Below are positions 1 through 64,000 of a stretch of DNA of 64,000 nt, piece after piece. The stretch comes from Nitrosopumilus sp. (GTDB lineage: Bacteria; Desulfobacterota; Binatia; UBA1149; SPBQ01): assembly GCA_964225545.1 (NCBI GenBank), contig CAXQPB010000037.1:1989-65988 (forward strand), given 5' to 3'. Made by a program: the position numbers and the translations under genes. Each line of letters starts with the position of its first letter. Position 1 is the first letter of the stretch. The notes below the pieces were generated by a model that was given only the letters and a program-made list of their open reading frames with translations, did no database searches and was not told the origin of the DNA.

Positions 1-249
1 ATGGGCAGACCGTCGGGTCCTCCAGAGTCTGCAGGCCTCGGTCCCGCCCCACGCGAATCAGCGCCTTCCCCTCACTCGCGACCGGATTGAAGGTGAAGTT
101 CGCGCGGCGGTCCGTTGTGAGCAGAGTGAAGTCAGTCGCCGAGGCGACGCTGCTGAATACAGAACCCGCGGCAAGTGCCGCACACAGGGCGCTTGAGTGG
201 ATCCACGCGCGCCGGTCGGCCGCGCTGCGACTTTCTTTTGTTTTCATCG
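1..249 (-). CDS. Partial CDS for a secreted hypothetical protein; the C-terminal part continues beyond the window start. ATG at 247-249 on the minus strand, then a signal-peptide-like N-terminus (MKTKESRSAADRRAWIHSSALCAALAAGSVFSSVASA...).
   Basis: My own translation of the reverse strand at 1-249. Open to the window edge; GGGGAG Shine-Dalgarno-like sequence upstream. Not in the supplied track because it has no stop inside the window. Confidence 0.3.
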
Positions 250-649
250 GAACAGGCTCCCCTGGGGCCGGAGGCGGACCGATCACACCCCGCAGCCGCC
301 GTCGCCCCGGGTTGTCCGGGCCCCGGGCTCGCTTCTCAGGCCCACGAAAGGCTGACACGCGGGAGCGAATACGTCCAACTTGAATCCGCGGAGCAGGTGC
401 GGGGACATGTGAACCCCCCCCCCCTCTGGCGTCGGGTAAGCCGATGTGATTCAAGCACGCCTCGCAAGGCGAGCCGTTTCCACTGCCGATCCCGCTCCAA
501 CGGGACTCCGGCCTGCGACAGAAAGACGCAGAAACCGCAATTTTGGTGGGTGAAGACGGCACATCGTCTTGCGCACCGGGGGGACCCGGTAGCGAAATCA
601 AAGCAAGACACGGGCGCAGTTTGGAACTGACGCTCGCGCATGGAGTTTC

Positions 650-940
<291 letters not shown>

Positions 941-1004
941 AATCCGAGCCGACCGCGCGCCGTCATCAGCCGGCGTGCGGTCGTTGCTCGTCTTCCGTGC
1001 CGAA

Positions 1005-2456
1005 TCAGGCGGGGATTCCGAAGCGCCTGAGAGCGCTGCGTGCGGCGTGGTAGCCGCACATCCCGTGTACGCCGCCACCCGGCGGCGTTGATGCCGAACA
1101 CAGAAAAAGTCTTGGGTTCGGGGTCGAGTACGGGTCGATACGTGCGACCGGTCGGGTGAACAGCTGCGTCGCGTCCGCGACGCCGCCGGTGATCGCGCCA
1201 CCTACGTAGTTGGGGTTGTATGCCTCGAGATCGCGGCAGTCGGTCCTGCTGCGTGCGAGGATCAGATCACGGAAACCCGGAGCGAAGCGCTCGATCTGAT
1301 CTTCAATTGCATCGGTCATATCGATGTTCGATGCGTGCGGAACGTGACAGTACGCGTAGCCGGTGTGCTTGCCTTCGGGCGCCCGACTCGAATCGAACTG
1401 GCTCTGCTGGACCACGATCAGATAGGGGCGCTCGCTGTGCCGTCCTTGCCACATGGCGGACTCGCTGGCGGCAATCTCGCCGAGAGTTCCCCCGACGTGC
1501 ACGGTTGACGCCTCCAGACACGCCGGGTCCTTCCATGGAATCGGCCCGTCCAGTGCCCAGTCGAGCTTGAACACTCCGGGCCCATAGCGGTAGCGTCGCA
1601 GACGTTTCACATAGCGTGCCGGCAACGACGTTGATGCAATGTCCGCGAGCTGGCGCGGATCGGTGTCAAAAAGAACCACTCGCGAGTCCGGGATGTCGGA
1701 AAGCGACCGCACGCGAACGCCGGTGACGATCTTTCCCCCGAGGTCTTCGAGATGAGCCGCAAGGGCGCGCGTGATCGCGATCGAACCTCCACGCGCGACC
1801 GGCCAGTCTTCCATGTGTCCGGTCAGCGCGAAGATAACCGCAAGCGCCGAGGTCAACGGATGCGAGAGCGGCAGGATCGAGTGTCCGGCACATCCCGCCA
1901 GAAGAGCCCGTGCGCGCTCCTCACGGAAAAGAGCCTGCGCGAGCCATGTTGCCGGCCAGGCGGCGCGCAGTCCGAAGCGAACGAACGCCAGCGGCTCGGA
2001 GGGAAATGCGAGCGGCCCGAGCACGTCGCGAAGCAGCCCCTCGGAGCGCGGAAGCAGAGGCTCGATCAGCCGTCGGTAGGCAGCGCCGTCGCGGCCGAGC
2101 CCGTCGCAGGTCGCGTCGAGCGAGCGACGCAGCATGACCGCCGGTCCGTCATCGAGCGGGTGGGCTATCGACGCCTCAGGCCGGACCCACTCCAGACCGT
2201 GCTTTTCAAGCGGGAGCTCGCGCAGAAACGGCGAGAGGATGCCCATCGGGTGAGCACCCGAGCAGAAATCATGCTGAAAGCCCGGCAGCGTCAGCTCAGC
2301 GGTCCGAGTCCCGCCGCCGATGCTGTCAGCAGCTTCGAGCACAACGACGGAGAGGCCCTCGCGGGCCATCGCAACCGCTGCCGCGAGCCCATTCGGGCCC
2401 GCACCGACGACGACCGCGTCGGCTCCTGCACTCGAGTCGGCGTTGGGCTCGCTCAT
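1005..2456 (-). CDS. FAD/NAD(P)-dependent oxidoreductase, phytoene desaturase (CrtI-like) family.
   Basis: N-terminal dinucleotide-binding motif VVVGAGPNGLAAAVAMAREGLSVVVLEAADSIGGGTRT. Start set at MSEPNADSS (ATG at 2454-2456), which is more plausible than the longer track ORF. Confidence 0.8.
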   Translation of the reverse strand: MSEPNADSSAGADAVVVGAGPNGLAAAVAMAREGLSVVVLEAADSIGGGTRTAELTLPGFQHDFCSGAHPMGILSPFLRELPLEKHGLEWVRPEASIAHPLDDGPAVMLRRSLDATCDGLGRDGAAYRRLIEPLLPRSEGLLRDVLGPLAFPSEPLAFVRFGLRAAWPATWLAQALFREERARALLAGCAGHSILPLSHPLTSALAVIFALTGHMEDWPVARGGSIAITRALAAHLEDLGGKIVTGVRVRSLSDIPDSRVVLFDTDPRQLADIASTSLPARYVKRLRRYRYGPGVFKLDWALDGPIPWKDPACLEASTVHVGGTLGEIAASESAMWQGRHSERPYLIVVQQSQFDSSRAPEGKHTGYAYCHVPHASNIDMTDAIEDQIERFAPGFRDLILARSRTDCRDLEAYNPNYVGGAITGGVADATQLFTRPVARIDPYSTPNPRLFLCSASTPPGGGVHGMCGYHAARSALRRFGIPA

Positions 2457-2690
2457 CGCTTCAACTGATACCCCACGTGGCAGCAGATAGAAACGGCGAG
2501 GACGGTCGGAGCCCCGGTCGGGCCCACGATCGGGCCAACCGGACATGTCGGGCATGGCAGACAAGGCGGGCACGCAATGACAGCCGGGCAACGCGGTCGC
2601 GACATGACTCACGACGGCCGCCCCGCTAGGCTGCCGCCCCGCGTTGTCCGCACGACCAAAGACTGCCTGCCCGGGCGCGCACTCCGAATC

Positions 2691-4385
2691 ATGAGCGACG
2701 AACAGCAAGACCTCCCCCCTTACGACCTGGAGCGCCTGAGGGCGGCAAGCTACCCCGAAAGAATCAGACTGGTCTGCCGGATGTGGCTGTACCAGATCAA
2801 CGCGACCCCGGTACCGATCTACATCGGTTACGTTGTGAAGATCGCCCTGCTCTTCGTCGGCGGCTGGTGGTTCTTCTGTACATTCACGCCGGGGATGGGC
2901 TCACCTGCAGATTTCACGAGTTGGGCCTTTACCTCGATCGCGTTTCAGAAGGCCGTTCTCTGGGCGCTGACCTATGAAGGTCTCGGGTTCGGTTGCTCGA
3001 CCGGACCGATGACGGGACGCTTCATCCCGCCGATCGGAGGGCTGCTCCATTTCCTCAGACCGGCCACCACCAAGCTGCCTTACTTTCCCGGCTTGCCGGT
3101 CATCGGCGGAACCCGTCGCACCGTACTCGATGTGGCGCTGTACGCGGTAATCCAGATTGCAGCGTTTTATGCCCTGACTCGCGCCGAGATCACGCCTGCG
3201 CTGCTGACGCCGATCATCATCCTGCTGCCGATCCTCGGCTTCAGTGACAAGACCGTCTTCCTCGCGACCCGCGGCGAGCATTACTATACGGCGCTGGTCT
3301 GCATATGGTGCATGGCCTCCGGACCGGCATGGATCGCAGGAAGCAAGATGGTCTGGGTCGCGATCTGGTTCTGGGCGGCCACCTCGAAACTCAACGGACA
3401 CTTCCCCGGCGTCATCTGTGTGATGCTGACCAACAGCCCGTTCATTCCGGCGGCCTTTCACCGCAAGCTCTACAAAAACTTCCCGGATGACCTGCGTCCG
3501 TCACGGCTGGCAGCAACGATCGCCCACTTCGGGACGGTCGTCGAGTACACGTTCCCGATGGTCCTGCTGGCGAGCGCCGGCGGCCCGGCCACGCCTTGGG
3601 CGCTGCTCGTGATGGTCTCCTTTCATTCTTTCATCGCGGGCAACTTCCCGATGGGCATGCCGGTCGAGTGGACTGTCGCGATGGTTTACGGCGGATTCTT
3701 CCTGTTCGGCTTCAACGGCGGCATCCCGCTGGCCGCACTCGGCTCGACCCCGCTTTTGCTGATGTTTCTGATCGTGATGGTCGTGTTGATCCCGCTGTAC
3801 GGGAATTTCTATCCGTCCCGCGTGTCGTTCCTGATGTCGATGCGTTACTACGCCGGCAACTGGGCATACAGCGTCTGGCTGTTCCGCAAGGGCTGCGAGC
3901 GAAAACTCGACCGGCTCGTCAAAGCGATCCCACTGCTGCGTGACCAGCTCGAGCGGATCGTGCCCGAACCGGAGATGGTCGACATGGCCATCGCGATGCA
4001 GCCGTCATTCCGGCTGGCGCATCTGCACGGGCGCGTGCTGCACTGGGTTCTTCCGCGCGCGGCCGACGACCTCGATGAATACGAGTGGATGGACGGCGAA
4101 ATGGTCGCAGGCCTCGCGCTCGGATGGAACTTCGGCGACGGCCACCTGCACTTCAGCCAGCTGCTCGAGGCAATTCAGGAGCAGTGTGAGTTCGACGAGG
4201 GCGAGCTGCGAGTGATCATGGTCGAGTCACAGCCGCTGTTCGGCGATGCCAATGCCTGGGTCATCGCGGATGCTGCTCGCGGCGTGATCGACGAAGGTCA
4301 GGTCCCGGTGCAGGACTACATTGAGCTGCAGCCATGGCCCACCGGGGCCCATGCCGAGGCGCTCCTGCCCGACCGGGCGCGCTGA
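2691..4385 (+). CDS. Large polytopic integral membrane protein of unknown function (10 or more predicted TM helices plus a roughly 170 aa soluble C-terminal domain); possibly DUF3556-like.
   Basis: Hydrophobic-segment pattern throughout. Start chosen at MSDEQQDLPPY (ATG 2691), giving a divergent intergenic region with the upstream gene. Confidence 0.6.
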   Translation: MSDEQQDLPPYDLERLRAASYPERIRLVCRMWLYQINATPVPIYIGYVVKIALLFVGGWWFFCTFTPGMGSPADFTSWAFTSIAFQKAVLWALTYEGLGFGCSTGPMTGRFIPPIGGLLHFLRPATTKLPYFPGLPVIGGTRRTVLDVALYAVIQIAAFYALTRAEITPALLTPIIILLPILGFSDKTVFLATRGEHYYTALVCIWCMASGPAWIAGSKMVWVAIWFWAATSKLNGHFPGVICVMLTNSPFIPAAFHRKLYKNFPDDLRPSRLAATIAHFGTVVEYTFPMVLLASAGGPATPWALLVMVSFHSFIAGNFPMGMPVEWTVAMVYGGFFLFGFNGGIPLAALGSTPLLLMFLIVMVVLIPLYGNFYPSRVSFLMSMRYYAGNWAYSVWLFRKGCERKLDRLVKAIPLLRDQLERIVPEPEMVDMAIAMQPSFRLAHLHGRVLHWVLPRAADDLDEYEWMDGEMVAGLALGWNFGDGHLHFSQLLEAIQEQCEFDEGELRVIMVESQPLFGDANAWVIADAARGVIDEGQVPVQDYIELQPWPTGAHAEALLPDRAR

Positions 4386-4388
4386 CGA

Positions 4389-6569
4389 TTACTCGGCGCA
4401 GGGAGTGACGCGCACGGGGATGTCGCTCATGCGCGGCAGCCCCGTGAACCGGTCATAGTCACGGTCTACGGGCGTGAGACGTCCGGTGTTCGAACCGATC
4501 TCGCGCAAGCGACCGTCCTGCTCCGGCACGTCGCCGAACGAGTGCGACATCGATACCAACCCCTCGCGGACCGTCGGGTCACTCTCGACGATACCGAAAA
4601 TTGCCGCGTGGTCGGACGCGATCTCGACGCGATCGCCGCTGCTCAGTCCGAGCCGCTTCAGGTCGTTGGGATTCATGTACGCGGGATTGTATGCGCGCCT
4701 GCGACGCAGCCTGGGCAGATCCCGCCCGGAGGAATTGTACGCGGTCATCAAACGCCGCGAGATCAGCCGGTAGGGGTAGCCGTCGCCGTCCATCTCGCGG
4801 CGCGCCTCTCGGGCCAGCAAACCTAGCTCGTTCATCATGTCGGCGTTACCGATATCGAGCCGCCCTTCCCAGCCGTCGTCTTTCGGCTCGACTCGGACAT
4901 CGTGATCGCGAAACACCGCTCCGCCGGGGTGGCGGCGCACCTCATCGAGAGGAACGCGCGATCCGCGCGCGAGCACCTCGCACAGCTCAGCCGTGGTCGG
5001 CTTGTGCGCGTAGTCGAACGTCACCGGCTCGCCTCGGGCCGGTCCGGTCAGTGAGACCGGTTTGAACTGGATCTCCAGGCCCATCCGCTTGCCGGTCTCG
5101 TAGAACAGTTCCCAGTCCTCGACGACGTCGGCTCCCTCCGGCGGGTCGAGCAGCGGGTCGGCATAGTGACCGTAGGATTCCGGATAACCGAACCCCTGGC
5201 TGTACATCGACAGGAAGTCCTGCATCAACGTCATCCCGGTCATTTCGAGCGGAACGGTCGACGCAATGACGTAGTCGGCCATGCGGGCAGTCGCGGACAT
5301 CTTCACATCGATCTGTACGAGCAGATCGAGCTTCCTCATCGCCTCGATGGTCCGCAACTGGTCCGGCCACGCAGCAACCGGATTGCCGCCGATCGAAACG
5401 AGCGCGCGAACCCTTCCTTCGCCTTCGGTCAGGATTTCGTCGGCCAGCGCGGCAGTCGGCATTCCGGCGGCGGTGTTCGCCAGTCCCCGGACGCGCAACT
5501 GCTCTCCGAAGCCGTACGCGCGATACGGTCCGAACGCCTGCGCCTTCGCGAAAAACTGCGGGACCAGCGTCCCGGGATTGAGCACACGCTCGCCCTCGCG
5601 CATCCAGCGTCCGCAGACCGTGTTCAGGCACAGCAGGAGATACTCGAACAGCGTGCCGTGTCCGGCCATGTTCGGGCCGGTTCCAGCACTCGCCGTGCCG
5701 CGACCCGCCGCTGCGAATCGCGTGGCGGCGTCTGCAATCTCTTCGGCGGTGATCCCTGCCCGCGCAGCCGCCTCGTGCGCGGTGAATGGCTTCACCGCAG
5801 CGCGCAGATCTTCGAGTCCGTCGACATTGGCGGCGAGGAACGAGCGGTCCTCGAGTCCCTCATCGAGGATGACCCGAAGCATCGCTGCGAGGATCGCGGC
5901 GTCATGCCCGGGCCTCGGTTGCAGGTGAAGGGTGGCCCTGGACGCCAGCTCTGTACGCCGCGGATCGATCACGATGAGCTCCATCCCGCGCTCGAGAGCT
6001 TCGGTAAGGAAGCGGCCGGGATTGCCCTGCGGGATGCCGCCCGACATCGCGACCAGCGGATTGGCACCAACGAGGAGCGCGACACTGGACGTGCTGAACG
6101 GCTGGAAAGGCGCCATCCACATTCCGTGCAGCGCCTGAGCGACAGCCTTGCCGGGCTGGTCGATGGTGTTCGAGTTGAAGGCCATCCGCGAGCGCAGCGC
6201 CTTCATCCACGCCGTTGCCATCGCGCCGGTCGCAGGGTTGGCTACGCTGAAGGTCCCTGCGTAGGTCGCGATCGCGCGAGGCCCGTACTTTTCACGGATC
6301 GCCTGCAGCTTCTCGGCGATCTCGTCGAACGCGACCCGCGAGGCGATCGGGCGGTGCGCCCCATCCGCCTCTCGCTTCATCGAAGTCAGCAGCCTGTCGG
6401 GATGTTCGCGTGCCTCGAGAAGCTGCTGCCCCTTCACGCAGATGAACCCCTGGTAGATCGGGTCGGCTGCGTTGCCTCTGACGCGCACGGGCTTTTCGTC
6501 CTCGAAATCGACGAGGACACTGCATGCGTTGAAACAGAATCGGCAGATGGTCGGTCGTGATTCCACCAC
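4389..6569 (-). CDS. Molybdopterin-dependent oxidoreductase catalytic subunit (MopB superfamily; formate-dehydrogenase-like / anaerobic dehydrogenase-like, substrate unknown).
   Basis: N-terminal CxxCxxxC...C [4Fe-4S] motif (ICRFCFNACSV...GFICVKG) and molybdopterin oxidoreductase domain architecture. GTG start. Paralog of the gene at 45369..47759. Confidence 0.8.
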   Translation of the reverse strand: MVESRPTICRFCFNACSVLVDFEDEKPVRVRGNAADPIYQGFICVKGQQLLEAREHPDRLLTSMKREADGAHRPIASRVAFDEIAEKLQAIREKYGPRAIATYAGTFSVANPATGAMATAWMKALRSRMAFNSNTIDQPGKAVAQALHGMWMAPFQPFSTSSVALLVGANPLVAMSGGIPQGNPGRFLTEALERGMELIVIDPRRTELASRATLHLQPRPGHDAAILAAMLRVILDEGLEDRSFLAANVDGLEDLRAAVKPFTAHEAAARAGITAEEIADAATRFAAAGRGTASAGTGPNMAGHGTLFEYLLLCLNTVCGRWMREGERVLNPGTLVPQFFAKAQAFGPYRAYGFGEQLRVRGLANTAAGMPTAALADEILTEGEGRVRALVSIGGNPVAAWPDQLRTIEAMRKLDLLVQIDVKMSATARMADYVIASTVPLEMTGMTLMQDFLSMYSQGFGYPESYGHYADPLLDPPEGADVVEDWELFYETGKRMGLEIQFKPVSLTGPARGEPVTFDYAHKPTTAELCEVLARGSRVPLDEVRRHPGGAVFRDHDVRVEPKDDGWEGRLDIGNADMMNELGLLAREARREMDGDGYPYRLISRRLMTAYNSSGRDLPRLRRRRAYNPAYMNPNDLKRLGLSSGDRVEIASDHAAIFGIVESDPTVREGLVSMSHSFGDVPEQDGRLREIGSNTGRLTPVDRDYDRFTGLPRMSDIPVRVTPCAE

Positions 6570-6575
6570 GAGTGA

Positions 6576-7061
6576 TCAGGGCTCCCAGCCGAAAAGGCGG
6601 ACAGGTTTTTTCGGGGGCGAGTGAAGCCGGCGTGAAGGTTTCCAACCGCTTTCTTTCATGACCTCGAAGACGTGGACCATGTTGAGCAGGTCCTGTTCGA
6701 AGGAAAACTTTCCGTCTCCGGCGTAAATCATCCTCGACACGCCCGGAGCCTGCCAGTAGCCGCCATCTTCACGTCGACCCGGCAGGCGGTTCTGCCAGCC
6801 GATCGTCAATCGGTCTCCATCGACGAATTCCCACTCGTGGGGGAACGTCCAGTCCTCGAGCCCTTCCATGCTTTCAATAAAGAATTTGCGGATGTTCTCG
6901 CGCCCCTCGACGCGTCCCCAAGCCGGATCGACGAAGACAGCGTCTTCGGTGAAAAACTGGGCCAGCGCATCCCAACCGAGCTCATGCGACTCGATCTGCC
7001 CGCGCACCTCGAGGTAGCGGCGCAACGTTTCAAGCACTTCCCGTTCGTCATGTTCTGCCAA
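6576..7061 (-). CDS. NTF2-like / SnoaL-like small protein (likely polyketide-cyclase-like or limonene-epoxide-hydrolase-like fold).
   Basis: About 160 aa; composition and motifs typical of SnoaL-like NTF2 superfamily proteins. Immediately upstream of the Mo-enzyme gene on the same strand. Confidence 0.55.
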   Translation of the reverse strand: MAEHDEREVLETLRRYLEVRGQIESHELGWDALAQFFTEDAVFVDPAWGRVEGRENIRKFFIESMEGLEDWTFPHEWEFVDGDRLTIGWQNRLPGRREDGGYWQAPGVSRMIYAGDGKFSFEQDLLNMVHVFEVMKESGWKPSRRLHSPPKKPVRLFGWEP

Positions 7062-7101
7062 CGATCAGTCCCCCTGCCCTCTGGGCTCAGCGAAGCTCGG
7101 A

Positions 7102-8163
7102 TCAACCACGCAGCCGCGCGTGCGCACGTCCGCATGTGAATGGTAAGTCCAGATATGTCCTGATTCCGGGTTCGGCCTGACAGACTACCGGCACCGCGTT
7201 CACACAGTGCATCGCGGTCGCGATCAGACCCGGATTCTCGCGCAATCCCGATTCGATGTCGTGGGGGTGCAACCCCTTGAAGTGAACCTCCATTGCCGGC
7301 TCACCGCGCACCTCGATCTCAAAACGCTCGCCTTCCACTCCGAAGGACCAGGGAGGATCGAGGTTTTCCTCGCCCATCAGCCAGTTCACGCGGACCGTGA
7401 TTACCGGCTCGCCGTTGACGAGGCCTTCCCACGTGAAGCGTTGCGCCGCGACGGTTCCCTTCTCGAGAACGCCGAACGGTGCCTCGATCGGCGCGGTCGC
7501 GACTGCCATCTCGTGGGTCGGTCGCGGCGGACCGTCGAGTCTGATTCCGAGTGCATGGGCGACCATATCGATGGACTGACAGAACCCCTGCCCCAGCAGA
7601 TCTGTCATGGGGCTCGAGCGTGCATGTTCGACGGTCTTCCCGAAGAGCATGACTTCCCGCACAACAAACTCCGCTGCGTACGAACGAATGTCGGAGAATT
7701 CCTCTGCCCGGACATGCTCGACGTCTCGACAGAGGTTGGAGATCATCAGCGGGAAGCGCTCGGTGATGCCGCCAGGGTGGATTCCGGTTCCGTGCAGGGT
7801 GACCCCTGCGCTCTTGCAGGCGGCATCGATCTCGCGAGCTCCGTCCACTGAAGCGGGGAAAAACCAGCCCAGCGGCGTCACCACGTTCTTGCCGGCATCG
7901 ATGATCCGCCGAACCTCAGCCGGGTCGGCCAGCAGCGGGGTATAGATGACGCAGTCCGCGTCCGAGGCCAGCAAACCCTCTACATCGCGGGTGGCGGCGA
8001 CCCCGACCGGGCCTACCCCGCAGATCTCACCAACGTCGAGGCCGTCTTTGGCCTCCCCATGGACCCAGCAGCCCGCCAGTTCGAGGTCCGGGTGGGCCAG
8101 AACCCCCCGAATGGCCTGTTTTCCAACGTTTCCGGTTGCCCACTGGATCACGCGATGAGGCAT
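7102..8163 (-). CDS. NAD(P)-binding protein of the dihydrodipicolinate reductase (DapB)-like N-terminal domain family.
   Basis: MPHRVIQWATGNVGKQAIRGV... Rossmann motif typical of DapB-like / amine dehydrogenase-like enzymes. Paralog at 12545..13618. Confidence 0.65.
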   Translation of the reverse strand: MPHRVIQWATGNVGKQAIRGVLAHPDLELAGCWVHGEAKDGLDVGEICGVGPVGVAATRDVEGLLASDADCVIYTPLLADPAEVRRIIDAGKNVVTPLGWFFPASVDGAREIDAACKSAGVTLHGTGIHPGGITERFPLMISNLCRDVEHVRAEEFSDIRSYAAEFVVREVMLFGKTVEHARSSPMTDLLGQGFCQSIDMVAHALGIRLDGPPRPTHEMAVATAPIEAPFGVLEKGTVAAQRFTWEGLVNGEPVITVRVNWLMGEENLDPPWSFGVEGERFEIEVRGEPAMEVHFKGLHPHDIESGLRENPGLIATAMHCVNAVPVVCQAEPGIRTYLDLPFTCGRAHARLRG

Positions 8164-8242
8164 CAGAACCGATTATTCGCATGCCGGGGGTAACGGAAGA
8201 TCAGTGCGCCCGCCCGCCGTCAGCTTTTGTCCAGTATAAAAC

Positions 8243-8272
8243 TTGACACGCGGCGGCACAGGCGTAGATTAT
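8243..8272 (+). promoter_or_regulatory. Candidate sigma70-type promoter for the gene starting at 8333: TTGACA(8243-8248), a 16-17 nt spacer, then TAGATT/GATTAT.
   Basis: Near-consensus -35 and plausible -10 about 60 nt upstream of an AAGGAG RBS and ATG. Found by inspection only. Confidence 0.35.
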
Positions 8273-8332
8273 AAACAGGTAGCGATGCCTCGGGCCCGCT
8301 CAAGATTCGGGGCATCGCGAAGGAGATACCAG

Positions 8333-8770
8333 ATGGCAATGGAAACACCTGACATTTTCGGCCCTGCACTGGTCATGCCGGAGCAGTTCTTCGGAGCGGA
8401 CGAGTCCCTCTCGGCCGTGAGCGGGGAACGGCGTCTGATGCTGGCTGTGCTGGAAGATGCGGTTTTCTGCTACCAGAGCTACGCGCTTTCCCGCGACGCT
8501 CGACGTAAATTCGAATTCTCGGAGGCCAAAAGCTGGATCGAGAATGACGATCGGGATTGGCCGTTCTCCTTCGAAAACATCTGCGCGGTATTGGGGTTCG
8601 ACCCCGAGTGCCTCCGCAGCGGCCTGCGCGAGCAGATCGGCGCGTCGAACCGACTCGAACGTTCGAGGATCGACCCGCACATCATGCCCCTGGAGGCACG
8701 ACGACGGCAGATGGCGCTGCAGACGGCGGCAGAGGAACGAGAACATCTTCAACAAGATGTCGCTGCCTGA
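8333..8770 (+). CDS. Hypothetical protein (about 145 aa), no recognisable domain.
   Basis: ORF with a strong RBS (AAGGAG, 8320-8325) and ATG at 8333 (MAMETPDIFGPALV...). The longer track ORF from 8243 would overlap the promoter-like region. Confidence 0.5.
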   Translation: MAMETPDIFGPALVMPEQFFGADESLSAVSGERRLMLAVLEDAVFCYQSYALSRDARRKFEFSEAKSWIENDDRDWPFSFENICAVLGFDPECLRSGLREQIGASNRLERSRIDPHIMPLEARRRQMALQTAAEEREHLQQDVAA

Positions 8771-8833
8771 TCTGTCTGCCTGAGACCTTCTGAAGAGTTG
8801 CCGGCGAGGAAACTGCCGGCGCGAAACGAGCGA

Positions 8834-8871
8834 CGCCCCGACACCCGGGAGAGAGTTTGGGTATCGGGGCG
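8834..8871. terminator. GC-rich hairpin (13 bp stem, 1 mismatch, 12 nt loop) between convergent genes; candidate bidirectional intrinsic terminator without a U-tract.
   Basis: cgccccgacaccc ... gggtatcggggcg inverted repeat seen directly. Confidence 0.3.
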
Positions 8872-8896
8872 CCGACGTGGTGGTGAAGCCGAAGCG

Positions 8897-9562
8897 TCAG
8901 TTGCGGACGACGCGTACTTCCATGCGGGTCTTGATCATCGGCCCGCTGAAACTTCTCGGGTTAAGCCTCAGTTCGAACTTGTAAGTCTTCAACTGCTCCG
9001 GATCGAAGGACGGTCCGGCGAAGACAGGATTCTGCGCGGTCTGGAACAGCGTGGTGTTTCCTGGCAGCAGGAACAGATCGCTGAGGTCGATCGTCCTCAT
9101 TCTTCCCGAAACATTCGTTCTCAACTCGAACTCGTAATCCGCCAGGGCGGTTCCGGCGGCTTGGCCGTGTGCCTGCCCGAGGTCGAGATGCAGGTCGAAG
9201 TTCCATGTCGCGCGTCCAAGTGCGTCTGATGTTCCTGCGTCAGCAATGTAAATCCCCTTGTGTCCTTGCTTCACATTCGGTAGCGGGTCGATGTGTTGAG
9301 TGAAACGTCGCTCAGCCCGAAGGCCGATCTCGACGCCGTTTACGCTGGTGACCACAAAGTCACCATTCACCTGTCCCGATCCACCGATCGGGAAGATGCC
9401 GTTGAGCGGGTCCGTTGGAACGCTGGAATCCCAGACGCTCACGTGGGCTCCGAACCTGGTGTCCGATGCCGATGCCGGCAGTGTCACAACAAGCGCCACT
9501 ACCATCCACGCTATGAGAACCGTTTTCTTCAAATCGCGATCTCCCTGTCTGTTGCCGGCCAT
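8897..9562 (-). CDS. Secreted hypothetical protein (signal peptide KKTVLIAWMVVALVVTLPASA).
   Basis: Start set at MAGNRQGDRDLKK (ATG 9560-9562), immediately preceding a classical signal peptide. No known domain recognised. Confidence 0.55.
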   Translation of the reverse strand: MAGNRQGDRDLKKTVLIAWMVVALVVTLPASASDTRFGAHVSVWDSSVPTDPLNGIFPIGGSGQVNGDFVVTSVNGVEIGLRAERRFTQHIDPLPNVKQGHKGIYIADAGTSDALGRATWNFDLHLDLGQAHGQAAGTALADYEFELRTNVSGRMRTIDLSDLFLLPGNTTLFQTAQNPVFAGPSFDPEQLKTYKFELRLNPRSFSGPMIKTRMEVRVVRN

Positions 9563-11207
9563 CTCGCCGGCAGACTGCCATTCGCGCCTTCTTTGCCTCT
9601 CCGAGGCTGCATTCGTTGTCGCACACGACGAACTGCCCCTTCCGATCCGTACTCTGCCCTCCTGCATTCGATTCGCACCGTGCGAGACGCAAAGACACCA
9701 CCCCGGCGGTCCTGGTGTCGATCGTCGCGATTCGCTGATCGTCACCCCGGGAGCTGCTGTACTTCACGTTCACTCTCATCGCGTACACTTTCATCGATGG
9801 CTGCGAATGATTCTCGCTCGAAGCGTGCCGGCCGTTCCCCAACGACCGCTGCTTGATTCGACGACAGGTTGTCTGCGCTTCGTCGGTCACTCGTTGATAC
9901 GCGTTCAACGTTCGAGTGATTGTGCGCGAAGATCGTGTTCGTTGAATCGAGCAGGGTGAGAATAGCAGACGTTTTTTATTCGTTCGATAACGACTTCGAA
10001 GAACGATGAACTTTTCTTGCTTCGCACAACAGCACGCGTTCGTTTTGCATCGTAGTTTACCGAACGAATCACACTTCATGATTGAGCGTTACTTAAACTC
10101 ACGCGCTGTTGTTGTCGTAATTTTTAAACTGCAATCGTGATCGTGTTTTCATAACGTTGCTATCGCATCGCGATGCGTCGCGATTGATCCATACGAAACC
10201 GTCCGAGATGTTTTTTGCGCGTTCATTTCGCATGCTCATTTCGCATGCGTGTTTGGTACACGGCGCAACGCCAACACACTTGTACGATAACGACCGATTG
10301 ATCAGTGCACGTTGCCGTTCGCTGAATCGCATCTCTGATCGTACGGCGCGCGGCCAGGCAGATTGATCCGGTGCATTGATGCCGACGACGAACAGTTCGT
10401 GGCCGGCCGGCAGCGCTGTGTACGTGAACGCACCGCTGAATTCCGTTACATCCCGCGACATCACACGACGGGACATGAGATCGAGACGACGCGGATCAAA
10501 GACGAATCCATGGTGCGCGATTGGACATCAGGCTGCAGGCCGAATCGGGCGGCAACGAAGACGTGCCGAACAGGAGCGAACGTTCTCTCCATTCTTCCGT
10601 ACTTCTCCACGCGAGCCGCCGAGCAGAAACCGGCGAGACTCGGACTCGCCGCGCGTACAGTTCCGTTCGTAAGGCGCGGCCTGGGAACAGAGTGCCGGGC
10701 GAAGACCGTACAGGCGTGTCCGCGCAGGCAGGGTGCAGCGGGAAGCGTGACCGAAATCGCGGTAAAACCGCGCCGTAGCGTGCCCCCCCGAGTGCGCACG
10801 CGGGTGTTCGGCCGGAGACGGCCGCTTACGGTCGTTCAGGGCAACCCGCGGCCTGCAGTGCGAAACGAACTGGCTGCGCCGGCGGATCGCCTCGCGGAGT
10901 GCGGCCGCGGCGACGATACCCCCTTCAGACAGTGGCTTCGGGCGCGCAATACAGGATCAACGCGCAGATATGGACCTCATTCGGCAGCCGCCCCCTGAAC
11001 GCCGTTCATTCGAAGAACTGCAATCACGTTTTAGCCCGACTTATCACTGTGCTTGCAGAAGATAAGAAGTGTGTAAGTTTCATAAGGTTACCGTGCTGCG
11101 TTCGCCGCCAAAGGCAACGTCGCCAAGCCTGTCCGATTTGGGGGCCCGAGCTTCGGAACAATCCGACCGGGTCGCTCGAGATTTCAAGAAAGGAGCTCGA
11201 AAGTCCG

Positions 11208-11477
11208 ATGATGCAACTTCTCTACTTTGTCCCGTTGATCGCCTGGCTGATCTTCCTGAAGGTCTCTTACGAACAGGGTGATCGTCCGGTTTCGTTCGGT
11301 TGGCTGGCGCTGCTGGCCGGTCTGGGAACCTTTGAATGCGCGAAGGGTTTCTTCGGGCTGTTCAACAACGCACCGTCCTTCCCGATGGCGCTCGGCGCGG
11401 GACTTCTCGCCACCGGCGTGATCCTGGTCGCACGCTCGCGTCGCATGTACGCGAAGTCGGAGGCCGTTGCCGGCTGA
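11208..11477 (+). CDS. Small hydrophobic membrane protein (89 aa, 2-3 TM helices).
   Basis: AGGAG RBS at 11191-11195, 12 nt before ATG 11208. Followed by a canonical intrinsic terminator. Confidence 0.5.
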   Translation: MMQLLYFVPLIAWLIFLKVSYEQGDRPVSFGWLALLAGLGTFECAKGFFGLFNNAPSFPMALGAGLLATGVILVARSRRMYAKSEAVAG

Positions 11478-11535
11478 TCACACCCAAAAAGCACGAATCG
11501 AACGATCTCAGCCGATCGGATCGATCTGCACCAGC

Positions 11536-11562
11536 GCCGACCTTCGGGTCGGCGTTTTTTTT
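11536..11562 (+). terminator. Rho-independent terminator: GCCGACC-TTCG-GGTCGGC followed by T8.
   Basis: Perfect 7 bp GC stem, tetraloop and an 8-T run seen directly downstream of the small membrane protein gene. Confidence 0.6.
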
Positions 11563-11626
11563 GACGCCGCGCACATCTCCGGTCCGACGCTTTCCAATAA
11601 TCGCTTCATCCTGACAACTTCGCTCG

Positions 11627-12493
11627 ATGAAGTTCGTCTGCTCTCTGGCCTTCAGCCGATCCACCGACTACTGCCGTATCGCACGAGCCTGCGAAGATGC
11701 AGGAATCGACGCTGTCTCCGTGTCCGACCACGTCGTTCATCCCCGCCAGATCCAATCGCCCTACCCGTACACCCCTGACGGAAAGCCTCGATGGGAACCG
11801 TTCACGGAGTGGCCGGACCCCTTCGTGGCAATCGGAGCCATGTCTTCGGTGACGAAACGGCTGAACTTTCTCACCAGCGTCTATGTTCTGCCGATGCGCA
11901 ATCCGTTTCTGGCTGCAAAGTCGGTAGCGACCGCCTCAGTGATGTCGGACGGCCGCGTCGCGCTCGGGATCGGTGTCGGCTGGATGAATGACGAGTTCGT
12001 CCTGTTGGGTCAGAACTTTCATACCCGAGGGAAGCGAACCGACGAGATGATCGAGATCATGCGAAGGCTCTGGGCCGGCGGATGGGTCGACTATCACGGA
12101 GAACTTCATGACTTCGACGCGCTGGAGATGAGCCCGGTGCCCGCCTCGGACATCCCGATCTACGTCGGAGGCGTGTCGGAACCCGCTCTCCGCCGTGCTG
12201 CGCATCTTGGTGACGGCTGGATCTCGGACCTGCACGATACCGCTGAGCTCGCCGCGATCATCGAGAAGTTGAAGACATACCGACGCGACAGTGCGCGGGC
12301 AGATCGGCCGTTCTCGGTCCTTGCATCATGCAGCGACGCTTTCGACCTCGAAGGGTACCGCCGCCTCGAGGAGATCGGAGTCACTCACGTGATCACGATG
12401 CCCTGGGTCTTTTACGGTGCCGCGCCCGGACAGATCGAGGGACAGCTCGAAGGCATCAAGCGTTTCGGCGAGGACATTATCGCGCGGCAATGA
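11627..12493 (+). CDS. LLM-class F420-dependent oxidoreductase (luciferase-like monooxygenase family).
   Basis: TIM-barrel LLM signature regions (SVSDHV..., LGIGVGW..., C-terminal subfamily typical of TIGR03619-like F420 enzymes). Confidence 0.75.
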   Translation: MKFVCSLAFSRSTDYCRIARACEDAGIDAVSVSDHVVHPRQIQSPYPYTPDGKPRWEPFTEWPDPFVAIGAMSSVTKRLNFLTSVYVLPMRNPFLAAKSVATASVMSDGRVALGIGVGWMNDEFVLLGQNFHTRGKRTDEMIEIMRRLWAGGWVDYHGELHDFDALEMSPVPASDIPIYVGGVSEPALRRAAHLGDGWISDLHDTAELAAIIEKLKTYRRDSARADRPFSVLASCSDAFDLEGYRRLEEIGVTHVITMPWVFYGAAPGQIEGQLEGIKRFGEDIIARQ

Positions 12494-12544
12494 CACCGCA
12501 GCGGCCGGGAGACTCATGACTGCCCCGGCCGCGACGGCCGCGAT

Positions 12545-13618
12545 TCACACGGGTCGCAAAAGGCCCCGGCCGATCACCAGCGGCAGGTCGAGCACGTCGA
12601 GAAGGCCCGGTTCTGCGCGACAGACCGCGGGGATCGCGTTGACGACATGCGCGGCAGCCGTAGCGTTCCCGCCTGCGACGCGATCGCCACCGGGGTAGTC
12701 CGACTCGATCGAAAGGTCGATACACGGTTTTCCCGTGATGCGTACCCCGTGGGCCCCGTGTCCGTCGGGCGATCTCGGCCAGTCCGGCGCGGCGTCATCG
12801 TGGATCCGAGTGATATGCTCGACGACGATGCCCGGCTTGCCGTTTACGATACCGAGAACCTCGAAACGCAGCGCCCCCTGCGTGCCCTTTTCGAACGTCC
12901 CGACCGGAACCGTGACAGTCTCCGCGAGCGGGAGGCGCTCCTCGGTCTCCACGATCTCGTCGAGTTCGACGCCGAGCGCGCGGGCAACCAGTCGAAGCGT
13001 CCCGCCCCATACCATGCTCGGTACGCCCGGCAGGACCATGGGCGGAGCGTTCTCGAGCGAGGTGCCGAAACCGACGAGGTCCCGCACCGCATCCGGCGCA
13101 TGATAGGTCGCGTAGTTGAAGATCTCGTAACAGCGGATCTCGTTGATCTCTTCACAGAACCCGCTCATGACGAGCGGGATCAGATGGTTGATGAAGCCCG
13201 GGTCGATACCCGACACGAACAGCGAGCTGCCGCCGTCCCTGGCCGCCGCTGTAAAACGATCGGCGATGTCTTCGGGCGCAGATCGGGGATCGTAAAGAGG
13301 GTATACCGACGTCGAGACGACGTTGGCGCCCGCGCGTAGACACCGCTCGATGTCGTCCAGGGCCTCTTCGGGCCTGAAATCGCCTGATGCACAGTAGGCG
13401 ACCGCATCGAGATCGGCCTCGGCCAGCACAGCCTCGGCATCGCTCGTCGCCGTGACACCGAGCGCAGTGCCGCCTGCGAGTTCACCCGCATCGCGTCCGA
13501 CCTTGTCCGGGCTCGCCACGATCACCGCCGCGAGCTCGAGTTCCGGATTCGATACAACAGTTCGCAACGCGGCCTGGCCGACATTGCCTGTACCCCAGAC
13601 TGCTACTCGTATTCCCAT
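12545..13618 (-). CDS. DapB-like NAD(P)-binding oxidoreductase (paralog of 7102..8163).
   Basis: MGIRVAVWGTGNVGQAALRTV... Same architecture and length as the 7102..8163 product. Confidence 0.65.
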   Translation of the reverse strand: MGIRVAVWGTGNVGQAALRTVVSNPELELAAVIVASPDKVGRDAGELAGGTALGVTATSDAEAVLAEADLDAVAYCASGDFRPEEALDDIERCLRAGANVVSTSVYPLYDPRSAPEDIADRFTAAARDGGSSLFVSGIDPGFINHLIPLVMSGFCEEINEIRCYEIFNYATYHAPDAVRDLVGFGTSLENAPPMVLPGVPSMVWGGTLRLVARALGVELDEIVETEERLPLAETVTVPVGTFEKGTQGALRFEVLGIVNGKPGIVVEHITRIHDDAAPDWPRSPDGHGAHGVRITGKPCIDLSIESDYPGGDRVAGGNATAAAHVVNAIPAVCRAEPGLLDVLDLPLVIGRGLLRPV

Positions 13619-13676
13619 TCCTGCACTCTACGTCACCGTTCAGAATGTGCCCACCGGTACCTCGCGAACCGCCTGC

Positions 13677-14147
13677 TCAGTTCTCGGCGTGCCCTGCCGG
13701 TGCACGCGTGGTCAGCTCCGGCTCACCACGCAGAACCTGCCGGAGCACAAGGTAGGAGCCCAGCCCGATAGGGCCGGCCAGGAGCGTCGCGATCAGACAG
13801 GGAACCACCAGAACATGCCGTATCCCGTTCCGCGACGCGTCGCGTGTCAGCCAGGCACCGACGAAAAGATCGAAGGCGAGATAATGCACCCATCCCGCGA
13901 GCACGAGCCAGGGGCTGGTGAACAACCGCATTACGCCCTCGAGACTCATGAACCCGGCATCCACAGGAGCCTCCGGATTGCTCGCGAACGCCCAGACGTA
14001 AACAAGCGCGAGAATCAGCGGAGCGAGACCCGAGTGCACGAGCCGTCGGGTCCACAGTCCATCGGGTTGTACGATGAGAAGTGCCCACGCCGGAAGGACC
14101 GCAAAGTTACAGACCAGAAAGACGTCGTGGATACAGATCTCCACCAT
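13677..14147 (-). CDS. Small integral membrane protein, ABA4-like / DUF4281 family.
   Basis: Four hydrophobic helices. Sequence resembles the ABA4-like family (family assignment is from memory and tentative). Confidence 0.45.
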   Translation of the reverse strand: MVEICIHDVFLVCNFAVLPAWALLIVQPDGLWTRRLVHSGLAPLILALVYVWAFASNPEAPVDAGFMSLEGVMRLFTSPWLVLAGWVHYLAFDLFVGAWLTRDASRNGIRHVLVVPCLIATLLAGPIGLGSYLVLRQVLRGEPELTTRAPAGHAEN

Positions 14148-14151
14148 CGCC

Positions 14152-14556
14152 TCAGTCGTTCAGAACGGCGGAAGCCTGAATTTCGAGCTTGAGCTGTGGA
14201 GCGATCAGCGAAACCACCTGGACTGCGGTTCTCGCCGGATACCGCTCTGGAAAGAATTCGGAGAAGACGGCATCGACTTCCTGCGCTTCCGCGATGTCGG
14301 TGTAGTACATCGTCATATGCGTAACGTTCTCGAGCGAGGAGCCCGCAGCCTCGAGGACTGTCTTCAGATTGACGAACGCCTGCCGCGCCTGCTCGGTGAT
14401 GTCCTCGGAGATCTGCATGTCCGAGGTGATGCCGACCTGACCGGAGACATCAACGCGGTCCCCCGCTACAACGGCCTGCGAGAACTTGTATGCCCTGGCA
14501 ATTTCTTCCGCACCCGGCGGGTTCACCCTTTGTATTCTCTCTGCCTTTTCCGTCAC
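14152..14556 (-). CDS. RidA/YjgF/TdcF family reactive-intermediate deaminase.
   Basis: Length of 134 aa and conserved RidA motifs. 4-nt overlap with the upstream redoxin gene indicates an operon. Confidence 0.85.
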   Translation of the reverse strand: MTEKAERIQRVNPPGAEEIARAYKFSQAVVAGDRVDVSGQVGITSDMQISEDITEQARQAFVNLKTVLEAAGSSLENVTHMTMYYTDIAEAQEVDAVFSEFFPERYPARTAVQVVSLIAPQLKLEIQASAVLND

Positions 14557-15263
14557 GACTCTTGCCTCCTGGTCATTTTATCCGCTCGAGGAACTGGCAC
14601 GGCTCGTGCCTCTGCGCCATGCGTTCCAGGTTCGCTACCACGAACACTCGTGCGTTCGGTTCCAGATTCGCGCTGAACGCGCATTTTTTCCCAACACCGG
14701 ACCTTCTCGATCAACGCCGGGTCTCCGAAGAAACGGCTGCTGCGTCCGCGCTGCATCCAGCCGACGCGGAGATCCGGGTCGAGCATGAGAATCGCGGGAA
14801 CAAGTTCATCCGGACCAAGCACCAGGTCGAGGTCGCGCGCGATGCGCAGCTCCTCATCAGCAATGAAAGGATGATCGAAGCCGGCAGCCTCACGAAGCTG
14901 CGCGAGCTTTCCAGCCGGACCGGGACCGAGCACGAGGAATGACACTCCACACTCGGCCAGCTCTGCGCGCCGGCGACCGATCCGTTCGAGCTGCTGTCGG
15001 CACACCGGGCAGGTCGGGTCCTTCACCGTGACGACGACAATCGTTGTCTCCATCGCCAGGGCCGAGACGTCCAGCGACGCGCCGTCGATCGTCGTAACTT
15101 CGGGGGGAAATCGGAGTTCTTCGGTGCATTCCGATACCACTCCGACCGTGGACCGGGTGGCTGAATCCCGGGCAACACGCGCAGCTGAGGCGGCCGGAAT
15201 ACCCGCGAAATCAGCGACAGCGGCGAGAAAAGCGAGCAGAATCCAATGTATTTTCCTGTCCAT
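14553..15263 (-). CDS. Secreted thioredoxin-fold thiol:disulfide oxidoreductase (redoxin / AhpC-TSA-like), CxxC = CPVC.
   Basis: Signal peptide (MDRKIHWILLAFLAAVADFAGIPAASA) and the ...DPTCPVCRQQ... active-site motif. Confidence 0.7.
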   Translation of the reverse strand: MDRKIHWILLAFLAAVADFAGIPAASAARVARDSATRSTVGVVSECTEELRFPPEVTTIDGASLDVSALAMETTIVVVTVKDPTCPVCRQQLERIGRRRAELAECGVSFLVLGPGPAGKLAQLREAAGFDHPFIADEELRIARDLDLVLGPDELVPAILMLDPDLRVGWMQRGRSSRFFGDPALIEKVRCWEKMRVQRESGTERTSVRGSEPGTHGAEARAVPVPRADKMTRRQES

Positions 15264-15470
15264 CAGTAACCGCGGCGAAGCCCGGGCTGCGCAGCTTACG
15301 GCTCGTGATTATTTGTGGGAAGAACCCTTCGCTTGGGTGTTGCATGTGTGCTCTAAACCTTGACAGCGCGGTGACGGAAGCCGCGACTCGAGCTGTCCGC
15401 CGAAGAGATGCTTTCCCTTCCCCGAGACCCAGCCCGCAGTCAGAGCCGCCCACCAAGCTTGAGGCAGCAG

Positions 15471-15505
15471 GCATATTCGAAGCATTTGGAACGTTTCGAA
15501 TATGC
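15471..15505 (+). promoter_or_regulatory. Perfect 11 bp inverted repeat (GCATATTCGAA-N13-TTCGAATATGC) in the 5' region of the second RRM gene; candidate operator or RNA stem-loop.
   Basis: Seen directly, about 85 nt upstream of the ATG at 15592. Confidence 0.4.
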
Positions 15506-15591
15506 CAAGAAAGGACTCCCGTACAGGGAAGGAAAAGAGAACCATGCATGTGCCAGTCACCTGCACGGGATCAAGGAGCTACGGATCAGAA

Positions 15592-15876
15592 ATGTCGAAG
15601 AGGATTTACGTCGGAAATCTCCCATTCACTGCCAGCGAAGATGACGTGCGCGCGCTTTTTGGCGCTCACGGGGAGGTGATCTCCGTTGCCCTCATCACGG
15701 ACCGCGAGACCGGACGGCCGCGTGGCTTCGGCTTCGTCGAAATGGACGATGCCGGTGCGACCAAGGCGATCGAAACGCTCGATCAGACCGATCTGCAGGG
15801 ACGCAACCTGACTGTGAATGAGGCGAAGCCTCAGCAGAATCGCGGAGGAGGCGGCGGCCGGCGCGAACGCTGGTAA
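15592..15876 (+). CDS. Small RRM-type RNA-binding protein (second paralog).
   Basis: MSKRIYVGNLPF...RGFGFVEM with a Gly-rich tail. AAGGAG RBS at 15573-15578. Confidence 0.85.
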   Translation: MSKRIYVGNLPFTASEDDVRALFGAHGEVISVALITDRETGRPRGFGFVEMDDAGATKAIETLDQTDLQGRNLTVNEAKPQQNRGGGGGRRERW

Positions 15877-15889
15877 GAGTTTCAGTGTC

Positions 15890-15921
15890 GCAGCCGGGCG
15901 AGTGTTTCACCGCCCGGCTGC
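15890..15921 (+). terminator. Hairpin terminator candidate (11 bp perfect stem GCAGCCGGGCG / CGCCCGGCTGC, 10 nt loop) right after the RRM gene stop; no U-tract.
   Basis: Seen directly 14 nt after the TAA stop. Confidence 0.45.
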
Positions 15922-15980
15922 AAAACCATTCGGCATTCGGTCCGAGCCCCCTGGCTTTGTTCGCGTAAGCGGAAGACCGC

Positions 15981-17204
15981 ATGGACAACATCGCCCCGAC
16001 CATGGCCGACCAACCAATCTTCGAGCTGCGCGAGGCAGAGAGCTGGCGCGACCCCTTCTCGATGTATCGCGCGTTACGCGATCACGATCCGCTTCATCAT
16101 GTCGAGCAAGGCGATTACTGGGTGCTGTCCCGCTTCCGGGATGTCTTCGACGCCGCCATCGACTTCGAGACTTTTTCGTCGGCAGAGGGGCTGACGCACC
16201 AGTACGGCGAACGTGAGGCACTCGGCGTCGAGAACGCGCCCATCGTGATGCTCGACCCTCCCGAGCACACCGAGCTTCGAAAACTGGTCAGCAGCGGGTT
16301 CACACCCAGAAGGGTCAGTGACATCGAAGGCGACGTACGCGCCTTCGTTCGCGAGCGAATCGAACGGATCCGGGGACTGGCGGAGTGCGACGTCGTCACG
16401 GAGTTGATCGGGCCGTTACCGAGCTACGTTGTCGCTCACTATCTCGGAGTCCCGCAGCAGGATCGTGAGCTCTTTGATCGGTGGACGGACGCGATCGTCG
16501 CAGCCAATGCCGCAGGCGATCTCGCCAGCGCCGGGGCTGCGGTGGTCGAACTCTATGAATACTTCAACGGGCTGATCGATCTGCGCCGTACCGAGCCCGG
16601 AGACGATATGGTCTCGGCCCTTGTGGCCGCCCGCATCGGCGAGGATCAGACCGATGAGGTACCGCTGATCAAGATCCTCGGCTTCGCGTTCACCATGATC
16701 ACCGGCGGCAACGACACGACGACCGGACTGCTCGGCGGCGCGCTGGACCTGTTGACGCGATATCCGGACCAGCGACGGCTGCTGATCGAGGACCCTTCAC
16801 GGATACCGGCGGCGGTCGAGGAATATCTGCGATATCTTTCGCCTGTACAGGGTCTGGCCAGAACCGTTACGCGAGACGTGGAGCTGCACGGTCAGGTCAT
16901 CCCCCGAGGGAAGAAGGTGATGCTCCTGTACGGGTCAGCGAATCATGACGAGCGGGAGTTCGGCTCGTCGGCAGGACGATGTGATGTCACCCGCCGCTTC
17001 CGCCACATGCTCAGCTTCAGCTACGGACCGCACCACTGTATCGGGGCCGCCGCTGCACGGTTGCAGGCACGCGTGACTCTCGAGGAGCTTCTGAAACGCT
17101 GCCCGTCCTTCGTGGCGGACGGCGAGCGCGGACGCTACGCGACCGGGCACTTCGTGCGGCGTCACGAGACGCTCCCGTTCCGTGCCTCCGGACTCGAAAC
17201 CTGA
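15981..17204 (+). CDS. Cytochrome P450.
   Basis: Heme-ligand loop FSYGPHHCIGAAAARLQ, the EXXR region and P450 length. Confidence 0.9.
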   Translation: MDNIAPTMADQPIFELREAESWRDPFSMYRALRDHDPLHHVEQGDYWVLSRFRDVFDAAIDFETFSSAEGLTHQYGEREALGVENAPIVMLDPPEHTELRKLVSSGFTPRRVSDIEGDVRAFVRERIERIRGLAECDVVTELIGPLPSYVVAHYLGVPQQDRELFDRWTDAIVAANAAGDLASAGAAVVELYEYFNGLIDLRRTEPGDDMVSALVAARIGEDQTDEVPLIKILGFAFTMITGGNDTTTGLLGGALDLLTRYPDQRRLLIEDPSRIPAAVEEYLRYLSPVQGLARTVTRDVELHGQVIPRGKKVMLLYGSANHDEREFGSSAGRCDVTRRFRHMLSFSYGPHHCIGAAAARLQARVTLEELLKRCPSFVADGERGRYATGHFVRRHETLPFRASGLET

Positions 17205-17261
17205 ACCCGGCTCCGCCGCCTGATACACGGCCGCCTCCGACCGCTCCGCCGAAGCGGTCGC

Positions 17262-18464
17262 CTACTGCTTCGGCGCCCCGTTGGTGATCCAGTCCGCGAC
17301 GTAGTCGGTGAAGGCCGCGTCGAGCGCGAAGCCCGGAGGCATCGGGTTCCCGCAATCCTGGGTCCGGAGCAGCTTGGCCATGAGGAAACTGTTCGCAACG
17401 TCACCGGCAGCGACACGGCTGGTGAGAGCACTGGTGCCGCAGGTCACGGTCTCGAGAACCAGCTCGTTGTAGCCTGCATCAAAATCGCCGATATTACCGA
17501 GACCGGCGGCTCCGCTTGAACCGCCATGGCAGAACGTACCTGCGCAGCCGCCGACCTGGACGAAAACTGCCTGAACACCGGCCCAGGTCGGGGCGCTTGA
17601 CTGGTATGCAGACTGGAAGACCGCCTCGGCCGAAACATCGGCCTCATCGAACAGGCAGGTATTGAGATCGCCGACCGATGTTGTCGCGCAGGAGTCGACG
17701 GACACGAGGTTGGCCGACCCGCACGACTTGCTCACCTTGTCCTGAGCCTTGATTCGTGCGGACGCGATCTTGCCCGTCGGGTCGAGGTCAGCGCAGCCCG
17801 TAAGGTCGGTGGCGCCATCGTGCTCGGCCGTGGCCTGACACTTCGAGCGCTCCTTGAGTACCGTCCCGAAGAACTTCGACTGCTCCTTCGCAATCGTCGA
17901 GTGGCACTTCGCATCATCCTTCGGAAGCGGAGGGGTCGGTGCCCCGAGCGATGCTGTGAACATCGCCGTCTCATCGCCCTCGGTCGTACAAACCAGACAG
18001 TTCGCCAGATCGGCCATCGTCGAGATGACGGGAACCGTCGCGTTGCAGGGGGCAGGGCAGGTGGAATAACCGAGCATGCCGGGGATCTGTCCGGCACAGC
18101 GGCTGCGCGAACCCGCGATCGCGTCGACGAACTTCGACTCCGACTTCGTCAACTTGCCCTTCGGATCGGTGCCCGGAGCATCGAGATCGGAACAGTCGTT
18201 TCCAGCATCAACGGTGCCCTTGAGCCGGTTCTTGTTGCACCCGGTGACCGTCTTGCCGACCGCCTTGGCCAGCTTCTCGACACTCTTGGAGATCGCCCCG
18301 CGGCACTCCAGACCCGGGTCCAGGTGGTTGTGGGCCTCAGCGACAGCCGGAGCCAGCAGAAGGACTCCTGCCGGGAAGAGCGCGAGCAGCGCAACAATGA
18401 GACGACCCGAGGAGCAGGCCCGGGGCCGCAGCGTCGAAAAAACAGGCGTCAGAGATGATTTCAT
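17262..18464 (-). CDS. Secreted cysteine-rich protein (about 400 aa, more than 30 Cys in recurring C...C pairs), unknown function.
   Basis: Start at MKSSLTPVF... (ATG 18462-18464) followed by a signal peptide ...LLAPAVAEA. Regularly spaced Cys throughout. Confidence 0.6.
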   Translation of the reverse strand: MKSSLTPVFSTLRPRACSSGRLIVALLALFPAGVLLLAPAVAEAHNHLDPGLECRGAISKSVEKLAKAVGKTVTGCNKNRLKGTVDAGNDCSDLDAPGTDPKGKLTKSESKFVDAIAGSRSRCAGQIPGMLGYSTCPAPCNATVPVISTMADLANCLVCTTEGDETAMFTASLGAPTPPLPKDDAKCHSTIAKEQSKFFGTVLKERSKCQATAEHDGATDLTGCADLDPTGKIASARIKAQDKVSKSCGSANLVSVDSCATTSVGDLNTCLFDEADVSAEAVFQSAYQSSAPTWAGVQAVFVQVGGCAGTFCHGGSSGAAGLGNIGDFDAGYNELVLETVTCGTSALTSRVAAGDVANSFLMAKLLRTQDCGNPMPPGFALDAAFTDYVADWITNGAPKQ

Positions 18465-18574
18465 TGCGAGCGAGTAGAACAACCCGGGCAAAGTGTGACA
18501 AAAAACAGCGCGCCCCACAGGGGCAAAACCGCGCAGTTTGCGGAAATTCGACGCTGCCGGGGCGTTGCCCTCTT

Positions 18575-18586
18575 GGGGGGGGGGGG
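18575..18586. repeat. Homopolymeric G12 tract in the upstream (promoter) region of the Cys-rich secreted protein gene.
   Basis: Seen directly (tcttGGGGGGGGGGGGattg). Confidence 0.9.
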
Positions 18587-18649
18587 ATTGTTCCCCGAGA
18601 GTGGGGCCGCGGCAGCTCTCGCCGACTGTGCGCGAGAGCCGCCGCGGAG

Positions 18650-20224
18650 TCAGATCGCCCGGTCCTGCCCCTCCCAGTACGGGTCGCGCAACCTGCGCTT
18701 GTACAGTTTCCCGTTGGGGTCGCGGGGCATCTCGTCGGTGAAGTCGAAACTGCGCGGCGTCTTCATCTTGCCTACGCGCTCTATGCAGTATGCCATCAGC
18801 TCATCGGCGAGCTCATCACCGGCCGTTGCGCTGGAGGCCGGCTCGATGACCGCCTTGATCTCCTCACCCCAGTCATCGTTCGGGATACCGAACACCGCCA
18901 CGTCGGCAACCTTCGGATGAAGGCTCAACGCATTCTCGATCTCGGCTGGATAGATATTGGCACCGCCCGAGATGATCATGTCGATCTTGCGATCACACAG
19001 GAACAGGAAGCCTTCCTCGTTCAGGTAGCCGATATCGCCGACCGTGAAGAAGGTTTTTCCGTCCTCGGTGTTGATGCGATTCTTACGCGTTTTTTCCGAA
19101 TCGCCCTTGTACTCGAACTTCTGGGTGTCACCGAGCAGGATGAACACGGTCCCGCGTTCCCCCGTTTCGAGCTGCTTCTCATCGTCATCGAAAATGCGGA
19201 TCTCCGAGCCCATCCACGCCTTGCCGACGGTGCCGGGATATTTTCGCCACTCCTCAGGCGTCACGATCGTGCCGCCGCCTTCGGTAGCCGCATAGTACTC
19301 GTAGATCGAGTCCCCCCACCAGTCGATCATCGCCCGTTTGACGTCCGGCGGACACGGCGCTGCCGCGTGAATCATCGTTCGTGTACTGGAAACGTCGTAC
19401 TTGGCCTTGACGTCATCCGGCAGTCGAAGCAGCCGGTTGAACTGCGTCGGAACCATATGACTGGTTGTGCAGCGGTAACGGTCGATCAGCCGCAGCATAT
19501 CTTCCGCCTCCCACTTGTCCATGAGAACGACCGCGTGCCCGTAGTGCAGTGCCGTTGTCGAATGGATCAGCGGCGCGGTGTGATACAGCGGGGAACCGCA
19601 GATGTGGACGTTATCGTCTTCGGCCTGGATACCGAACATCCCGAGGAACACCGTCATCAGCGCGAAGATGTCATCCGGCGCGAAATCGACCGGGGCAAGG
19701 TCCCGGCGAACCCCTTTGGGATTTCCGGTCGTGCCGGAGGTGTAGTTCATCACGGCGCCGGCACACCGGTCCGTGGGAGGATTCTCCGATTGGCCCTCTC
19801 CGAGTTCCGAAAACGGCCGAAACCCTTCGACGCTTCCGATGGCATAACAGACGTCGGAGGGCATCTCGGCATCGGCGGCGGCACGCCGGCAGACGTCAGC
19901 GCAGCGCTCGTGCCCGACAAAGACCTTCGCACCACAGTCTTTCAGAATGTAGGCCACCTCCGGCGGTGCGAGGTGCCAGTTGATCGGCGTCAGGTACGCT
20001 CCGATCTGCGTGCATGCCAGGTGCAATGCATAATACTCGGCGCAGTTGACCGCATTGATCGCGACCGCATCGCCACGCGCGACTCCGGCGGCTCTCAGTC
20101 CGTTCGCGATACGATTGGCGGAGGCGTGCAGTTCTCCGCGGTTCCATTCCCTGCCATCGGGGTCGACAAGTGCGAGCTTTTCAGGCGCTTCCTGCGCGAG
20201 CTTCCAGAATCCGAGCGTACTCAA
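18650..20224 (-). CDS. AMP-dependent synthetase/ligase (acyl-CoA synthetase, long/medium-chain fatty-acid CoA ligase family).
   Basis: AMP-binding signature (YTSGTTGNPKGV), the overall ANL-superfamily layout and a 524 aa length. Confidence 0.85.
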   Translation of the reverse strand: MSTLGFWKLAQEAPEKLALVDPDGREWNRGELHASANRIANGLRAAGVARGDAVAINAVNCAEYYALHLACTQIGAYLTPINWHLAPPEVAYILKDCGAKVFVGHERCADVCRRAAADAEMPSDVCYAIGSVEGFRPFSELGEGQSENPPTDRCAGAVMNYTSGTTGNPKGVRRDLAPVDFAPDDIFALMTVFLGMFGIQAEDDNVHICGSPLYHTAPLIHSTTALHYGHAVVLMDKWEAEDMLRLIDRYRCTTSHMVPTQFNRLLRLPDDVKAKYDVSSTRTMIHAAAPCPPDVKRAMIDWWGDSIYEYYAATEGGGTIVTPEEWRKYPGTVGKAWMGSEIRIFDDDEKQLETGERGTVFILLGDTQKFEYKGDSEKTRKNRINTEDGKTFFTVGDIGYLNEEGFLFLCDRKIDMIISGGANIYPAEIENALSLHPKVADVAVFGIPNDDWGEEIKAVIEPASSATAGDELADELMAYCIERVGKMKTPRSFDFTDEMPRDPNGKLYKRRLRDPYWEGQDRAI

Positions 20225-20318
20225 GGTTTTCGTTCCTCCCCTTCGTGTCGTTCGTGGGACCTGAGAATGTGTCCGACGGCGACGGCAGACGCGAATCCGC
20301 GGGGGCCCGAAGTCGCAA

Positions 20319-20750
20319 TCACTGCTTCCGTTCGAGAATGACGACCGGTATCCGCCGCCGCGTTCGGGCCTGATAGGCGTCGTAGTCCGGAGTGCGAGTC
20401 ACGACCTCGGCCCACAGTCTGTCGCGTTCCTCGCCTTCGGCCTCGCGCGAGCGTACGGCGAAGGTCCGGCCACCGACTTCTACCTGCGCATCGGGATGAG
20501 TCGTCAGATTCAGCCACCACGCCGGATGCCGGGGCTCTCCGAGATACGAAGCGATCACGACGAAATCATCGCCTCTGGGCAGGTATGTAAGCGCTCGCGT
20601 ACGCGCCTCGCCCGAGCGGCGTCCACGCGTGGTCAGCAGCAGGACCGGCATTCCCATCATATGCCCGCCGATCCGCCCACCGCTCCATCGGTAAAGCCGG
20701 GGGTGCACCTTCCAGAACATCTCTACAACCGCGTTTTTCTTTATCGCCAT
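20319..20750 (-). CDS. Deazaflavin (F420)-dependent nitroreductase-family protein (Ddn/DUF385-like, split-barrel).
   Basis: About 143 aa; MAIKKNAVVEMFWKVHPRLYRWSGGRIGG...VLLLTTRGRRSG is typical of the F420-dependent Ddn family. Start set at ATG 20748-20750. Confidence 0.7.
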   Translation of the reverse strand: MAIKKNAVVEMFWKVHPRLYRWSGGRIGGHMMGMPVLLLTTRGRRSGEARTRALTYLPRGDDFVVIASYLGEPRHPAWWLNLTTHPDAQVEVGGRTFAVRSREAEGEERDRLWAEVVTRTPDYDAYQARTRRRIPVVILERKQ

Positions 20751-20937
20751 GGTCTGTCGTTTTCCCGCTTCCGCCCTTGCCCGAGCGCAAGCGGGGCCCC
20801 CGCCCGATTTCCATAGGACAGCGGCGGCTCTCTTGAAAGCCACTGCCGGCCGGATCGCACGGAACGCGCACTTCCGAAATTCATAAAAAGTGGACAACGC
20901 GTTCGCGATGGCGCGTCGAAGGCCGTAACTCCGGTTT

Positions 20938-21726
20938 ATGGACGGCTCGATCGCACAGTTGCTGATGACCAACCTCGCTCTGGTTTTTGCGGCGATGCTG
21001 ACCCTCTGGGCCCTGAGCGTCGCTCTCGGCGATGCCAGCATTGTCGATATCTGGTGGGGCCCGGGCTTCGCGGCGGTTGCCGTGGCGTCGTATGTCATGG
21101 CTGCGGACGGCAACACACTGATCACGACTCTGACGGTGGTCTGGGGCTTGCGCCTGGGCATCTACCTTCTGGTCCGCAACGCCGGCAAGGGAGAGGATCC
21201 GCGATACCGGGCCATGCGCCGCCACCATGAGCAGCGCGGACGCAGTTTCGCGCTCGTCAGCCTGCTTACTGTATTCGGACTCCAGGGCGTCCTTCAGTGG
21301 TTCATCTCGCTGCCCGTCCAGCTCGCGCAGCATGCGGGAACCCCGCCGCTCTCGTCGTGGCCGGTAGCCGCGGGGACACTGCTGTGGGCAGTCGGGCTGT
21401 TCTTCGAGACGGTCGGCGACCTCCAGCTTTCTCGCTTCAAGAAAGACTCCGCGAGTCGCGGCCAGGTGATGGATCGTGGTCTGTGGCGATACACGCGCCA
21501 CCCGAACTACTTCGGGGACTTTTGCGTATGGTGGGGTCTGTACCTCGTCGCGCTCGGTTCTCAGGCGACGTGGATGTCCATCGGCAGCCCGCTGCTGATG
21601 AGCTTTCTGCTGATGCGCGTGTCCGGCGTCCCGATGCTGGAGCGGACGATCGGCAAACGGCGACCCGGCTACGCGGAGTACATCCGTCGCACGAGCGCCT
21701 TTTTCCCGATGCCGCCGCGGGGTTGA
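20938..21726 (+). CDS. DUF1295-family membrane protein (steroid 5-alpha-reductase / isoprenylcysteine carboxyl methyltransferase-like fold).
   Basis: Multiple TM helices and the C-terminal RHPNYFGDF motif characteristic of the family. Confidence 0.7.
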   Translation: MDGSIAQLLMTNLALVFAAMLTLWALSVALGDASIVDIWWGPGFAAVAVASYVMAADGNTLITTLTVVWGLRLGIYLLVRNAGKGEDPRYRAMRRHHEQRGRSFALVSLLTVFGLQGVLQWFISLPVQLAQHAGTPPLSSWPVAAGTLLWAVGLFFETVGDLQLSRFKKDSASRGQVMDRGLWRYTRHPNYFGDFCVWWGLYLVALGSQATWMSIGSPLLMSFLLMRVSGVPMLERTIGKRRPGYAEYIRRTSAFFPMPPRG

Positions 21727-21732
21727 CGCACG

Positions 21733-22722
21733 CTACCGCCGGGCGAGATCCTCACGAATCAGCCGAAGGCCCTGCTCGTAATCGATCCGGGGCTTCCAGC
21801 CGATCGATCGGAGACGCTCGGTGTCGAATCGGTTGTCCGAACCGATCAGATTGAGGGCCTCGAGCGGAAGGACCGTCGGGTCGATCGGGTCGCCGCATGC
21901 CGCGAGGTCTTCGTTGGCGCAAGCCGCCTCACGCAGCGCCGCCTGCGGCGCGCGCGGCAGCGGCGCTTTTCCGATCATCCCGGCGAGATCATCGAAGTAG
22001 CGTGCCCAGGTGACATCGAGGCCGTCACAAACATTGTACGTGCGGCCGACCGCATCCTCGTCAGAGGCAAGTAAGAGCAGCGCGTCGGCGAGATTGTCGA
22101 CGTGCAGCAGGCCGGCGTTGCCGCTGCCCTCGTCGAGCACAGCGAGCAGATCGGCCTCGATCATCGCCAGGATCCCCTCGACCCACGGCCCGCTACCGAC
22201 GCCGTAGACGTTCGATGGCCGAACAATCACGACTTCGAGGCCCGTCGCCTCACGAACCTCGTGAGCGATGTCTTCCTGCGCCTGCTTGGCGCGGCCGTAT
22301 GCCCCCTGGTACGCGCCTCGCGGGCTTTCTTCCGAGCAGAGATCCGCGGCGATGCGATCGCCGTAGGCACAAATCGATGTCGTTACTACCACTCGCGCGC
22401 CATGCTGCGCTGCGGCCTCGTAAATGTTTCGGCTGCCCTCGGCCGTAACGCTCCAGTGGTCCTCGTACGTTCCGCCTATTCCGACCAGCGCCGCGAGATG
22501 AATGACGGTCCCGACGCCCGATATGGCCGCCTCGACCGCGGCCCGGTCACGAACGTCGCCGCGAGCTACGCGTACACGCTCGCCCCACTGCGCAGGCAGC
22601 GCCTCGTCGGGAAGCGCCATCGCCACAACCGTTTGCCCGGACTCCAGAAGCGACGCGACAACGCGCCGGCCGATGAATCCGCCGGCACCGGTCACCAGCA
22701 CCGGTCCACGAAGATCACCCAT
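21733..22722 (-). CDS. NAD-dependent epimerase/dehydratase (extended SDR; 3-beta-HSD-like).
   Basis: GAGGFIG Rossmann motif near the N-terminus. Start at MGDLRGPVLVTGAGGFIG (ATG 22720-22722), 2 nt after the stop of the upstream ADH gene. Confidence 0.8.
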   Translation of the reverse strand: MGDLRGPVLVTGAGGFIGRRVVASLLESGQTVVAMALPDEALPAQWGERVRVARGDVRDRAAVEAAISGVGTVIHLAALVGIGGTYEDHWSVTAEGSRNIYEAAAQHGARVVVTTSICAYGDRIAADLCSEESPRGAYQGAYGRAKQAQEDIAHEVREATGLEVVIVRPSNVYGVGSGPWVEGILAMIEADLLAVLDEGSGNAGLLHVDNLADALLLLASDEDAVGRTYNVCDGLDVTWARYFDDLAGMIGKAPLPRAPQAALREAACANEDLAACGDPIDPTVLPLEALNLIGSDNRFDTERLRSIGWKPRIDYEQGLRLIREDLARR

Positions 22723-23770
22723 CACGGACCTCGAACCCGCCTTCACGCCAGGGCTCGACGAGAACCTTCACGTGTTCGTTCGGCGCAGAGAGAACTTCGA
22801 ACGCTTCGGAGACCCCATCGATTCCGACCTTGCCCGTCACCCAGAGCGAAGCGTCGAGTCCACCCGCCGAAATCGTCTCTACGGCGGCCATGAAGTCCTC
22901 GGGCGCGTAGTAAAACGCGAACTTCAGGTCGAGCTCCTTCTGCATCGCGATGAACGGCAGAATCGAGACGTCCTCTGTACACAGTCCCACGAAGACACAC
23001 GTCGCCTGCTGCGGAGCACGGTCGATAATCTGCGACAGCATGAAGGGGCGACCGACGCACTCGTAGATGACTACCGGCTGACCGGCAGCGTGCTCGTTGA
23101 TCCGGTCCATCTCCTCGCCACCGGCCGAATCGACGATATGCGTGGCCCCGCTCGCGGACGCCAGATCCCGCCTCGACTCGACCGGATCGGCTGCGACGAT
23201 TGTCTCTACGCCAGCACTACGCAGCGCGGTGATCACTGCCAGCCCGATCGGGCCGCACCCGAGAACGAGCGCGGCCTGCTGACCGTCGTGCCCGGAGCGC
23301 GCGACCGCGTGTATCCCGACAGCGAGCGGTTCGACCAGAGCGGCGGCCTCATCCGATACATGATCCGCGATCGGGATGAGAAGCGATTCGTTGCACAGGA
23401 AGTACTCCGAGTAGGCCCCGGGAACGCCGGGCTCGGCACCGATCGCCCGGTTCCCGTCGGCCGTCGGCAGGAAAGGCATCGAGCAGACGCGCTGACCGAC
23501 CGGGAGTTGCCGCTGAGTCTCGGGACCGAAGGCCGCGATCTCTCCGACGAACTCGTGACCAAGCGCGATCTCCAGCTCGAAGTCGTCCGGAAGCGGCATG
23601 CCGACGTGCTCCGCGATGTGAGCGAAGTCACCGGCATTGTGGACCATGTGGAGATCCGATCCGCAGATCCCGCAGGCGCGACTGCGGACCAGAACTTCGC
23701 CCGGGCCGGGCTCGGGTTTCGGCGTATCGTCTAACTCGATCCGGCCCTTACGGAGCAATACCGACTTCAT
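22715..23770 (-). CDS. Zinc-dependent alcohol dehydrogenase (MDR family; sorbitol/threonine-dehydrogenase-like).
   Basis: GHEFVGEI catalytic-Zn motif, the C-x2-C-x2-C structural Zn site and the GxGxxG NAD motif. Confidence 0.85.
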   Translation of the reverse strand: MKSVLLRKGRIELDDTPKPEPGPGEVLVRSRACGICGSDLHMVHNAGDFAHIAEHVGMPLPDDFELEIALGHEFVGEIAAFGPETQRQLPVGQRVCSMPFLPTADGNRAIGAEPGVPGAYSEYFLCNESLLIPIADHVSDEAAALVEPLAVGIHAVARSGHDGQQAALVLGCGPIGLAVITALRSAGVETIVAADPVESRRDLASASGATHIVDSAGGEEMDRINEHAAGQPVVIYECVGRPFMLSQIIDRAPQQATCVFVGLCTEDVSILPFIAMQKELDLKFAFYYAPEDFMAAVETISAGGLDASLWVTGKVGIDGVSEAFEVLSAPNEHVKVLVEPWREGGFEVRDG

Positions 23771-24303
23771 TTGGACGCCAGTTGCTCCTCACCCGACACG
23801 ATGACCTTGGGATCGGGATGTCCGGCCTCCGCGCACAGCGCACGATACACATCGAGAACGAACGACGCCGTGACCATCGACGTCACGTTTCCCTGCTCAT
23901 CGATATTGATGTTGGAGCCGTAGATCGCGAACCAGACCTCGGTCTGCTCTTCCTGGTCTGCCGGTACGGTCAGCGTGTGAACCGAGCCTGCGGGCTCGTA
24001 CAGGTACGATCCGGCCGTATTCTGGTACTGCGGATATTCTTTGTAGTTCCACCGCCCGGAGAGAGTGACCGCGAACACCGGGCCGGTATGGTAGTGCTTC
24101 TGAATCGTGACACCGGGATCGAAGCGGGTCTTCACGACCCACAGACCCTGCGAGAGGTCGATCTGGAGGACCTGCATATGCGTCCCGTCTCCAAGGTCGA
24201 CAAAGGGCAGATCGTCTTCTCCGATGTGGAGGGCTTCGGTCACACCGTGAGTCGGCACGACAGGGATCTGGAGCGGCATCGGTTCCGGCTGGGCTTCGGA
24301 CAT
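23767..24303 (-). CDS. Cupin-domain protein (2,4'-dihydroxyacetophenone dioxygenase-like).
   Basis: About 178 aa, His-containing cupin motifs (HYHTGPVF...). 4 nt overlap with the downstream ADH. Confidence 0.55.
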   Translation of the reverse strand: MSEAQPEPMPLQIPVVPTHGVTEALHIGEDDLPFVDLGDGTHMQVLQIDLSQGLWVVKTRFDPGVTIQKHYHTGPVFAVTLSGRWNYKEYPQYQNTAGSYLYEPAGSVHTLTVPADQEEQTEVWFAIYGSNINIDEQGNVTSMVTASFVLDVYRALCAEAGHPDPKVIVSGEEQLASK

Positions 24304-24325
24304 GGGTTCTAATCTCCTTTGACAA

Positions 24326-24622
24326 TCAGCGGGATTCGCTGTGGTCGTTCATCACCGCCGCGAGGTCGAGGTCCCGCGCGGTGATTCCACCCGAGTCGTG
24401 GGTCGTCAGTTCGACCTCGACAGTGGAATAGACGTTACGCCACTCCGGGTGATGGTTCATCTTCTCGGCCACGATCGCGACGGCCGTCATCCACGAGAAC
24501 GCGGTCACGAAATCGCCGAATCGGAACGTTTTCGCGATCCGGTCAGTCCCGCGGCGCTCCCAACCGGGAAGTCCGCGCAACCGATCGTCAACCGCGGCAA
24601 TTTCCAGACAATCACCTGCCAT
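24326..24622 (-). CDS. Pterin-4-alpha-carbinolamine dehydratase (PCD/DCoH).
   Basis: 98 aa; the conserved E-x-H-H-P motif (EKMNHHPEW). Confidence 0.85.
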
Positions 24623-24974
24623 CCAGTCGCACTAGCAAGCGGCGGCCGCTGAAGGAACCCGCGGACGCGGCTGGCGCGGTATCGGCGCGCGCGCGTAGAA
24701 AGCTGCGAAACCGTGCCCCGTCTGGGGGTAAACCCGTCCTGCAGCGCCTCAGCGAGCCCCAGGGTAGTGGCGAAATGCTTCACCGATACCGAGGATCATC
24801 ACCAGCGATGAACCGGTCAATGCCGGACCGCAGCGTCTGTACAACACCGCTGTTCGGCGTTCAGCGCGTGAGATGCAAGGTAAGGGATTTTTGCTTCGCA
24901 GGGCTGCGCGCCTTGTGCGCCAGCACAGGAAGTCTACCCCCCTGATTCCCTGACGCAGAGCGTGCGCTTTGCCA

Positions 24975-25484
24975 TCAGCGGTCTTCGCGTTCCGGCCGGT
25001 AAGGCTTCTTCAGCCGCGGCTCTACACCTGCTTCGAGATACGGCTCGAGCCAACCGTGACCCGCATCCGGCCAGGCATCCACCATCGGCAGATACGGCTT
25101 GATATCGAGCAGCGGAGTTCCGTCGAGCAAGTCGATGCCGCGCACTTCGACGACCCCGCCACGGACGTCGACCGAACGGATCTGGACGCTCGTAAGCCCG
25201 ATCTGTGACGGGCGGTTCGGAGCACGCGTGGCGAAAACGCCGCGTTTCGGTCCGCCACGCGGCGGTTTGACGCGATTGGCCCATCCCGTGCTGCGGTCGA
25301 AGACGAAGAGCAACCATGCACGTTCAAACGAATCGAGATCAGCCAGCGCGTCACGATAATCGCCCGCGATCTCCAGCGTGCCCTCGCTTTCCGACGCGGC
25401 AGCCGGCTGATGAGGGGCATCTTCGCGGCGACGCCACGGCGTGCGGGCATGACCGATGATACGAAGCTCGAGTGCCGCGCCCAT
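24975..25484 (-). CDS. trmO: tRNA (adenine37-N6)-methyltransferase TrmO/TsaA (YaeB-like).
   Basis: Conserved IIGHARTPW...FATRAPNRPSQIGLT... TsaA motifs. Start chosen at MGAALELRIIG (ATG 25482-25484); the alternative is ATG at 25526. Confidence 0.7.
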   Translation of the reverse strand: MGAALELRIIGHARTPWRRREDAPHQPAAASESEGTLEIAGDYRDALADLDSFERAWLLFVFDRSTGWANRVKPPRGGPKRGVFATRAPNRPSQIGLTSVQIRSVDVRGGVVEVRGIDLLDGTPLLDIKPYLPMVDAWPDAGHGWLEPYLEAGVEPRLKKPYRPEREDR

Positions 25485-25531
25485 CGAAGCCGGACTTTGA
25501 GGCGCCGATCCGCCGGAGCTTTTCATACGGA

Positions 25532-25939
25532 TCAGCCGGGCAGACGCTCGAAGGTCGGCACGTCTTCGGGCACGAGGTGGAACGGTTGCTTGTCGCACGC
25601 GTAGATCACCACCTGCGGCCCCTCGAAACATGCCGGATCGTCGAAGGTTCCGACCTTGAACAGGACTGCGCCGGGCAGACCCTCGCTTCGCGTGAGCACG
25701 TGCGTCCCGCACTCCGCGCAGAACTCGCGCCCGACTGCACCGTCGAGATCGTTCCGGCGGAAAACTTTCGGAGCGCCTTTGGTGTAACGGAACCCCGCTT
25801 CGGCCATGCCCTGCACGTAATTCGGACCTCCACCCGAGATGTACTGACACTCGCGGCAGTGGCACTGTCCGCGAAAGAGTACGTCGCCGCTTGCCTGATA
25901 GCGAAGAGCCCCGCAGTAACATCCGCCTTCGACTTCCAT
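25532..25939 (-). CDS. GFA-family (glutathione-dependent formaldehyde-activating enzyme / CENP-V-like) Zn-binding protein.
   Basis: CYCGALRY...CHCRECQ...CAECGTH cysteine pattern typical of GFA domains. Confidence 0.8.
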   Translation of the reverse strand: MEVEGGCYCGALRYQASGDVLFRGQCHCRECQYISGGGPNYVQGMAEAGFRYTKGAPKVFRRNDLDGAVGREFCAECGTHVLTRSEGLPGAVLFKVGTFDDPACFEGPQVVIYACDKQPFHLVPEDVPTFERLPG

Positions 25940-26090
25940 AGTGAACCTCCGGATTCGGCGCGCTCGAACGCCGATGATCGGCGCATGCTACCCGCCGGCA
26001 GCATGCTTGCCCAGCACGTCGCACGCCGACTTGCCCGGGAGCCGCTCGCGTATATATGTTGCGCACGCGACAAATCCTCGCGGTGACCTC

Positions 26091-26570
26091 ATGACAGAGA
26101 CACATCTACCTGATTGCGGTTTGTACCGGACCGGGATCGCGCTCCCGTCGCGATCGGAAGACGTTCCGGCCGGATCGCTCGTCTACTTTCACAACCACAG
26201 CGACCAGGGCCCGCCGATGGTCGTCACGCCGCACGACAACGAGAACAACTGTTGGCGTTTTCATGAGCGCGGCTGGTCTGTCGAGGACAGCGACTTCGTA
26301 GAAAAGATGGTGCCGCTGAAACCCGAGGGGCTGTACCTCAACACCCGACACCTCCACATTACCCGTGAAGAGGTCATCCCCGAGCGCACGCTCATTCAGC
26401 TGGGATACAACCGGAAAGCCGATACGATCCTGTTCGTCGGACGCTTCGAGGGCAACGCCATCGTTTTTCCGCAGCAGGGATACGCGTTCGAATCCGCGCA
26501 GATCCAGGAGACACTCGAACCCGCGTTGTTCCACGTCCCGCGCAAGCCGAAGACCGAGGAGGTCAACTGA
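26091..26570 (+). CDS. Hypothetical protein (159 aa), no recognised domain.
   Basis: ORF with its ATG at 26091. The track's longer version (from 25941) carries an unlikely Arg-rich N-terminus. Confidence 0.45.
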   Translation: MTETHLPDCGLYRTGIALPSRSEDVPAGSLVYFHNHSDQGPPMVVTPHDNENNCWRFHERGWSVEDSDFVEKMVPLKPEGLYLNTRHLHITREEVIPERTLIQLGYNRKADTILFVGRFEGNAIVFPQQGYAFESAQIQETLEPALFHVPRKPKTEEVN

Positions 26571-26605
26571 GCAGCCGGTAACCGGCGCGCTCGCTACACA
26601 ACCAT

Positions 26606-27541
26606 ATGGCTTCCGGATCGAAAAAGGTCATCTACGCCGCGCTGATCGGCAACCTTCTGATCGCAATCACCAAGTTCATCGCCGGCGGGATCACCGGCAG
26701 CTCGGCCATGTTCTCCGAAGGCGTTCACTCGCTCGTCGATACCGGCAACCAGGGACTGCTGCTGCTCGGCCTGCGTCGAGCCGGCCAGGCTCCGGACGCT
26801 ACTCATCCTTACGGCTACGGGAAAGAGGTCTACTTCTGGAGCTTCGTCGTCGCGATCATGATTTTCGCGGTCGGCTCCGGAGTCTCCCTCTACGAGGGCA
26901 TCCATCGACTGCTCGACCCTCACCCGGTCTCAAGACCGCTGGTGAACTACATCGTACTCGCTCTCGCGATCGTCTTTGAAGGCGTGGCGTGGAAGATGGC
27001 GCTGAGCGAGTTCCAGGCGCAGAAGGGGAAACTCGGTTATCTCGAGGCTGTCCGGCGAGGAAAAGACCCGACCAACTTCGTGGTTCTGTTTGAGGACTCG
27101 GCGGCGATGCTCGGCTTGATCATCGCGCTCGCCGGCGTCGCGCTCGGTCAGATCACCGGCAATCCGATCTGGGACGGCGTCGCCGCGACATTGATCGGGA
27201 TCATCCTCGCATTGGTGGCAATCTGGCTCGCGTTCGAAACCAAGGGACTGCTGATCGGCGAATCCGCGCGCAGGGAAGTCGTGGAGGCCATTCAGCGGCT
27301 GGCCCGCGCAGCCGAGCACGTCGAGGCGGTCGGCGAAGTCCTGACCCTTCACATGGGTCCGAACTTCATCCTCGTAAATCTGAACGTCGGCTTCGCCGAT
27401 GTCAGCGCCGACGAGATCGAACATTCGATTGCCGGCCTCGATCGCGAGATCAAGTACCTGTTCCCGGAGGTCAAGCGCGTGTTCATCGAGGCGGAGGCGA
27501 TCAGCGGCAAACGCGGCCCGAAGAGCACCCCGCGCGGCTGA
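26606..27541 (+). CDS. Cation diffusion facilitator (CDF) family metal efflux transporter (CzcD/FieF-like).
   Basis: Six TM helices, the CDF signature (SEGVHSLVDTGNQ...) and a C-terminal cytoplasmic domain. Confidence 0.9.
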   Translation: MASGSKKVIYAALIGNLLIAITKFIAGGITGSSAMFSEGVHSLVDTGNQGLLLLGLRRAGQAPDATHPYGYGKEVYFWSFVVAIMIFAVGSGVSLYEGIHRLLDPHPVSRPLVNYIVLALAIVFEGVAWKMALSEFQAQKGKLGYLEAVRRGKDPTNFVVLFEDSAAMLGLIIALAGVALGQITGNPIWDGVAATLIGIILALVAIWLAFETKGLLIGESARREVVEAIQRLARAAEHVEAVGEVLTLHMGPNFILVNLNVGFADVSADEIEHSIAGLDREIKYLFPEVKRVFIEAEAISGKRGPKSTPRG

Positions 27542-27547
27542 ACTCGG

Positions 27548-27841
27548 ATGGACCTGCTCATGACTGCGGCGGCCTGGATGCCCGCGCTGATCTTCCCCGC
27601 CGCTACTTTCAGTCAGCTGCTCACAGTCTGGCGCGCCACGGACCGCTCGGCGGTAAGTATTCCAACGTGGTCGCTGTTCGGCTTCGCGAACCTCGGCGCG
27701 CTCGTACTCGCCGCTCCGGACGGCTCGATCGCATGGCTGCAGGCCGGGGTCGGCTTCGGCCTTACGGCCGTTCTCGATCTGCTGATCGTGATTGTCGCGG
27801 CTTCACGAATCGGCATCCCGGACGCTGCCGGCACTCACTGA
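27548..27841 (+). CDS. Small membrane protein (97 aa, 3 TM helices); possibly PQ-loop/SemiSWEET-like.
   Basis: Hydrophobicity pattern only. Begins 7 nt after the CDF stop. Confidence 0.4.
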   Translation: MDLLMTAAAWMPALIFPAATFSQLLTVWRATDRSAVSIPTWSLFGFANLGALVLAAPDGSIAWLQAGVGFGLTAVLDLLIVIVAASRIGIPDAAGTH

Positions 27842-30801
27842 CGCACGATCAGCGGGACGCCGTCATTGGAAGCCCCCATCCATGTCAGCCGAAGAGCGTC
27901 GAGACGCAGGCGCGACTCTGCGACGTAACCGAGGAGCCCTTCGAGCTCGGACTCGACCGATTCAATCTCTTCCGGCCGAATCGCGTCATTGACGAGAGCC
28001 AGAGAGCGAAGACGCTCCAGCTCCGCGCCAAGCGCGCCCTCGAGCGCAGACCGCGCCGAGCAGCGCAAAGATTCAGCCCGCTCCGCCCCGAGGGCTTCAC
28101 AACGATCGATCATCTTTGCCAGCACCGGGCGCAAGGCCGCCTGCTGTCCGGTGAGCCAACTCGCAGCGCCGCGCCGGAGTCGGCCTTCCGTCGCCGAGTC
28201 CAGCTCATCGCTACAATCCGCGAGCGTCGAATCGGTAGCGACGACTACGGGCGTTGGCGGCAGGAAACGGTCCACGTGCAGGTAGCCGGGCGCGATCGAT
28301 TCGAGGATGAAAACAGCTTCCAGTTGTAAAGCCGGAGTCTTGCCTCGCGTCTGACCGGAACGCTCGACCACTGCGAACGAAGCATTCCCCGCTTCGGATG
28401 CGAGCAGAAGCTCCATGGCATCGCCGAGCAGCGGGTGGTCCGCCGTTACGAACCCCATGTCTTCGCGCACCAGCGCCGTCGCACGATCGAAGGTCAGGGC
28501 TGAGCGACCCTCGGCGACGGCCGGAAGCTCACTGCCCTGCATGGCGTTGCTGTCGAGCCTGTAGGTGCGCGGCTCGATCTCCTCGGCGTAGACCCGGAAG
28601 TGCTCGAGCAGCCGCACGAACAGCTCCTCGAGCGGGCGATCTTCATCTCCACCGGTGACCTTCGCGATCAGCTCCCCGGCGACCTCATGCCGCAGCGAGG
28701 CCATTTCGAGCAGGCGATCGCGACCGCTCTCGACACGAAGACCGAGTTCGTCGCGCATTGCCGAAGTCTCCTCGATCAATTCGGAAACGGCGTCGTCCTC
28801 GTCCGCCGACGAGGACGCGGCAACAGCGACCAGACGGCTCCCGAAGTGCGAAATCAGTGCCTGGCCGACTGTCGAGCCGCGCTCGAAGGAACGGGCGCCG
28901 TCTCGTTGCCAGCGAGCGACCGATTCGAGCGCAGAGCCACGATGCGATGGAACGGCGATATGCACCGTTCCGCGTTGGCCGATCCGATCGAGCCTTCCGA
29001 TCCGCTGTTCGATCAGATCCGGATCGAGCGGGACGTCGAACATCACCAGGTGCCGCGCATGCTGGAAATTCCGACCCTCGCTGCCGATCTCCGAGCAGAC
29101 CAGAAGACGTGCGCCCTCCGGCGAGGCGAACCAGGCAGCGTTCCGGTCACGCTGCACGAGAGTGAGATCTTCATGGAACAACGCGATGTCGACGTTGATT
29201 CGATCCTCGATTGCGGCCTTTATCGCCACTGCCTTTGCCGCGCTGGCACAGATGACCAACAGCTTTGTCGAAGACTCTTCCTGCCGGAGTCGCTCGACCA
29301 GCCACGCGATGCGCTCGTCGTATGCATCGATCTCCGGCCGCGTCGAGCTATCGTCCGACAAGCGCAGCGATTGTCGCCACGCAGGCGCCTGTGTTTCGAC
29401 CATTCGATCGAACTCCTGACGCAGACATGCGTCGAGATCCGAGTCCGGGGCCGGCGTCGGCAGTGACGGGAACGCCCCTTCGCGATCCGGCATCTCCGGC
29501 AGAACGGCGCGGGTGTTTCGAAACATCACCCGTCCCGGGCCGTGCCGATCGATCAGAGCTGCCAGGAGGCCGCGGCGCCCCTCGTCGTCACGGGCTCGCG
29601 CCCTGACCGTATCTGTATCGAGGTCGAGCGCCGCGGCGAGCGCAGCGAAGTCTGAGTCGGTCGTCTTCCCTGCCGGATCCGACAGGCGCTCCGCAACCGC
29701 CGCGGTATCTCTGTACCCTTCGGCTTCTTCACGCCACGCCTCGAGGGACGAGTAGCGGTCGGGGTCGAGAAGCCTGAGCCGCGCGAAGTGACCCTCCTCA
29801 CCGAGTTGTTCCGGCGTCGCAGTCAGCAGCAGCAACCCCTCGCTCGCCTGGCAGATCTGCTCGACGGCTTCGTATTCCGGACTCGGGGAATCGGGTGACC
29901 ACGCGAGATGGTGGGCCTCATCGACAACCACGATGTCCCAGCCGGCATCGGCCGCCTGCGCAGCGCGCACGGGATCCTGCGCGACAAGCTCGATCGGCGC
30001 CAGCACACACTGCTCCGACAGAAAAGGGTTCTCCACGTCCGCGAAGTCTTCGACCGGATCGTCCCCCTGCTGCTGTGACCCCGGGCCTTCCACGGCTTCA
30101 CACCTCTCCTCATCGAAGATCGCGAACGAGAGATTGAAGCGCCTGTGAAGCTCCACCAGCCACTGATGGATGAGTGAGCCGGGAACGAGAATGAGCACCC
30201 GCGACGCGCGCCCCGTGAGAAGCAACCGGTTGATCGTCAGGCAAGCCTCGATCGTCTTGCCAAGCCCCGTCTCGTCCGCCAGCAGAACACGCGGTGCACG
30301 CCGCGCCGCCGCCTCTGCCGCGACGTAGTATTGATGCGGCAGCAGCTCGATGCGTGCACCGCACAGTCCGCGCACCTGCGAGCGCCGCACCTGATGAAGC
30401 CGACGCGCCGTCTCCACCCGCAAAGCGAAATCCGCCGGCGGGTCGACGCGGCCGGCGGTCAGTCGCTCCCGCGCACCACCCAGCGCGACATCGGGTGCGA
30501 CTCGCGTCTCCGCGACATCACGGCCCTGACAGTGATAGACAAACAGCCCTTCCCGCTCTGAAACCTCGTCGACCTGCAGCCGACTGCCGTCTTCTGTCGC
30601 GATTCGGTCGCCGGGTGCGAATCGAACGCGTCGCAGCGGCGCCGAACGCACCGCGTACCGACGGGTAACGTCCGCCGCGGCGAAATCGACGGTCATACTC
30701 CGACCGTCATCGCCGATCTCGACGACCATACCCAGCCCGAGTTCCGGCTCTGCGTCGCTGGTCCAGCGTTGCCCGATCGCGATCAATGACGTCCTGTCCA
30801 C
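27835..30801 (-). CDS. rapA: RNA polymerase-associated SNF2-family ATPase RapA (HepA).
   Basis: N-terminus (IAIGQRWTSDAEPELGLGMVVEI...) matches RapA's N-terminal domain. DEAH-box helicase motifs (LLADETGLGKTIEA...DEAHH) and a length of about 988 aa. Confidence 0.85.
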   Translation of the reverse strand: MDRTSLIAIGQRWTSDAEPELGLGMVVEIGDDGRSMTVDFAAADVTRRYAVRSAPLRRVRFAPGDRIATEDGSRLQVDEVSEREGLFVYHCQGRDVAETRVAPDVALGGARERLTAGRVDPPADFALRVETARRLHQVRRSQVRGLCGARIELLPHQYYVAAEAAARRAPRVLLADETGLGKTIEACLTINRLLLTGRASRVLILVPGSLIHQWLVELHRRFNLSFAIFDEERCEAVEGPGSQQQGDDPVEDFADVENPFLSEQCVLAPIELVAQDPVRAAQAADAGWDIVVVDEAHHLAWSPDSPSPEYEAVEQICQASEGLLLLTATPEQLGEEGHFARLRLLDPDRYSSLEAWREEAEGYRDTAAVAERLSDPAGKTTDSDFAALAAALDLDTDTVRARARDDEGRRGLLAALIDRHGPGRVMFRNTRAVLPEMPDREGAFPSLPTPAPDSDLDACLRQEFDRMVETQAPAWRQSLRLSDDSSTRPEIDAYDERIAWLVERLRQEESSTKLLVICASAAKAVAIKAAIEDRINVDIALFHEDLTLVQRDRNAAWFASPEGARLLVCSEIGSEGRNFQHARHLVMFDVPLDPDLIEQRIGRLDRIGQRGTVHIAVPSHRGSALESVARWQRDGARSFERGSTVGQALISHFGSRLVAVAASSSADEDDAVSELIEETSAMRDELGLRVESGRDRLLEMASLRHEVAGELIAKVTGGDEDRPLEELFVRLLEHFRVYAEEIEPRTYRLDSNAMQGSELPAVAEGRSALTFDRATALVREDMGFVTADHPLLGDAMELLLASEAGNASFAVVERSGQTRGKTPALQLEAVFILESIAPGYLHVDRFLPPTPVVVATDSTLADCSDELDSATEGRLRRGAASWLTGQQAALRPVLAKMIDRCEALGAERAESLRCSARSALEGALGAELERLRSLALVNDAIRPEEIESVESELEGLLGYVAESRLRLDALRLTWMGASNDGVPLIVRQ

Positions 30802-30823
30802 ACCACCTCCACCGGAAATCCGA

Positions 30824-32032
30824 TCAAGCCGACATATGCGAAATCAGCTTCTCGCACTGCGCCTGGTTCATGTAGCGAGGCACGGGGTAGTTCAGATACG
30901 CCTCGCCAAGTGCCTGCTTTGCAATCGGTTCAATGTCGCGCGGACGCAGTTCGGCGAGGGTGGAAGGAATTCCGATCTTCCCCATCAACTCACGAACGGC
31001 CGTGATGAAGGCGTCTGCCCGCGCGGCCTCGTCGCGCGATCCGCCCGCATCGAGGCCAACCGCATCCGCGAGCTCGGCCAGACTGCGCCGCGCCGGCTCT
31101 TTGGAAAACTCGAGGACATGCGGGAGTACGATCGCATTGGCCATGCCGTGCGGTGTTCTGTAGTACGCGCCGAACGTGTGGGCGATGGCGTGAACATACC
31201 CCACACCGGTACGCGTGAAGGCGAGACCTGCGTAATAAGCAGCGAGCGCCATCGACCGACGTGCTTCGACATTCGAACCGTCTGAATACGCCACGGGGAG
31301 ATTCTCGAATACGAGCCTCGCTGCTGTCACTGCGTATGCACGCGTCTGCTCGTTCGCAGTTCGCGCCAGGTACGACTCGACCGCGTGGGTGAGCGCATCC
31401 ATGCCCGTCGCCGCTGTGATGTGAGGGGGCAGACCCGTCATGAGCACCGGGTCGAGCGCGGTCATCGACGGGATCAGCTTGGGGTCGACGAAGAATTTCT
31501 TGGTGTGGGTGGAAGACTCAGAGACGACCGCTGCGAGCGTCACCTCGGAGCCGGTCCCGGCCGTGGTGGGAATGGCGAACAGCGGCGCCGGGAGCCTGCG
31601 CACCTTCATCCATCCTTCCAGCTTTGACGCCGGCTTCGGGTTGGTCGCCGCGGCAGCAATCACTTTCGCGGCGTCCATCGGCGATCCTCCGCCCACGGCC
31701 ACGATCCCATCACACCCCTCGCTTCGGTATGCGGACAAACCGGCCTCGACCTGATCGAATGTCGGATCCGGCTCAACGCCATCGTAGATCGCGGACTTCA
31801 CGCCGGCAGCCTCGAGATGGTCTGCGATCTTTCCGACGATCCCGATCTCGACCAGTCCACGGTCGGTCACGATGAGCAGCTTTTTCGAACCCGACTGCCC
31901 GATCGAGTTGCACAGATCGCGCGATGCATCGGGCCCGATGAAGGTCACCGGCACCTTGTCGGGCATCAGCCGCATGAGCGGCTTCGTGAGGGCAATGACA
32001 ATTTCATGAAGAATACGTTTGATCTCGGCCAT
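30824..32032 (-). CDS. Iron-containing (group III) alcohol dehydrogenase.
   Basis: GGGSPMDAAK NAD-binding motif and the Fe-ADH His cluster. Confidence 0.85.
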   Translation of the reverse strand: MAEIKRILHEIVIALTKPLMRLMPDKVPVTFIGPDASRDLCNSIGQSGSKKLLIVTDRGLVEIGIVGKIADHLEAAGVKSAIYDGVEPDPTFDQVEAGLSAYRSEGCDGIVAVGGGSPMDAAKVIAAAATNPKPASKLEGWMKVRRLPAPLFAIPTTAGTGSEVTLAAVVSESSTHTKKFFVDPKLIPSMTALDPVLMTGLPPHITAATGMDALTHAVESYLARTANEQTRAYAVTAARLVFENLPVAYSDGSNVEARRSMALAAYYAGLAFTRTGVGYVHAIAHTFGAYYRTPHGMANAIVLPHVLEFSKEPARRSLAELADAVGLDAGGSRDEAARADAFITAVRELMGKIGIPSTLAELRPRDIEPIAKQALGEAYLNYPVPRYMNQAQCEKLISHMSA

Positions 32033-32330
32033 GGGCGCGAAAACCTCCTGAACTGCCTCCGAGTCTTCCGGTGAACGCCGTTCGCGACGCTCGGGGCACT
32101 CGGACAGCCGTTCTTTATACCTGCAATACCGTCTCTCGCCACGCCCGGGTCGAACCGGATCGAACCCGGTCAGGGACTTCGAAGTTCACGCAGCCGGGAT
32201 GCCGACCGTGACCTTTGACAGGGTTCCGGCAGCGACCGACAACGGGGGTGGATGGACTGCCGTAATCGCGCGGCGCGGGCTCCGGACCCGGCTCCGGCAT
32301 CGGATTGAAAACCAGACAGGAAAGAAGCGG

Positions 32331-32708
32331 ATGATCGGCTACACCACCATCGGAACCAGCGACCTCGGGCGGGCGACCGCCTTCTATGATGCCCTCCTCG
32401 CAGAGGTCGGCTCCAAGCAACTATTCAACGCCGAGCGAATCTTTTTCTACGGAACCTCGCTCGAGGGCGGCGGAATGCTCGCAGTCTGCACGCCCTACGA
32501 TGAAAAAGATCCGGCACCGGGCAACGGCAACATGGTCGCGATCCCCGGGGGCTCACCCGAGGGAGTCGACCGGTTGTACGCGCGTGCGATCGAGCTGGGG
32601 GCTACCGATGAGGGTGAACCCGGCGAGCGCCTGCCGATCTTTTACGGCGCTTACGTAAGGGATCTCGACGGCAACAAGCTCTGTTTCTTCCACATGTCGC
32701 TCGGCTGA
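32331..32708 (+). CDS. VOC-family protein (glyoxalase/bleomycin-resistance/dioxygenase fold).
   Basis: 125 aa from ATG 32331 (MIGYTTIGTSDLGRATAFY...), the typical VOC N-terminus. Confidence 0.7.
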   Translation: MIGYTTIGTSDLGRATAFYDALLAEVGSKQLFNAERIFFYGTSLEGGGMLAVCTPYDEKDPAPGNGNMVAIPGGSPEGVDRLYARAIELGATDEGEPGERLPIFYGAYVRDLDGNKLCFFHMSLG

Positions 32709-32751
32709 TACCCGGCTGCGGCGCGCAAGCGATCCGCCTGGCACATCGGGG

Positions 32752-33804
32752 TCAGGCCGGATCGCTCCGCGTCGGCGTCACCGCGTCCATCGAATAGCGC
32801 GGCGTACCTTCCTCGAAAAGTTTGAAGAAGTCCTCACCGAACGGGTCGACCCCGAGCATCGGCATGGACCCGCGGCGAATGGTCCAGTCCCGAGGCGAGA
32901 GCTTTCCAGCTGTCTCGAAGTGTCGGGCAGCGGCCTCCTTGCGCCCGTCTTCGTAGAGAAACCAGGCCAGCGCCCGCTCGGCTCTGGACAGCTGTGATTC
33001 GTCGGACGGACCCGGCTGGTGCTCACGAACCGCACCGGCCTCCATCGCTCCCTTTCCGGTCTTGACCCATTCGCGAATCATATCGAGATACGGCGCGGAC
33101 CGCTTGCCGTGGAATTCCGTGAAAATGTCGGTCCCGTACTGGGCGTCATGCGGCCGACAGATCACGCCTTCCTCGTTGATCCAGATCATCGTCGGAACGT
33201 TGGAGATGTTGTAGAGCTCCGCGACGACGTGACCGGTGTCGACGACACTGGGATGCGTCGAACCGGCCCGTTCGATAAACGGCCGGATGTCATCAGCGCT
33301 CCGATCCAGAGCGACCGTGAACGGGACAAAACCCTGATCGCCGAGCTCCTCGTAAAGTGCCTGCCAGACCGGCAGGTCCTCACGGCATCCTCACCAGGAC
33401 GCGTGGGCGATGAGCAGTACTTTTTTGCCTCGGTGCTGCGACAGGCTGTGAAGATTCCCGTCGAGATCGGGCAGGGAAAAATCCGGCGCCTCCAGGGACT
33501 CCATCTGCGCAGCGCGCGCGGCGCGGGGTGTGCCGATTGCAGCAGCTCTCTCGGCGACGTCGAGCGCCAGGGGGCGGTCGAGAAGGTCGGCCAGGCCCCG
33601 AAGGTCGACCTCGCCATCGACAACGAGACGAGACGGGTCCGAGACTCGGACGCAGACTTCGCCGCGACACAAGCCTTCGGGCTTGAGCTCCCATCCGATA
33701 CCCGAGTTCAGGGCATCCGGCGCGATCCGCACAGCCCCGTCGCGGATCTCCACCGGAAGCTCAATCCGTTTTTCTCCGTCGATCAAAAGGACGGGACGGT
33801 TCAT
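32752..33804 (-). CDS. Candidate selenoprotein: TlpA/ResA-like thioredoxin-fold thiol:disulfide oxidoreductase with an in-frame UGA (33391-33393) at the first redox-active position (..LLIAHASW-U-GCREDLP..). It has an N-terminal extra domain and a C-terminal extension.
   Basis: Track ORFs 33391..33804 and 32752..33189 are in the same frame, separated only by one TGA. I translated the intervening 67 codons myself and they are open. The alignment to the WCxPC redoxin motif puts the TGA exactly where the first Cys would be. A SECIS-like hairpin follows. Confidence 0.6.
33357..33383 (-). promoter_or_regulatory. SECIS-like stem-loop 8-14 nt downstream of the in-frame UGA: GUG-AGGA-CCUGCC-GGUCU-GGCAGG-CAC (mRNA sense).
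   Basis: Perfect 6 bp upper stem plus a 3 bp lower stem. The apical loop GGUCU resembles the GGUC loop of the E. coli fdhF SECIS. Position relative to the UGA is appropriate for bacterial SelB recognition. Confidence 0.45.
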
Positions 33805-34084
33805 GGCAATTGACCTCCAACCCCCCTTTTACGCCTCTGCTCGGCTGAAGGAAAAAACGCCGGATCAGGCAGCATTCCCGGCCGTGATCAGCGTCCGTTA
33901 TGCGTGCCGCGTCGGCGCCTTATGCAACGGCTCGCGAAAACTCCGAATCGGCAAGAAGGACCCGCCCGACCCGAAACATTGCCTTCCAAACCGGGGAGAA
34001 TTTGAGATACTGTCCGGAAAACCGAGCGCCTGCTCATGATATTCCGCTGACTATCGTCAGAGAACACCGGAGATTGTTGAATCG

Positions 34085-37000
34085 ATGCGCCTGAAAAACG
34101 CCCTTGCTGCCGTCAGCCTGGCTGCCGTTGTGCCGACTGCAGCTCATGCCCAGCCGTCTTACGTGAATTTCGAGTCCGGCTCCGTTCGCCCGATGGCACT
34201 CAGCCCGGACGGCACGCGGTTGTTCGCCGCGAACACACCGGACAACCGCATCGAAGTATTCGATGTCCATGCCGGTGGCATCACTCACACGGAGTCGATC
34301 CCGGTAGGAATGGACCCGGTAGCGATTGCGGCGCGCAGTAACTCCGAGATCTGGGTCGTCAACCATTTGTCCGACAGCGTATCGATCGTCGACGTGTCGG
34401 CGATTCCCGGTCGGGTCGTGACCACGCTTCTCGTCGGCGATGAACCGCGCGATATCGTCTTTGCCGGCACCGGAGGAAACAGGGCCTTCATTACCACAGC
34501 CCACCGCGGACAGCAGCGAACCAATCCCGCGATCGCCGGCGTTCCCGGAGCGGGTGATCCCCAGTTCACAGCTCCGGGAGTCGGCCGGGCGGACGTATGG
34601 GTGTTCGATGCGAACAACCTCGGATCTGCCATCGGCGGAACGCCGCTGGAAATCGTCAGCTTCTTCGCGGACACACCGCGCGGGCTCGCGAAGAAGGCGG
34701 ATGGATCAACCGTCTACGTCTGCGGGTTCAACACGGGAAACCAGACCACGATCGTCAACGAAGGCACGGTATGCGACGGCTTCCAGTCGTCAGGCGGATG
34801 CTCCGGAGACGGGATTTCGATGCCCGGCGGATTGCCGGGAGGTCAGATGCCCGGCGGTGAGCCGGGACCGAGCGCCAACATTGATGGCGTGGCGGCGCCG
34901 GAGGTCGGACTGATCGTCAAATACGACCGGCAGTCGGGAATATGGACCGATGAGCTCTCGCGGAACTGGAATAACGCCGTCCGGTTCAACCTGCCCGACG
35001 AAGACTGCTTCGCCCTCGATGCAGCTACGCTCAATCAGACGGCCGTTCACGCTCACATCGGCACGACGCTCTTCAACGCAGCGGTCCACCCGGTGACCGG
35101 TGATCTCTACGTCTCGAACCAGGAGGCGATCAACGAGGTCCGATTCGAAGGCCCGGGGACCATGACGGGCTCGACCGTCCAGGGCCGGCTGGCCGAGGCT
35201 CGTGTGACAATCATCGAGGATCCCGACACGACCGATCCAAGCGGAGCGAATGTACTCGCACGACACCTGAACAAGCACATCAATTACGCGGTTCTCGCTT
35301 CCGACCCGGGTTTCGACCCGACGGTCCGTGACCACAGCCTCGCAACCCCGCTCGAGATGGTCTTCGACTCGACGGGCACGAAAATCTACATCGCCGCCTT
35401 CGGGTCAGGGAAGGTCGGGGTGCTCGATGCAGCCGCACTCAAGAACGATTCGTTCAACCCGACCACCGCGAGCGCCGACTACATTCAGGTTTCCGGCGGA
35501 GGCCCCGCCGGTCTCATCCTCGACGAGACCAACCAGCAACTCCTCGTCCTGACGCGTTTCGACAACTCGATCTCCGTCGTCGACCTCGGCAGCAACGCAG
35601 AAACGGATCACATCGCGCTGCACAACCCGGAGCCGGCCTCCGTCACCGACGGCAGGCGCTTCCTCTACGATGCCGACTTCACGTCGGCCAACGGCGAGGC
35701 TTCGTGCTCGAGCTGCCACATCTTCGGCGACACGGACCATCTGGCGTGGAACCTCGGCGTCCCCGAGGAACATGTCACCACCAACCCGGTAGGCCCCGGA
35801 GGCATCAAGCTCGGCATCGCAGCGCCGGGAGATACCAATGGTGGCGCAGGCGTCGCCGAGTTCCACCCGATGAAGGGGCCAATGGGAACTCAGACCCTGA
35901 AGGGGCTGTCGACGCATGGCCCGATGCACTGGCGAGGCGATCGCGCCGACGGTGTTTTCGGGAGCGGGACCGGCGAAGAGCTTTCGTTCAATAATTTCAT
36001 CGTCGCATTTCAGGGCCTCGTGGGTCGCGAGTTCGCAATCACGCCGACCGACATGCAGGCATTCACCACTTTCTCGCTCGGAATGATGTTGCCGCCGAAC
36101 CCGGTCCGCGCCCTGGACAATTCGCTCACAGCCGAACAGCAGGGCGGCGCCGATTTCTACCTGGGAACCAGGCTGTCCGATGGTATCCCCGGCTTCGGTT
36201 TCACCTGCAATGGCTGTCACGTGCTCGACAGCTCGCAGGGCTTCTTCGGCACCGATGGCGGCTTCAGCTTCGAGGCCGAGACGCAGATCATGAAGGTCGC
36301 GCATCTGCGCAACCTCTACACTCGAGTCGGCATGTTCGGGATGCCCGACACCGACTTCTTCCGAAGCGGAAACAACGGCGCGCAAGGAGATCAGATCCGC
36401 GGGTTCGGCTTCATCCACGATGCATCGACGGACACGCTTTTCCGGTTCTTCACAGCGGATGTCTTCCAGGAGAACGGAAGCGTGGGCTTCGATGGTCCTC
36501 AGAACGGAGACGACAAACGCCGGCAGATGGAGTCCTTCATGCTGGCTTTCGAGAACGACGTCGCCCCGATTGTCGGCCAGCAGATCACACTCACGAGCAC
36601 CAATGCCGCCACTGTAAATTCCCGAATCGACCTGATGAGCGATCGCTGTCAGACACCCTTCGAATCGGCGACGCTCGGGGGACTGGTCACGGAGTGCGAC
36701 CTCATCGTCAAGGGAGTGTTCGGCGGAGAGGCACGCGGTGCCGTTCTGCAGGGCGGCGTGTTCATCAGCGACCGAGCCGGGGATCCCTCCTTGACCGACG
36801 CACAGATGCGCAGCCTCGCCACGACGCCCGGGCAGGAGATTACCTACACGGCGGTGCCGCCGGGCTCCGGCACGCGCATGGGCATTGATCGCGATCTCGA
36901 TAGCGTTCTGGACGGCGACGACAACTGCCCCGGCACACCGAACGCGGGCCAGGCCGATTCCGACAACAACGGCGTCGGAGATGCCTGCGAGGGCGGCGGA

Positions 37001-37537
37001 GTCACGACAACGACCACCACGTCCACGACCTCGACGACCTCGACGACATCGACAACTTCGACCACTCTGTCCGGAACCCACGGCCCGTTCCCGACTCGGT
37101 CGCTGAAGATTGCCCGGCTGACCAAGCCGGCAGGCCAGCAGAAGCTCACTCTCAAGAGCGAGGACATGGACGGCACCGGCTTGTTCTTCACCCCGCTCAG
37201 CGAGGACCTGACGATTACGCTGTCGCTTCCAAATGGAACCGTTGTGGGTTCCGCGACGATTCCCGCTGGTGATCCGGACTGGAAGGCTTCAGCCTCATCG
37301 TTCCGCTGGAAAGCCAAGGCGGCGCCGCACCCGGAAGGTCTTCGCAGCGCAAGACTGGGCAGCTCCGGACGGCCGTTCGCGTTCAGCACGAAGGCCGGGA
37401 ATATCGACGCTTCGGGGGCTGGATCGGCGGGCGCGGGCGGCTTCGTGATCACGCTGACGATCGGAGATGATGCGTGGTCGGGCCCGACACCCGGATGCCG
37501 GCTCTCCGGGAGTGGAAACACGCTGAAGTGCGGGTGA
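34085..37537 (+). CDS. Large secreted multi-domain protein (1150 aa). N-terminal signal peptide, a YVTN-type beta-propeller repeat region, a di-heme cytochrome c (peroxidase-like) domain with two CxxCH motifs (CSSCH, CNGCH), calcium-binding TSP3-like D-rich repeats, a Thr/Ser-rich linker and a C-terminal domain.
   Basis: Signal peptide MRLKNALAAVSLAAVVPTAAHA. Repeated ...PDG..L(F/Y)..N...(N/S)..V(F/I)D... propeller blades. Two CxxCH motifs about 175 aa apart. DSDNNGVGDACEGGG followed by TTTTTTSTTSTTSTTSTTSTT. Confidence 0.75.
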   Translation: MRLKNALAAVSLAAVVPTAAHAQPSYVNFESGSVRPMALSPDGTRLFAANTPDNRIEVFDVHAGGITHTESIPVGMDPVAIAARSNSEIWVVNHLSDSVSIVDVSAIPGRVVTTLLVGDEPRDIVFAGTGGNRAFITTAHRGQQRTNPAIAGVPGAGDPQFTAPGVGRADVWVFDANNLGSAIGGTPLEIVSFFADTPRGLAKKADGSTVYVCGFNTGNQTTIVNEGTVCDGFQSSGGCSGDGISMPGGLPGGQMPGGEPGPSANIDGVAAPEVGLIVKYDRQSGIWTDELSRNWNNAVRFNLPDEDCFALDAATLNQTAVHAHIGTTLFNAAVHPVTGDLYVSNQEAINEVRFEGPGTMTGSTVQGRLAEARVTIIEDPDTTDPSGANVLARHLNKHINYAVLASDPGFDPTVRDHSLATPLEMVFDSTGTKIYIAAFGSGKVGVLDAAALKNDSFNPTTASADYIQVSGGGPAGLILDETNQQLLVLTRFDNSISVVDLGSNAETDHIALHNPEPASVTDGRRFLYDADFTSANGEASCSSCHIFGDTDHLAWNLGVPEEHVTTNPVGPGGIKLGIAAPGDTNGGAGVAEFHPMKGPMGTQTLKGLSTHGPMHWRGDRADGVFGSGTGEELSFNNFIVAFQGLVGREFAITPTDMQAFTTFSLGMMLPPNPVRALDNSLTAEQQGGADFYLGTRLSDGIPGFGFTCNGCHVLDSSQGFFGTDGGFSFEAETQIMKVAHLRNLYTRVGMFGMPDTDFFRSGNNGAQGDQIRGFGFIHDASTDTLFRFFTADVFQENGSVGFDGPQNGDDKRRQMESFMLAFENDVAPIVGQQITLTSTNAATVNSRIDLMSDRCQTPFESATLGGLVTECDLIVKGVFGGEARGAVLQGGVFISDRAGDPSLTDAQMRSLATTPGQEITYTAVPPGSGTRMGIDRDLDSVLDGDDNCPGTPNAGQADSDNNGVGDACEGGGVTTTTTTSTTSTTSTTSTTSTTLSGTHGPFPTRSLKIARLTKPAGQQKLTLKSEDMDGTGLFFTPLSEDLTITLSLPNGTVVGSATIPAGDPDWKASASSFRWKAKAAPHPEGLRSARLGSSGRPFAFSTKAGNIDASGAGSAGAGGFVITLTIGDDAWSGPTPGCRLSGSGNTLKCG
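37003..37068 (+). repeat. Tandem 9 nt (acgacctcg-type) repeats encoding the poly-Thr/Ser linker of the large secreted protein.
   Basis: Seen directly. Confidence 0.7.
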
Positions 37538-37580
37538 CCGCAGGTCCCTTTCGCGACGAACGGGCGCCGCTGGCCGGCGC

Positions 37581-38087
37581 CTATTCGTCGCGCAGGATGT
37601 GACAGTTATACCCGCCCGGATTCTTGTCGAGGTAATCCTGATGGTACTGCTCAGCAGTCCAGAACGGACCGAGCTCAGCAACTTCCGTCACGACCGGGTC
37701 TCGCCATCTTCCTGACTCGGCTTCTTCCTTCACGATCTCGGCTGCAATCCGTCTCTGCTCGAGCGATGAGACAAAGATCGCCGAGCGGTACTGCGTGCCG
37801 ACGTCGTTGTGCTGACGGTTGAGCGTCGTGGGGTCGTGGAGGCGGAAAAAGTAGCGCACGATCTCTGCGTAGCTGATCTTCTCCGGGTCGAATTCGACCA
37901 GGACCGCCTCGGCATGACCGGTGTGCCCTCCGCAGACGGACCGGTAGTCCGGCTTGTCCGTCAAGCCTCCCGTATACCCGACCTCCGTGCGAATGACGCC
38001 GTCGAGTTGTTTGAACAGATGCTCAACGCCCCAGAAGCAGCCTGCGGCGAGAACCGCGGTTTCGGTGGTCGTGAACGGGTCGGTCAT
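37581..38087 (-). CDS. msrA: Peptide-methionine (S)-S-oxide reductase MsrA.
   Basis: GCFWGVE active-site motif. Start set at MTDPFTTTE (ATG 38085-38087). Confidence 0.9.
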   Translation of the reverse strand: MTDPFTTTETAVLAAGCFWGVEHLFKQLDGVIRTEVGYTGGLTDKPDYRSVCGGHTGHAEAVLVEFDPEKISYAEIVRYFFRLHDPTTLNRQHNDVGTQYRSAIFVSSLEQRRIAAEIVKEEAESGRWRDPVVTEVAELGPFWTAEQYHQDYLDKNPGGYNCHILRDE

Positions 38088-38433
38088 TTCAAGTGTTCTC
38101 CACGAAACCCTCTGCATCCACAGAGAGACGAATACCGAGAATTTTCGAGAGCGTACCATCAGTCGGCTGCGACTCCCACTGCCGCCCGTCCGTCAATCGA
38201 TCGATTCAGGGGGGATCCGCTGAGACCCCGACAGCCGGCCCGAAGATCGCCGCACCCCCTGCCGGAGCGGTGACCGCCACAGGCGTCGCGCACGCCGAAG
38301 CCCGGCGTTTCTGGCTCTGCAGGCAAAAGACGCACCGGCAGCCCCGCAGACTGCTTCCCTCGAGTCGCGCGGCGGCGTATCCTCTCCCGAGTCCGCTGAA
38401 GTCTGTCGAAGGCTGCGGTGCGGACTTTTTACG

Positions 38434-39063
38434 ATGGCAGACGAATCGAAAACCATGTCACGCAAAGAGCGTGAGCTGCAGTTTCGCCTCGACCTCGTTC
38501 TGGACGCCGCCCTGGAAGTGTTCATGGAGCAGCCCTACGCGGCGGCCAAGATCGACGATATCGCGGAGCGCGCAGAGCTTTCCGTCGGCACTCTTTACAA
38601 CCTGTTCGACAGCAAGCAGGAGATCTACAAGGCGATGGTTTCGCGCCAGCAGGATCTCTATTTCTCTCGCGCACACGCCGAGCTCGACGTGCAAAGCGAC
38701 CCCAGCGAGCAAGTCCGCTCGGTCGTTCGCATTTTTCTCGTTCACGTCAGCGAGAACTTCAAAGCGTGGCGCTTCCACGTCTATGCCAGCGCCGGACTCA
38801 GCTCGACGATCCGAAACGAACTTTACGCCGACGCGCGCGTGTCCATGACAGCGTTTCTGCAACGGCTTACCGGCGTTTGCGCGACCGGGCTGGAATCCGG
38901 CGTGTTCAAAAGCGGGCTTCAGCCGCAGGACATGGCGCTGGCCATAAACGCCGTTTCCGAAGCGTGCACCAATCTGGCCTTCCAGAAAGACGACCCTGAT
39001 TTGCAAAAGCTGATGCCTGCCGCCGTCGAGGCTGTGGATCGTATCGCCGGTGTCGCCCACTGA
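38434..39063 (+). CDS. TetR/AcrR-family transcriptional regulator.
   Basis: N-terminal HTH (AAKIDDIAERAELSVGTLYNLFDSKQEIY) and an approximately 200 aa size. Confidence 0.85.
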   Translation: MADESKTMSRKERELQFRLDLVLDAALEVFMEQPYAAAKIDDIAERAELSVGTLYNLFDSKQEIYKAMVSRQQDLYFSRAHAELDVQSDPSEQVRSVVRIFLVHVSENFKAWRFHVYASAGLSSTIRNELYADARVSMTAFLQRLTGVCATGLESGVFKSGLQPQDMALAINAVSEACTNLAFQKDDPDLQKLMPAAVEAVDRIAGVAH

Positions 39064-39135
39064 CCTGACTCTCGGTCGCGGCCTTTCCTTACAGGGAATG
39101 ATCCGGCGCAGCTCGGTCATCCACGGGCGTGAGCC

Positions 39136-40539
39136 ATGAGAACGATTCAAATCATCCGGTTCCGCACGATCGGGTGTCTTCTGGTGCTCGCCGTCGGGGC
39201 CATGCCTGCCGGATGCGCGCGTTACCGTGCAAACCCCCCACTGGACTCGTGGGACCATACACGCCCGCTGCTCTCGATGGGCCGGTCATCGAAAACCGAC
39301 TCGGCATTGATCCTGCTGGCGTTTTCGGGCGGCGGCACTCGCGCGGCAGCCCTCTCATACGGCGTACTCGAAGAACTACGCGACACGCACGTCGAGGTCG
39401 ACGGGCAGAATCTGCGTATGGTGGATCAGGTCGACGTCATCTCGGGCGTCTCCGGCGGAAGTTTCACCGCGGCGTATTACGGTCTCTTCGGCGACCGGAC
39501 CTTCGAAGATTTCGAGTCGCGAGTCCTGCGTCGGAACCTGCAGCGTGATCTCTGGCGCCGGCTGCTGAACCCCTACAACTTGCTCAGACTGGCAAGCCCC
39601 CACTTCAACCGCAGCGATCTTGCCGCGGAGTATTACGACTCGAAAATCTTCGATAGGAAAACGATCGGTAATTTTGCGGACGTAGCCGGGCCGGCGATCC
39701 TCATCAATGCGACGGACTTCGTTCGCGGAAGTCGATTCGCGTTCATCCGGGAGTATTTCGATCCGATCTGCAGCGACCTGCTGAAATATCCCGTGGCGCG
39801 AGCGGTCGCCGCGTCCTCCTCGGTTCCTGGACCTTTTCCTCCTCTGAAATTGCGCAATCATGCAGGAACGTGCGGCTACAATGAACCTCCATGGATTGCG
39901 CAAACGCTCGAGACCGATACCGCCCACGGTCGCCGTTACATTGAAGCCCGTCTCGCGGCGTCGTATCTCGATCGCACTGAGGGCAACGACATCTACCTCG
40001 TGGACGGCGGCTTGACCGACAATCTCGGGATCCGCGGGACCTTCGACCGCGTGATCAAAGACGGGGGCATCAGCGAAATGCTCGACACCGCCGGCCGCGA
40101 AGAGGTCAATCAGATTCTGATCATTCTCGTCAATGCACAGACCGAACCGGACCTCGACTTCGACCGCGGCAGCTTCTTCCAATCCCTCGCACTCATGGCC
40201 GGCGTGAGCGCAGGCATCCAGATTCGGCGCTTCAACTACGAGACGATCGAGCTTGTCCGTAACAGCTTCCAGCAATGGGCAGAGCTGCGTAGCCATCGCG
40301 GACATCCGATCGATTTCCGAATGGTCGAGATCAGCTTTTCTCAGATTCGCGATGGGGAAACGCGACGTTACTTCAACAACCTTCCTACCAGCCTCGCCCT
40401 GCCTCAAAGCGCGGTCTTGCGTCTCAGGGAGGCCGGCCGCAACCTGCTCCGCGAATCGACTGACTTCCAGGAAGCTGTCGAGATTCTCAAATCGGGGCGG
40501 GTCCGTGAATCCGAGCTGCGCCGCACCGCAGCCGACTGA
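39136..40539 (+). CDS. Patatin-like phospholipase, lipoprotein.
   Basis: Lipobox (LAVGAMPAGC), the oxyanion GGGTRAA motif and the GVSGGS nucleophile elbow. Confidence 0.85.
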   Translation: MRTIQIIRFRTIGCLLVLAVGAMPAGCARYRANPPLDSWDHTRPLLSMGRSSKTDSALILLAFSGGGTRAAALSYGVLEELRDTHVEVDGQNLRMVDQVDVISGVSGGSFTAAYYGLFGDRTFEDFESRVLRRNLQRDLWRRLLNPYNLLRLASPHFNRSDLAAEYYDSKIFDRKTIGNFADVAGPAILINATDFVRGSRFAFIREYFDPICSDLLKYPVARAVAASSSVPGPFPPLKLRNHAGTCGYNEPPWIAQTLETDTAHGRRYIEARLAASYLDRTEGNDIYLVDGGLTDNLGIRGTFDRVIKDGGISEMLDTAGREEVNQILIILVNAQTEPDLDFDRGSFFQSLALMAGVSAGIQIRRFNYETIELVRNSFQQWAELRSHRGHPIDFRMVEISFSQIRDGETRRYFNNLPTSLALPQSAVLRLREAGRNLLRESTDFQEAVEILKSGRVRESELRRTAAD

Positions 40540-40724
40540 ATCGCCCCACCCCCCACGTGCGCCTCGAACCATCGCGGTCGTCAACGCCCCCGTTAAGGCC
40601 CGCGTCGGCGCCCCCATGGTGCAATGCGCGAAGCGGATCCTGCTTGCACTGTGATTTGCCGGGCCGCCGTGTTACCCGTTCCTCTATTAGGGACGCTTCC
40701 GCTCGACGTGGGAGCTTTCCGGAT

Positions 40725-41129
40725 ATGTCGCGTTTCTGGAGCAAAGCACTCAAGGTCCTCACAGTAGCGCTGTTTGCGCTCTGGGTGCCCCTCGGCCCGT
40801 TCCTTTCGGTCGCGGGCGCCTCCATGCAGTCCTCACCCTGCTGCCAGCACAAATCGGCTCGCAAGGTCGGCTGCCATGGCAGTGCAACGACTGCAGCCTC
40901 CCAGGAAGAGGCAAAGAAGTCCTGCCGATGCCACAAGCAACTCGAGCTGCGCAGCGCACGCTGCGGCTGCGGCAACCACGCTCAGGACTTGATGCTGCAG
41001 GCCGATCCGGCCCGACTCAGTATGAAAACGGTCCTGTCTCCCGCCCCGCTCAGCCATCCGGTGAGTGTCCAGGTCGGGGTGTATGAAGGGGCCCTGGTCC
41101 TGCCTGAACGTCCCCCTCCCATTTCCTGA
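40725..41129 (+). CDS. Small secreted Cys/His-rich protein (134 aa), unknown function; paralog of 58780..59142.
   Basis: Signal-peptide-like N-terminus. Motifs PCCQHK, GCHGSATTAAS, CRCHK and CGCGNH, with a C-terminal ...LPERPPPIS. Confidence 0.45.
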   Translation: MSRFWSKALKVLTVALFALWVPLGPFLSVAGASMQSSPCCQHKSARKVGCHGSATTAASQEEAKKSCRCHKQLELRSARCGCGNHAQDLMLQADPARLSMKTVLSPAPLSHPVSVQVGVYEGALVLPERPPPIS

Positions 41130-41456
41130 CTCCGACCACGAACAATTCGTTGTTGAGCCACGCATGAATTCGCGGCGTGCGCTCCGGCGACAGTATCGCT
41201 GCGATGCGCTCGTATGCGGGCGCGTCTCGGCGATGTAGAGCCGGCTCAGCGGACACGTATCAACACGCGACGGTTCCCGCCGGCTCTCAGAAGTTCGCTG
41301 GCAACCGCAACGTTCGGAAGTCCAGTCCATCACTGCTCCGCGCGGCCGTTGCCGCGTGGCAGATGGAACACGTGTTCACGACTTTCCCGGGGAGGCCAGG
41401 TGCCGTCCCGCGCAGTCGGGTTCACGCGGGGTGGTGTGGCGGACAGGAACATTGAT

Positions 41457-42515
41457 GTGAAGAAGCAGAATCGGAAGTACCGGCTCAGTGCGTTCGCGCC
41501 GAGCCTCCTCGCCGTTCTCGTTGCGGCGACGATTCACGGCTCCGCGCCGACGGTACACGCGTGTGACGTTTGCTCGATCTATATCGGCACAACCAAGCAG
41601 GAACAGCGTAAGGGACCGTTTGTCGCCGCTGCCGAGCAGTTCACGCGCTTCGGCACTCTTCAACTCAATGGAAAAGAAATTCCGAACTTCGACAACGAGC
41701 GCGTCGACAGCTCGATCACTCAGTTCGTGCTCGGTTACACATTCAGCCGCAGGGCTCACGTGCAGGTAAATGTCCCGTTCATCAACCGCGACTATCGGCG
41801 GGTTACGGCGACCGGGACCGAGTCAGGCAAGGAGACCGGTGTCGGCGACATTATGCTCGTCGGTCGCTACAGCGTGGTGCAGACGGTCTTTCCCAACAGC
41901 ATCCTCAACCTCGACCTCGTCGGCGGTTTGAAGTTGCCGAGCGGCAGTACCGATCGGCTCGGGGAAGATCCGATTCCCGTACCGGAGGCGGCCGAAGCCA
42001 GAGGGAGTTCATTTTCCCGGCAGACCATCGAGGGGCCGCGTCCGCACCACGATGGTGAAACGTCGATCAGCGGTGTCCACGGTCATGATCTGACACTGGG
42101 AACCGGGTCGGTGGACGGCATGATCGGAACGCGGCTTTTCACCTCGTACCAAAGGCTGTTCTTCGCCGCGGGCGTGCAATACATGCTCCGCACCGAGGGA
42201 GACTACAAGTACCACTACGCCAACGAGCTCCAGTGGAATTCGAGCATAGGCGCGTATGTACTCCTCAACCACGACTACACGTTCGCGCTCGAGTCGTGGA
42301 TCCACGGCGAGACCAAGGGCAAGGATACCCAGAACGGGGTGCGCATCGACGACACCTCGGTAACCGCCCTCTATATCGGCCCGAAAGCCCGATTCAGTTA
42401 TCGCGACCGGACCAATGCTGATTTCGGTATCGGTTTTCCGGTCATTCAGAACACTACCGATCTCCAGATCGTCGCAGACTGGAGAATTCGTGCTGCATGG
42501 ATCTGGCACTTCTGA
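41457..42515 (+). CDS. Outer-membrane beta-barrel protein (MetA-pathway/phenol-degradation-like transporter family, putative).
   Basis: Signal peptide RLSAFAPSLLAVLVAATIHGSAPTVHA. Alternating amphipathic beta-strand pattern. C-terminal aromatic residue (…AAWIWHF). Probable GTG start at 41457; the ATG-initiated track ORF would add about 80 aa of unlikely N-terminus. Confidence 0.5.
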   Translation: MKKQNRKYRLSAFAPSLLAVLVAATIHGSAPTVHACDVCSIYIGTTKQEQRKGPFVAAAEQFTRFGTLQLNGKEIPNFDNERVDSSITQFVLGYTFSRRAHVQVNVPFINRDYRRVTATGTESGKETGVGDIMLVGRYSVVQTVFPNSILNLDLVGGLKLPSGSTDRLGEDPIPVPEAAEARGSSFSRQTIEGPRPHHDGETSISGVHGHDLTLGTGSVDGMIGTRLFTSYQRLFFAAGVQYMLRTEGDYKYHYANELQWNSSIGAYVLLNHDYTFALESWIHGETKGKDTQNGVRIDDTSVTALYIGPKARFSYRDRTNADFGIGFPVIQNTTDLQIVADWRIRAAWIWHF

Positions 42516-42559
42516 CGCATGGAGCCCATGCAACGCGAACCACAAAAGGAATTGGGAAC

Positions 42560-43510
42560 ATGCATCACTTACAGGTGACAGGAACGCTCCGAAGCAGAAC
42601 TCGAGGCCGCACCACGGCAACCGCAATCGGCGCCGCTGCAGCAGTGCTGGTCATGTCGTTGTGCAGTCCGACGCCCGCGCAAGCAGACGATGAGGTACAT
42701 TCGGAAATCCTCTTCTACTCGGCCGCGGATGGCGGCGGACAGATCATGGCAGACTTTGATTTTTCCGAACATGTGCACGTCGCGCCAGTGGGATGCAGCT
42801 CAGGGAGCTGTGTTTACACCCACCAAGGAACGGGACTGGTGGCAGCGGGGCCGGGCGAGGCGCACCACGGTCTTTACCTGCTCGACGATGGCATTCTGTT
42901 CACCCTCGAGATCGTATCCATCAGCCCGGAAGTCTCGATCCGCTCCGGCAACGCGACACTGAATACGGACGGGCAGATCCTGCGACTGGGTTTCAGCCCC
43001 TTCCATCTCGACCTCGTATGGCAGTTGGAGCTGCCGGAGGGCGACGTTCACGAGGCGTCGGTTACATTCAAGGTCACGAGCAGCTCCCCTGCGTACCTCG
43101 ACTCGCCGCCGTACACGCTGTGGCTATCGAACGAGGAAGAGCATCATGAGACGACGACCACCACGATGGGCTTCGTCACCACCACGACGCACGACGCGCA
43201 TTCTCACTGCGGAGACGGGTTCGTCGACCACGGGGAGACATGTGATGAAGGGCATCACCATTGGTCCATGGGCCATCACTGCGGCGCGGATTGCAATCTG
43301 CTGGCCTGTGGTGACCCCGACGATACCGGCGAGGTCACCGTCGTCGATGCGCTCCATACGCTGAAAACCGCGGTCGATCTGGCCTCCTGTGACCTCTGCG
43401 TTTGCGACGTCAACAGCGACCGGAGCATCACGCCGAGCGATGCCCTTTTGAGCCTCCAGGAGGCAACCCAGAGCTCACACCACGCGATGGAGTGTCCCGC
43501 CTGCGAGTGA
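42560..43510 (+). CDS. Secreted protein with a His/Thr-rich region, a Cys-rich CGDG...ETCDEG motif and a C-terminal dockerin-like Ca-binding repeat (DVNSDRSITPSDALLSL).
   Basis: RBS AAAGGA then ATG 42560 and a signal peptide ending in AQA. Motifs identified by eye. Confidence 0.55.
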   Translation: MHHLQVTGTLRSRTRGRTTATAIGAAAAVLVMSLCSPTPAQADDEVHSEILFYSAADGGGQIMADFDFSEHVHVAPVGCSSGSCVYTHQGTGLVAAGPGEAHHGLYLLDDGILFTLEIVSISPEVSIRSGNATLNTDGQILRLGFSPFHLDLVWQLELPEGDVHEASVTFKVTSSSPAYLDSPPYTLWLSNEEEHHETTTTTMGFVTTTTHDAHSHCGDGFVDHGETCDEGHHHWSMGHHCGADCNLLACGDPDDTGEVTVVDALHTLKTAVDLASCDLCVCDVNSDRSITPSDALLSLQEATQSSHHAMECPACE

Positions 43511-43521
43511 TCCTGGGGAAA

Positions 43522-44412
43522 TCAGCTCCAGGCCGTGCCGGTGATTCGTCGATAGGCTTCGCGGTATTTGTCCGCGGTCCTCTCGACGATTTCATCCGGC
43601 ATGGCCGGCGCGGGAGGATTCTTGTCCCACCCGGTGCTCTCGAGCCAGTCTCGTACGAACTGCTTGTCGAAGCTGGGCGGGCTGATCCCGGTCTCGTACT
43701 CGTCGGCGGGCCAGAAACGGCTGCTGTCGGGCGTAAGCACCTCGTCGATCAGGATCAGCTCGCCGTCCAGCATGCCGAACTCGAATTTGGTATCGGCGAG
43801 GATGATTCCCTGCTCGCGCGCGTGCCGAGCGCCCTCGGAGTACAGGCGGATTGAAAGCTCCGCGACACGGTCGGCGATCTCTTTGCCGACGATCTCAGCG
43901 GCCCGCTCGGGGCTGATGTTCTCGTCATGGAATCCCTGCTCGGCCTTGGTCGAAGGCGTGAACAGCGGCTCGGGCAGTTGCTGAGCCTGGTCCAGTCCCG
44001 GCGGAAGCGGAATATCGCATACGGTTCCCTGCTTCTGGTACTCCTTCCAACCCGAACCCGCGATGTAGCCGCGAACACTACATTCGATGGCAAGCGGTTG
44101 CGCTTTCTTCACGACAACAGCTCTCCGATCGAGCTGCGCGAGCGAGTCCGCATCGTCGATGAAGTCGGCAGGAGTGGCGCCGGAAAGATGATTCGGAGTT
44201 ACGTCCGAGAAGCGGTCGAACCAGAAGTTGCTGATCTGCGTGAGAATCGCGCCTTTGTCGGGGATCGGCTTGTCGAGGATGATATCAAAGGCTGAGATAC
44301 GATCGGTCACGACGAGCATCAAGTGCTTGTCGTCCATCTCGTAAATGTCGCGCACTTTGCCGCGGTTGAGAAGTTTCGCTCCTTTGATCTGAGTTTCCAG
44401 CAATCCGTTCAT
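43522..44412 (-). CDS. purC: Phosphoribosylaminoimidazole-succinocarboxamide synthase (SAICAR synthetase).
   Basis: Full-length match to the PurC family (…GKVRDIYE…LMLVVTDRISAFD…). GGAGGAG RBS. Start at MNGLLETQIKG (ATG 44410-44412). Confidence 0.9.
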   Translation of the reverse strand: MNGLLETQIKGAKLLNRGKVRDIYEMDDKHLMLVVTDRISAFDIILDKPIPDKGAILTQISNFWFDRFSDVTPNHLSGATPADFIDDADSLAQLDRRAVVVKKAQPLAIECSVRGYIAGSGWKEYQKQGTVCDIPLPPGLDQAQQLPEPLFTPSTKAEQGFHDENISPERAAEIVGKEIADRVAELSIRLYSEGARHAREQGIILADTKFEFGMLDGELILIDEVLTPDSSRFWPADEYETGISPPSFDKQFVRDWLESTGWDKNPPAPAMPDEIVERTADKYREAYRRITGTAWS

Positions 44413-44814
44413 GGCTCCTCCGTGGAGGGCGGAAGATTCCGCATTCGCGAAGATTTTGCGACCCCGCAGACGGAGAAAGATGCTGTGACAGGAAAAACGA
44501 AGGGGCGTGCCGAACTCCGGATGGACCAGACCCGGCGGCACGCCCCTGTCGGGTCGAGGGGGACGACCCGAACGCCGTTCACCACCGGGCTCGTAGTTTC
44601 GGGGAGGCCCCTCGCCTGACGAAGCAGGCGCCGCCCGGGGTGAAATGCCTGCGCTGAGGGAGGATCGAACGTGTCCTCGTCTCCCGCGCACTGTCCATGT
44701 TGGCAGCCTCAGCCATAGCCGCAAATAGATAAATAGACTCGACTCTTCGGTTTTTCCGATGCCGAATTCCGGCCCGATTGACGCACCGGCGCCTTACTTG
44801 TATGTACAATCTTT

Positions 44815-45318
44815 ATGGGCAGCAGCCGACCGGATCTGGAAAACAGCGGAAAGTCTGACGTGCTCGCTTTGTGCGCCTGCTTCAAAGCGCGCAGCGCGGC
44901 CCGCGCCGTGACCGCGCTCTATGACGAGTCCCTCGAAACCACCGGACTCAAAATCACCCAGTTCGCCACACTCAGCGTCATCCGATCGCGAGGAACGGTC
45001 AGTATGCAGAGGCTCGCTGAGGAACTGGGGCTCGACCCGAGCACGATGTCGCGAACCCTGCGGCCCCTGGAGGCGCGCGAGCTTGTCCGATCCGGTAACG
45101 GCTCGGATCGCCGGATTCGGGAGCTATCCCTGACAGGCAGCGGCGAGAGGATTTTCCTCGAATGTCAGGCGCGGTGGACGCGAGCCCAGAGCAGGCTGAG
45201 AGAGCGCCTGGGAGAGGACACCTTCGTTCGCGTTCTCGCAGATCTGGAGACCGTGGCAGATCGACTCAACGCCTTCGACGACAGCCACGATAAGATTCAG
45301 CAGAACCCATCGAACTGA
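44815..45318 (+). CDS. MarR-family transcriptional regulator.
   Basis: Winged-HTH region (TQFATLSVIRSRGTVSMQRLAEELGLDPSTMSRTLRPLEARELV). Confidence 0.85.
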   Translation: MGSSRPDLENSGKSDVLALCACFKARSAARAVTALYDESLETTGLKITQFATLSVIRSRGTVSMQRLAEELGLDPSTMSRTLRPLEARELVRSGNGSDRRIRELSLTGSGERIFLECQARWTRAQSRLRERLGEDTFVRVLADLETVADRLNAFDDSHDKIQQNPSN

Positions 45319-45368
45319 AACCTCGTCTCGAACGAGATGGACCGGCGCCGCGCCGGAGGAGATCACCA

Positions 45369-47759
45369 GTGGGAGCAAACAGCCGAGCACAGGAAGCCCA
45401 TCCCAGCGTGTCGAGAAGCGCGATCGAGCTGGACGCGAAAAACCTGCCCACGGTCTGCGTGTTGTGCAGTCACAACTGCGGGATCCGGGTTGATGTGGAA
45501 GATGGGAGAATCACCGAGATCCGTGCCGACCATGAGAATCCGATCTCGCACGGCTACATCTGCAACAAAGCCGTTACATGCGACCGGTATGCCCATCACG
45601 AACAGCGCGTCCTGTCTCCGCTGCAGAAGCAACCCGACGGCAGCTTTGAACCTGTCGACTGGGACACGGCAATCGCCGATATAGGCGCCAGGCTGCGGAC
45701 GATTCGCGACGAACACGGACCGCGCGCGCGCGCGGCGTGCGGCGGCGGCGGGCAGGCCAACCACCTCGACATTCCGTTTCTCCAGATGTGGATGAACGCC
45801 GTCGGAACCCAGCGACTTTTCAACGCCTACGCGCAGGAGAAAACCCAGCACCACCTTATCGATCACTGGATGTTCGATGCACCTTCGACACTGGTCCTTC
45901 ATGCGGATGTGGACGAGGCGACCTACCTCGTGGTGATGGGAACGAATCCTCGAATCAGCAATCGCGGCCACAACCCGACGGAGACGTTCAAGGCCCTCGG
46001 CAAGAAAGACGCATGCAAAGTGGTGGCTGTCGACCCGCGCGAAACCGAGACTACGCGCGGCGCCGACCAACATGTCCGCGTCAGGCCGGGCGGCGACTCG
46101 TACCTGCTCATGGGGATGGCCGCATCGATCGTGCAGAACGAGTTGTACGACGCAGAGTTCGTCGAGGCTCACACAGCCGGAATGAACGAGCTCCGCGACA
46201 TCCTCTCGCGTACCGATGTCGACGAGATGGCACGGCGCGCTGGCCTCGAGGCCGCGACCATTCATTCGATGGCTCGTGAGCTCGCCGAAGCCGAACGCGG
46301 CTCGATCTTCTTCGACCTCGGTGTTGAACAGCAGCCTTTCTCAACGCTGATCTCTTATCTGATCCGTGTGGTCCTGGCGCTGACCGACAATGTCGGTCGA
46401 GCCGGCGGCGACGTGTGGCTCGAACTTCTCGTTCCTCCGACTCTCAGTTCGAGACGATTCGATGAGCCGGAGATAGCGCTGGCTTCGGGCATCCCGGCCG
46501 TGCGCGCGCTCGGCTCCGCGATGTTCTCACCGACGTTAATGCCGGAGGAGATACTCGTCGATCACCCTGAGCGCATCCGTGGCGCCATCATCGAAGGCGC
46601 CAACCCGCTCCTGTCGTACTCGGATACGAACGCATGGCGGACAGCGATCAAAAATCTCGACCTGCTGGTCGTCATCGACCCCGCCTTCACGGAAACGGCA
46701 CAGCTTGCCGACTACGTGCTGCCGCCACCTTGCGGGTATGAAAAGTGGGAGATGGCGATGTTTCCCAAGGGGCACCCGAAGGTCATGACCCAGGTGCGGC
46801 CACCGGTGATTCCAGCGCCGGAACAGGCACGAACGGAGGCCGAGATTTACTCGAGAATCTGCGAGGCGATGGAGATCCTCGAGCCGCTGCCGGACGACCT
46901 GGCGGAGATCGGGAAGCCCGAAACTGCCGAGGCGCGCGCGGCCTTCATGACACAAGCGATGGGACTGGTCGGAGATGTCGCCGCACGCGGGATCAACGCC
47001 GAATCGCAGATCACCTACTGGGCTTATCGTGGCATCGGACACCACTTTCCAGCGCCGAACCTGATCGCGGTGTGGGCACTGATGGTACGCAACGCGCTCG
47101 AACGGAGCGAGCATGTACTCGCGACGCTCGGTCCGGAGTGGGCTGAGCGCAATCCCTTCGAAATCGGCGAGGAGCTCATGCGCCGTGTTCTGGATCACCC
47201 CGAGGGCGTCGAGATCGCCGATGTTTCGGCCAAGGACAACCTGTTCGACAACATGGGCTTCGATGACAAGCGGGTGAGGCTGTCACCCGAACCGATGCTC
47301 GCCGAGATGGAGCGGTTGCTCGAGACCGACATCGCGCACGACCCCGACTACCCGTTTGTCCTCGCAAGTGGACTTCGAACACGCTGGACCGCGAACACCA
47401 TCCAACGTGCGCCGGAGTGGCGGAAAGGAAGCGGCCCGCATTGCGAGCTCAATTTGCACCCGGAAGATGCCCGATCACTCGGCGTTACCAAGGGCGACAT
47501 GGTTCGCGTGACGACAACGCGTGGCTCTTTCGAACTGCCGGCGACTCTCGACACCAAGCTGATGCAGGGTCATTGCTGGATGCCGAACGGCTTCGGCATG
47601 CAGTACGGCAAGGATGCGAACGGCCCCTTCGAGATCGAAGGTGTCAACATGAATGAGATCACCGACGTTGCGGAGCGAGACCCCTTTACCGGGTGCCCGC
47701 ATCATCGTTATGTACGGGTGAAGCTCACGTCTCTGACGACGGCCGAAGCAACGGTCTGA
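45369..47759 (+). CDS. Molybdopterin-dependent oxidoreductase catalytic subunit (MopB superfamily), paralog of 4389..6569.
   Basis: CVLCSHNCGIRV...GYICNKA N-terminal Fe-S motif and an approximately 800 aa MopB architecture. GTG start. Confidence 0.85.
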   Translation: MGANSRAQEAHPSVSRSAIELDAKNLPTVCVLCSHNCGIRVDVEDGRITEIRADHENPISHGYICNKAVTCDRYAHHEQRVLSPLQKQPDGSFEPVDWDTAIADIGARLRTIRDEHGPRARAACGGGGQANHLDIPFLQMWMNAVGTQRLFNAYAQEKTQHHLIDHWMFDAPSTLVLHADVDEATYLVVMGTNPRISNRGHNPTETFKALGKKDACKVVAVDPRETETTRGADQHVRVRPGGDSYLLMGMAASIVQNELYDAEFVEAHTAGMNELRDILSRTDVDEMARRAGLEAATIHSMARELAEAERGSIFFDLGVEQQPFSTLISYLIRVVLALTDNVGRAGGDVWLELLVPPTLSSRRFDEPEIALASGIPAVRALGSAMFSPTLMPEEILVDHPERIRGAIIEGANPLLSYSDTNAWRTAIKNLDLLVVIDPAFTETAQLADYVLPPPCGYEKWEMAMFPKGHPKVMTQVRPPVIPAPEQARTEAEIYSRICEAMEILEPLPDDLAEIGKPETAEARAAFMTQAMGLVGDVAARGINAESQITYWAYRGIGHHFPAPNLIAVWALMVRNALERSEHVLATLGPEWAERNPFEIGEELMRRVLDHPEGVEIADVSAKDNLFDNMGFDDKRVRLSPEPMLAEMERLLETDIAHDPDYPFVLASGLRTRWTANTIQRAPEWRKGSGPHCELNLHPEDARSLGVTKGDMVRVTTTRGSFELPATLDTKLMQGHCWMPNGFGMQYGKDANGPFEIEGVNMNEITDVAERDPFTGCPHHRYVRVKLTSLTTAEATV

Positions 47760-47819
47760 GCGCGGCGCTCGCGGCGGGGCGCTCGCGTGAGACGCGTGGG
47801 CGCCCCTCAATGATCGAAA

Positions 47820-48461
47820 TCAGTCGACCGAAGCCGGCGCGTACTGCATGACAAGATGCGCCACTGCGGGTTCCGAGCCCGGATTTTCGTAGCTGTGCGG
47901 GATATCGGCACGGAAGAAGATGGTATCGCCCGGACCGAGTCGACCTTCCTTCTCTCCGGCTTTGATGACCAACGTTCCGCTCTTCACGACGATGTGCTCG
48001 TACGTACCCGCCGCATGCGGCTCGGCAGGCTCGAAGCATCCCGGATCGAGAGTGAGCTCGTAGACCTCCGGGGTTCGCGGGTCCCCCTGGAGATACAGGA
48101 CTCGCGAGCGGAAGCTGCCGGCAGCATCGACGATGACGCTTCCGCGATCCGACGGCTGGATACGAAAGTCGGGATCAGAGGCCTGGGCGAGAACCGTGTT
48201 CGCGAGCAGCATTCCGAAGGGGACCTGCAAAGCCGTCGCAAGGTGCCAGATCGCACGCAGACTCGGGACCGCTTTTCCGCCCTCGAGCTTCTCGAGCAGA
48301 TCGACGCGGATTCCACTGCGCTCGGCCACTGTCTCCATGGACAATCCGCGGGCCTGACGATGTCTGGCTACATTCTCGCCGACCGCCCGACCGATCTCCC
48401 GCCCCTCGGGGCTGTCGGGACCACGCAGGCTGTCGATGCGATCCGCCCGCATCTCCTCCAT
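47820..48461 (-). CDS. XRE-family HTH transcriptional regulator with a C-terminal cupin domain.
   Basis: HTH (LSMETVAERSGIRVDLLEKLEGGK) plus a cupin with conserved His/Glu. Start at ATG 48459-48461; the alternative is 48452. Confidence 0.7.
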   Translation of the reverse strand: MEEMRADRIDSLRGPDSPEGREIGRAVGENVARHRQARGLSMETVAERSGIRVDLLEKLEGGKAVPSLRAIWHLATALQVPFGMLLANTVLAQASDPDFRIQPSDRGSVIVDAAGSFRSRVLYLQGDPRTPEVYELTLDPGCFEPAEPHAAGTYEHIVVKSGTLVIKAGEKEGRLGPGDTIFFRADIPHSYENPGSEPAVAHLVMQYAPASVD

Positions 48462-48913
48462 CAACGCCTCGGCGAGAGAGTCGTTGTTATCGGTGGTTTC
48501 CTTGGCGCTCACGGACCTGAACCAATCAAGTTTTCGGCACTGCCGCAATCCTTCGTGGCCCTGCGGCCAAAACCGGCGTCCCCGCAGCCGGCGGAACGCT
48601 TTGCGCGGGCCTCGGGCAGGTTCATCACGCCGTACCGCACTCCCGGGAGGGCATTGCGCGACCGACACCGCACGCTAAACTCATCCCGTGAGTTCGCGGC
48701 TCCAGAATCTGATCACGTTCGTCCTGCTGCTGGCCGTCCTGAACCTGCTGATGAAGGACCTGGACCTCGGCGTCCACTTTTCCATCGCAGGCAGCGTAGT
48801 GCTCACCCTGGTCGTGAATGCCCTTGTAAACGGCTTCGGAGGCGGGCGCGACGACTGAAGCCGTACGCTCAGTCTGCGCAAACCGGTTCGCAGTCCTGAC
48901 GGAGTGAGTTCGT

Positions 48914-50932
48914 TCAGGTCTCGAACTCGACAAGCACATCCCCGGCGTCGACCGCCTGGCCCACCTCGACGTGAATTTTTGCGATACGTCCGTCACGGGG
49001 GGCGGCCACACCGCTCTGCATCTTCATCGACTCGAGCGTAAGCAGGACATCCCCTGCGTGAACCTCATCCCCTGCCTCGACGCGCACGTCCACAACCAGG
49101 CCCGGCATCGGACAGTCGAGGACCCCGCTGTCGCCGCCGTCGGTCGGCTCCGGCATCAGGTCCGCAAGACGCCACTCCCTCGGAGTGTAAATCTCGAACG
49201 TCCGCTTCACGCCGCAGTGCGCCGCGCCGATGAAGCTCTCGTCGTAATACAGAACAAAGCGCTCTCGATGTCCGTCAATTTCCAGCCGCAGGCGGCGCCG
49301 GTAGAACTCGAACGGAGGCGTTGTCACATCGTAGCTGCAGTTGTCGACGCCGACTTTCCATCGACCGGCGCCGCCCTGCGCTGACAGCCGGACCTCGAAG
49401 GCGTCGTCGCCACACTTGGCGAAGTAGACAACTTCATCCGCCCCTTCGGCCCGCACCCCGCCACTGCGCGGCGCCATCGGCTTGAGCGACTCGACCACGA
49501 GACCGCGGCGGTTGTGATGCACAAGCACGGTCGCGATCGCCATGTAGTGAAGTCGCTCGATCGGCGGCACCGGTCGCGCGTCCTCCGGATCCATATGCTC
49601 GGCGATGAAATTCGTCGTCATATCGCCGGCAACGAAACGCGGATGGTTGAGGATCTCGTTTGCGTAGTCGAGATTGGTCGACGGCCCCTCGATGTGGTAG
49701 CCGTTCAGAGCGTCGATCAGCGTCAGGCGCGCTTCTTCCCGCGTCGCACCGAAACCCACGACCTTCGACAGCAGCGAGTCGTAGTACACGCTGATGTTGC
49801 TGCCCGCCTCGACGCCGCTGTCAACCCGGACAGCGGCGCCACGGGGCTCCGAGTAGCGGGTAATCGGCCCTGTCGAGGGAGCGAAGCCTCGCTCCGGGTC
49901 CTCGGCGCAGATTCTCGCCTCGATTGCCCAGCCGTTGATCTGTATCCGGTCCTGCTCGAGCCCGATCGGCTCGCCCATCGCAATGCGAAGCTGCCGCTCG
50001 ACGAGATCGAGGCCCGTGACGAACTCCGTGACGGGATGCTCGACCTGCAAGCGCGTGTTCATCTCGAGGAAGTAAAAGCTCTCGTCCTCATCGAGGATGA
50101 ACTCGACCGTGCCGGCGTTCACATACCCCGCCGCTCGCGCCAGCGAGCACGCCGACTCGCCCATACGCGCTCTCAGCGCCTCACCGACAACTGGAGACGG
50201 AGCCTCCTCGATGATCTTCTGATACCGACGTTGGATCGAGCACTCACGTTCCCCAAGATAGACGACGTCCCCGTGAGAGTCGGCGAGAATCTGGATCTCG
50301 ACGTGTCGCGGACGTCCAATGAATTTCTCGACGAAGACGCGGTCGTCGTTGAAAGCCTTGCGCGCCTCGGCCATCGACCCCGCCAGCGCCTCGCCCATTT
50401 CGGACTCGGCCTCGACGACCCGCATGCCTTTGCCACCGCCGCCGGCTGCCGGCTTGAGAAGCACCGGGTAACCGATCTCCGCGGCGGCAGCGAGCGCGGC
50501 CGATTCTTCGGCGACCGGCTCCTGCAAGCCGGGAATGGTCGGCACCCCAGCCTTGGTCGCGAGCTTCTTCGCGGCCATTTTGTCACCCATGACAACGATC
50601 GCATCCGCGGGCGGTCCCACGAAGTGGAGCCCCGCCTCGGCCACTGCACGGGAGAACGCCGCGTTCTCCGACAGAAATCCGTAGCCGGGATGGACGGCAT
50701 CGGCTCCTGTCTCTCGTGCGGCCTCGATGATTCGATCGATGACGAGGTAAGACTCCATGGCGGTTGCGCCGCCGAGTGCCACCGCCTCGTCGGCAGCTTT
50801 GACGTGGACGCTCCTGGCGTCCGGATCCGAGTGGACGGCAACGGTCGCGACGCCGAGTTTGCGACAGGTCCGCATCACGCGGACCGCGATTTCGCCGCGA
50901 TTGGCGATAAGAACTTTCTCAGGCAGCTTCAT
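48914..50932 (-). CDS. Acetyl-/propionyl-CoA carboxylase alpha subunit (biotin carboxylase with a biotin carboxyl carrier domain).
   Basis: Biotin carboxylase ATP-grasp motifs and a C-terminal biotinyl domain with the ESMKMQ biotinylation motif. Confidence 0.9.
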   Translation of the reverse strand: MKLPEKVLIANRGEIAVRVMRTCRKLGVATVAVHSDPDARSVHVKAADEAVALGGATAMESYLVIDRIIEAARETGADAVHPGYGFLSENAAFSRAVAEAGLHFVGPPADAIVVMGDKMAAKKLATKAGVPTIPGLQEPVAEESAALAAAAEIGYPVLLKPAAGGGGKGMRVVEAESEMGEALAGSMAEARKAFNDDRVFVEKFIGRPRHVEIQILADSHGDVVYLGERECSIQRRYQKIIEEAPSPVVGEALRARMGESACSLARAAGYVNAGTVEFILDEDESFYFLEMNTRLQVEHPVTEFVTGLDLVERQLRIAMGEPIGLEQDRIQINGWAIEARICAEDPERGFAPSTGPITRYSEPRGAAVRVDSGVEAGSNISVYYDSLLSKVVGFGATREEARLTLIDALNGYHIEGPSTNLDYANEILNHPRFVAGDMTTNFIAEHMDPEDARPVPPIERLHYMAIATVLVHHNRRGLVVESLKPMAPRSGGVRAEGADEVVYFAKCGDDAFEVRLSAQGGAGRWKVGVDNCSYDVTTPPFEFYRRRLRLEIDGHRERFVLYYDESFIGAAHCGVKRTFEIYTPREWRLADLMPEPTDGGDSGVLDCPMPGLVVDVRVEAGDEVHAGDVLLTLESMKMQSGVAAPRDGRIAKIHVEVGQAVDAGDVLVEFET

Positions 50933-50934
50933 CT

Positions 50935-52512
50935 TCAGAGCGGTACGTTCCCATGCTTGCGCGCGGGACCGTCGACCTCCTTTCCTTCAAGCATCTGGAA
51001 TGCGCGGATCAGTCGTCGTCGAGTTTCGCGCGGGATGATGACCTCGTCGACATATCCGCGTCGCGCGGCGACGAAAGGATTGACGAACGCGGCCCGGTAC
51101 TCCTCGAGCTTTGTCTCGAGAAACGCCTCCGGGTCATCGGCCTCGGAGATCTCTTTGCGGTAAACGATCTCGGCAGCACCCTTCGGCCCCATCACTGCGA
51201 TCTCGGCCGTCGGCCACGCGTAAACCATGTCGCCATGAATGTGCTTGGAGTTCATGACGACGTACGCGCCGCCATAGGCCTTGCGCACAAGCACCGTCAC
51301 CCTCGGTACCGTAGCCTCTGAAAACGCGTAGAGCAGCTTCGCTCCGTGTCGGATAATTCCGCCGTGCTCCTGCTCGGGGCCGGGCATGAACCCCGGTACG
51401 TCGACGAGTGTTACCAGCGGGATGTTGAAGTCGTCGCAGAAGCGCACGAACCGGGCCGCCTTCGCCGAGGCATCGCAATCGAGCACACCGGCGAGAACCG
51501 CCGGCTGGTTCGCGACCAGACCGATCGTCTCTCCGCCAAGTCTGCCGAGTCCGCAGATAATGTTACGAGCGAAGCCGGCGTGGACTTCCATGAACTCGCC
51601 ACCATCGAGAATGCTGCGGATCAGGATGCGCATGTCGTAGGTCTGCGTTGCATTCAAAGGAACGAGATGGTCGAGCGCGGGGTCGAGGCGATCGTCCGGA
51701 TCAAGCAGATCCAGCGTAGGCGCGGTCTGCTGGTTGTTCGACGGGAGATAATTGATCAACCGACGGACTTCGCGCAGGCAGCGAATGTCGTTGTCCGCGA
51801 CAAAATGAGCGACACCGCTCTTGCTCGAATGCACTCCGGCACCGCCGAGCTCGTCAAACCCGATCTCCTGATGCGTAACCGTTTTCACGACGTCCGGGCC
51901 GGTGACGAACATGAACGCGTTCGCCGCCACCATGAAGGTGAAGTCGGTAATTGCAGGGCTGTAGACCGCCCCACCGGCGCATGGGCCCATGATGCAGGAG
52001 ATCTGAGGTACCACACCGCTCGCGCGAACGTTTCGATGGAAGATCTCCCCGTAGGCCGCCAGCGAGTCGACGCCCTCCTGGATTCGGGCTCCGCCCGAGT
52101 CGTTCAGGCCGATGATCGGCGCACCGACCTTGACCGCCATGTCCATCACCGCGCAGATCTTCTGAGAATGCGCCTCGCCGAGCGAGCCTCCGATGACGGT
52201 GAAATCCTGACTGAAGACGAACACCTCACGACCGTCGACAGTGCCGTGGCCGGTGACCACACCGTCGCCGGGGTACTCGCCCTCGTCACCAAGCGCGCCG
52301 CCGCGGCCGACCTTCAGCATACCCATCTCCTCGAACGATCCCTCGTCGAGCAGAAGCTCGATTCGCTCTCGAGCGGTGAGCTTGCCTTTGTCGTGCTGTA
52401 CTTGAACCCGTTTTTCGCCACCGCCCTCGAGAGCCTCGGTTCTCAGCCGCTCGAGTGTAGCGATCGTCTTTGAGGCCGCGGCGTTTGTACCCCCGCGGAT
52501 ATTCGTTGCCAT
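50935..52512 (-). CDS. Acyl-CoA carboxylase carboxyltransferase beta subunit (propionyl-CoA carboxylase beta / AccD5-like).
   Basis: Carboxyltransferase domains. Start at MATNIRGGTNAAASK (ATG 52510-52512) with an AAGGAG RBS. 2 nt gap to the alpha subunit. Confidence 0.9.
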   Translation of the reverse strand: MATNIRGGTNAAASKTIATLERLRTEALEGGGEKRVQVQHDKGKLTARERIELLLDEGSFEEMGMLKVGRGGALGDEGEYPGDGVVTGHGTVDGREVFVFSQDFTVIGGSLGEAHSQKICAVMDMAVKVGAPIIGLNDSGGARIQEGVDSLAAYGEIFHRNVRASGVVPQISCIMGPCAGGAVYSPAITDFTFMVAANAFMFVTGPDVVKTVTHQEIGFDELGGAGVHSSKSGVAHFVADNDIRCLREVRRLINYLPSNNQQTAPTLDLLDPDDRLDPALDHLVPLNATQTYDMRILIRSILDGGEFMEVHAGFARNIICGLGRLGGETIGLVANQPAVLAGVLDCDASAKAARFVRFCDDFNIPLVTLVDVPGFMPGPEQEHGGIIRHGAKLLYAFSEATVPRVTVLVRKAYGGAYVVMNSKHIHGDMVYAWPTAEIAVMGPKGAAEIVYRKEISEADDPEAFLETKLEEYRAAFVNPFVAARRGYVDEVIIPRETRRRLIRAFQMLEGKEVDGPARKHGNVPL

Positions 52513-52984
52513 TCGCCCGGTTCTCCTTTTTCCAGCCGCAGCCCTCGGCGCGGGTCGACCGATCCTACTGAGTCGGACCGTCGGGTCTAACGCGCAGCGC
52601 TGCCTCGACAAGGGAGAACGAACACGCTGCCGATCGGAGCGCGGCAAAGATTGCTGAGGTCACTCAGGCGTAGAGTCAGCGGGCGACGCCGACACGGAAA
52701 AATCCCTTGGAGCACACCACATTTCCTCCCCACGGGCACAGAGCAACCGAATCCGTTGGCGGGCAAGATTCGAGGCGGGTGTCGCAAACACGTAGGGAAG
52801 GATGAGCCTGAGCACTTTCCCCCACATGCGTATCCACCTGGGTGAAAAATCAGGCCGAATTGAAAAAATTCCCTCTTGAAACCAGCCTTTTACAGTGAAA
52901 TTCTCACGGCACAGTTCATGCACATTCGTGTGCGGTGGGGGACTGATTCATGGCCGAGAGGTCAGAGGCCGACAGGAAACAAAG

Positions 52985-54460
52985 ATGCTTGCCCGAATCC
53001 AAAAAAACCCGCCAATTCTCAAAATTGCGCTCGCATTGGGGCTGATCCCCGGCGCATTCAGTTCACCCTCCCAAGCGGAAGGGCCCAATCTCGGTGATCA
53101 CCGAATCGACCATGCCCGCATCATCGATGGCTCGCTCTCACGCCGCCAGCTCCGCGCCGAAGGATTGCGAATCTTCACGACACCGTTCAACCGCCTCGAT
53201 GGCTACGGCGACGGCCCGATGAACCCCGAGGACACGCTGTCGGCAGGAGGTCGCCCGACTCTGGGAGGAAACGGAACCTACCTTCGTGTAAACGGACTCG
53301 ATGCCCAGACCTGCCTGGAATGCCATACCCAGATCAGCGCGGCCACGATCCCACCGAAGCTGGGCATCGGCGGAGTCGGCGGATCGGCGGCCAACGCGAT
53401 CATTCTACCAACCCAGATCGACACTGCGGACCTCCAGGACGGGGACGGCGAAGCCGGCTTCAATGGCCGATTCGCGAATCCGCCATTCCTGTTCGGAGCG
53501 AGCGGAGTCGAATTGCTGGCACTGGAGATGACCGAGGACCTGCTTGCGCTGCGCGATCAGGCAATCTCGCGGCCCGGCGACCGCATCGCTCTCGTGACGA
53601 AAGGAGTCCGCTTCGGCTCGATCGTTGCCGATGCGAATGGAGGACTCGATACCTCGGCCGTCGAGGGTGTGGACGATGACCTCATCGTGAGACCGTTCGG
53701 ACGCAAGGGTGAGTTCGCCACCACGCGGGACTTCGACATTGAAGCAATGCAGTTCCACTTCGGCATGCAGCCCGTCGAGGTAGTGGGACAGGGAGTGGAC
53801 GGCGATCGCGACGGCGTCGTTGATGAGATCACGGTCGGCGAGCTCTCCGTGCTTCAGATCTTCGCTACGACAGCACCGAGACCTTTCCAGCTCGAGCTGT
53901 CACCCGCCGGGGAGCGAGGGAGCGCGAGCTTTGTCGACCTGGGATGCGAAAACTGCCATCGATCCAGTCTCGATACGCGCGACACAAGCCTGCCACTGCG
54001 ATTTCCGGCGGAGGCCGACCAGCCGAGGCTGAACATCTACCGTCACATCAAGCTCACCCGAGGCGCCCCCGGTTTCGCTCCGAACGCCGGCGGCGGTGTA
54101 ACCGTCCCCTTGTTCGCCGATCTGAAACGACACGACATGGGAGAGGGTCTGGCAGAGGACTTCGGCCTTGTAACTTCCGAGCGGAACCGGGAGTTCACGA
54201 CCGCCAGGCTGTGGGGAATCGCGGATACCGCGCCGTACCTGCACGATGGACGCGCCACGACGCTGACCGATGTCATCCTGATGCATGGTGGCGAAGCTCA
54301 GACAGCCAGGGACCGCTTCGCGGCCCTCTCCGAAGAGGCGCGGTCGGATGTGATCGAGTTTCTGAAGAGCCTGAAAGTGCCCGACGGCAAGTTCTCCCGG
54401 CTTGTGAAACGCGAACCCAAACCGGGGAAAAAGCGTCGCGGAAAACGCGAGGGAAACTAA
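52985..54460 (+). CDS. Secreted DUF1111-family di-heme protein (putative di-heme peroxidase / thiol oxidoreductase-like) with two CxxCH motifs (CLECH, CENCH).
   Basis: Signal peptide (MLARIQKNPPILKIALALGLIPGAFSSPSQA), two heme-c motifs and an approximately 490 aa length typical of DUF1111. Confidence 0.7.
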   Translation: MLARIQKNPPILKIALALGLIPGAFSSPSQAEGPNLGDHRIDHARIIDGSLSRRQLRAEGLRIFTTPFNRLDGYGDGPMNPEDTLSAGGRPTLGGNGTYLRVNGLDAQTCLECHTQISAATIPPKLGIGGVGGSAANAIILPTQIDTADLQDGDGEAGFNGRFANPPFLFGASGVELLALEMTEDLLALRDQAISRPGDRIALVTKGVRFGSIVADANGGLDTSAVEGVDDDLIVRPFGRKGEFATTRDFDIEAMQFHFGMQPVEVVGQGVDGDRDGVVDEITVGELSVLQIFATTAPRPFQLELSPAGERGSASFVDLGCENCHRSSLDTRDTSLPLRFPAEADQPRLNIYRHIKLTRGAPGFAPNAGGGVTVPLFADLKRHDMGEGLAEDFGLVTSERNREFTTARLWGIADTAPYLHDGRATTLTDVILMHGGEAQTARDRFAALSEEARSDVIEFLKSLKVPDGKFSRLVKREPKPGKKRRGKREGN

Positions 54461-54496
54461 CCTGTGAAGAATCCGAATGCGTCGGGCTGAATTCAT

Positions 54497-54796
54497 TCAG
54501 TCCGACGCAACCCCGGACCCGCTCGGAGGTCCCTGCTTCCCCAGGTTCTTCGAATCTTTCTTCGACTCCTCGTACTTGCGCATGAAATCATGCGCCTCTC
54601 CGCAGGCCATCTCGTCGGCGTCGTTGTAGCAGGCAAGGCAAAGTCGACTGCAGAAATCCTGAGCGCGATCAGCCTCTGCCTCATAAGAACGGCACGCTGT
54701 GGCACATTGCTCCAGGTCACCGGCAAATAAAGGGCCGGAGCCGATCAGACACAGCGCGATCGCAGCGAGCGGCGCCCGAAAAGAGTTTCTCTCCAT
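54497..54796 (-). CDS. Small secreted Cys-rich protein (99 aa, 8 Cys), unknown function; last gene of an operon with the giant Kelch/Cys-repeat protein.
   Basis: Signal peptide MERNSFRAPLAAIALCLIGSGPLFA and paired Cys motifs (CATAC, CSRLCLAC, ACGEAH). Confidence 0.45.
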   Translation of the reverse strand: MERNSFRAPLAAIALCLIGSGPLFAGDLEQCATACRSYEAEADRAQDFCSRLCLACYNDADEMACGEAHDFMRKYEESKKDSKNLGKQGPPSGSGVASD

Positions 54797-54886
54797 AAGC
54801 GATCCGTAACAGCGCAGCCGACTCGTTGCACGCCGTAACCCCGGCCGGAAGACACAGGGTTACGGCGAGATCCCATGCACGGGCGA

Positions 54887-57800
54887 TCAGCGGGTACTGC
54901 AGCGAATTCGCGTGTTGCCCTCGCAGTCCATGTCCGGGTCGCTGATACACTCTCCAGATGCCGGATCGCCGAACGTGTAGGTGGCCGTAAGAGGTCCGAT
55001 CTCGTCGCTGATCGGCCCTCCGAGGTTCCCGAGATCAAGGTGGAGATCCCGGATCCTGGCCATCACCCGGATCGTCGAAGATGCCGAGTGGTACTTGATG
55101 CGCAGCCGCGACATTCCCGGTGCCTCGATCGACAGCCGACTCGGGTTGTAGCTGTAGGTCGAGCCGCGCACCCGGAAACCTTCAGCCGGCAGGATCGCCG
55201 CGTAGACGGGCTGGGAGTTCGCGTCGAGGATGACCATGTTGAAGCCGTCGAGCGAAGGCGACTTCGTCACCATCAAGCTGGAGAACGACACCTTGATGTC
55301 CATGCTGTCGTCAGCAGGGCGGGTAGACCGCTTGATTCGGATCCGGCCCTCATCCGCCCGGTTCATTTCACCCGAGATGCATTCCCCTGCCACGCAGAAG
55401 TCATTCATCGTACAGATGTCACCGTCGTCGCATCCATAGCCGTCATCCGCCACCGCCGGCTCGCAGGTGTCGGTCAGCTCGCGGCACTCCTCGATGATAC
55501 AATTCTCCGTGCTCTCACAAGGAGCGAGCGAAGACGCACATCCCGCACCGGCATGGCAGACTTCCGCGCCATTGCAGAACTGGCCATCATCGCAGTGCGC
55601 ATTGTTCGCTGCGTTCACGACAGCGTCGATATCCTCGTCGCAATAGTCATCGGTGCAGGCGACGCCGTCGTCGAGCGACGGGGACACGCCTGCCAGACAA
55701 CCTCGGAAAGCGTCACAGGTTTCCGCTCCGTTGCAGAACTGGCCGTCGTCGCAGTTGGCATCGTCCGTAGAGTGCACCATCGAATCCGTGACCTCGTCAC
55801 AGCTGTCTACCGTGCACGCGATTCCGTCGTCGGTCGACGGAGCCGTACCCGCGAGGCACCCCAGCGACACATCACACACTTCCGGACCGTTGCAGAATTC
55901 GCCGTCGTCACATGAAACGTGAAGCGGCGCATTTGTGATGACATCGGCGACCTCGTCGCAGCCATCGATCGTGCACGCCAGCCCGTCGTCCGTGGACGGC
56001 GGGGTACCCGGCTGACAATCGAGCGTCGCGTCGCAGCTCTCCACGCCGTTGCAGAACTGACCGTCATCGCAGTTGGAATCGTCTGCTGCGTACTCGCACC
56101 CGTCGATGAGATCGCAGATATTGTTCGTACAGCCGACAAAGTCATCACAACGCGCGTCGACAGGGGTGCTCGTGCACCAGCCCGCAACACAGGCCTCCTC
56201 CGTGCAATCTACTCCGTCATCGCAATGCGAGGCGCTGTTGCAGTTTCCGTAGAAGAATACCTCGTGAACCGTGGACCCGGAGAAGCCCTGGGTCGTGCCA
56301 CCGGAAACCGTATGGACGAGCGTGCGGCCGTTGTCCTCGACTGCGGCGACGCCCATGAATCCATGGCGCGGGGTCGGGATACTCATCAGGGAGCGCCATG
56401 TATCAGCGCGGGGGTTGTACTCGTGAACGGCATCCACCACCCCGTTCTCGTTTCCACCGGCTGCCAGTGAGAGCTCTCCAGCGAATACCACGATTCGATC
56501 TTCGACCACGGCTGAGGCGTAGCCTCCACGAGCGATCGGAGGCGGTGCCGCTGCACTCCAACTGCCGGTCGCGATATCGTAGACGTGCGTCGAGTCCACG
56601 ACGGTATTCGTCAACCCGTTCCGACCGGAGACGACGTAAAACTTCGAGTCGATCACGTGAGCCTGCGCGCTGTCCCGAGCCTGAGGCATCGAAGCCAGTG
56701 TGAACCACTCATTGTGTGCGCTGCTGTAAGCCCAGAAGCTGTCGACAGCCGGCTCAGGATCTGAGCCGGAGTCTCCCGTACCTCCAGCGCAATAGATCCA
56801 TCCATTGTGGGACGCGCACGCCATGGAACCGCGAGGCTCCGGCAGCGGCGCCAGCGATTGCCATCCGGCAGCAGGATTGTTCGCGTCGAGCACCAGGAGC
56901 TGGTCAGTCGGCTCACGGACGGTCGTCGAGAGACCTCCCGGCATATAGATCCGGTCTTCGATCACGACCGGTTGTACATGGTTACGACCGTGCCCGTCGT
57001 CATCGAGACCCGGAAGCGACGGCCCGGCCGACCAGGTGTCCGTCGCTATATCGTAAACTTCGACGCTGCGGCCTGCGCCCGACTGCTCACCGCCGATCAG
57101 CCACAGCTTGCCGGTCGTGGCCGCAAGCGCAGCCTCACCTCGAGCGATCGCGTTCGACGCGCGAACATCCCAGTAGCCATCACCCAGACAGTCGTCCTCG
57201 GCGGTGCCAGCGGCATCGGGGCAAAAGTCGCAGGCATCTCCGATCCCGTCGCCATCGCGGTCTGACTGCGAGGGGTTGCTGACCGAGGGGCAGTTGTCAC
57301 GGTCGGCGACAGCCGGCGAGGAGTAGCCTGCACCGGCGCAGATTCCATCGCCGTCTGCATCATCGGTCAGATCATCAGGGCAGAAGTCGAACAGATCGCA
57401 GGTGCCGTCGGCATCGGCGTCTACGCCTCCGGGAAGATGCACACAGTACTCATCGTCATTGCAGACATCGGCAGTGCACGGGTTTCCGTCGTTGCAGTCG
57501 CTATCCTTCTCACACAGCTGTACAAGCCTGTGGATCTCGACAGCCTTGAGTGCTGCGTTCGAGTCACCGCTGTCCGCGCTGTCCTCGGTCAGCTTGATAT
57601 CGAGCCGACCATCGGAGACCGTCGTCGTCGCGCTGCGAACGACAAGACCGCCACAGGCATTCGTCTCCCCGCTCTCGGCACGGGCGCTGGCATACGGATC
57701 GAAGCCGTCGCCTACCGCCGCGCCTCCGTAAACGCGATTCCCTTCAAGTTCGATGTCGATCGTTCGCGACCCTGCCTGACACGCGCCCTGGAATGTCTCG

Positions 57801-58324
57801 GCGAACAGGAGGTTCACGATGTAGTCGCCGTTGGCTACCGGATAGCTTCGCGAAAGCACCGCGGCCCAGCGCTCAGTCGCGAGTATCGCCTCGGTTGAAT
57901 CGTTGCTGCAGCCGAATGCGGCGGTCACCGGAGCGGAATGGAGCAGCACTCCGTGACTCGGGGAGCTTGTTCCTCCGGAGCCGTGATCGACGTTCCAGAC
58001 GTCACCGTTGCAATCGGTGGTCGGAAAAAACACGCCGAGGTCCAGCCGCAAATCAGAGCCGGCAGCACAGTCTGCCGCCCCGGAAGATACCGGAGCGCAG
58101 GTAGCGATCGGACCGTTGCAGCGGTTCAGCATGTCGGCAGGGCACGGATCTACCGCATCTGCCATGCCGTCGCAGTCTGTGTCTCCTGCGGGTGGAAACG
58201 CGCAGCTCGCATTTGCGAGACCGGGTAAGGCACATAGAGCCACACCGATGCATACAATCGCGATACCGGCACGAAGGTGCAGGCGAGAGGGAAGTGAGTG
58301 TTTTGAAATTTTGCCGAAATACAT
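54887..58324 (-). CDS. Giant secreted protein (about 1145 aa). Signal peptide, TSP3-like D-rich Ca-binding repeats, a six-blade Kelch-type beta-propeller, then four or more tandem roughly 50-aa Cys-rich repeats (CDDGxFCNGxExCD...GC..G..PS.DDG.ACT.D.CDE; Myxococcus-type cysteine-rich repeat).
   Basis: Start at MYFGKISKHSL... (ATG 58322-58324) with a signal peptide ...ALPGLANA. Kelch blades (LWLIGG, RIYMPGG, GWIYCAGG, KFYVVSG, RIVVFAG). Repeats read directly from the translation. Confidence 0.75.
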   Translation of the reverse strand: MYFGKISKHSLPSRLHLRAGIAIVCIGVALCALPGLANASCAFPPAGDTDCDGMADAVDPCPADMLNRCNGPIATCAPVSSGAADCAAGSDLRLDLGVFFPTTDCNGDVWNVDHGSGGTSSPSHGVLLHSAPVTAAFGCSNDSTEAILATERWAAVLSRSYPVANGDYIVNLLFAETFQGACQAGSRTIDIELEGNRVYGGAAVGDGFDPYASARAESGETNACGGLVVRSATTTVSDGRLDIKLTEDSADSGDSNAALKAVEIHRLVQLCEKDSDCNDGNPCTADVCNDDEYCVHLPGGVDADADGTCDLFDFCPDDLTDDADGDGICAGAGYSSPAVADRDNCPSVSNPSQSDRDGDGIGDACDFCPDAAGTAEDDCLGDGYWDVRASNAIARGEAALAATTGKLWLIGGEQSGAGRSVEVYDIATDTWSAGPSLPGLDDDGHGRNHVQPVVIEDRIYMPGGLSTTVREPTDQLLVLDANNPAAGWQSLAPLPEPRGSMACASHNGWIYCAGGTGDSGSDPEPAVDSFWAYSSAHNEWFTLASMPQARDSAQAHVIDSKFYVVSGRNGLTNTVVDSTHVYDIATGSWSAAAPPPIARGGYASAVVEDRIVVFAGELSLAAGGNENGVVDAVHEYNPRADTWRSLMSIPTPRHGFMGVAAVEDNGRTLVHTVSGGTTQGFSGSTVHEVFFYGNCNSASHCDDGVDCTEEACVAGWCTSTPVDARCDDFVGCTNNICDLIDGCEYAADDSNCDDGQFCNGVESCDATLDCQPGTPPSTDDGLACTIDGCDEVADVITNAPLHVSCDDGEFCNGPEVCDVSLGCLAGTAPSTDDGIACTVDSCDEVTDSMVHSTDDANCDDGQFCNGAETCDAFRGCLAGVSPSLDDGVACTDDYCDEDIDAVVNAANNAHCDDGQFCNGAEVCHAGAGCASSLAPCESTENCIIEECRELTDTCEPAVADDGYGCDDGDICTMNDFCVAGECISGEMNRADEGRIRIKRSTRPADDSMDIKVSFSSLMVTKSPSLDGFNMVILDANSQPVYAAILPAEGFRVRGSTYSYNPSRLSIEAPGMSRLRIKYHSASSTIRVMARIRDLHLDLGNLGGPISDEIGPLTATYTFGDPASGECISDPDMDCEGNTRIRCSTR
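55500..56100 (-). repeat. Tandem approximately 150 nt repeats encoding the Cys-rich CDDGxFCNG...ETCD modules (approximate coordinates).
   Basis: Four near-identical protein modules in the translation. Coordinates estimated from the protein positions. Confidence 0.5.
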
Positions 58325-58449
58325 TCCGTAGTCCTGCTGCGAAAACAGCGCAGTCACAGATCGGCGCGCGGCCGTTCCGTTGAGATTCCCGATCGAAGTT
58401 CGTCGCTCCGATTCTTCAGCTGCATTTCCCGAACAGCCAGACCACTTTC

Positions 58450-58457
58450 GGGGGGGG
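58450..58457. repeat. Homopolymeric G8 tract about 125 nt upstream of the giant secreted protein's start codon.
   Basis: Seen directly (tttcGGGGGGGGcgac). Confidence 0.9.
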
Positions 58458-58779
58458 CGACATGCACCACCCGGACGGGGAGTATGACGCCGGCCGCTAC
58501 CACCCGACTGCGCGAGTCCCCTTGCAGCACCGGCGGAGGACTCCAGCGGTCTTATTTTCAGGCACTTATCCAGCCTGCTCACCGGGGCGAGCGGTCGCAT
58601 GCATTGCTTCGCCCCGTGTTGATGATCGTGAGCGAGAGCGATCCGCGCGTTCGTCGCTTCCCTGAGGATTCCGACGAGACTTCAAAACCTCCGCTATGTA
58701 CTGCTTGATCCCTGATCGGGGGGGCGGTTGAAGAGCTAAGCTGTCCGGGATTCGAATTCTCGCGCCGGCCCTCGCGGCC

Positions 58780-59142
58780 GTGTGGATGCTCCGACCGTTC
58801 ACCCCCTTGCTCACCTGCGCGTCGATCGCAATTTCGGATACGCCGGAGGTCGCGGCAGCCATGCCGTGCCACGGATCGGCGCCGCAAGCCGCCGCTTCTT
58901 CCGGTGCTCCGGCAGACCGCAAATGCTGTGAGCGCACCGACGGAACCTGCTGCCTGGACGCGGCAGCGCTCGATACGACGCTCGACGCTCCGAACCACCC
59001 GGAACAACTCGCTTCGACACTGATCGTGTTGCGCGCCGATGGGGAAGCGGGGCGGCACCAGGAAGGCTGTCCCCCCAGGATCTTACCGGGCCCGAATCTC
59101 GGGCCACCTCCGATTTCGACCGTCTCGATACTCAGGCTCTGA
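58780..59142 (+). CDS. Small Cys-rich secreted protein (120 aa), paralog of 40725..41129 (shared CHGSA..AAAS motif and a C-terminal ...GPPPIS).
   Basis: Hydrophobic N-terminus and motifs PCHGSAPQAAASS, KCCERTDGTCC and ...LPGPNLGPPPIS. Sits 31 nt upstream of the CusA remnant. Confidence 0.4.
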   Translation: MWMLRPFTPLLTCASIAISDTPEVAAAMPCHGSAPQAAASSGAPADRKCCERTDGTCCLDAAALDTTLDAPNHPEQLASTLIVLRADGEAGRHQEGCPPRILPGPNLGPPPISTVSILRL

Positions 59143-59172
59143 TTCCCGGGCCTCACTCGCTCATCCTGGCGG

Positions 59173-60246
59173 ATGACCACAGCCTGCGCGTGCGAATGCG
59201 GGATGCGTATCGTTGCGCGTTCCCTGCTCGACGTGGCCTTCGCGGAATTCCGTATTGCGAAATCCATGACGCGGCTGGTTTTCAAACACGCCGCAGGCAG
59301 TGGAACCATGTATCGATCTATCACTACAGGAGTCAAGACGCCGCTCGGCATCAAGATCATGGGACCAGACCTCGACAGACTCGGGGAACTGGCCGAGGAG
59401 ATCGCGGGGCGGGTTCGCACGCTGGACGGAACACTGTCGGCGTACCCGGAGAAGACCGTGGGCGGTAATTACTTCGATTTCGAGATCGACCGCCGCGCTC
59501 GAGAACACGCGCGTCGCACCGCATGGGTTTACGCCGACCTTGCCGGAGTGGACATCGGCACTTATGTCGAACGCGCGCGGCGTCTCATCGGTGAGCGGAT
59601 CGCGTTGCCGCCCGGCTACAGCCTGATCTGGTCGGGACAGTACGAATACATGCAGGCGGCAAGTGCGCGACTGCGGGTTCTCATCCCGGTGACCATTCTG
59701 GCGATCTTCATTCTGCTTCGGCTGCACTTCGGCAATCTCGTCGAATCTTCCCCCGCCATGCTGACACTCCCGTTCGCCCTGGTCGGAGGGATATGGCTGC
59801 TCTGGTTGCTGGACCTGATCGCGCGGTCGAGCGCCGGCGGATCCTACAATCTTTCGGTTGCGGTCTACGCAGGCTTGATCGCGCTTGCCGGACTGGCAGC
59901 TGAAACCGGCATCGTGATGCTTGTCTACATCGACGGCGCCTACCAGCGCATGTGCGGCGAGGGGCTCCTGAACAGAACGGCTGATGTGAGACGGGCCGTC
60001 ATGGATGGCGCGGTCCAGCGCGTCCGACCGAAGGTGATGACCGTAGCGACGACGGCACTCGCGCTCCGGCCGATCATGTGGACCACGAGCACCGGTGCGG
60101 AAACCATGAAGCGAATCGCAGCGCCGACGATCGGCGGACTTATCAGTACCACGATTTTGACCCTGGTCATTGTGCCGGTCGTGTACGAAATCTATCTCGA
60201 GCGTCGCTTCTCGCGTGAACGCGAGGCGGACCGGACGCCTACCTGA
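59173..60246 (+). pseudogene. Remnant or fragment of a heavy-metal-efflux RND permease (CusA/CzcA family). It encodes only the C-terminal third (approximately TM8-TM12).
   Basis: The 357 aa ORF matches the C-terminal region of HME-RND pumps (…GVKTPLGIKIMGPDLDRL…ALRPIMWTTSTGAETMKRIAAPTIGGLISTTILTLVIVPVVY…). A full-length CusA is about 1040 aa, and no N-terminal two-thirds lies upstream. Confidence 0.55.
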
Positions 60247-61438
60247 TGTCGAATGAGATGCCGGCGCTGACGACAGCCTTGACGAAGATGTTCGGCTCGT
60301 AGACCGGCGCACCGATCACGCGGAGGTTGCGAATGCGCGGGACCAGCTCCTCGAGCAGTGTCCGCAGTGTCATCCGTGCGAAACTGGCGCCGAGACAGAA
60401 ATGCGTTCCGAGCCCGAAGGCGATGTGTGGATTCGGATCTCGAGTGACGTCGAACCGATAGGAATCATCAAAGACGTCTTCGTCCCGATTGGCCGACGGG
60501 TACAGTAAGGCGATTCTGTCCCCGGCCTGCAGGCGGGTTCCACCCAGCTCGGTATTCGTAGTCACGCGGCGGAACATATTGTTGAGCGGCGTCACCCAGC
60601 GCAGCATCTCTTCAACCGCACTCTCGATCAGCTCCGGTCGCTTCGCCAGCAGATCCCACTGATCATTATGATCGCAGAAGGTGAGCAGCCCTCGCGCGAT
60701 CGTCGTGCGTGTGGTCTCGGCACCGCCGGAGACCATCAGCCCGGTCTCGTCGATCATGTGCTCCATGCTCATGCGATCCGATGCTGCCCATGCAGAAATG
60801 ATGTCATCGGCGGGGCATCGCCGACGTTCCGGAACACGAACCGCGAGCTCGCGGGCATACTCCTCAACGGCGGCGATTCCGTCTGCAAGCAGGTCCGGCC
60901 GCCTGTCAAAGACATCGAGCCGCATGAGCCGCTCTGACCAGCTTTTGACGGCGCGCCATTGGGATTCATCAAATCCCATCATCGTGGCTGTCAGTCTGGC
61001 GGGCAGCTGCGCGGCGAGCTCATCGACAACTTCGAACGCCCCTCGCTCGACAAAGCCCTCGATCAGGCTCCGCACGGTCGCGCGGACGTCATCAACGTTC
61101 GACTCCACTCGGCGCGGCGTGAAACGTTTGGAGATGAGCTGACGCTGCTCGAGGTGCTCCGGGTCATCCTGACTGATCATCGTCTTCTCGTCCGGATTGA
61201 CCAGCACACGAAAGACACCTTTGCTCGAGAACAGATCGTCCCGGCGTTCTGCTTCACGCAGGTCGGCCATCCGCGTGATACCCCACATCGCGTTCTTCTC
61301 GTCGCGGTAAACCGGCTCATGTCGCCGCATCCAGTCGAATGCGGGGTGAATATCGCCGACGTAGAAAAAGGGATCGAGGAGATCGACGGGCAGCCGAGAC
61401 ACTTTCATTTTGTTGCCTGCTCCCGTCGCACGATTCAC
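60239..61438 (-). CDS. Cytochrome P450 (second copy).
   Basis: Heme loop FGLGTHFCLGASFAR. Start ATG 61436-61438 overlaps the rmuC stop (ATGA coupling). Confidence 0.85.
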   Translation of the reverse strand: MNRATGAGNKMKVSRLPVDLLDPFFYVGDIHPAFDWMRRHEPVYRDEKNAMWGITRMADLREAERRDDLFSSKGVFRVLVNPDEKTMISQDDPEHLEQRQLISKRFTPRRVESNVDDVRATVRSLIEGFVERGAFEVVDELAAQLPARLTATMMGFDESQWRAVKSWSERLMRLDVFDRRPDLLADGIAAVEEYARELAVRVPERRRCPADDIISAWAASDRMSMEHMIDETGLMVSGGAETTRTTIARGLLTFCDHNDQWDLLAKRPELIESAVEEMLRWVTPLNNMFRRVTTNTELGGTRLQAGDRIALLYPSANRDEDVFDDSYRFDVTRDPNPHIAFGLGTHFCLGASFARMTLRTLLEELVPRIRNLRVIGAPVYEPNIFVKAVVSAGISFDIR

Positions 61439-62898
61439 TCGGGATCTTCGAGGAGCTCCGCTTCGGCATCGAGCCGGGTCGGATCGTTCTCGAGCGCCAG
61501 TTCAACACGCTCGATCCGCTCGAATCGTGTACTGATCTTGCGCGCCGAGATGTTGACCTGATCGACATCGTCGTGAGCCTGCCGAATACGGGTCGACAGT
61601 TTGTCCATTCGCTGCTGGAAGCGGCCGAAGTCTTCCGAGAGGCTGTGCAGGTGGTCCTGGATGATGTGAACCTGCTTGCGCGTCGCCTCGTCTTTCAGGA
61701 CGGCTCGTGCGGTCGTCAGCACTGCCATCAGAGTGGTCGGCGAAACCAGCCACACGCGCGCGCGCTGGGCTTCCTCGACAAGTTCGGGGAAGTGGGCGTG
61801 AATCTCGGCGAAGATCGACTCTGCCGGCAGGAACATCACGGCCCCCTCCGAAGTCTCACCCGGGATCAGATACTTCTCGGAGATATCCCGGATGTGCTTC
61901 TTGATGTCTTGAACGAACTGACGCCCAGCCTGTCTTCGCTCGGACTCGGCGAGCTCGGGATCGACCAGGCGCTTGTAGCTCTCCAGCGGAAACTTGGCAT
62001 CGATCGCGACATTTCCGCTGGGGTCGGGCAAGGTCAGGAGACAGTCGACCCGCGTTCCGTTGCTCAGTGTCTTCTGCAACTCGAAGCTCCCCTCCGGCAT
62101 GACGTTACGAACAAGACCCGCCAGCTGGACCTCCCCGAAGGCACCGCGTGATCGCTTGTCGGTAAGAACCTCCTGAAGACTGACCACGTTACTCGAAAGC
62201 TCGGTGATCTTTTTCTGGGCCTCGTCGATTCGCGTCAGATGCTGAAGCACCTGCGAGAACGTCTCGGTTGTCTTCTCGAATCCCTTCGCGAGTCTCTGCT
62301 CGACCTGCCCGCTGATCTCCTTGAGCCTTTTGTCCGTGGTCTCGGCGAGGCCCTCGACACGCTTGCTCAACTGCTCCGCAGACCGGCCCAGTGCCTCACC
62401 CACCTGCCGGCTGACCTCGCTCATTCCCTTGGTCAGGGCTTCCTGCTGGGCCTTGAGAGCGTCGCCCTGCCGCTGCTCGAATGACTGGCGGTGGTTTGCG
62501 AGACCCGTCTCGAGGGACTGCTTGAGTTCGGCCAGCGACCGTTGCTGAACCAGCTTCCCGTCCGAGAGTTGGTCGTATGTCGACTTGCTCAGCTGTTCGA
62601 ACCTTTCCATCAGATCGGTTCGCAGCTTGCCCCCATCTTCAAGCATCGCCCGCTGAACACCGTGGACTTCGTTCTGGAGCGTACTCTGGCTTCGCGCCAC
62701 CGCTTCGAGCAGATCCCTGCGCGACTGGTCGATCTGCGCAGCCTGCTTCTCGTAAAGCCGCTCGAGGTCCCCCTGACCACCGAGCGCGGCGGAGCCGCCT
62801 CCGCGCCGAAGCGCGATCAGCAGAACCCCCGCGACCAGCAGGAGATTAGCGAGCAGCAGCCAGGGGGTGAGTTCGTCGAGTGACATCTGTCCGTACAA
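61435..62898 (-). CDS. rmuC: DNA recombination protein RmuC.
   Basis: N-terminal TM helix, long coiled-coil and the C-terminal RmuC nuclease-like domain (…VDCLLTLPDPSGNVAIDAKFPLESY…). Confidence 0.85.
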   Translation of the reverse strand: MYGQMSLDELTPWLLLANLLLVAGVLLIALRRGGGSAALGGQGDLERLYEKQAAQIDQSRRDLLEAVARSQSTLQNEVHGVQRAMLEDGGKLRTDLMERFEQLSKSTYDQLSDGKLVQQRSLAELKQSLETGLANHRQSFEQRQGDALKAQQEALTKGMSEVSRQVGEALGRSAEQLSKRVEGLAETTDKRLKEISGQVEQRLAKGFEKTTETFSQVLQHLTRIDEAQKKITELSSNVVSLQEVLTDKRSRGAFGEVQLAGLVRNVMPEGSFELQKTLSNGTRVDCLLTLPDPSGNVAIDAKFPLESYKRLVDPELAESERRQAGRQFVQDIKKHIRDISEKYLIPGETSEGAVMFLPAESIFAEIHAHFPELVEEAQRARVWLVSPTTLMAVLTTARAVLKDEATRKQVHIIQDHLHSLSEDFGRFQQRMDKLSTRIRQAHDDVDQVNISARKISTRFERIERVELALENDPTRLDAEAELLEDPE

Positions 62899-63035
62899 CG
62901 GATCGAGCTGCTCTCGGCGGCTCCGTGCTACACGGCGACGCTACCAAACGCAGTGGTTCCGTTGGACGGATAGTAGGTGCGCGGCTGACTTCTCGCCAGC
63001 GCAGGCTCGCTTCGCGCCGGCGCTCGTCCAGTCAA

Positions 63036-64000
63036 CTATTTGCAGTAGAGTTTCGTGTCGATCTCTGCACCGCAGATGCCGGTCGTGACACCTACCCGGT
63101 CGATGTCCCCGGTCGAGATCTTCACCTCGAGGGGCCCGACCAGAGGACCGCTGAATGAAAGTTCCTTCAGCTTAACCTTGAACGGGACAGGGGCGTCCGC
63201 GTGTTTCTTGTTGATTCTGAACTTCGCGGTGACGTTCCGGTCCGAGGATCTGCACTGGATCTTGACGGAGCGAGAGTTCTCGAGCTGAACGCAATCCGAA
63301 ACGCCAACCGCTCCGCTCACGTCCATCGCCGCGGCATCCGTGAACTTGATCACGAAACCGTTCGACGCATCCAACGGTGAGATCGTCTCCCCTGTCGCAA
63401 CGGCCTTGCCGAGCGCCTTGCTCGTCTCGGCGAATGCGGACGCCTTGTTCACCGTAAGCGGTGCATCTACATAGTCACAGATGTCGGAGATTCCGTCGTT
63501 GTCGAAATCCTCGCCCAGAAGATTCCCGTCCGGACAGAACCCGAAATCGTAGGTCGTGGAGGCGCCATCAATACCGATGGTGAAGGCGTCCATGTTGCCC
63601 GTAAAATCAGGCCACGGTCCGCCTGCCTTGAAGAATAAGGCCCCAAGCGTCGAATGAACGGCGGCGTCAGGATAGCTCGCGAGGATCGTCGCGAGATTGC
63701 AGGGATCGTTCTGCCCGCAGATACGTCCCTCGTTGACTCCACCGACAATCGCGTCGCCGGTCATCCACCAGCGAGACTCGGTCGCCAGCAGGTCCCAGGA
63801 GTACCACACGTCGCTCTCGATCGTCCCTGAACCGGCGGTAAAGTAAGGCTCGTAGACCAGCCGCCCCTGCCAGGCGGTGCTCGCGTCGGTACTGTCGTAG
63901 TCGACGTTGATCTGCATCGCGACGGCCAGCTGGTTTCCGGCATCGAAAGAGGTTCGCACTGAGTCGTACGACAACTCAGTCAAGCTATCGAAGCGCACAC
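63036..64000 (-). CDS. Partial CDS (N-terminus beyond the window end) for a secreted protein with a dockerin-like/Ca-binding motif (GEDFDNDGISDICDYVD).
   Basis: The ORF is open to the window edge. A D-x-D-x-DG motif is present. Confidence 0.45.
   Translation of the reverse strand, partial: VRFDSLTELSYDSVRTSFDAGNQLAVAMQINVDYDSTDASTAWQGRLVYEPYFTAGSGTIESDVWYSWDLLATESRWWMTGDAIVGGVNEGRICGQNDPCNLATILASYPDAAVHSTLGALFFKAGGPWPDFTGNMDAFTIGIDGASTTYDFGFCPDGNLLGEDFDNDGISDICDYVDAPLTVNKASAFAETSKALGKAVATGETISPLDASNGFVIKFTDAAAMDVSGAVGVSDCVQLENSRSVKIQCRSSDRNVTAKFRINKKHADAPVPFKVKLKELSFSGPLVGPLEVKISTGDIDRVGVTTGICGAEIDTKLYCK

What the first reader, a model, noticed from the sequence alone, without database searches (positions are those of the whole stretch)
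32752..33804. Thioredoxin-fold gene with an in-frame UGA at the redox-active Cys position plus a SECIS-like hairpin: candidate selenoprotein
Two track ORFs on the minus strand (33391..33804 and 32752..33189) are in the same frame and separated by a single TGA (33391-33393). I translated the 67 codons in between and they are open. The readthrough product is a TlpA/ResA-like redoxin in which the TGA sits exactly where the first active-site Cys of the WCxPC motif belongs (...KKVLLIAHASW-[UGA]-GCREDLPVWQ...). 8-14 nt downstream in the mRNA there is a stem-loop GUG-AGGA-CCUGCC-GGUCU-GGCAGG-CAC, whose apical loop (GGUCU) resembles the E. coli fdhF SECIS loop. The motif is unusual: it reads W-U-G-C (U-x-C), not the canonical C-x-x-C spacing. 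The protein also carries an unrecognised roughly 100 aa N-terminal domain and a roughly 130 aa C-terminal extension, so it may represent an uncharacterised selenoprotein family. No selA/selB/selC/selD genes are in the window.
Basis: partly seen in the sequence, partly recalled or inferred. Interest (0 to 1): 0.8.

Follow-up and report, generated by a model that had tools for sequence, protein, structure and literature searches.

The report
Known-family UGC redoxin selenoprotein gene
This is almost certainly a real selenocysteine-encoding gene: one 350-residue thioredoxin-fold enzyme whose in-frame UGA is followed by a conserved recoding hairpin. It belongs to a selenoprotein family predicted since 2008, so it is a sound catch rather than a new discovery.

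Summary
The minus-strand ORF 33804..32752 (351 codons) has one in-frame TGA, at 33393-33391 (codon 138), in the context HASW-U-GC.

Cys-type homologues carry SW-C-G-C at this site. TGA sits at the same column in 74 of the 84 loci where I located the motif. Three near-identical independent assemblies of this lineage also carry it, so a sequencing error, a pseudogene and a two-gene split are all excluded.

A 6-bp hairpin with a 5-nt loop starts 14 nt after UGA. Its core 5-bp stem is intact in 72/72 Sec forms against 69/119 Cys forms. Two synonymous loop positions covary (GC 49, CG 20, AU 2). The invariant loop G lies 22 nt after UGA, which fits the bacterial SECIS description.

The family is not new. 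It is the "Prx-like (UGC-containing)" selenoprotein of Zhang & Gladyshev (2008), and its nearest curated model is NCBIfam NF041054 "WAxxUGC_long". The window protein scores 239 bits there, below the 300-bit cutoff.

It is predicted to be a soluble three-domain protein: an N-terminal domain with no clear solved relative and an invariant CxxxxC pair, a ResA/DsbE-like redoxin domain, and a TPR-like C-terminal domain. Its function has not been tested in the papers I read. No sel genes or tRNA-Sec lie in the 64-kb window, and the rest of the genome could not be searched.

The parts
32752..33804 (-). Complete selenoprotein gene: 350 residues plus a terminal TGA stop at 32752-32754. ATG start at 33802-33804.
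   Evidence: Full-length collinear homologues of 342-357 aa. Three near-identical assemblies carry the same gene.
33814..33818 (-). Shine-Dalgarno-like GGAGG, 9 nt upstream of the ATG.
   Evidence: Read directly from the sequence.
33391..33393 (-). In-frame TGA, codon 138: the selenocysteine codon, U of the U-G-C motif.
   Evidence: TGA in 74/84 loci and TGC/TGT in 10. Invariant Cys in 97 Cys-type homologues.
33385..33393 (-). U138-G139-C140 redox motif, at the N-terminus of the first helix of the thioredoxin fold.
   Evidence: S136, W137, C138, G139 and C140 are invariant columns. In the AF2 model of the 62%-identical Cys homologue the helix starts at residue 138.
33360..33376 (-). SECIS core hairpin. 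The stem is C-CUGCC / GGCAG-G (positions 18-23 and 29-34 from the U of UGA) and the loop is GGUCU (24-28). G25 and U26 are at 33369 and 33368. Positions 24 and 27 covary.
   Evidence: RNAalifold consensus of 72 Sec forms. Pair counts: 99% paired, and 24/27 = GC 49, CG 20, AU 2. Sec versus Cys contrast. At least 8 independent 24/27 state changes.
33520..33804 (-). N-terminal domain, about residues 1-95. Mixed alpha/beta, no Pfam family and no clear solved structural relative. Carries the invariant C46 and C51 (CRGxxC) at 33652-33669 and the invariant W38.
33139..33507 (-). Thioredoxin-fold redoxin domain, about residues 100-222, of the ResA/DsbE/TlpA type.
32800..33123 (-). C-terminal all-helical domain, about residues 228-335. 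TPR-like, with the conserved D-W-T-I-R-R and DPFG motifs.
   Evidence: Weak TPR_2 hit. TPR matches at profile positions 245-304. Helices 235-330 in the AF2 model. D306, T308, R310 and R311 are invariant.

Best explanation
The interval is one gene, not two. It encodes a 350-residue soluble selenoprotein of the 'UGC-containing Prx-like / TlpA-like' family.

**Recoding.** UGA at codon 138 is read as selenocysteine. A SECIS hairpin 14 nt downstream would recruit SelB carrying Sec-tRNA(Sec) to the ribosome. The hairpin has a 6-bp stem and a GGUCU loop whose invariant G lies 22 nt after UGA. The gene's own terminal TGA has no such hairpin and terminates normally.

Shown here:
- TGA aligns with the first active-site Cys of homologues.
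- TGA and both flanks are conserved across dozens of species.
- The hairpin is selectively conserved in Sec forms and covaries.

Inferred, not shown:
- The genome has selA, selB, selC and selD.
- Sec is actually inserted.

**Chemistry (inference from the fold).** Sec138 occupies the place of the attacking N-terminal Cys of the CxxC motif in ResA/DsbE-type redoxins. It would act as the nucleophile and form a strained selenenylsulfide with Cys140 two residues away (U-G-C). That bond would then be reduced by a thiol donor. One possible donor is the invariant Cys46/Cys51 pair of the N-terminal domain. The TPR-like C-terminal domain probably binds a partner or substrate.

The protein has no signal peptide or membrane segment, so it should work in the cytoplasm, unlike ResA, TlpA and CcmG. 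I put about 0.9 on 'genuine Sec-encoding gene of this family' and about 0.4 on the specific reductase or peroxidase-like relay chemistry.
For: **One gene.**
- A single ORF with one TGA.
- Full-length Cys homologues of 342-357 aa are collinear over 92-99% of the length.
- The first start codon after the TGA lies 67 codons later, inside the fold.
- The AF2 model of the 62%-identical Cys homologue is one compact unit, pLDDT 95.6 and pTM 0.93.

**Sec.**
- The column is invariant Cys in 97 homologues.
- It is TGA in 74/84 loci from MAGs labelled Deltaproteobacteria/Myxococcota, Binatia, Thermodesulfobacteriota, Chloroflexota, Rokubacteria, and Alpha- and Gammaproteobacteria.
- Three assemblies differing from the window gene by 2-3 nt all have TGA.
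- TGA is otherwise the ordinary stop codon of most ORFs in the window.

**SECIS.**
- RNAalifold finds the same 6-bp stem in 72 Sec forms, 99.2% of cells paired.
- Core 5-bp stem intact in 72/72 Sec forms versus 69/119 Cys forms.
- Positions 24/27 Watson-Crick complementary in 71/72 versus 52/119.
- Both features together in 71/72 versus 29/119, Fisher p = 2e-27, not corrected for phylogeny.
- At least 8 independent changes of the 24/27 state on an NJ tree of the Sec forms.
- A published description of bacterial SECIS gives a 6-8 bp stem with a conserved loop G about 20 nt after UGA (PMC4605307). G23/U24 in the E. coli loop are described in PMC8659212.

**Family.**
- NF041054 'WAxxUGC_long' is the top NCBIfam hit, 9.3e-71.
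- GOS 'Prx-like UGC-containing' reads align at 42% over 238 aa (E 1e-64) and 59% over 114 aa (E 2e-34), together spanning the second half of the N-terminal domain, the redoxin domain and the C-terminal domain.

**Location.** The highest 19-residue hydropathy is 0.75, and the N-terminus is not hydrophobic.
Against: - No selA, selB, selD or tRNA-Sec lies in the 64-kb window or in any fetched flank. The rest of the genome could not be examined.
- There is no experimental evidence for Se incorporation in any family member in the papers read.
- The window protein, its Sec orthologue and the Cys homologues tested all score 224-275 bits against NF041054, below the curated 300-bit cutoff.
- No Rfam family matches the hairpin.
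- The hairpin lacks the 5'-side bulged U of the E. coli fdhF model, and its loop G is 2 nt further from UGA.
- The stem is built from the codons of the conserved L-P-x-W-Q peptide, so part of its conservation comes from protein constraint. 58% of Cys forms also keep the core stem.
- The Sec/Cys statistics are not corrected for phylogeny.
- The redox chemistry is inferred from the fold alone. I could not read model coordinates to check whether C46/C51 lie near U138.
Confidence: 0.9

Rival explanations
1. There are two separate genes, or a truncated product. Translation ends at the TGA, giving a 137-residue protein, and the downstream part is an independent gene, as public annotation pipelines call it.
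For: Gene callers split the locus into a 137-aa ORF plus a 145-aa or roughly 200-aa ORF in every public contig examined.
Against: - The split falls inside the active-site motif of a single thioredoxin fold.
- In the window the first start codon after the TGA is 67 codons downstream, yet those codons are conserved as protein.
- Cys-type homologues are single uninterrupted proteins.
- Some termination at UGA may still occur, as with any Sec codon.
Confidence: 0.03
2. The TGA is a sequencing or assembly error, or the gene is a recently inactivated pseudogene of a Cys-type (CGC) redoxin.
For: A single TGC-to-TGA change would produce the observed codon. Cys forms exist.
Against: - Three independent assemblies of near-identical strains carry TGA.
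- 74 of the 84 motif-bearing loci carry TGA at the same column, with no other frame disruption.
- Both halves remain under protein-level conservation.
- The hairpin is specifically preserved where TGA is present.
Confidence: 0.01
3. The UGA is read through without selenocysteine, for example by near-cognate Trp or Cys insertion, or by Cys-tRNA(Sec). This could happen in an organism that has lost or lacks full Sec synthesis, with the hairpin acting only as a read-through stimulator.
For: Sec machinery was not found in the window. Selenium incorporation is untested.
Against: - The hairpin matches the SelB-type SECIS description in stem length, position, and a G then U in the loop.
- The site is a catalytic Cys position, the usual place for Sec.
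- The family is listed as a selenoprotein family in independent surveys.
- TGA is the normal stop elsewhere in the window.
Confidence: 0.05

Closest known systems
'Prx-like (UGC-containing)' selenoprotein family (Zhang & Gladyshev 2008, GOS selenoproteome, PMC2398784). [quoted passage not shown]
   Same: - AhpC-TSA/redoxin domain and the SW-U-G-C motif followed by x-x-(D/E)-L-P-x-W-Q.
- The same N-terminal GW-x-LKPEGLC...C domain and the same C-terminal D-(W/F)-T-I-x-R...DPFG domain. GOS reads align at 42-59% identity, E 1e-64 and 2e-34.
- Many Cys (CGC) homologues exist.
   Different: Nothing essential: the window gene is another member. It comes from a 62.5% GC lineage whose nearest relatives are MAGs labelled Deltaproteobacteria/Myxococcota. 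It has His rather than Tyr, Trp or Phe four residues before Sec.
NCBIfam NF041054 'WAxxUGC_long', ResA-like WAxxUGC motif-containing protein (equivalog model, 354 positions)
   Same: It is the top NCBIfam hit (9.3e-71, 239 bits), about the same length, with the U-G-C motif. Some orthologues carry the literal W-A-S-W-U-G-C.
   Different: The score is below the curated 300-bit cutoff. The same holds for the one Sec orthologue and the nine Cys homologues tested, at 224-275 bits. The best matched stretch covers residues 26-222, so the C-terminal domain diverges from the model. The window has H-A-S-W-U-G-C.
ResA / DsbE (CcmG) / TlpA extracytoplasmic thiol-disulfide oxidoreductases
   Different: - They use C-x-x-C, not U-x-C.
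- They are membrane-anchored or secreted, whereas this protein has no signal or membrane segment.
- They lack the N- and C-terminal domains.
- The NCBIfam ResA model scores 68.9 against a cutoff of 170.
E. coli fdhF-type bacterial SECIS element
   Same: It lies immediately downstream of UGA inside the coding region. It has a short G+C-rich stem and an apical loop containing G then U (GGUC in fdhF, GGUCU here), with the loop G about 20 nt after UGA.
   Different: The loop G is at +22 rather than +20. There is no conserved bulged U on the 5' side. A lower stem is not conserved. Loop positions 24 and 27, which flank the GU, covary as a pair.

Membership tests
Bacterial selenoprotein gene (UGA recoded by SelB/SECIS) | The in-frame UGA aligns with Cys in homologues, at a catalytic or redox position. 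| tested here: met
   Invariant Cys column in 97 homologues. It is the first Cys of SW-C-G-C, at the start of helix 1 of the Trx fold.
Bacterial selenoprotein gene (UGA recoded by SelB/SECIS) | The UGA is conserved in orthologues, with protein-level conservation on both sides. | tested here: met
   74/84 loci have TGA and the ORFs are open on both sides. Three near-identical assemblies agree.
Bacterial selenoprotein gene (UGA recoded by SelB/SECIS) | A SECIS hairpin directly downstream: a 6-8 bp stem with a conserved loop G about 20 nt after UGA. | tested here: met
   6-bp stem at positions 18-23/29-34, loop GGUCU, invariant G25 at 22 nt after UGA. The criterion is taken from PMC4605307.
Bacterial selenoprotein gene (UGA recoded by SelB/SECIS) | The hairpin is under selection beyond what the protein sequence requires. 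| tested here: met
   Core stem plus the 24/27 pair are intact in 71/72 Sec forms versus 29/119 Cys forms. The 24/27 pair is GC 49, CG 20, AU 2, with at least 8 independent state changes. Not corrected for phylogeny.
Bacterial selenoprotein gene (UGA recoded by SelB/SECIS) | selA, selB, selC (tRNA-Sec) and selD are present in the same genome. | not testable with these tools
   None in the 64-kb window or in fetched flanks. The window's genome is not in the searchable genome collection (best hit 68% identity), and only 10-kb flanks of related contigs can be read.
Bacterial selenoprotein gene (UGA recoded by SelB/SECIS) | Selenium is demonstrably incorporated at the UGA position. | not testable with these tools
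   This needs 75Se labelling or mass spectrometry.
UGC-containing Prx-like / TlpA-like selenoprotein family (Zhang & Gladyshev 2008) | A pfam00578 (AhpC-TSA) domain with a U-G-C motif. | tested here: met
   AhpC-TSA 2.9e-15. W-U-G-C at codons 137-140.
UGC-containing Prx-like / TlpA-like selenoprotein family (Zhang & Gladyshev 2008) | Sequence homology to the published member sequences. | tested here: met
   BLASTP to two GOS reads from the paper's Dataset S1: 42% over 238 aa (E 1e-64) and 59% over 114 aa (E 2e-34).
NCBIfam NF041054 WAxxUGC_long (equivalog) | Whole-protein score at or above the curated cutoff of 300 bits. | tested here: not met
   239 bits for the window protein. The ten relatives tested score 224-275 bits.
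NCBIfam NF041054 WAxxUGC_long (equivalog) | The W-A-x-x-U-G-C motif. | tested here: inconclusive
   The window has H-A-S-W-U-G-C, with His in place of the first Trp. Several orthologues have W-A-S-W-U-G-C.
ResA/TlpA/CcmG thiol-disulfide oxidoreductases | Thioredoxin fold of the ResA/DsbE type. | tested here: met
ResA/TlpA/CcmG thiol-disulfide oxidoreductases | A C-x-x-C active site. | tested here: not met
   U-G-C here, and C-G-C in the Cys homologues.
ResA/TlpA/CcmG thiol-disulfide oxidoreductases | Signal peptide or membrane anchor, giving an extracytoplasmic location. | tested here: not met
   No hydrophobic segment. The highest 19-residue Kyte-Doolittle mean is 0.75.
ResA/TlpA/CcmG thiol-disulfide oxidoreductases | NCBIfam ResA or TlpA model cutoffs. 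| tested here: not met
   ResA 68.9 against 170. TlpA 37.8 against 230.
Peroxiredoxin (AhpC/Prx/BCP) | A peroxidatic Cys or Sec in the P-x-x-x-(T/S)-x-x-C/U motif. | tested here: not met
   By inspection, the context is L-I-A-H-A-S-W-U, with no Pro at -7 and no Thr/Ser at -3. The NCBIfam peroxiredoxin models score about 17 bits.

The most novel reading that the evidence does not exclude

A second, smaller novelty concerns the SECIS. It appears to present an invariant GU (or GG) dinucleotide flanked by a covarying pair on a 5-6 bp stem, with no conserved lower helix. That would be a compact SelB-binding element whose demands dictate the encoded residue: Val in 68/72 Sec forms, mostly Gly in Cys forms.
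Probability: 0.3. Interest if true: 0.5.

Novelty: new member of a known kind. Interest (0 to 1): 0.3.

Why it matters
- **Annotation.** Every public contig I examined splits this gene into two 'hypothetical protein' ORFs. The locus should be annotated as one 350-residue selenoprotein.
- **Physiology.** The gene marks the host lineage as a likely selenocysteine user.
- **Open function.** The family is widespread: at least 584 related loci among species-representative genomes, and the nearest 80 are mostly Sec forms. None of the papers I read reports a functional test. It is therefore a reasonable target for working out what a U-x-C centre does that C-x-x-C or U-x-x-C does not.
- **SECIS test set.** The paired Sec and Cys sequence sets give a clean natural experiment on which SECIS positions are constrained: the stem, a covarying 24/27 pair and the G25-U26 dinucleotide.

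None of this changes current understanding of Sec decoding.

Tried and rejected
- **Rfam.** A scan of the whole window at gathering threshold and of 33250-33450 at E <= 10 gave no SECIS or tRNA-Sec family. There was only a chance snoRNA hit at E 6.9.
- **tRNA-Sec.** ARAGORN on the window and on all fetched loci found none.
GUG/CAC (positions 11-13 with 35-37) is not conserved: 65% paired, no better than shuffles.
- **Alternative hairpin.** The 71-nt minimum-free-energy fold pairs GGACC with GGUCU. This is incompatible with the CCC-GUG variants found in 20 orthologues, so I rejected it.
- **Other TGA-separated ORF pairs.** Same-frame pairs at 1635-4385(+), 20929-22074(+) and 26582-27841(+) have no redox motif at the TGA. 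They look like ordinary stops followed by junk or small ORFs.
- **Pfam on 30 large ORFs.** No SelA, SelB or SelD.
- **Structure prediction of the window protein with U replaced by C.** I used the 62%-identical Cys homologue P0001, and separately the window's own N-terminal 100 residues.
- **Foldseek against AFDB.** The library was unavailable.
- **Exact-protein lookup of the 137-aa N-terminal ORF.** Not on record. The neighbouring Fe-ADH did retrieve near-identical contigs.
- **Literature search for 'WAxxUGC'.** No paper found.
- **Operon context.** The neighbours differ among L001, L002, L003 and the window, so the gene appears to stand alone.

Full report
**1. The observation**

Reading the minus strand from 33804 to 32752 gives 351 codons with a single internal stop. 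This is TGA at 33393-33391 (codon 138), in the context KKVLLIAHASW-TGA-GCREDLPVWQ.

A GGAGG lies 9 nt upstream of the ATG at 33804. After the TGA, the first in-frame ATG/GTG/TTG is ATG 33189, 67 codons later.

Pfam places an AhpC-TSA/Redoxin domain at residues 105-215, spanning the TGA.

**2. One gene, with Cys at that column in homologues**

A search of the large protein collection, with U replaced by C, returned two kinds of hit:

- Hundreds of full-length relatives of 342-357 aa, at 42-62% identity and covering 90-99% of the query.
- Fragments of about 200 aa that are the closest relatives of all, at 63-68% identity, but start just after the TGA column.

In the alignment every full-length protein has S-W-C-G-C-R-(E/Y)-D-L-P at this site. 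S136, W137, C138, G139 and C140 are invariant over 98 sequences. The Cys family therefore has a C-x-C centre, and the window has U-x-C.

DNA for three of the fragment proteins shows a 137-141 codon ORF directly upstream, in frame. It is separated from the fragment by TGA in the context ASW-TGA-GCREDLPVWQ.

**3. How widespread the TGA is**

A scan of one genome per species found at least 584 related loci. The 80 best come from MAGs labelled Deltaproteobacteria/Myxococcota, Binatia, Thermodesulfobacteriota, Chloroflexota/Dehalococcoidia, Rokubacteria, and Alpha- and Gammaproteobacteria.

At the active-site column 74 of 84 loci have TGA, 9 have TGC and 1 has TGT. This count includes the window, the three loci above and one duplicate contig.

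The window's own genome is not in that collection; the best match is 68% identical. The neighbouring Fe-ADH protein retrieved three independent assemblies of near-identical strains: two NCBI MAGs and one Logan assembly. Their copies of this gene differ by 2-3 nt and all have TGA at codon 138.

A sequencing error, a private pseudogene and a real two-gene arrangement are therefore excluded. TGA is also the ordinary stop of most coding-like ORFs in the window, so the genetic code has not been reassigned globally.

**4. The SECIS element**

Positions are counted with the U of UGA as 1.

- **Consensus structure.** RNAalifold on 72 distinct Sec-form sequences predicts a 6-bp stem, 18-23 with 29-34 (C-CUGCC / GGCAG-G), and a 5-nt loop, 24-28 (GGUCU in the window). 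99.2% of cells are paired. Slid controls give 24-56%.
- **Contribution of the protein sequence.** The stem is built from the codons of the conserved peptide D-L-P-x-W-Q, so I asked whether the protein alone explains it. I collected 119 distinct Cys-form sequences with a pattern that does not presuppose the hairpin.

| Feature | Sec forms | Cys forms |
|---|---|---|
| Core 5-bp stem intact | 72/72 | 69/119 |
| Positions 24/27 complementary | 71/72 | 52/119 |
| Both features | 71/72 | 29/119 |

  Cys forms freely use CTC/CTT/CTA for Leu and CAA for Gln. Positions 24 and 27 are the third bases of the Pro codon and the following codon. For both features together Fisher p = 2e-27, without phylogenetic correction.
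- **Covariation.** In Sec forms the 24/27 pair is G-C 49, C-G 20, A-U 2 and other 1. Its state changes at least 8 times on a neighbour-joining tree of the Sec forms.
- **Loop bases.** Between positions 24 and 27 lie an invariant G25 and U26 (68/72). This forces Val at that residue in Sec forms, whereas Cys forms mostly have Gly.
- **Fit to the published description.** Bacterial SECIS elements are described as a 6-8 bp stem with a conserved loop G about 20 nt after UGA (PMC4605307). The E. coli fdhF element depends on G23 and U24 in its loop (PMC8659212). Here the G is 22 nt after UGA.
- **What did not hold up.** No Rfam model matches.

**5. What the protein is**

- **NCBIfam.** The top hit is NF041054 'WAxxUGC_long, ResA-like WAxxUGC motif-containing protein', at 9.3e-71 and 239 bits against a cutoff of 300. 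One Sec orthologue and nine Cys homologues score 224-275 bits, all below the cutoff.
- **Literature.** The family is already listed as a predicted selenoprotein family:
  - 'Prx-like (UGC-containing)', pfam00578, with 46 selenoproteins and 855 Cys homologues in the GOS data (PMC2398784).
  - 'UGC-containing Prx-like protein' (PMC9312934).
  - A single UXC Prx-like read, noted in 2005 (PMC1088965).
- **Match to published sequences.** Reads in the 2008 paper's Dataset S1 carry the same N-terminal GW-x-LKPEGLC..C segment, SWUGC, and the C-terminal D-F-T-I-V-R...DPFG. They align to the window protein at 59% over 114 aa (E 2e-34) and 42% over 238 aa (E 1e-64). The window gene is a further member of this family.

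**6. Structure and likely mechanism**

- **Whole protein.** AF2 on the closest full-length Cys homologue (P0001, 62% identical) gives a very confident single compact model, pLDDT 95.6 and pTM 0.93. The helix following the motif starts at residue 138.
- **C-terminal domain.** It is helical and TPR-like.
- **Location.** There is no hydrophobic segment or signal-like N-terminus. The protein should therefore be cytoplasmic, unlike ResA, TlpA and CcmG.
- **Mechanism (inference).** Sec138 takes the place of the attacking Cys. It would form a selenenylsulfide with Cys140 across one Gly. From my own knowledge, not tested here, engineered C-G-C centres are more oxidising and more isomerase-like than C-x-x-C centres. 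The centre would be recycled by a thiol donor, possibly C46/C51. The substrate is unknown.

**7. What could not be settled**

No tRNA gene and no SelA, SelB or SelD among 30 large ORFs lie in the window. No tRNA-Sec lies in any fetched flank.

A 64-kb window says little about a whole genome, and the tools do not allow the rest of any related assembly to be read. Sec insertion therefore rests on comparative evidence, which is strong.

**8. Verdict**

The finding is a correct, well-observed selenoprotein gene: a new member of a known but functionally untested family.

My estimates are:

- About 0.9 that it is a genuine Sec-encoding gene of this family.
- About 0.4 for the specific relay chemistry.

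Interest is modest. Its value lies in correcting the annotation, in marking the lineage as a probable Sec user, and in the clean Sec-versus-Cys contrast that defines the constrained SECIS positions.

Noticed in passing
L205:8229-9281, L206:8229-9281, L207:3716-4768, L001:9566-10606, L002:9530-10594, L003:9554-10612: Every public contig examined annotates this selenoprotein as two separate ORFs with no Pfam hit: 137-141 aa plus 145-203 aa. The JGI-sourced C-terminal fragments are named 'hypothetical protein'. This is a systematic mis-annotation of the family.
   Followed up: yes
L082:3405 and L082:4551 (Dehalococcoidia MAG SB0662_bin_5): Two tandem paralogues of the gene lie about 1.1 kb apart. 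Both have TGA at the active site and an intact hairpin.
   Followed up: partly
window 33367-33369 (codon 146) and alignment A2 columns 25-27: The codon inside the SECIS loop is Val (GUN) in 68/72 Sec forms but mostly Gly (GGN, 68/119) in Cys forms. The RNA element seems to dictate an amino acid of the protein.
   Followed up: yes
window 34085-37537 (+): A 1150-aa ORF is divergently transcribed from the selenoprotein gene and has no Pfam hit. It has a hydrophobic N-terminus resembling a signal peptide, two C-x-x-C-H haem-binding-like motifs (CSSCH, CNGCH) and a Thr/Ser-rich linker (TTTTTSTTSTTSTTSTTSTT). It is conserved next to the gene in L205-L207.
   Followed up: no
window 37584-38192 (-), 52895-54457 (+): Other oxidative-stress-type genes lie nearby: MsrA (PMSR, 6.6e-65) 3.8 kb upstream on the same strand, and a di-haem oxidoreductase/peroxidase-like protein (DHOR). 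No operon link to the selenoprotein gene was seen in relatives.
   Followed up: no
window 4392-6575 (-), 45294-47756 (+): Two molybdopterin oxidoreductases with Fe4S4 domains belong to a family that includes Sec-containing formate dehydrogenases. Both are uninterrupted ORFs here, so they do not carry an in-frame TGA. I did not align the residue at the Sec position.
   Followed up: no
window 1635-4385 (+), 20929-22074 (+), 26582-27841 (+): Three other same-frame ORF pairs with coding-like composition are separated by a single TGA. None has a redox motif or recognisable homology across the TGA, so they look like ordinary stops.
   Followed up: partly
window 33366-33379 (-): In the window sequence an alternative small hairpin (GGACC pairing with GGUCU) competes with the SECIS stem and wins in the 71-nt minimum-free-energy fold. 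It is not compatible with the CCC-GUG variants in orthologues.
   Followed up: yes

What the first reader, a model, noticed from the sequence alone, without database searches (positions are those of the whole stretch)
33357..33383. SECIS-like element with a GGUCU apical loop
The hairpin geometry and the loop sequence match the features needed for SelB binding in the best-studied bacterial SECIS (fdhF). The element lies within the coding sequence immediately 3' of the UGA, as bacterial SECIS elements do.
Basis: partly seen in the sequence, partly recalled or inferred. Interest (0 to 1): 0.6.

Follow-up and report, generated by a model that had tools for sequence, protein, structure and literature searches.

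The report
Bacterial SECIS hairpin, TlpA-like selenoprotein
A 17-base RNA hairpin just after an in-frame UGA in a thioredoxin-like gene is a genuine selenocysteine-insertion signal, kept in all 94 UGA-bearing relatives and decayed in cysteine-bearing ones; it is a good example of a known kind of element, not a new one.

Summary
A 350-codon ResA/TlpA-like gene (33804..32752) has one in-frame UGA (33393..33391) at the first active-site Cys position (motif W-U-G-C). Fourteen bases downstream lies the hairpin CCUGCC-GGUCU-GGCAGG (33376..33360, -10 kcal/mol).

On its own the hairpin is unremarkable: about 2 such motifs are expected per window, and fold z-scores are near -2.

Comparison decides it. 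All 94 UGA orthologs keep three features: the stem, a G(U/G) dinucleotide in the loop, and a Watson-Crick pair flanking that dinucleotide. Only 1 of 58 Cys orthologs keeps all three.

The flanking pair switches G:C to C:G (CCG-GUC to CCC-GUG) at least 6-8 times independently, with no intermediate seen. The closing pair also covaries (CG, UG, UA, GC).

So the conserved signal is N-G(U/G)-N' plus an unpaired U on a 6-bp stem, not the literal GGUCU. It meets all four criteria of the published bacterial SECIS model. It differs from E. coli fdhF: 2 nt further from the UGA, no 5' bulged U, and no match to Rfam SECIS_2/3.

The protein family (UGC-containing TlpA-like selenoprotein; near NCBIfam NF041054) is already catalogued. 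SelB binding was not tested, and the window holds no selenocysteine machinery genes.

The parts
32752..33804 (-). Selenoprotein gene of 350 codons including one UGA. Layout: an N-terminal domain of about 100 aa, a ResA/TlpA-like thioredoxin fold (residues about 105-225), and a C-terminal helical domain. Its own terminator is also TGA.
   Evidence: Translation. Pfam AhpC-TSA/Redoxin. NCBIfam NF041054 at 239 bits. Full-length Cys homologs at E=1e-138. PDB ResA alignment. Stop codon.
33391..33393 (-). In-frame UGA, codon 138, read as selenocysteine. It aligns with the first (N-terminal) Cys of the ResA CxxC motif. The local motif is W-U-G-C.
   Evidence: The same codon is TGA in 94 orthologs and TGC/TGT in 58. 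In the window, 19 of 24 Pfam-supported genes end in TGA, so the codon is not globally reassigned.
33385..33387 (-). UGC codon for Cys140. This is the partner cysteine of the U-G-C redox motif, a CxxC motif shortened by one residue.
   Evidence: It is Cys (TGC 64, TGT 6) in the 70 genome-derived Sec sequences, and the search motif that defined all 152 compared loci requires Cys at this position.
33377..33390 (-). 14-nt spacer (GGAUGCCGUGAGGA) between the UGA and the base of the hairpin. No conserved pairing was found in it.
   Evidence: There are no indels in any of the 94 Sec orthologs, although the length is also fixed by the protein.
33371..33376 (-). 5' arm of the SECIS stem, CCUGCC. It is made of Asp143 third base, the Leu144 CUG codon, and Pro145 first two bases.
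   Evidence: Leu144 is CUG in 93 of 94 Sec orthologs, although CUC is the preferred Leu codon of these genes.
33366..33370 (-). Apical loop GGUCU. G33370 and C33367 form a covarying Watson-Crick pair. G33369-U33368 is the dinucleotide that would be presented to SelB. U33366 is unpaired and is the first base of the Trp147 codon.
   Evidence: The loop pair is GC in 44 and CG in 26 of 70 orthologs, with 0 unpaired. There are at least 6-8 independent switches. G(U/G) is present in 94 of 94.
33360..33365 (-). 3' arm of the SECIS stem, GGCAGG. It is made of Trp147 second and third bases, the Gln148 CAG codon, and Ala149 first base.
   Evidence: Gln148 is CAG in 94 of 94 Sec orthologs, against CAG 40 and CAA 12 in Cys orthologs.

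Best explanation
The hairpin at 33376..33360 (minus strand) is the selenocysteine insertion sequence (SECIS) of a UGC-motif, ResA/TlpA-like thiol-disulfide oxidoreductase selenoprotein.

Shown here:
- The UGA sits at the position of the nucleophilic active-site Cys.
- The reading frame continues and is conserved past the UGA.
- A 6-bp stem is under RNA-level selection only in UGA-bearing genes. It carries a G(U/G) dinucleotide flanked by a Watson-Crick pair, followed by one unpaired U.

Inferred from established knowledge of bacterial Sec decoding (E. coli fdhF and Moorella SelB-SECIS work):
- SelB carrying GTP and Sec-tRNA(Sec) binds the apical part of this hairpin through its C-terminal winged-helix domain.
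- SelB recognises the extruded GpU (G33369-U33368) presented on the closed loop pair.
- This tethers the ternary complex at the mRNA entrance when the UGA, 21 nt upstream of that G, reaches the A site. Sec then outcompetes RF2.

The hairpin is written in the codons for D-L-P-V-W-Q-A. The protein itself demands L-P-x-W-Q, whose codons are self-complementary (CUG CC / GG CAG). The RNA additionally fixes Val146 (GUN supplies the GU; a Gly GGG/GGC codon supplies GG in the loci with GG loops), CUG for Leu, CAG for Gln, and complementary third bases in Pro145 and Val146.
For: (a) Gene and UGA. The ORF has a single TGA in the motif HASW-U-GCRED. It has the thioredoxin/ResA fold, and the UGA aligns to Cys74 of B. 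subtilis ResA. The best NCBIfam hit is the selenoprotein model WAxxUGC_long.

(b) Homolog classes. There are 99 full-length homologs with WCGC, plus about 200-aa C-terminal fragments of the kind expected from gene callers that treat the UGA as a stop.

(c) Sec versus Cys orthologs. All 94 TGA orthologs have the inner 5 bp, the loop Watson-Crick pair and G(U/G). Only 1 of 58 Cys orthologs does (Fisher p about 2e-41, not corrected for phylogeny). Mean 17-mer MFE is -9.3 against -4.5 kcal/mol.

(d) Covariation.
- Loop pair: GC 44, CG 26, never unpaired.
- Closing pair: CG 57, UG 9, UA 2, GC 2.
- 100% of cells are paired, 0 of 500 shuffles reach this, and slid controls give at most 57% paired.
- RNAalifold independently returns the same helix.
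- There are 6 independent loop-pair switches on a 70-sequence NJ tree and 8 on the 94 Sec sequences of the combined 152-sequence tree. That tree has 7 Sec/Cys transitions.

(e) Synonymous constraint. Gln148 CAG and Leu144 CUG are among the least variable of 133 conserved degenerate codons. The probability of all features given the peptide and the genes' own codon usage is 0.14. Observed: 66 of 66 in Sec genes and 1 of 15 in Cys genes encoding the same peptide.

(f) Position 146. It is Val in 69 of 70 genome-derived Sec orthologs but free in 99 Cys proteins (V48, G30, A13 and others).

(g) Published model. The element meets all four criteria of the bSECIS model in PMC13188914: loop 5 nt, stem 6 bp, GG/GU at the loop start, spacing 20 nt, MFE -10.0.

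(h) TGA is the ordinary stop codon in this genome (19 of 24 genes), so a local recoding signal is required.
Against: - There is no biochemical evidence for SelB binding or Sec insertion.
- No selA, selB, selD or tRNA-Sec is present in the 64 kb, so the organism's Sec competence is inferred, not shown.
- Rfam bacterial SECIS models give no hit even at E<=10.
- The single-sequence statistics are weak.
- RNAfold prefers a competing GGACC/GGUCU hairpin in the 42-nt and 141-nt contexts of this window.
- The stem overlaps a peptide motif (LPxWQ) that the protein conserves anyway, and 16 of 58 Cys orthologs have a full 6-bp stem for free. Part of the stem conservation is therefore not attributable to the RNA.
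- The Sec/Cys contrasts are not fully corrected for phylogeny.
Confidence: 0.88

Rival explanations
1. The hairpin is a passive by-product of coding. The protein needs L-P-V-W-Q, whose GC-rich codons happen to be self-complementary. The UGA is then a true stop, a pseudogene lesion or a sequencing error.
For: L-P-x-W-Q is conserved in Cys homologs too. Of 58 Cys orthologs, 16 have a full 6-bp stem and 23 have the inner 5 bp without any UGA. About 2 such hairpins are expected per window by chance.
Against: - TGA sits at exactly the catalytic-Cys codon in 94 orthologs from many MAGs and metagenomes, and the downstream frame is conserved at 50-68% amino-acid identity.
- Given the peptide and the codon usage, only 14% of encodings would have all features, yet 66 of 66 Sec genes do and 1 of 15 Cys genes with the same peptide does.
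- CUG is used in 93 of 94 although CUC is the preferred Leu codon.
- The third bases of Pro145 and Val146 covary perfectly, which no protein constraint explains.
Confidence: 0.03
2. The conserved hairpin acts on UGA decoding without SelB. For example, it could slow the ribosome or block RF2 so that a near-cognate tRNA (Trp or Cys) reads the UGA. Alternatively it could serve mRNA stability or processing.
For: No Sec machinery is visible in the window. Binding to SelB is untested. A stable GC hairpin 14 nt after a stop codon could in principle stimulate read-through.
Against: - The conserved details are those defined for SelB recognition, not for a roadblock: an invariant G(U/G) at the tip, a covarying pair that presents it, and a small loop (bSECIS model in PMC13188914; G23/U24 of fdhF in PMC8659212).
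- The UGA replaces a redox-active Cys in a thioredoxin fold, which is the classic Sec/Cys pair.
- The family is already catalogued as a selenoprotein.
- A mere roadblock would not need the loop sequence.
Confidence: 0.05
3. The functional structure in this window is the alternative hairpin GGACC-UGCC-GGUCU (33379..33366), which RNAfold prefers in some contexts, and not the CCUGCC/GGCAGG hairpin.
For: It is part of the MFE structure of the 42-nt and 141-nt segments.
Against: It cannot form in the 26 orthologs with CCC-GUG or the 23 with CCC-GGG. RNAalifold and the pair counts support only CCUGCC/GGCAGG. In the 57-nt context the canonical hairpin is the MFE structure.
Confidence: 0.03

Closest known systems
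E. coli fdhF SECIS (Rfam RF01988 SECIS_2)
   Same: - It is a hairpin inside the coding sequence directly 3' of the Sec UGA.
- The tip has a GpU flanked by G and C. The hexamer GGUCUG is identical (fdhF nt 22-27, here nt 24-29).
- The stem sequence is otherwise free to vary.
   Different: - The GpU lies 2 nt further from the UGA (G25/U26 against G23/U24).
- The spacer to the minimal hairpin is 14 nt, not 11.
- There is no 5' bulged U17. Instead there is an unpaired U on the 3' side of the loop pair.
- No extended lower helix reaches back to the UGA.
- The Rfam model scores fdhF at 87 bits but gives nothing here at E<=10.
Consensus bacterial SECIS model (bSECISearch; described in PMC13188914)
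   Same: All four stated constraints are met: loop 3-9 nt (5), stem 4-16 bp (6), G in the first two loop positions followed by G or U, 16-37 nt from the UGA to the loop (20), and MFE <= -7.5 (-10.0).
   Different: The published loop pattern is N1-G-[G|U]-N-N2 with N1:N2 paired. Here the covarying pair directly flanks the dinucleotide (N1-G-[U|G]-N1'), and an invariant U follows it.
[quoted passage not shown]
   Same: It shares the U-G-C motif in a TlpA/ResA-like thioredoxin fold, a length of about 350 aa, and the same N-terminal 200 residues of architecture. Some orthologs read exactly W-A-S-W-U-G-C.
   Different: The window protein scores 239 bits, and five orthologs score 254-275 bits, all below the curated 300-bit cut-off. 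Only profile positions about 5-205 of 354 align, so the C-terminal half differs. The window motif is H-A-S-W-U-G-C. The listed exemplar MDE0950781.1 could not be compared.
SelB-SECIS complexes (E. coli NMR; Moorella thermoacetica crystal structure). Recalled from my own knowledge of Fourmy et al. 2002 and Yoshizawa et al. 2005, not retrieved here.
   Same: As recalled, a Watson-Crick loop pair forms in the complex and leaves GpU exposed for the SelB winged-helix domain. The natural G:C to C:G covariation flanking the G(U/G) seen here is what that geometry predicts.
   Different: No structure or binding data exist for this element. A quarter of the Sec orthologs (24 of 94) present GG instead of GU.

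Membership tests
Bacterial SECIS (bSECIS consensus model, PMC13188914) | Located in the coding sequence downstream of an in-frame UGA that aligns with Cys in homologs | tested here: met
   The UGA at codon 138 aligns to Cys in 58 orthologous loci and 99 proteins.
Bacterial SECIS (bSECIS consensus model, PMC13188914) | Apical loop of 3-9 nt on an upper stem of 4-16 bp | tested here: met
   A 5-nt loop and a 6-bp stem.
Bacterial SECIS (bSECIS consensus model, PMC13188914) | G in the first two loop positions, usually followed by G or U | tested here: met
   The loop is GGUCU. G(U/G) is present in 94 of 94 Sec orthologs.
Bacterial SECIS (bSECIS consensus model, PMC13188914) | 16-37 nt between the UGA and the apical loop | tested here: met
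   20 nt (positions 4-23 after the UGA).
Bacterial SECIS (bSECIS consensus model, PMC13188914) | MFE <= -7.5 kcal/mol | tested here: met
   -10.0 kcal/mol for the 17-mer. The mean over the Sec orthologs is -9.3.
Bacterial SECIS (functional definition) | Binds SelB and directs selenium-dependent UGA read-through | not testable with these tools
   This needs biochemistry or genetics.
Bacterial SECIS (functional definition) | The host genome encodes selA, selB, selD and tRNA-Sec | not testable with these tools
   None were found in the 64-kb window. The rest of the genome is not available.
Rfam SECIS_2 / SECIS_3 (RF01988, RF01989; enterobacterial fdh-type) | Covariance-model score at or above the gathering threshold | tested here: not met
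   No hit at gathering score or at E<=10. In the positive control, fdhF scores 87.1 bits on RF01988; its weaker 35.8-bit match to RF01989 is below that family's 63-bit gathering score.
E. coli fdhF-type SECIS | GpU exposed in the apical loop (G23, U24) | tested here: met
   G25-U26 lies between the covarying pair G24:C27. The fdhF features are taken from PMC8659212.
E. coli fdhF-type SECIS | Bulged U (U17) on the 5' side of the upper stem | tested here: not met
   The 5' arm CCUGCC is fully paired in 70 of 70. The only unpaired U is 3' of the loop pair.
E. coli fdhF-type SECIS | Minimal 17-nt hairpin placed 11 nt from the UGA | tested here: not met
   The hairpin is 17 nt, but the spacer is 14 nt.
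NCBIfam NF041054 WAxxUGC_long (equivalog) | HMM score at or above the curated cut-off of 300 bits | tested here: not met
   239 bits for the window protein with U replaced by C, and 254-275 bits for five orthologs. Only the N-terminal part of the profile, about 200 positions, aligns.
NCBIfam NF041054 WAxxUGC_long (equivalog) | W-A-x-x-U-G-C motif in a ResA-like fold | tested here: inconclusive
   U-G-C and the ResA fold are present. The window has H-A-S-W-U-G-C. Most orthologs have Y-A-S-W-U-G-C and some have W-A-S-W-U-G-C.
[quoted passage not shown] | UGC motif with Sec in a TlpA-like (cd02966) thioredoxin fold | tested here: met
.
[quoted passage not shown] | Sequence homology to the listed exemplar MDE0950781.1 | not tested
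   The exemplar sequence could not be retrieved with the tools.

The most novel reading that the evidence does not exclude
This family may define a distinct, lineage-specific SECIS subclass (Myxococcota, Binatia and 'Deltaproteobacteria' MAGs). Its SelB would read a two-base G(U/G) 'diloop' closed by any Watson-Crick pair, with a 3' unpaired U replacing the 5' bulged U17 of E. coli.

The protein's own L-P-x-W-Q motif is a codon palindrome that supplies the SECIS stem for free. That would pre-adapt the gene for repeated Cys-to-Sec and Sec-to-Cys switching; 7 transitions are inferred on the tree.

If true, this would be a natural and unusually clean case of a protein motif and a recoding signal co-evolving in the same seven codons.
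Probability: 0.3. Interest if true: 0.45.

Novelty: new member of a known kind. Interest (0 to 1): 0.3.

Why it matters
The result corrects an annotation trap. Gene callers split this gene at the UGA, and the databases hold many 200-aa 'hypothetical' C-terminal fragments.

It also gives a well-controlled natural data set: 94 Sec against 58 Cys orthologs, including genes that encode the identical peptide. This shows which nucleotides of a non-enterobacterial SECIS are under RNA-level selection.

The G:C to C:G covariation flanking the G(U/G) dinucleotide is independent, sequence-based support for the loop-pair geometry inferred from SelB-SECIS structures. It could sharpen bSECIS search patterns for GC-rich uncultured lineages.

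It does not change what is known about the mechanism of Sec insertion.

Tried and rejected
- **Rfam at gathering score and at E<=10.** No hit. The control shows that Rfam's bacterial SECIS models are narrow, fdh-specific families, so this negative result says little.
Not conserved.
- **RNAalifold's small helix around the UGA (alignment columns 4-7 with 14-17).** Three of its four pairs are invariant and the fourth varies only at a synonymous site (TGC/TGT), all within protein-constrained codons, so it gives no covariation support for that helix.
- **Single-sequence significance.** Marginal, and there is an alternative fold.
- **Search for Sec machinery or tRNA-Sec in the window.** None found.
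- **Scan for other UGA-interrupted genes in the window.** Nothing convincing turned up. The GC3>=0.75 filter was too strict and even dropped the true gene.
- **Look-up of the source contig through the 137-aa N-terminal product.** Not on record.
- **Literature look-ups for G23/U24 details.** PMC4605307 and PMC4513850 contained none of these terms. PMC8659212 and PMC13188914 were used instead.
- **The Fourmy 2002 and Yoshizawa 2005 structural statements.** These could not be retrieved and are marked as my own knowledge.
- **Global UGA reassignment.** Rejected, because TGA terminates 19 of 24 genes.

Full report
**1. What is at the coordinates**

The reported interval makes sense only on the minus strand. 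There, 33383..33357 reads GUGAGGA-CCUGCC-GGUCU-GGCAGG-CAC.

It lies inside an ORF running 33804..32752 on the minus strand. The ORF has 350 codons and one in-frame TGA at 33393..33391 (codon 138), in the motif I-A-H-A-S-W-U-G-C-R-E-D.

The protein has an AhpC-TSA/Redoxin domain. Its closest solved relatives are ResA/TlpA thiol-disulfide oxidoreductases. The UGA aligns with the first Cys of the ResA CxxC motif. Cys140 aligns with the second Cys, with one residue deleted between them, giving U-x-C.

The best NCBIfam model is NF041054, 'ResA-like WAxxUGC motif-containing protein'. It is a selenoprotein model, but the score of 239 bits is below the 300-bit cut-off.

TGA is the normal terminator here. 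It ends 19 of 24 Pfam-supported genes, including this gene itself. The internal UGA therefore needs a local recoding signal.

**2. Is the hairpin more than chance?**

From this sequence alone, barely.
- The 17-mer CCUGCCGGUCUGGCAGG folds at -10.0 kcal/mol.
- Fold z-scores are -1.9 (57 nt) and -2.1 (42 nt).
- The window contains 70 perfect 6-bp/5-nt-loop hairpins against about 53 expected. Three carry this loop motif against about 2 expected.
- In the 42-nt and 141-nt contexts RNAfold prefers a competing GGACC/GGUCU hairpin.

The case therefore rests on placement and on comparison.

**3. Comparative evidence**

A protein search found two classes of homolog:
- full-length proteins of about 345 aa with W-C-G-C, at 43-62% identity;
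- fragments of about 200 aa, at 63-68% identity, that start just after the hairpin. This is the signature of gene callers stopping at a Sec UGA.

I fetched 80 genomic loci (MAGs labelled Myxococcota, Binatia and 'Deltaproteobacteria') and 80 metagenomic loci. Of these, 94 have TGA and 58 have TGC/TGT at the homologous codon.

All 94 TGA loci have the inner 5 bp of the stem, a Watson-Crick pair between loop nucleotides 1 and 4, and G(U/G) between them. Only 1 of 58 Cys loci (L057) has all three. Mean 17-mer MFE is -9.3 against -4.5 kcal/mol.

On the 70-sequence alignment A2:
- The 7-pair structure is paired in 100% of cells. None of 500 shuffles reaches this, and slid controls give at most 57%.
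- RNAalifold independently predicts the 6-bp helix.
- The closing pair covaries through nonsynonymous changes: CG 57, UG 9, UA 2, GC 2 (for example GAG...CAA in L079/L080 and GAU...AAG in L076).

The most telling signal is at two synonymous sites. Pro145 and Val146 are CCG-GUC (or UCG-GUC) in 43 sequences and CCC-GUG in 26, plus one CCG-GGC (L013, Val to Gly). They are never CCG-GUG or CCC-GUC. This G:C to C:G double switch happened at least 6 times on a neighbour-joining tree built without the hairpin codons, and 8 times on the combined tree.

A second Sec clade with the peptide RYDLPGWQ always uses CCC-GGG, giving the loop C-GG-G-U. L013 uses CCG-GGC.

**4. Separating RNA constraint from protein constraint**

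The peptide L-P-x-W-Q is conserved in Cys homologs too. Its codons are self-complementary (CUG CC / GG CAG), and 16 of 58 Cys genes have a full stem for free.

RNA-level constraint is nevertheless clear:
- Leu144 is CUG in 93 of 94 Sec genes, although CUC is the preferred Leu codon of these genes (47% against 37%). Gln148 is CAG in 94 of 94. Cys genes use CUG in 27 of 58 and CAA in 12 of 58.
- Both codons are among the least variable of 133 conserved degenerate codons.
- Position 146 is Val in 69 of 70 genome-derived Sec genes but free in 99 Cys proteins: V48, G30, A13 and others.
- Given the peptide DLPVWQ and the genes' own codon usage, 14% of encodings would show all features. Observed: 66 of 66 in Sec genes and 1 of 15 in Cys genes with that same peptide.
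- Cys clades nested within Sec clades show decay: CUC, CUA, CAA, GUU, and mismatched loop bases.

**5. Mechanism**

What is shown: selection specific to UGA-bearing genes maintains a 6-bp stem presenting N-G(U/G)-N' plus an unpaired U. The G lies 21 nt after the UGA.

What is inferred: SelB carrying GTP and Sec-tRNA(Sec) binds this tip and delivers Sec when the UGA is in the A site. This follows from the E. coli fdhF paradigm, where U17, G23 and U24 are the critical bases and a 17-nt hairpin lies 11 nt from the UGA (PMC8659212). It also follows from the consensus bSECIS model (PMC13188914).

From my own knowledge (Fourmy et al. 2002, not retrieved here), a Watson-Crick loop pair forms in the SelB complex and leaves GpU exposed. 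The covariation found here fits that geometry.

**6. Comparison with known elements**

I verified the fdhF SECIS sequence in 5,419 E. coli genomes and used it as a positive control for Rfam. It scores 87 bits on RF01988. The window element has no hit at E<=10.
- Shared with fdhF: the location, the GpU, and the hexamer GGUCUG.
- Different from fdhF: the GpU is 2 nt further from the UGA, the spacer is 14 nt instead of 11, there is no 5' bulged U, and there is no conserved lower helix.

The element meets all four bSECIS criteria: loop 5 nt, stem 6 bp, G followed by G or U at the loop start, spacing 20 nt, and MFE -10.

[quoted passage not shown] It is adjacent to NCBIfam NF041054, although the window protein and five orthologs score 239-275 bits, below the cut-off, and match only the N-terminal 200 or so profile positions.

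**7. Limits**

- No selA, selB, selD or tRNA-Sec is present in the window.
- There is no binding or expression evidence.
- The trees are neighbour-joining with parsimony counts, and the Fisher test ignores phylogeny.
- The direction of the 7 Sec/Cys transitions is unknown.

**8. Verdict**

The interpretation as a SECIS is supported.

One refinement matters: the conserved determinant is N-G(U/G)-N'-U on a 6-bp stem, not the GGUCU string.

This is a new member of a known kind in a known selenoprotein family. It is solid but of modest interest.

Noticed in passing
L097, L099, L103, L104, L106, L107, L112 and others (23 metagenome loci), at the position homologous to window 33370..33366: A second clade of UGA orthologs (peptide RYDLPGWQ) always uses CCC-GGG, giving the loop C-GG-G-U. 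The presented dinucleotide is therefore GG rather than GU, still flanked by a Watson-Crick pair.
   Followed up: partly
L013:1904-1972 and L017:1746-1814 (two contigs of one MAG): One MAG carries two UGA copies of the gene. One copy has Val146 changed to Gly (CCG-GGC, loop G-GG-C-U). It is the only GG loop within the otherwise GU clade. This could be paralogy or a mixed bin.
   Followed up: no
window 33360..33376 and the homologous codons in the 58 Cys loci: The protein motif L-P-x-W-Q is a codon palindrome (CUG CC / GG CAG), and 16 of 58 Cys orthologs form the full 6-bp stem with no UGA. This may pre-adapt the gene for Cys/Sec switching; 7 transitions are inferred on the NJ tree.
   Followed up: partly
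window 33366..33379 (minus strand): A competing hairpin, GGACC-UGCC-GGUCU, is the RNAfold MFE in the 42-nt and 141-nt contexts of this window. It cannot form in orthologs with CGUGU or CGGGU loops.
   Followed up: yes
window 34085..37537 (+): A 1150-aa ORF is transcribed divergently from the selenoprotein gene. It has only weak beta-propeller (lactonase/SGL) and TSP3-repeat Pfam hits. Long ORFs on the opposite strand overlap it and have no hits.
   Followed up: partly
window 4389..6569 (-) and 45369..47759 (+): Two molybdopterin-oxidoreductase genes (Fe4S4, Molybdopterin and Molydop_binding domains) are uninterrupted ORFs with no in-frame TGA. If they are formate-dehydrogenase-like, they are not Sec forms.
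   Followed up: no
window 37581..38159 (-) and 32199..32708 (+): A peptide methionine sulfoxide reductase gene (msrA) and a weak glyoxalase-like ORF lie near the selenoprotein gene. Whether this redox neighbourhood is conserved in the related loci was not checked.
   Followed up: no
whole window: TGA is by far the commonest stop codon, ending 19 of 24 Pfam-supported genes. G+C is 62.5%. No tRNA gene and no Rfam family at gathering score were found in the 64 kb.
   Followed up: yes
proteins P0072-P0120 (about 200-aa entries): Public protein sets hold many 'hypothetical protein' entries that are C-terminal fragments of this selenoprotein, starting at an M/V/L-W-Q-A-L-Y-E-E-L or M/L-Y-E-E-L start. 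This shows systematic mis-annotation at the Sec codon.
   Followed up: partly

What the first reader, a model, noticed from the sequence alone, without database searches (positions are those of the whole stretch)
34085..37537. A 1150 aa secreted fusion of a YVTN beta-propeller, a di-heme cytochrome c, TSP3 repeats and a poly-Thr linker
Two CxxCH motifs (CSSCH at about aa 540 and CNGCH at about aa 715) follow a multi-blade propeller. Ca-binding aspartate repeats, a poly-Thr/Ser linker and a roughly 150 aa C-terminal domain complete the protein. Propeller plus di-heme peroxidase-like fusions are uncommon, and this architecture looks like an extracytoplasmic redox enzyme or electron-transfer protein anchored through its C-terminal module. 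The antisense track ORF 35405..37081 is an artefact.
Basis: partly seen in the sequence, partly recalled or inferred. Interest (0 to 1): 0.55.

Follow-up and report, generated by a model that had tools for sequence, protein, structure and literature searches.

The report
Secreted propeller–di-heme cytochrome fusion enzyme

Summary
The 1150 aa ORF at 34085..37537 (+) is real and its parts are largely as described. It has a signal peptide, a YVTN beta-propeller (aa ~24-505), two CxxCH motifs (541-545 and 708-712), one TSP3 unit, a poly-Thr/Ser linker and a ~155 aa C-terminal module.

The CxxCH motifs are not fortuitous. They are invariant in 121 close relatives and present in 116/116 and 147/150 divergent representatives. 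An AlphaFold model of aa 500-935 finds only di-heme peroxidase superfamily structures (YhjA, hydrazine synthase gamma, CcpA, MacA, MbnH, MauG) as its top 20 PDB matches. A profile alignment to E. coli YhjA is collinear over both heme motifs (E 2e-5).

The relationship is remote. Pfam CCP_MauG is below threshold, TM-scores are 0.3-0.47, and the bCCP Met ligand position and distal Gln/Glu are not evidently kept.

The fusion is not uncommon: I found about 2,570 clusters at 50% identity and at least 577 species genomes. The C-terminal module is a rare, generic beta-sandwich with no anchor signal.

No conserved partner gene exists in 84 loci. The antisense ORF is an artefact.

Most likely this is a stand-alone extracytoplasmic di-heme redox enzyme whose propeller binds or gates the substrate. 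The chemistry is unknown.

The parts
34085..34153 (+). Sec-type signal peptide (aa 1-23, MRLKNALAAVSLAAVVPTAAHA|QP)
   Evidence: Read directly from the translation. This segment is poorly conserved (29% identity), unlike the mature protein. No signal-peptide predictor was available.
34154..35599 (+). YVTN-type beta-propeller (aa ~24-505), with a Cys/Gly/Pro-rich insertion at about aa 215-300
   Evidence: TIGR02276 YVTN repeat: 52.8 bits, 4 stretches. Pfam Lactonase and SGL also match. PDB matches: 1l0q YVTN surface-layer protein 2.7e-18, hydrazine synthase beta 5c2v_B 6.8e-10, and lactonase/NHL matches to aa 409-498. Mean identity across the family is 62%. The blade count was not determined.
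35600..36589 (+). Di-heme domain remotely related to bacterial cytochrome c peroxidase/MauG (aa ~506-835)
   Evidence: AF2 model: pLDDT 82, pTM 0.81. The Foldseek top 20 are all bCCP/MauG/MbnH/HZS-gamma. hhalign against the YhjA di-heme part: E 2e-5 over 261 collinear columns. Pfam CCP_MauG is sub-threshold, with E 0.0048-0.042.
35705..35719 (+). Heme-binding motif 1, CSSCH (aa 541-545), within GRRFLYDADFTSANGEASCSSCH
   Evidence: Invariant in the 30- and 121-sequence alignments and in 116/116 divergent representatives. Aligns to the MbnH (6e1c) N-terminal heme motif and to YhjA.
35927..35944 (+). Invariant HWRGDR motif (aa 615-620), a possible counterpart of the bCCP FWDGR inter-heme Trp motif
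   Evidence: Invariant; 133-137 of 138-139 divergent representatives keep it. The equivalence to FWDGR is inferred only: hhalign instead paired FWDGR with FHPMKG at aa 593-598.
36206..36220 (+). Heme-binding motif 2, CNGCH (aa 708-712)
   Evidence: Invariant and present in 147/150 divergent representatives. The motif and its upstream context align with the second YhjA heme motif.
36410..36439 (+). FIHDASTDTL (aa 776-785), counterpart of the superfamily motif Y-[MF]-H-D-G-S-x-x-T-L
   Evidence: Aligned to MbnH YMHDGSVATL and to YhjA YFHRGDVPTL. H778 is kept in 128/147 representatives. The bCCP Met position is Ile here and Leu in the family consensus.
36590..36874 (+). Family-specific beta-sandwich appended to the di-heme domain (aa ~836-930)
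   Evidence: The AF2 model shows strands here with pLDDT above 90. The region lies beyond the end of the bCCP alignment. It is present in all 29 compared relatives at 52% identity.
36875..37000 (+). Thrombospondin type-3 Ca-binding repeat unit (aa 931-972)
   Evidence: Pfam TSP_3: 22.7 bits, just under the gathering score of 25. COMP and thrombospondin PDB matches, 1.1e-18 with the family profile. 19 of 30 relatives match TSP_3.
37001..37072 (+). Poly-Thr/Ser linker (aa 973-996)
   Evidence: Read from the sequence. At the DNA level it is a 9-nt tandem repeat, 4.2 copies. It is not conserved (26% identity).
37073..37537 (+). Variable C-terminal all-beta module (aa 997-1150) ending in C...C, followed by the stop codon
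   Evidence: AF2 pLDDT 70, all strands. Foldseek gives only generic Ig/beta-sandwich matches at E >= 0.058. No Pfam hit. No hydrophobic segment. Shared by about 6 of 123 relatives.
35405..37081 (-). Antisense 558 aa ORF: an artefact of high G+C content
   Evidence: GC1 0.80 and GC3 0.60, the mirror of sense GC3 0.795. The translation is rich in Ala, Gly and Arg.

Best explanation
The gene encodes a Sec-exported c-type di-heme protein. Its conserved ~930 aa core is a YVTN beta-propeller rigidly fused to a divergent member of the bacterial di-heme cytochrome c peroxidase / MauG superfamily, plus a family-specific beta-sandwich. Shown here: both CxxCH motifs are under strict selection; the domain has the bCCP/MauG-type fold and motif order; the propeller is as conserved as the heme domain; the gene stands alone. 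Inferred by analogy with bCCP, MauG, MbnH and hydrazine synthase gamma: two hemes c are attached in the periplasm. One heme acts as the reactive site for a small oxidant or substrate (H2O2, O2 or similar). The other relays electrons or oxidising equivalents. The propeller binds or gates the substrate at the heme domain, much as the beta-propeller subunit packs on the di-heme gamma subunit in hydrazine synthase. I consider a MauG/RoxA-style oxidation of an extracytoplasmic substrate more likely than plain H2O2 detoxification. The TSP3 unit, Thr/Ser linker and C-terminal beta-sandwich form a lineage-specific tail, typical of surface or extracellular proteins. They are not part of the catalytic core.
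For: The ORF and motifs are confirmed. Both CxxCH motifs are invariant and hold in 116/116 and 147/150 representatives down to about 41% identity. Chance expectation for the motifs is 0.0035. The Foldseek top 20 PDB matches are exclusively bCCP/MauG/MbnH/HZS-gamma, over about 350-380 aligned columns, with probability up to 1.00. hhalign against the YhjA di-heme part gives E 2e-5 and a collinear alignment that pairs both heme motifs, KxxHLRN and HDxSxxTL. MbnH alignments agree, as do family-profile matches to 6e1c and 5c2v_C at 1.3e-3. 28 of 30 relatives give weak CCP_MauG matches. The propeller is supported. In full-length relatives the heme domain starts at about residue 460-520. The propeller and the heme domain are each 62% identical across the family. 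Relatives carry varied tails: TSP3, dockerin, PEP-CTERM, TIG, DUF4215 and MYXO-CTERM. No partner gene is conserved in 84 loci. A second c-type di-heme gene (DHOR) in the window shows that the organism makes cytochromes c. The hydrazine synthase architecture is taken from PMC12607021.
Against: The relationship to bCCPs is remote. Pfam PF03150 scores 14.9-18 bits against a cutoff of 25.6. Foldseek E-values are only 3.5e-3 or weaker, TM-scores are 0.3-0.47 and rmsd is 9-14 A. The hhalign probability is 77%, and that required a permissive alignment setting. The bCCP distal Gln/Glu segment is not evidently conserved, and the Met/Tyr ligand position before HDG holds Ile or Leu, so peroxidase chemistry is not assured. 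Heme attachment, axial ligands, localisation and substrate are all untested. The model was built without hemes, and its coordinates could not be inspected. No Ccm/Ccs gene lies in the 64 kb window.
Confidence: 0.62

Rival explanations
1. It is simply a canonical periplasmic cytochrome c peroxidase that detoxifies H2O2 using electrons from a small cytochrome or cupredoxin. The propeller is a passive scaffold.
For: The closest structures are bCCPs (YhjA, CcpA, MacA, NeCCP). In this window the gene sits between a ResA-like thiol oxidoreductase selenoprotein and MsrA, both redox-repair functions.
Against: The bCCP distal Gln/Glu segment and the Met ligand position are not evidently conserved. Pfam CCP_MauG is below threshold in this protein and absent from the precomputed Pfam lists of all 120 relatives. 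The neighbourhood is not conserved in 84 loci, and the redoxin has no homolog near any relative. The propeller is as conserved as the heme domain, which argues against a passive role. Surface or extracellular tails are common in the family.
Confidence: 0.15
2. It is a non-catalytic electron-transfer protein: a surface or periplasmic di-heme shuttle that uses the propeller as a docking platform.
For: It has two c-type heme motifs. Relatives carry cell-surface-type tails. No substrate-related partner genes were found.
Against: The fold is that of the bCCP/MauG enzymes, not a class I or multiheme shuttle cytochrome. The ~930 aa core is 52-70% identical across several phyla, with many invariant polar residues in both domains, which is typical of an enzyme. 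No conserved redox-partner gene is nearby.
Confidence: 0.1
3. It is a hydrazine synthase beta-gamma-like module doing nitrogen-oxide chemistry, for example NO reduction to hydroxylamine.
For: Both halves have hydrazine synthase subunits among their best solved relatives, in the order of the natural beta-gamma fusion. HZS-beta scores 6.8e-10 by profile. HZS-gamma ranks second by fold and scores 1.3e-3 by profile. NCBIfam hydrazine_beta scores 2e-10 and the hydrazine_BC fusion model 8.6e-9.
Against: The NCBIfam matches cover only about 125 N-terminal residues of generic YVTN repeats, at 34-40 bits against cutoffs of 560-1250. No HZS-alpha-like or other conserved partner occurs in 84 loci. The host taxa are Myxococcota, Acidobacteriota, Steroidobacter, Rhizobacter and Binatia, not anammox bacteria.
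Confidence: 0.05
4. The CxxCH motifs are fortuitous and the region is not a cytochrome.
For: Pfam and NCBIfam cytochrome models are all below their curated thresholds.
Against: The motifs are invariant across the family, including divergent members. The chance expectation is 0.0035 motifs. Fold and profile matches are restricted to one di-heme superfamily, and both motifs align with that superfamily's heme motifs.
Confidence: 0.03

Closest known systems
[quoted passage not shown]
   Same: Both have two CxxCH motifs with similar spacing (167 aa here). The motifs are collinear: GRxLFYDxxLSxxGxxSCxSCH, the context of the second heme motif, KxxxLRN, and HDGSxxTL. These structures are the best structural matches.
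   Different: Identity is only 12-16% and TM-scores are 0.3-0.47. The protein falls below the Pfam PF03150 threshold. It has large insertions, and the distal Gln/Glu and the Met ligand are not evident. It is fused to a ~480 aa propeller and carries an extra beta-sandwich.
MauG / MbnH / BthA (bCCP-like enzymes that oxidise protein or peptide substrates via high-valent di-heme states)
   Same: They belong to the same superfamily. MbnH (6e1c) is the best sequence match for heme motif 1 and for the HDGS motif. MauG structures are among the fold matches. Like them, this family departs from the canonical peroxidase residues.
   Different: No Tyr ligand equivalent was identified. There is no mau or mbn gene context. 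The published superfamily network was built from PF03150 members only (PMC6405878), so this family would not have been included.
Hydrazine synthase beta (propeller) plus gamma (di-heme) subunits, 5c2v, and the natural beta-gamma fusion (NCBIfam NF052342)
   Same: It is the only characterised system found here in which a YVTN-like propeller works together with a bCCP-like di-heme module, and the N-to-C order matches. Both subunits rank among the best solved relatives of the two halves (architecture from PMC12607021).
   Different: Scores are far below the family cutoffs. There is no alpha subunit. The taxa are unrelated. Homology beyond the shared folds is not shown.
YVTN/YncE-type beta-propellers (M. 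mazei surface-layer protein 1l0q; E. coli YncE)
   Same: The N-terminal half contains bona fide YVTN repeats. Relatives are named 'YncE family protein' by NCBI and JGI.
   Different: The YncE equivalog model scores 16.9 bits against a cutoff of 400. YncE has no heme domain. The database name describes less than half of the protein.
Di-haem oxidoreductase DHOR/DUF1111 (PF06537), encoded in the same window at 52982..54457
   Same: It is another bCCP-related di-heme protein with Leu in place of Met before HDG (YLHDGRA).
   Different: hhalign between the two gives only a 28-column match at E 0.024. It has no propeller. It is a different family.
RoxA-type extracellular di-heme rubber oxygenases (comparison from my own knowledge, not tested as homologs)
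   Same: They are secreted di-heme c-type enzymes with a bCCP-like core, found in Steroidobacter, Rhizobacter and myxobacteria. Those taxa also carry this family.
   Different: No RoxA structure appeared among the top 50 fold matches. RoxA has no propeller.

Membership tests
bCCP/MauG di-heme superfamily (Pfam PF03150 CCP_MauG) | Two c-type heme-binding CxxCH motifs about 145-170 residues apart | tested here: met
   The motifs are at aa 541-545 and 708-712, 167 aa apart. They are invariant across the family.
bCCP/MauG di-heme superfamily (Pfam PF03150 CCP_MauG) | Score at or above the curated Pfam gathering threshold | tested here: not met
   14.9 bits for the full protein and 18.0 bits for the domain alone, against 25.6; only 45 residues are matched. 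None of the 120 relatives carries PF03150 in the precomputed lists.
bCCP/MauG di-heme superfamily (Pfam PF03150 CCP_MauG) | Two-lobed, mainly helical bCCP fold | tested here: inconclusive
   The top 20 Foldseek matches all belong to this superfamily, with probability up to 1.00 over about 350-380 columns. However, E is 3.5e-3 or weaker, TM-scores are 0.3-0.47 and rmsd is 9-14 A. The model has no hemes.
bCCP/MauG di-heme superfamily (Pfam PF03150 CCP_MauG) | Collinear superfamily motifs around both hemes, plus KxPxLRN and [YF]xHDGSxxTL | tested here: met
   hhalign against YhjA gives E 2e-5 over 261 columns. phmmer alignments to MbnH agree.
Canonical bacterial cytochrome c peroxidase (H2O2 reductase) | Distal Gln/Glu pair (…QDQAxGPxxNPxEM) at the peroxidatic heme, and a Met sixth ligand (Y-M-H-D-G) at the electron-transfer heme | tested here: not met
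   The aligned segment reads TQTLKG…HWRGDR, with no conserved Gln/Glu. The position before H778 is Ile here and Leu in the consensus. The alignment confidence in the distal segment is low.
Canonical bacterial cytochrome c peroxidase (H2O2 reductase) | Inter-heme Trp of the FWDGR motif | tested here: inconclusive
   An invariant HWRGDR (W616) resembles it, but hhalign paired FWDGR with FHPMKG at aa 593-598.
c-type cytochrome in general | Covalently attached heme after export | not testable with these tools
   A signal peptide and the CxxCH motifs are present. No Ccm/Ccs gene lies in the window. A second c-type gene is present.
YVTN beta-propeller repeat (TIGR02276) | Repeat model above the curated cutoff, in multiple copies | tested here: met
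   52.8 bits against 27.85, in 4 stretches. 1l0q matches at 1.8e-13.
YncE (NCBIfam NF052280), the name given to relatives | Equivalog-level match to the 7-bladed YncE model | tested here: not met
   16.9 bits against a cutoff of 400.
Hydrazine synthase beta-gamma fusion (NF052342) | Full-length match above the cutoff, and an associated alpha subunit | tested here: not met
   34.1 bits against 1250, covering residues 11-137 only. No conserved neighbour was found in 84 loci.
Thrombospondin type 3 repeat | DxDxDGxxDxxDNCPxxxNxxQxDxDxDGxGDxC calcium-binding unit | tested here: met
   aa 935-969 align to COMP and thrombospondin repeats. The family profile scores 1.1e-18. Pfam for this single sequence gives 22.7 bits against 25.
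C-terminal anchoring or sorting modules (TM helix, PEP-CTERM, MYXO-CTERM, dockerin) | A hydrophobic C-terminal segment or a recognisable sorting domain | tested here: not met
   The maximum 19-residue hydropathy in the last 200 aa is 1.14. There is no Pfam match. Fold matches are only generic.

The most novel reading that the evidence does not exclude
The ~930 aa propeller plus di-heme core defines a large, unrecognised enzyme class within the bCCP/MauG superfamily. It would be a secreted or surface oxidase, peroxygenase or oxygenase whose substrate (a polymer, a protein or a small molecule) is held by the propeller against a high-valent di-heme centre. Its chemistry would differ from that of bCCP, MauG, MbnH, RoxA and hydrazine synthase. 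It is widespread in soil and sediment Myxococcota, Acidobacteriota, Binatia and Gammaproteobacteria.
Probability: 0.35. Interest if true: 0.7.

Novelty: new variant of a known kind. Interest (0 to 1): 0.5.

Why it matters
The bCCP/MauG superfamily has repeatedly yielded unexpected chemistry. Examples are tryptophan tryptophylquinone biogenesis, MbnH-type protein oxidation, stable bis-Fe(IV) states and hydrazine synthesis (PMC6405878, PMC12607021). This family has thousands of members in environmentally abundant bacteria. It falls below the Pfam threshold that superfamily surveys use, so it has been left out, and public records name it after its propeller only. Recognising it as a conserved propeller plus di-heme enzyme corrects the annotation. 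It also gives a concrete, stand-alone, single-gene target for enzyme discovery. It is an incremental extension of a known superfamily, not a new kind of system.

Tried and rejected
1. The last homolog search, with the di-heme part of E. coli YhjA, was meant to build a diverse bCCP profile. It returned only sequences at least 84% identical, so profile depth barely improved.
2. Default hhalign against single sequences gave only short local matches: 45 columns to YhjA and 28 to the window's DHOR. The full collinear alignment needed a permissive setting.
3. Counting blades with self-derived blade HMMs found only the seed blades plus one weak match. The blade number remains undetermined.
4. The C-terminal module gave three database homologs, no Pfam family, only generic fold matches and no second copy in the window.
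5. Conserved-neighbour analysis over 84 loci found nothing specific.
6. Promoter and terminator scans found nothing. The Rfam scan of the whole window found nothing.
7. Four literature searches found no description of the fusion family. The propeller mentioned in PMC10654088 is FoxY and is unrelated.
8. A search for Ccm/Ccs Trp-rich motifs in the window was negative.
9. A functional link to the adjacent ResA-like selenoprotein was considered. The adjacency is not conserved in relatives, so it is treated as unproven.
10. Model coordinates cannot be read with these tools, so heme-heme and propeller-heme geometry could not be examined.


Full report
**Observation**

The window contains an ATG-to-TGA ORF of 1150 codons at 34085..37537 (+). 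CSSCH lies at aa 541-545 and CNGCH at aa 708-712. With 14 Cys and 24 His in the protein, 0.0035 CxxCH motifs are expected by chance, so P(>=2) is about 6e-6. In all long six-frame ORFs of the window there are six CxxCH motifs. Four of them sit in two genes: this one and a DHOR/DUF1111 di-heme gene at 52982..54457.

The N-terminus (MRLK, an Ala/Val-rich stretch, then AHA|QP) reads as a Sec signal peptide. This comes from direct reading only; no predictor was available.

The antisense ORF 35405..37081 has GC1 0.80 and GC3 0.60, which mirrors the sense frame's GC3 of 0.795. Well-supported genes in the window have GC3 of 0.72-0.75.

**Domain anatomy**

- **Propeller (aa ~24-505).** This is a YVTN-type beta-propeller.
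  - TIGR02276 scores 52.8 bits against a cutoff of 27.85, in 4 stretches. Pfam Lactonase and SGL also match.
  - PDB matches include the YVTN surface-layer protein 1l0q and hydrazine synthase beta 5c2v_B.
- **Di-heme domain (aa ~506-835).** Details follow in the next section.
- **Extra beta-sandwich (aa ~836-930).** It is confidently modelled (pLDDT above 90), lies beyond the end of the peroxidase-like alignment, and is present in all relatives.
- **TSP3 unit (aa 931-972).** This is about one to one and a half calcium-binding repeat units, not an array.
- **Linker (aa 973-996).** A Thr/Ser linker encoded by a 9-nt tandem repeat.
- **C-terminal module (aa 997-1150).**
  - It models as all-beta at pLDDT 70.
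  - It has no Pfam match and no hydrophobic segment.
  - Its structural matches are only generic Ig-like/beta-sandwich folds at E >= 0.058.
  - Only about 6 of 123 relatives share it, and it does not recur in the window.
  - Nothing supports an anchoring role.

**Are the CxxCH motifs a real cytochrome?**

Conservation says yes. Both motifs are invariant in alignments of 30 and 121 relatives. In 150 divergent representatives (down to about 41% identity) they are present in 116/116 and 147/150 sequences that cover them. HWRGDR (aa 615-620), K737, R742, M600 and H778 are also nearly invariant.

Sequence models alone are only suggestive:
- Pfam CCP_MauG gives E 0.042 for the full protein and 0.0048 for the domain alone, both below the gathering score.
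- NCBIfam MbnH gives E 0.022.
- The family profile hits MbnH (6e1c) and hydrazine synthase gamma (5c2v_C) at 1.3e-3.
- 28 of 30 relatives give weak CCP_MauG matches.

Structure prediction adds support. An AlphaFold2 model of aa 500-935, built with 121 sequences, has pLDDT 82 and pTM 0.81. Its top 20 Foldseek matches in the PDB are exclusively members of the di-heme peroxidase superfamily: YhjA, hydrazine synthase gamma, CcpA, MacA, BCCP, N. europaea CCP, MbnH and MauG. They span about 350-380 columns with probability up to 1.00. E-values are only 3.5e-3 or weaker, and TM-scores are 0.3-0.47.

Profile alignment agrees. I took E. coli YhjA from the K-12 genome. A permissive profile-profile alignment then gave one collinear alignment over the entire di-heme part (261 columns, E 2e-5, probability 77%). 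It pairs the following (MbnH alignment):
- heme motif 1 with heme motif 1;
- heme motif 2 and its upstream context with heme motif 2;
- KxxHLRN with KVPGLRN;
- FIHDASTDTL with YFHRGDVPTL.

It is not a canonical peroxidase by sequence. The distal Gln/Glu segment is not evidently conserved. The Met (bCCP) or Tyr (MauG) ligand position before HDG holds Ile or Leu. The inter-heme Trp assignment is ambiguous between W616 of HWRGDR and the FHPMKG segment.

**How common is it?**

The evidence says otherwise:
- The full protein finds more than 7,600 database proteins. The best 120 are 52-70% identical over a core of about 930 aa.
- The heme domain alone finds 2,569 clusters at 50% identity. In full-length members it starts at about residue 460-520, so the fusion is fixed.
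- A scan of species-representative genomes found at least 577 encoding genomes. They include Binatia (best match, 63%), Myxococcota, Acidobacteriota, Steroidobacter, Rhizobacter/Aquabacterium, Halieaceae and Spirochaetaceae. Several genomes have two copies.
- Public names are 'YncE family protein', 'YVTN family beta-propeller protein' or 'hypothetical'. One UniRef entry is named 'Cytochrome c domain-containing protein'.
- The YncE equivalog model scores 16.9 bits against a cutoff of 400, so that name is not a membership.
- The published bCCP/MauG sequence-similarity network was built from PF03150 members (PMC6405878), so this family would have been excluded.
- Four literature searches found no description of it.

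**Context**

The gene appears monocistronic by geometry. A 280-nt gap separates it from a divergent upstream gene, and a 43-nt gap separates it from the convergent msrA.

I examined three individual contexts and clustered all ORFs within +-10 kb in 84 loci. No conserved partner emerged. The best neighbour cluster occurs in 12 of 84 loci and consists of generic response regulators. TonB-receptor neighbours are confined to Steroidobacter-like synteny.

The propeller and the di-heme domain are equally conserved (62% each), whereas the linker and tail are not. Tails vary across the family: TSP3, bacterial TSP3, dockerin, PEP-CTERM, TIG, DUF4215 and MYXO-CTERM. That pattern is typical of surface or extracellular proteins.

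**Mechanism (inference)**

By analogy with the superfamily, two hemes c are attached after export. One heme is the reactive site and the other relays electrons or oxidising equivalents.

The only characterised system I found that combines a YVTN-like propeller with a bCCP-like di-heme module is hydrazine synthase. There, the cofactor-less beta-propeller subunit is proposed to have a structural and gating role next to the di-heme gamma subunit (PMC12607021). Both subunits are among the best solved relatives of the two halves of this protein, in the same order as the natural beta-gamma fusion.

The similarity is at fold or repeat level only. No alpha subunit exists in the neighbourhoods, and the taxa are not anammox bacteria. 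I therefore take hydrazine synthase as an architectural analogy, not a membership.

I favour a stand-alone extracytoplasmic oxidoreductase in which the conserved propeller binds or gates the substrate at the di-heme centre. The rivals are a plain H2O2-detoxifying peroxidase, a non-catalytic electron shuttle, or hydrazine synthase-like nitrogen chemistry. The actual substrate and oxidant are unknown.

**Verdict**

This is a real, widespread, uncharacterised and under-annotated variant of the bCCP/MauG superfamily, not a rare architecture. The C-terminal 'anchor' is unsupported. It is of moderate interest as an enzyme-discovery target.

**Limits**

- The model has no hemes.
- Model coordinates could not be inspected.
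- The blade count is undetermined.
- The bCCP profile used was shallow.

Noticed in passing
window 32752..33804 (-), in-frame TGA at 33391..33393: The divergent upstream gene is one 350-codon frame interrupted by a single TGA inside ...LLIAHASW-U-GCRED..., a thioredoxin-fold active site. With TGA read as Cys it matches NCBIfam NF041054 'ResA-like WAxxUGC motif-containing protein' (E 9.3e-71, 239 bits against a cutoff of 300), and also ResA and TlpA. A hairpin (CCUGCC-GGUCU-GGCAGG) follows about 17 nt after the UGA, though its folding z-score is only -1.5. It is probably a selenoprotein that ORF callers split in two. ResA-type proteins act in cytochrome c maturation, but the adjacency to the di-heme gene is not conserved in 83 related loci.
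   Followed up: partly
window 52982..54457 (+): This is a second di-heme c-type gene (CLECH and CENCH), matching Pfam DHOR/DUF1111 'di-haem oxidoreductase, putative peroxidase' at E 3.4e-19. Its C-terminus gives weak matches to hydrazine synthase gamma, MbnH and MauG. It shows that the organism makes c-type cytochromes.
   Followed up: partly
window 37581..38159 (-): Peptide methionine sulfoxide reductase MsrA (E 5.6e-65) lies convergent with the target gene, with only 43 nt between the stop codons. Together with the upstream redoxin, it gives a local thiol/redox-repair flavour. That flavour is not conserved around relatives.
   Followed up: partly
L004 and L046; L017 and L018; L006 and L024; L038 and L070: Several single genomes (a Binatia MAG, a Proteobacteria MAG, a Myxococcota MAG and a Kofleriaceae MAG) carry two paralogous copies of the propeller plus di-heme gene. 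This hints at substrate diversification within the family.
   Followed up: no
window 57227..57298 (-): A second TSP3-like segment (54% identity over 24 aa to the target's TSP3 unit, E 1.4e-5) suggests that another secreted TSP3-containing protein is encoded in the window.
   Followed up: no
relatives P0086 cluster (Myxococcus spp.), P0079 (Steroidobacter flavus): Annotation is inconsistent for near-identical orthologs: 'hypothetical protein', 'YncE family protein', 'DNA-binding beta-propeller fold protein YncE', and once 'Cytochrome c domain-containing protein' (UniRef A0A540X1Z6).
   Followed up: yes
window 42497..43510 (+) and 41214..42515 (+): These two adjacent ORFs (337 and 433 aa) have no significant Pfam family. 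The first has a faint DUF4215 Cys-rich repeat match (E 0.079). The same repeat forms the tail of some relatives of the target protein.
   Followed up: no
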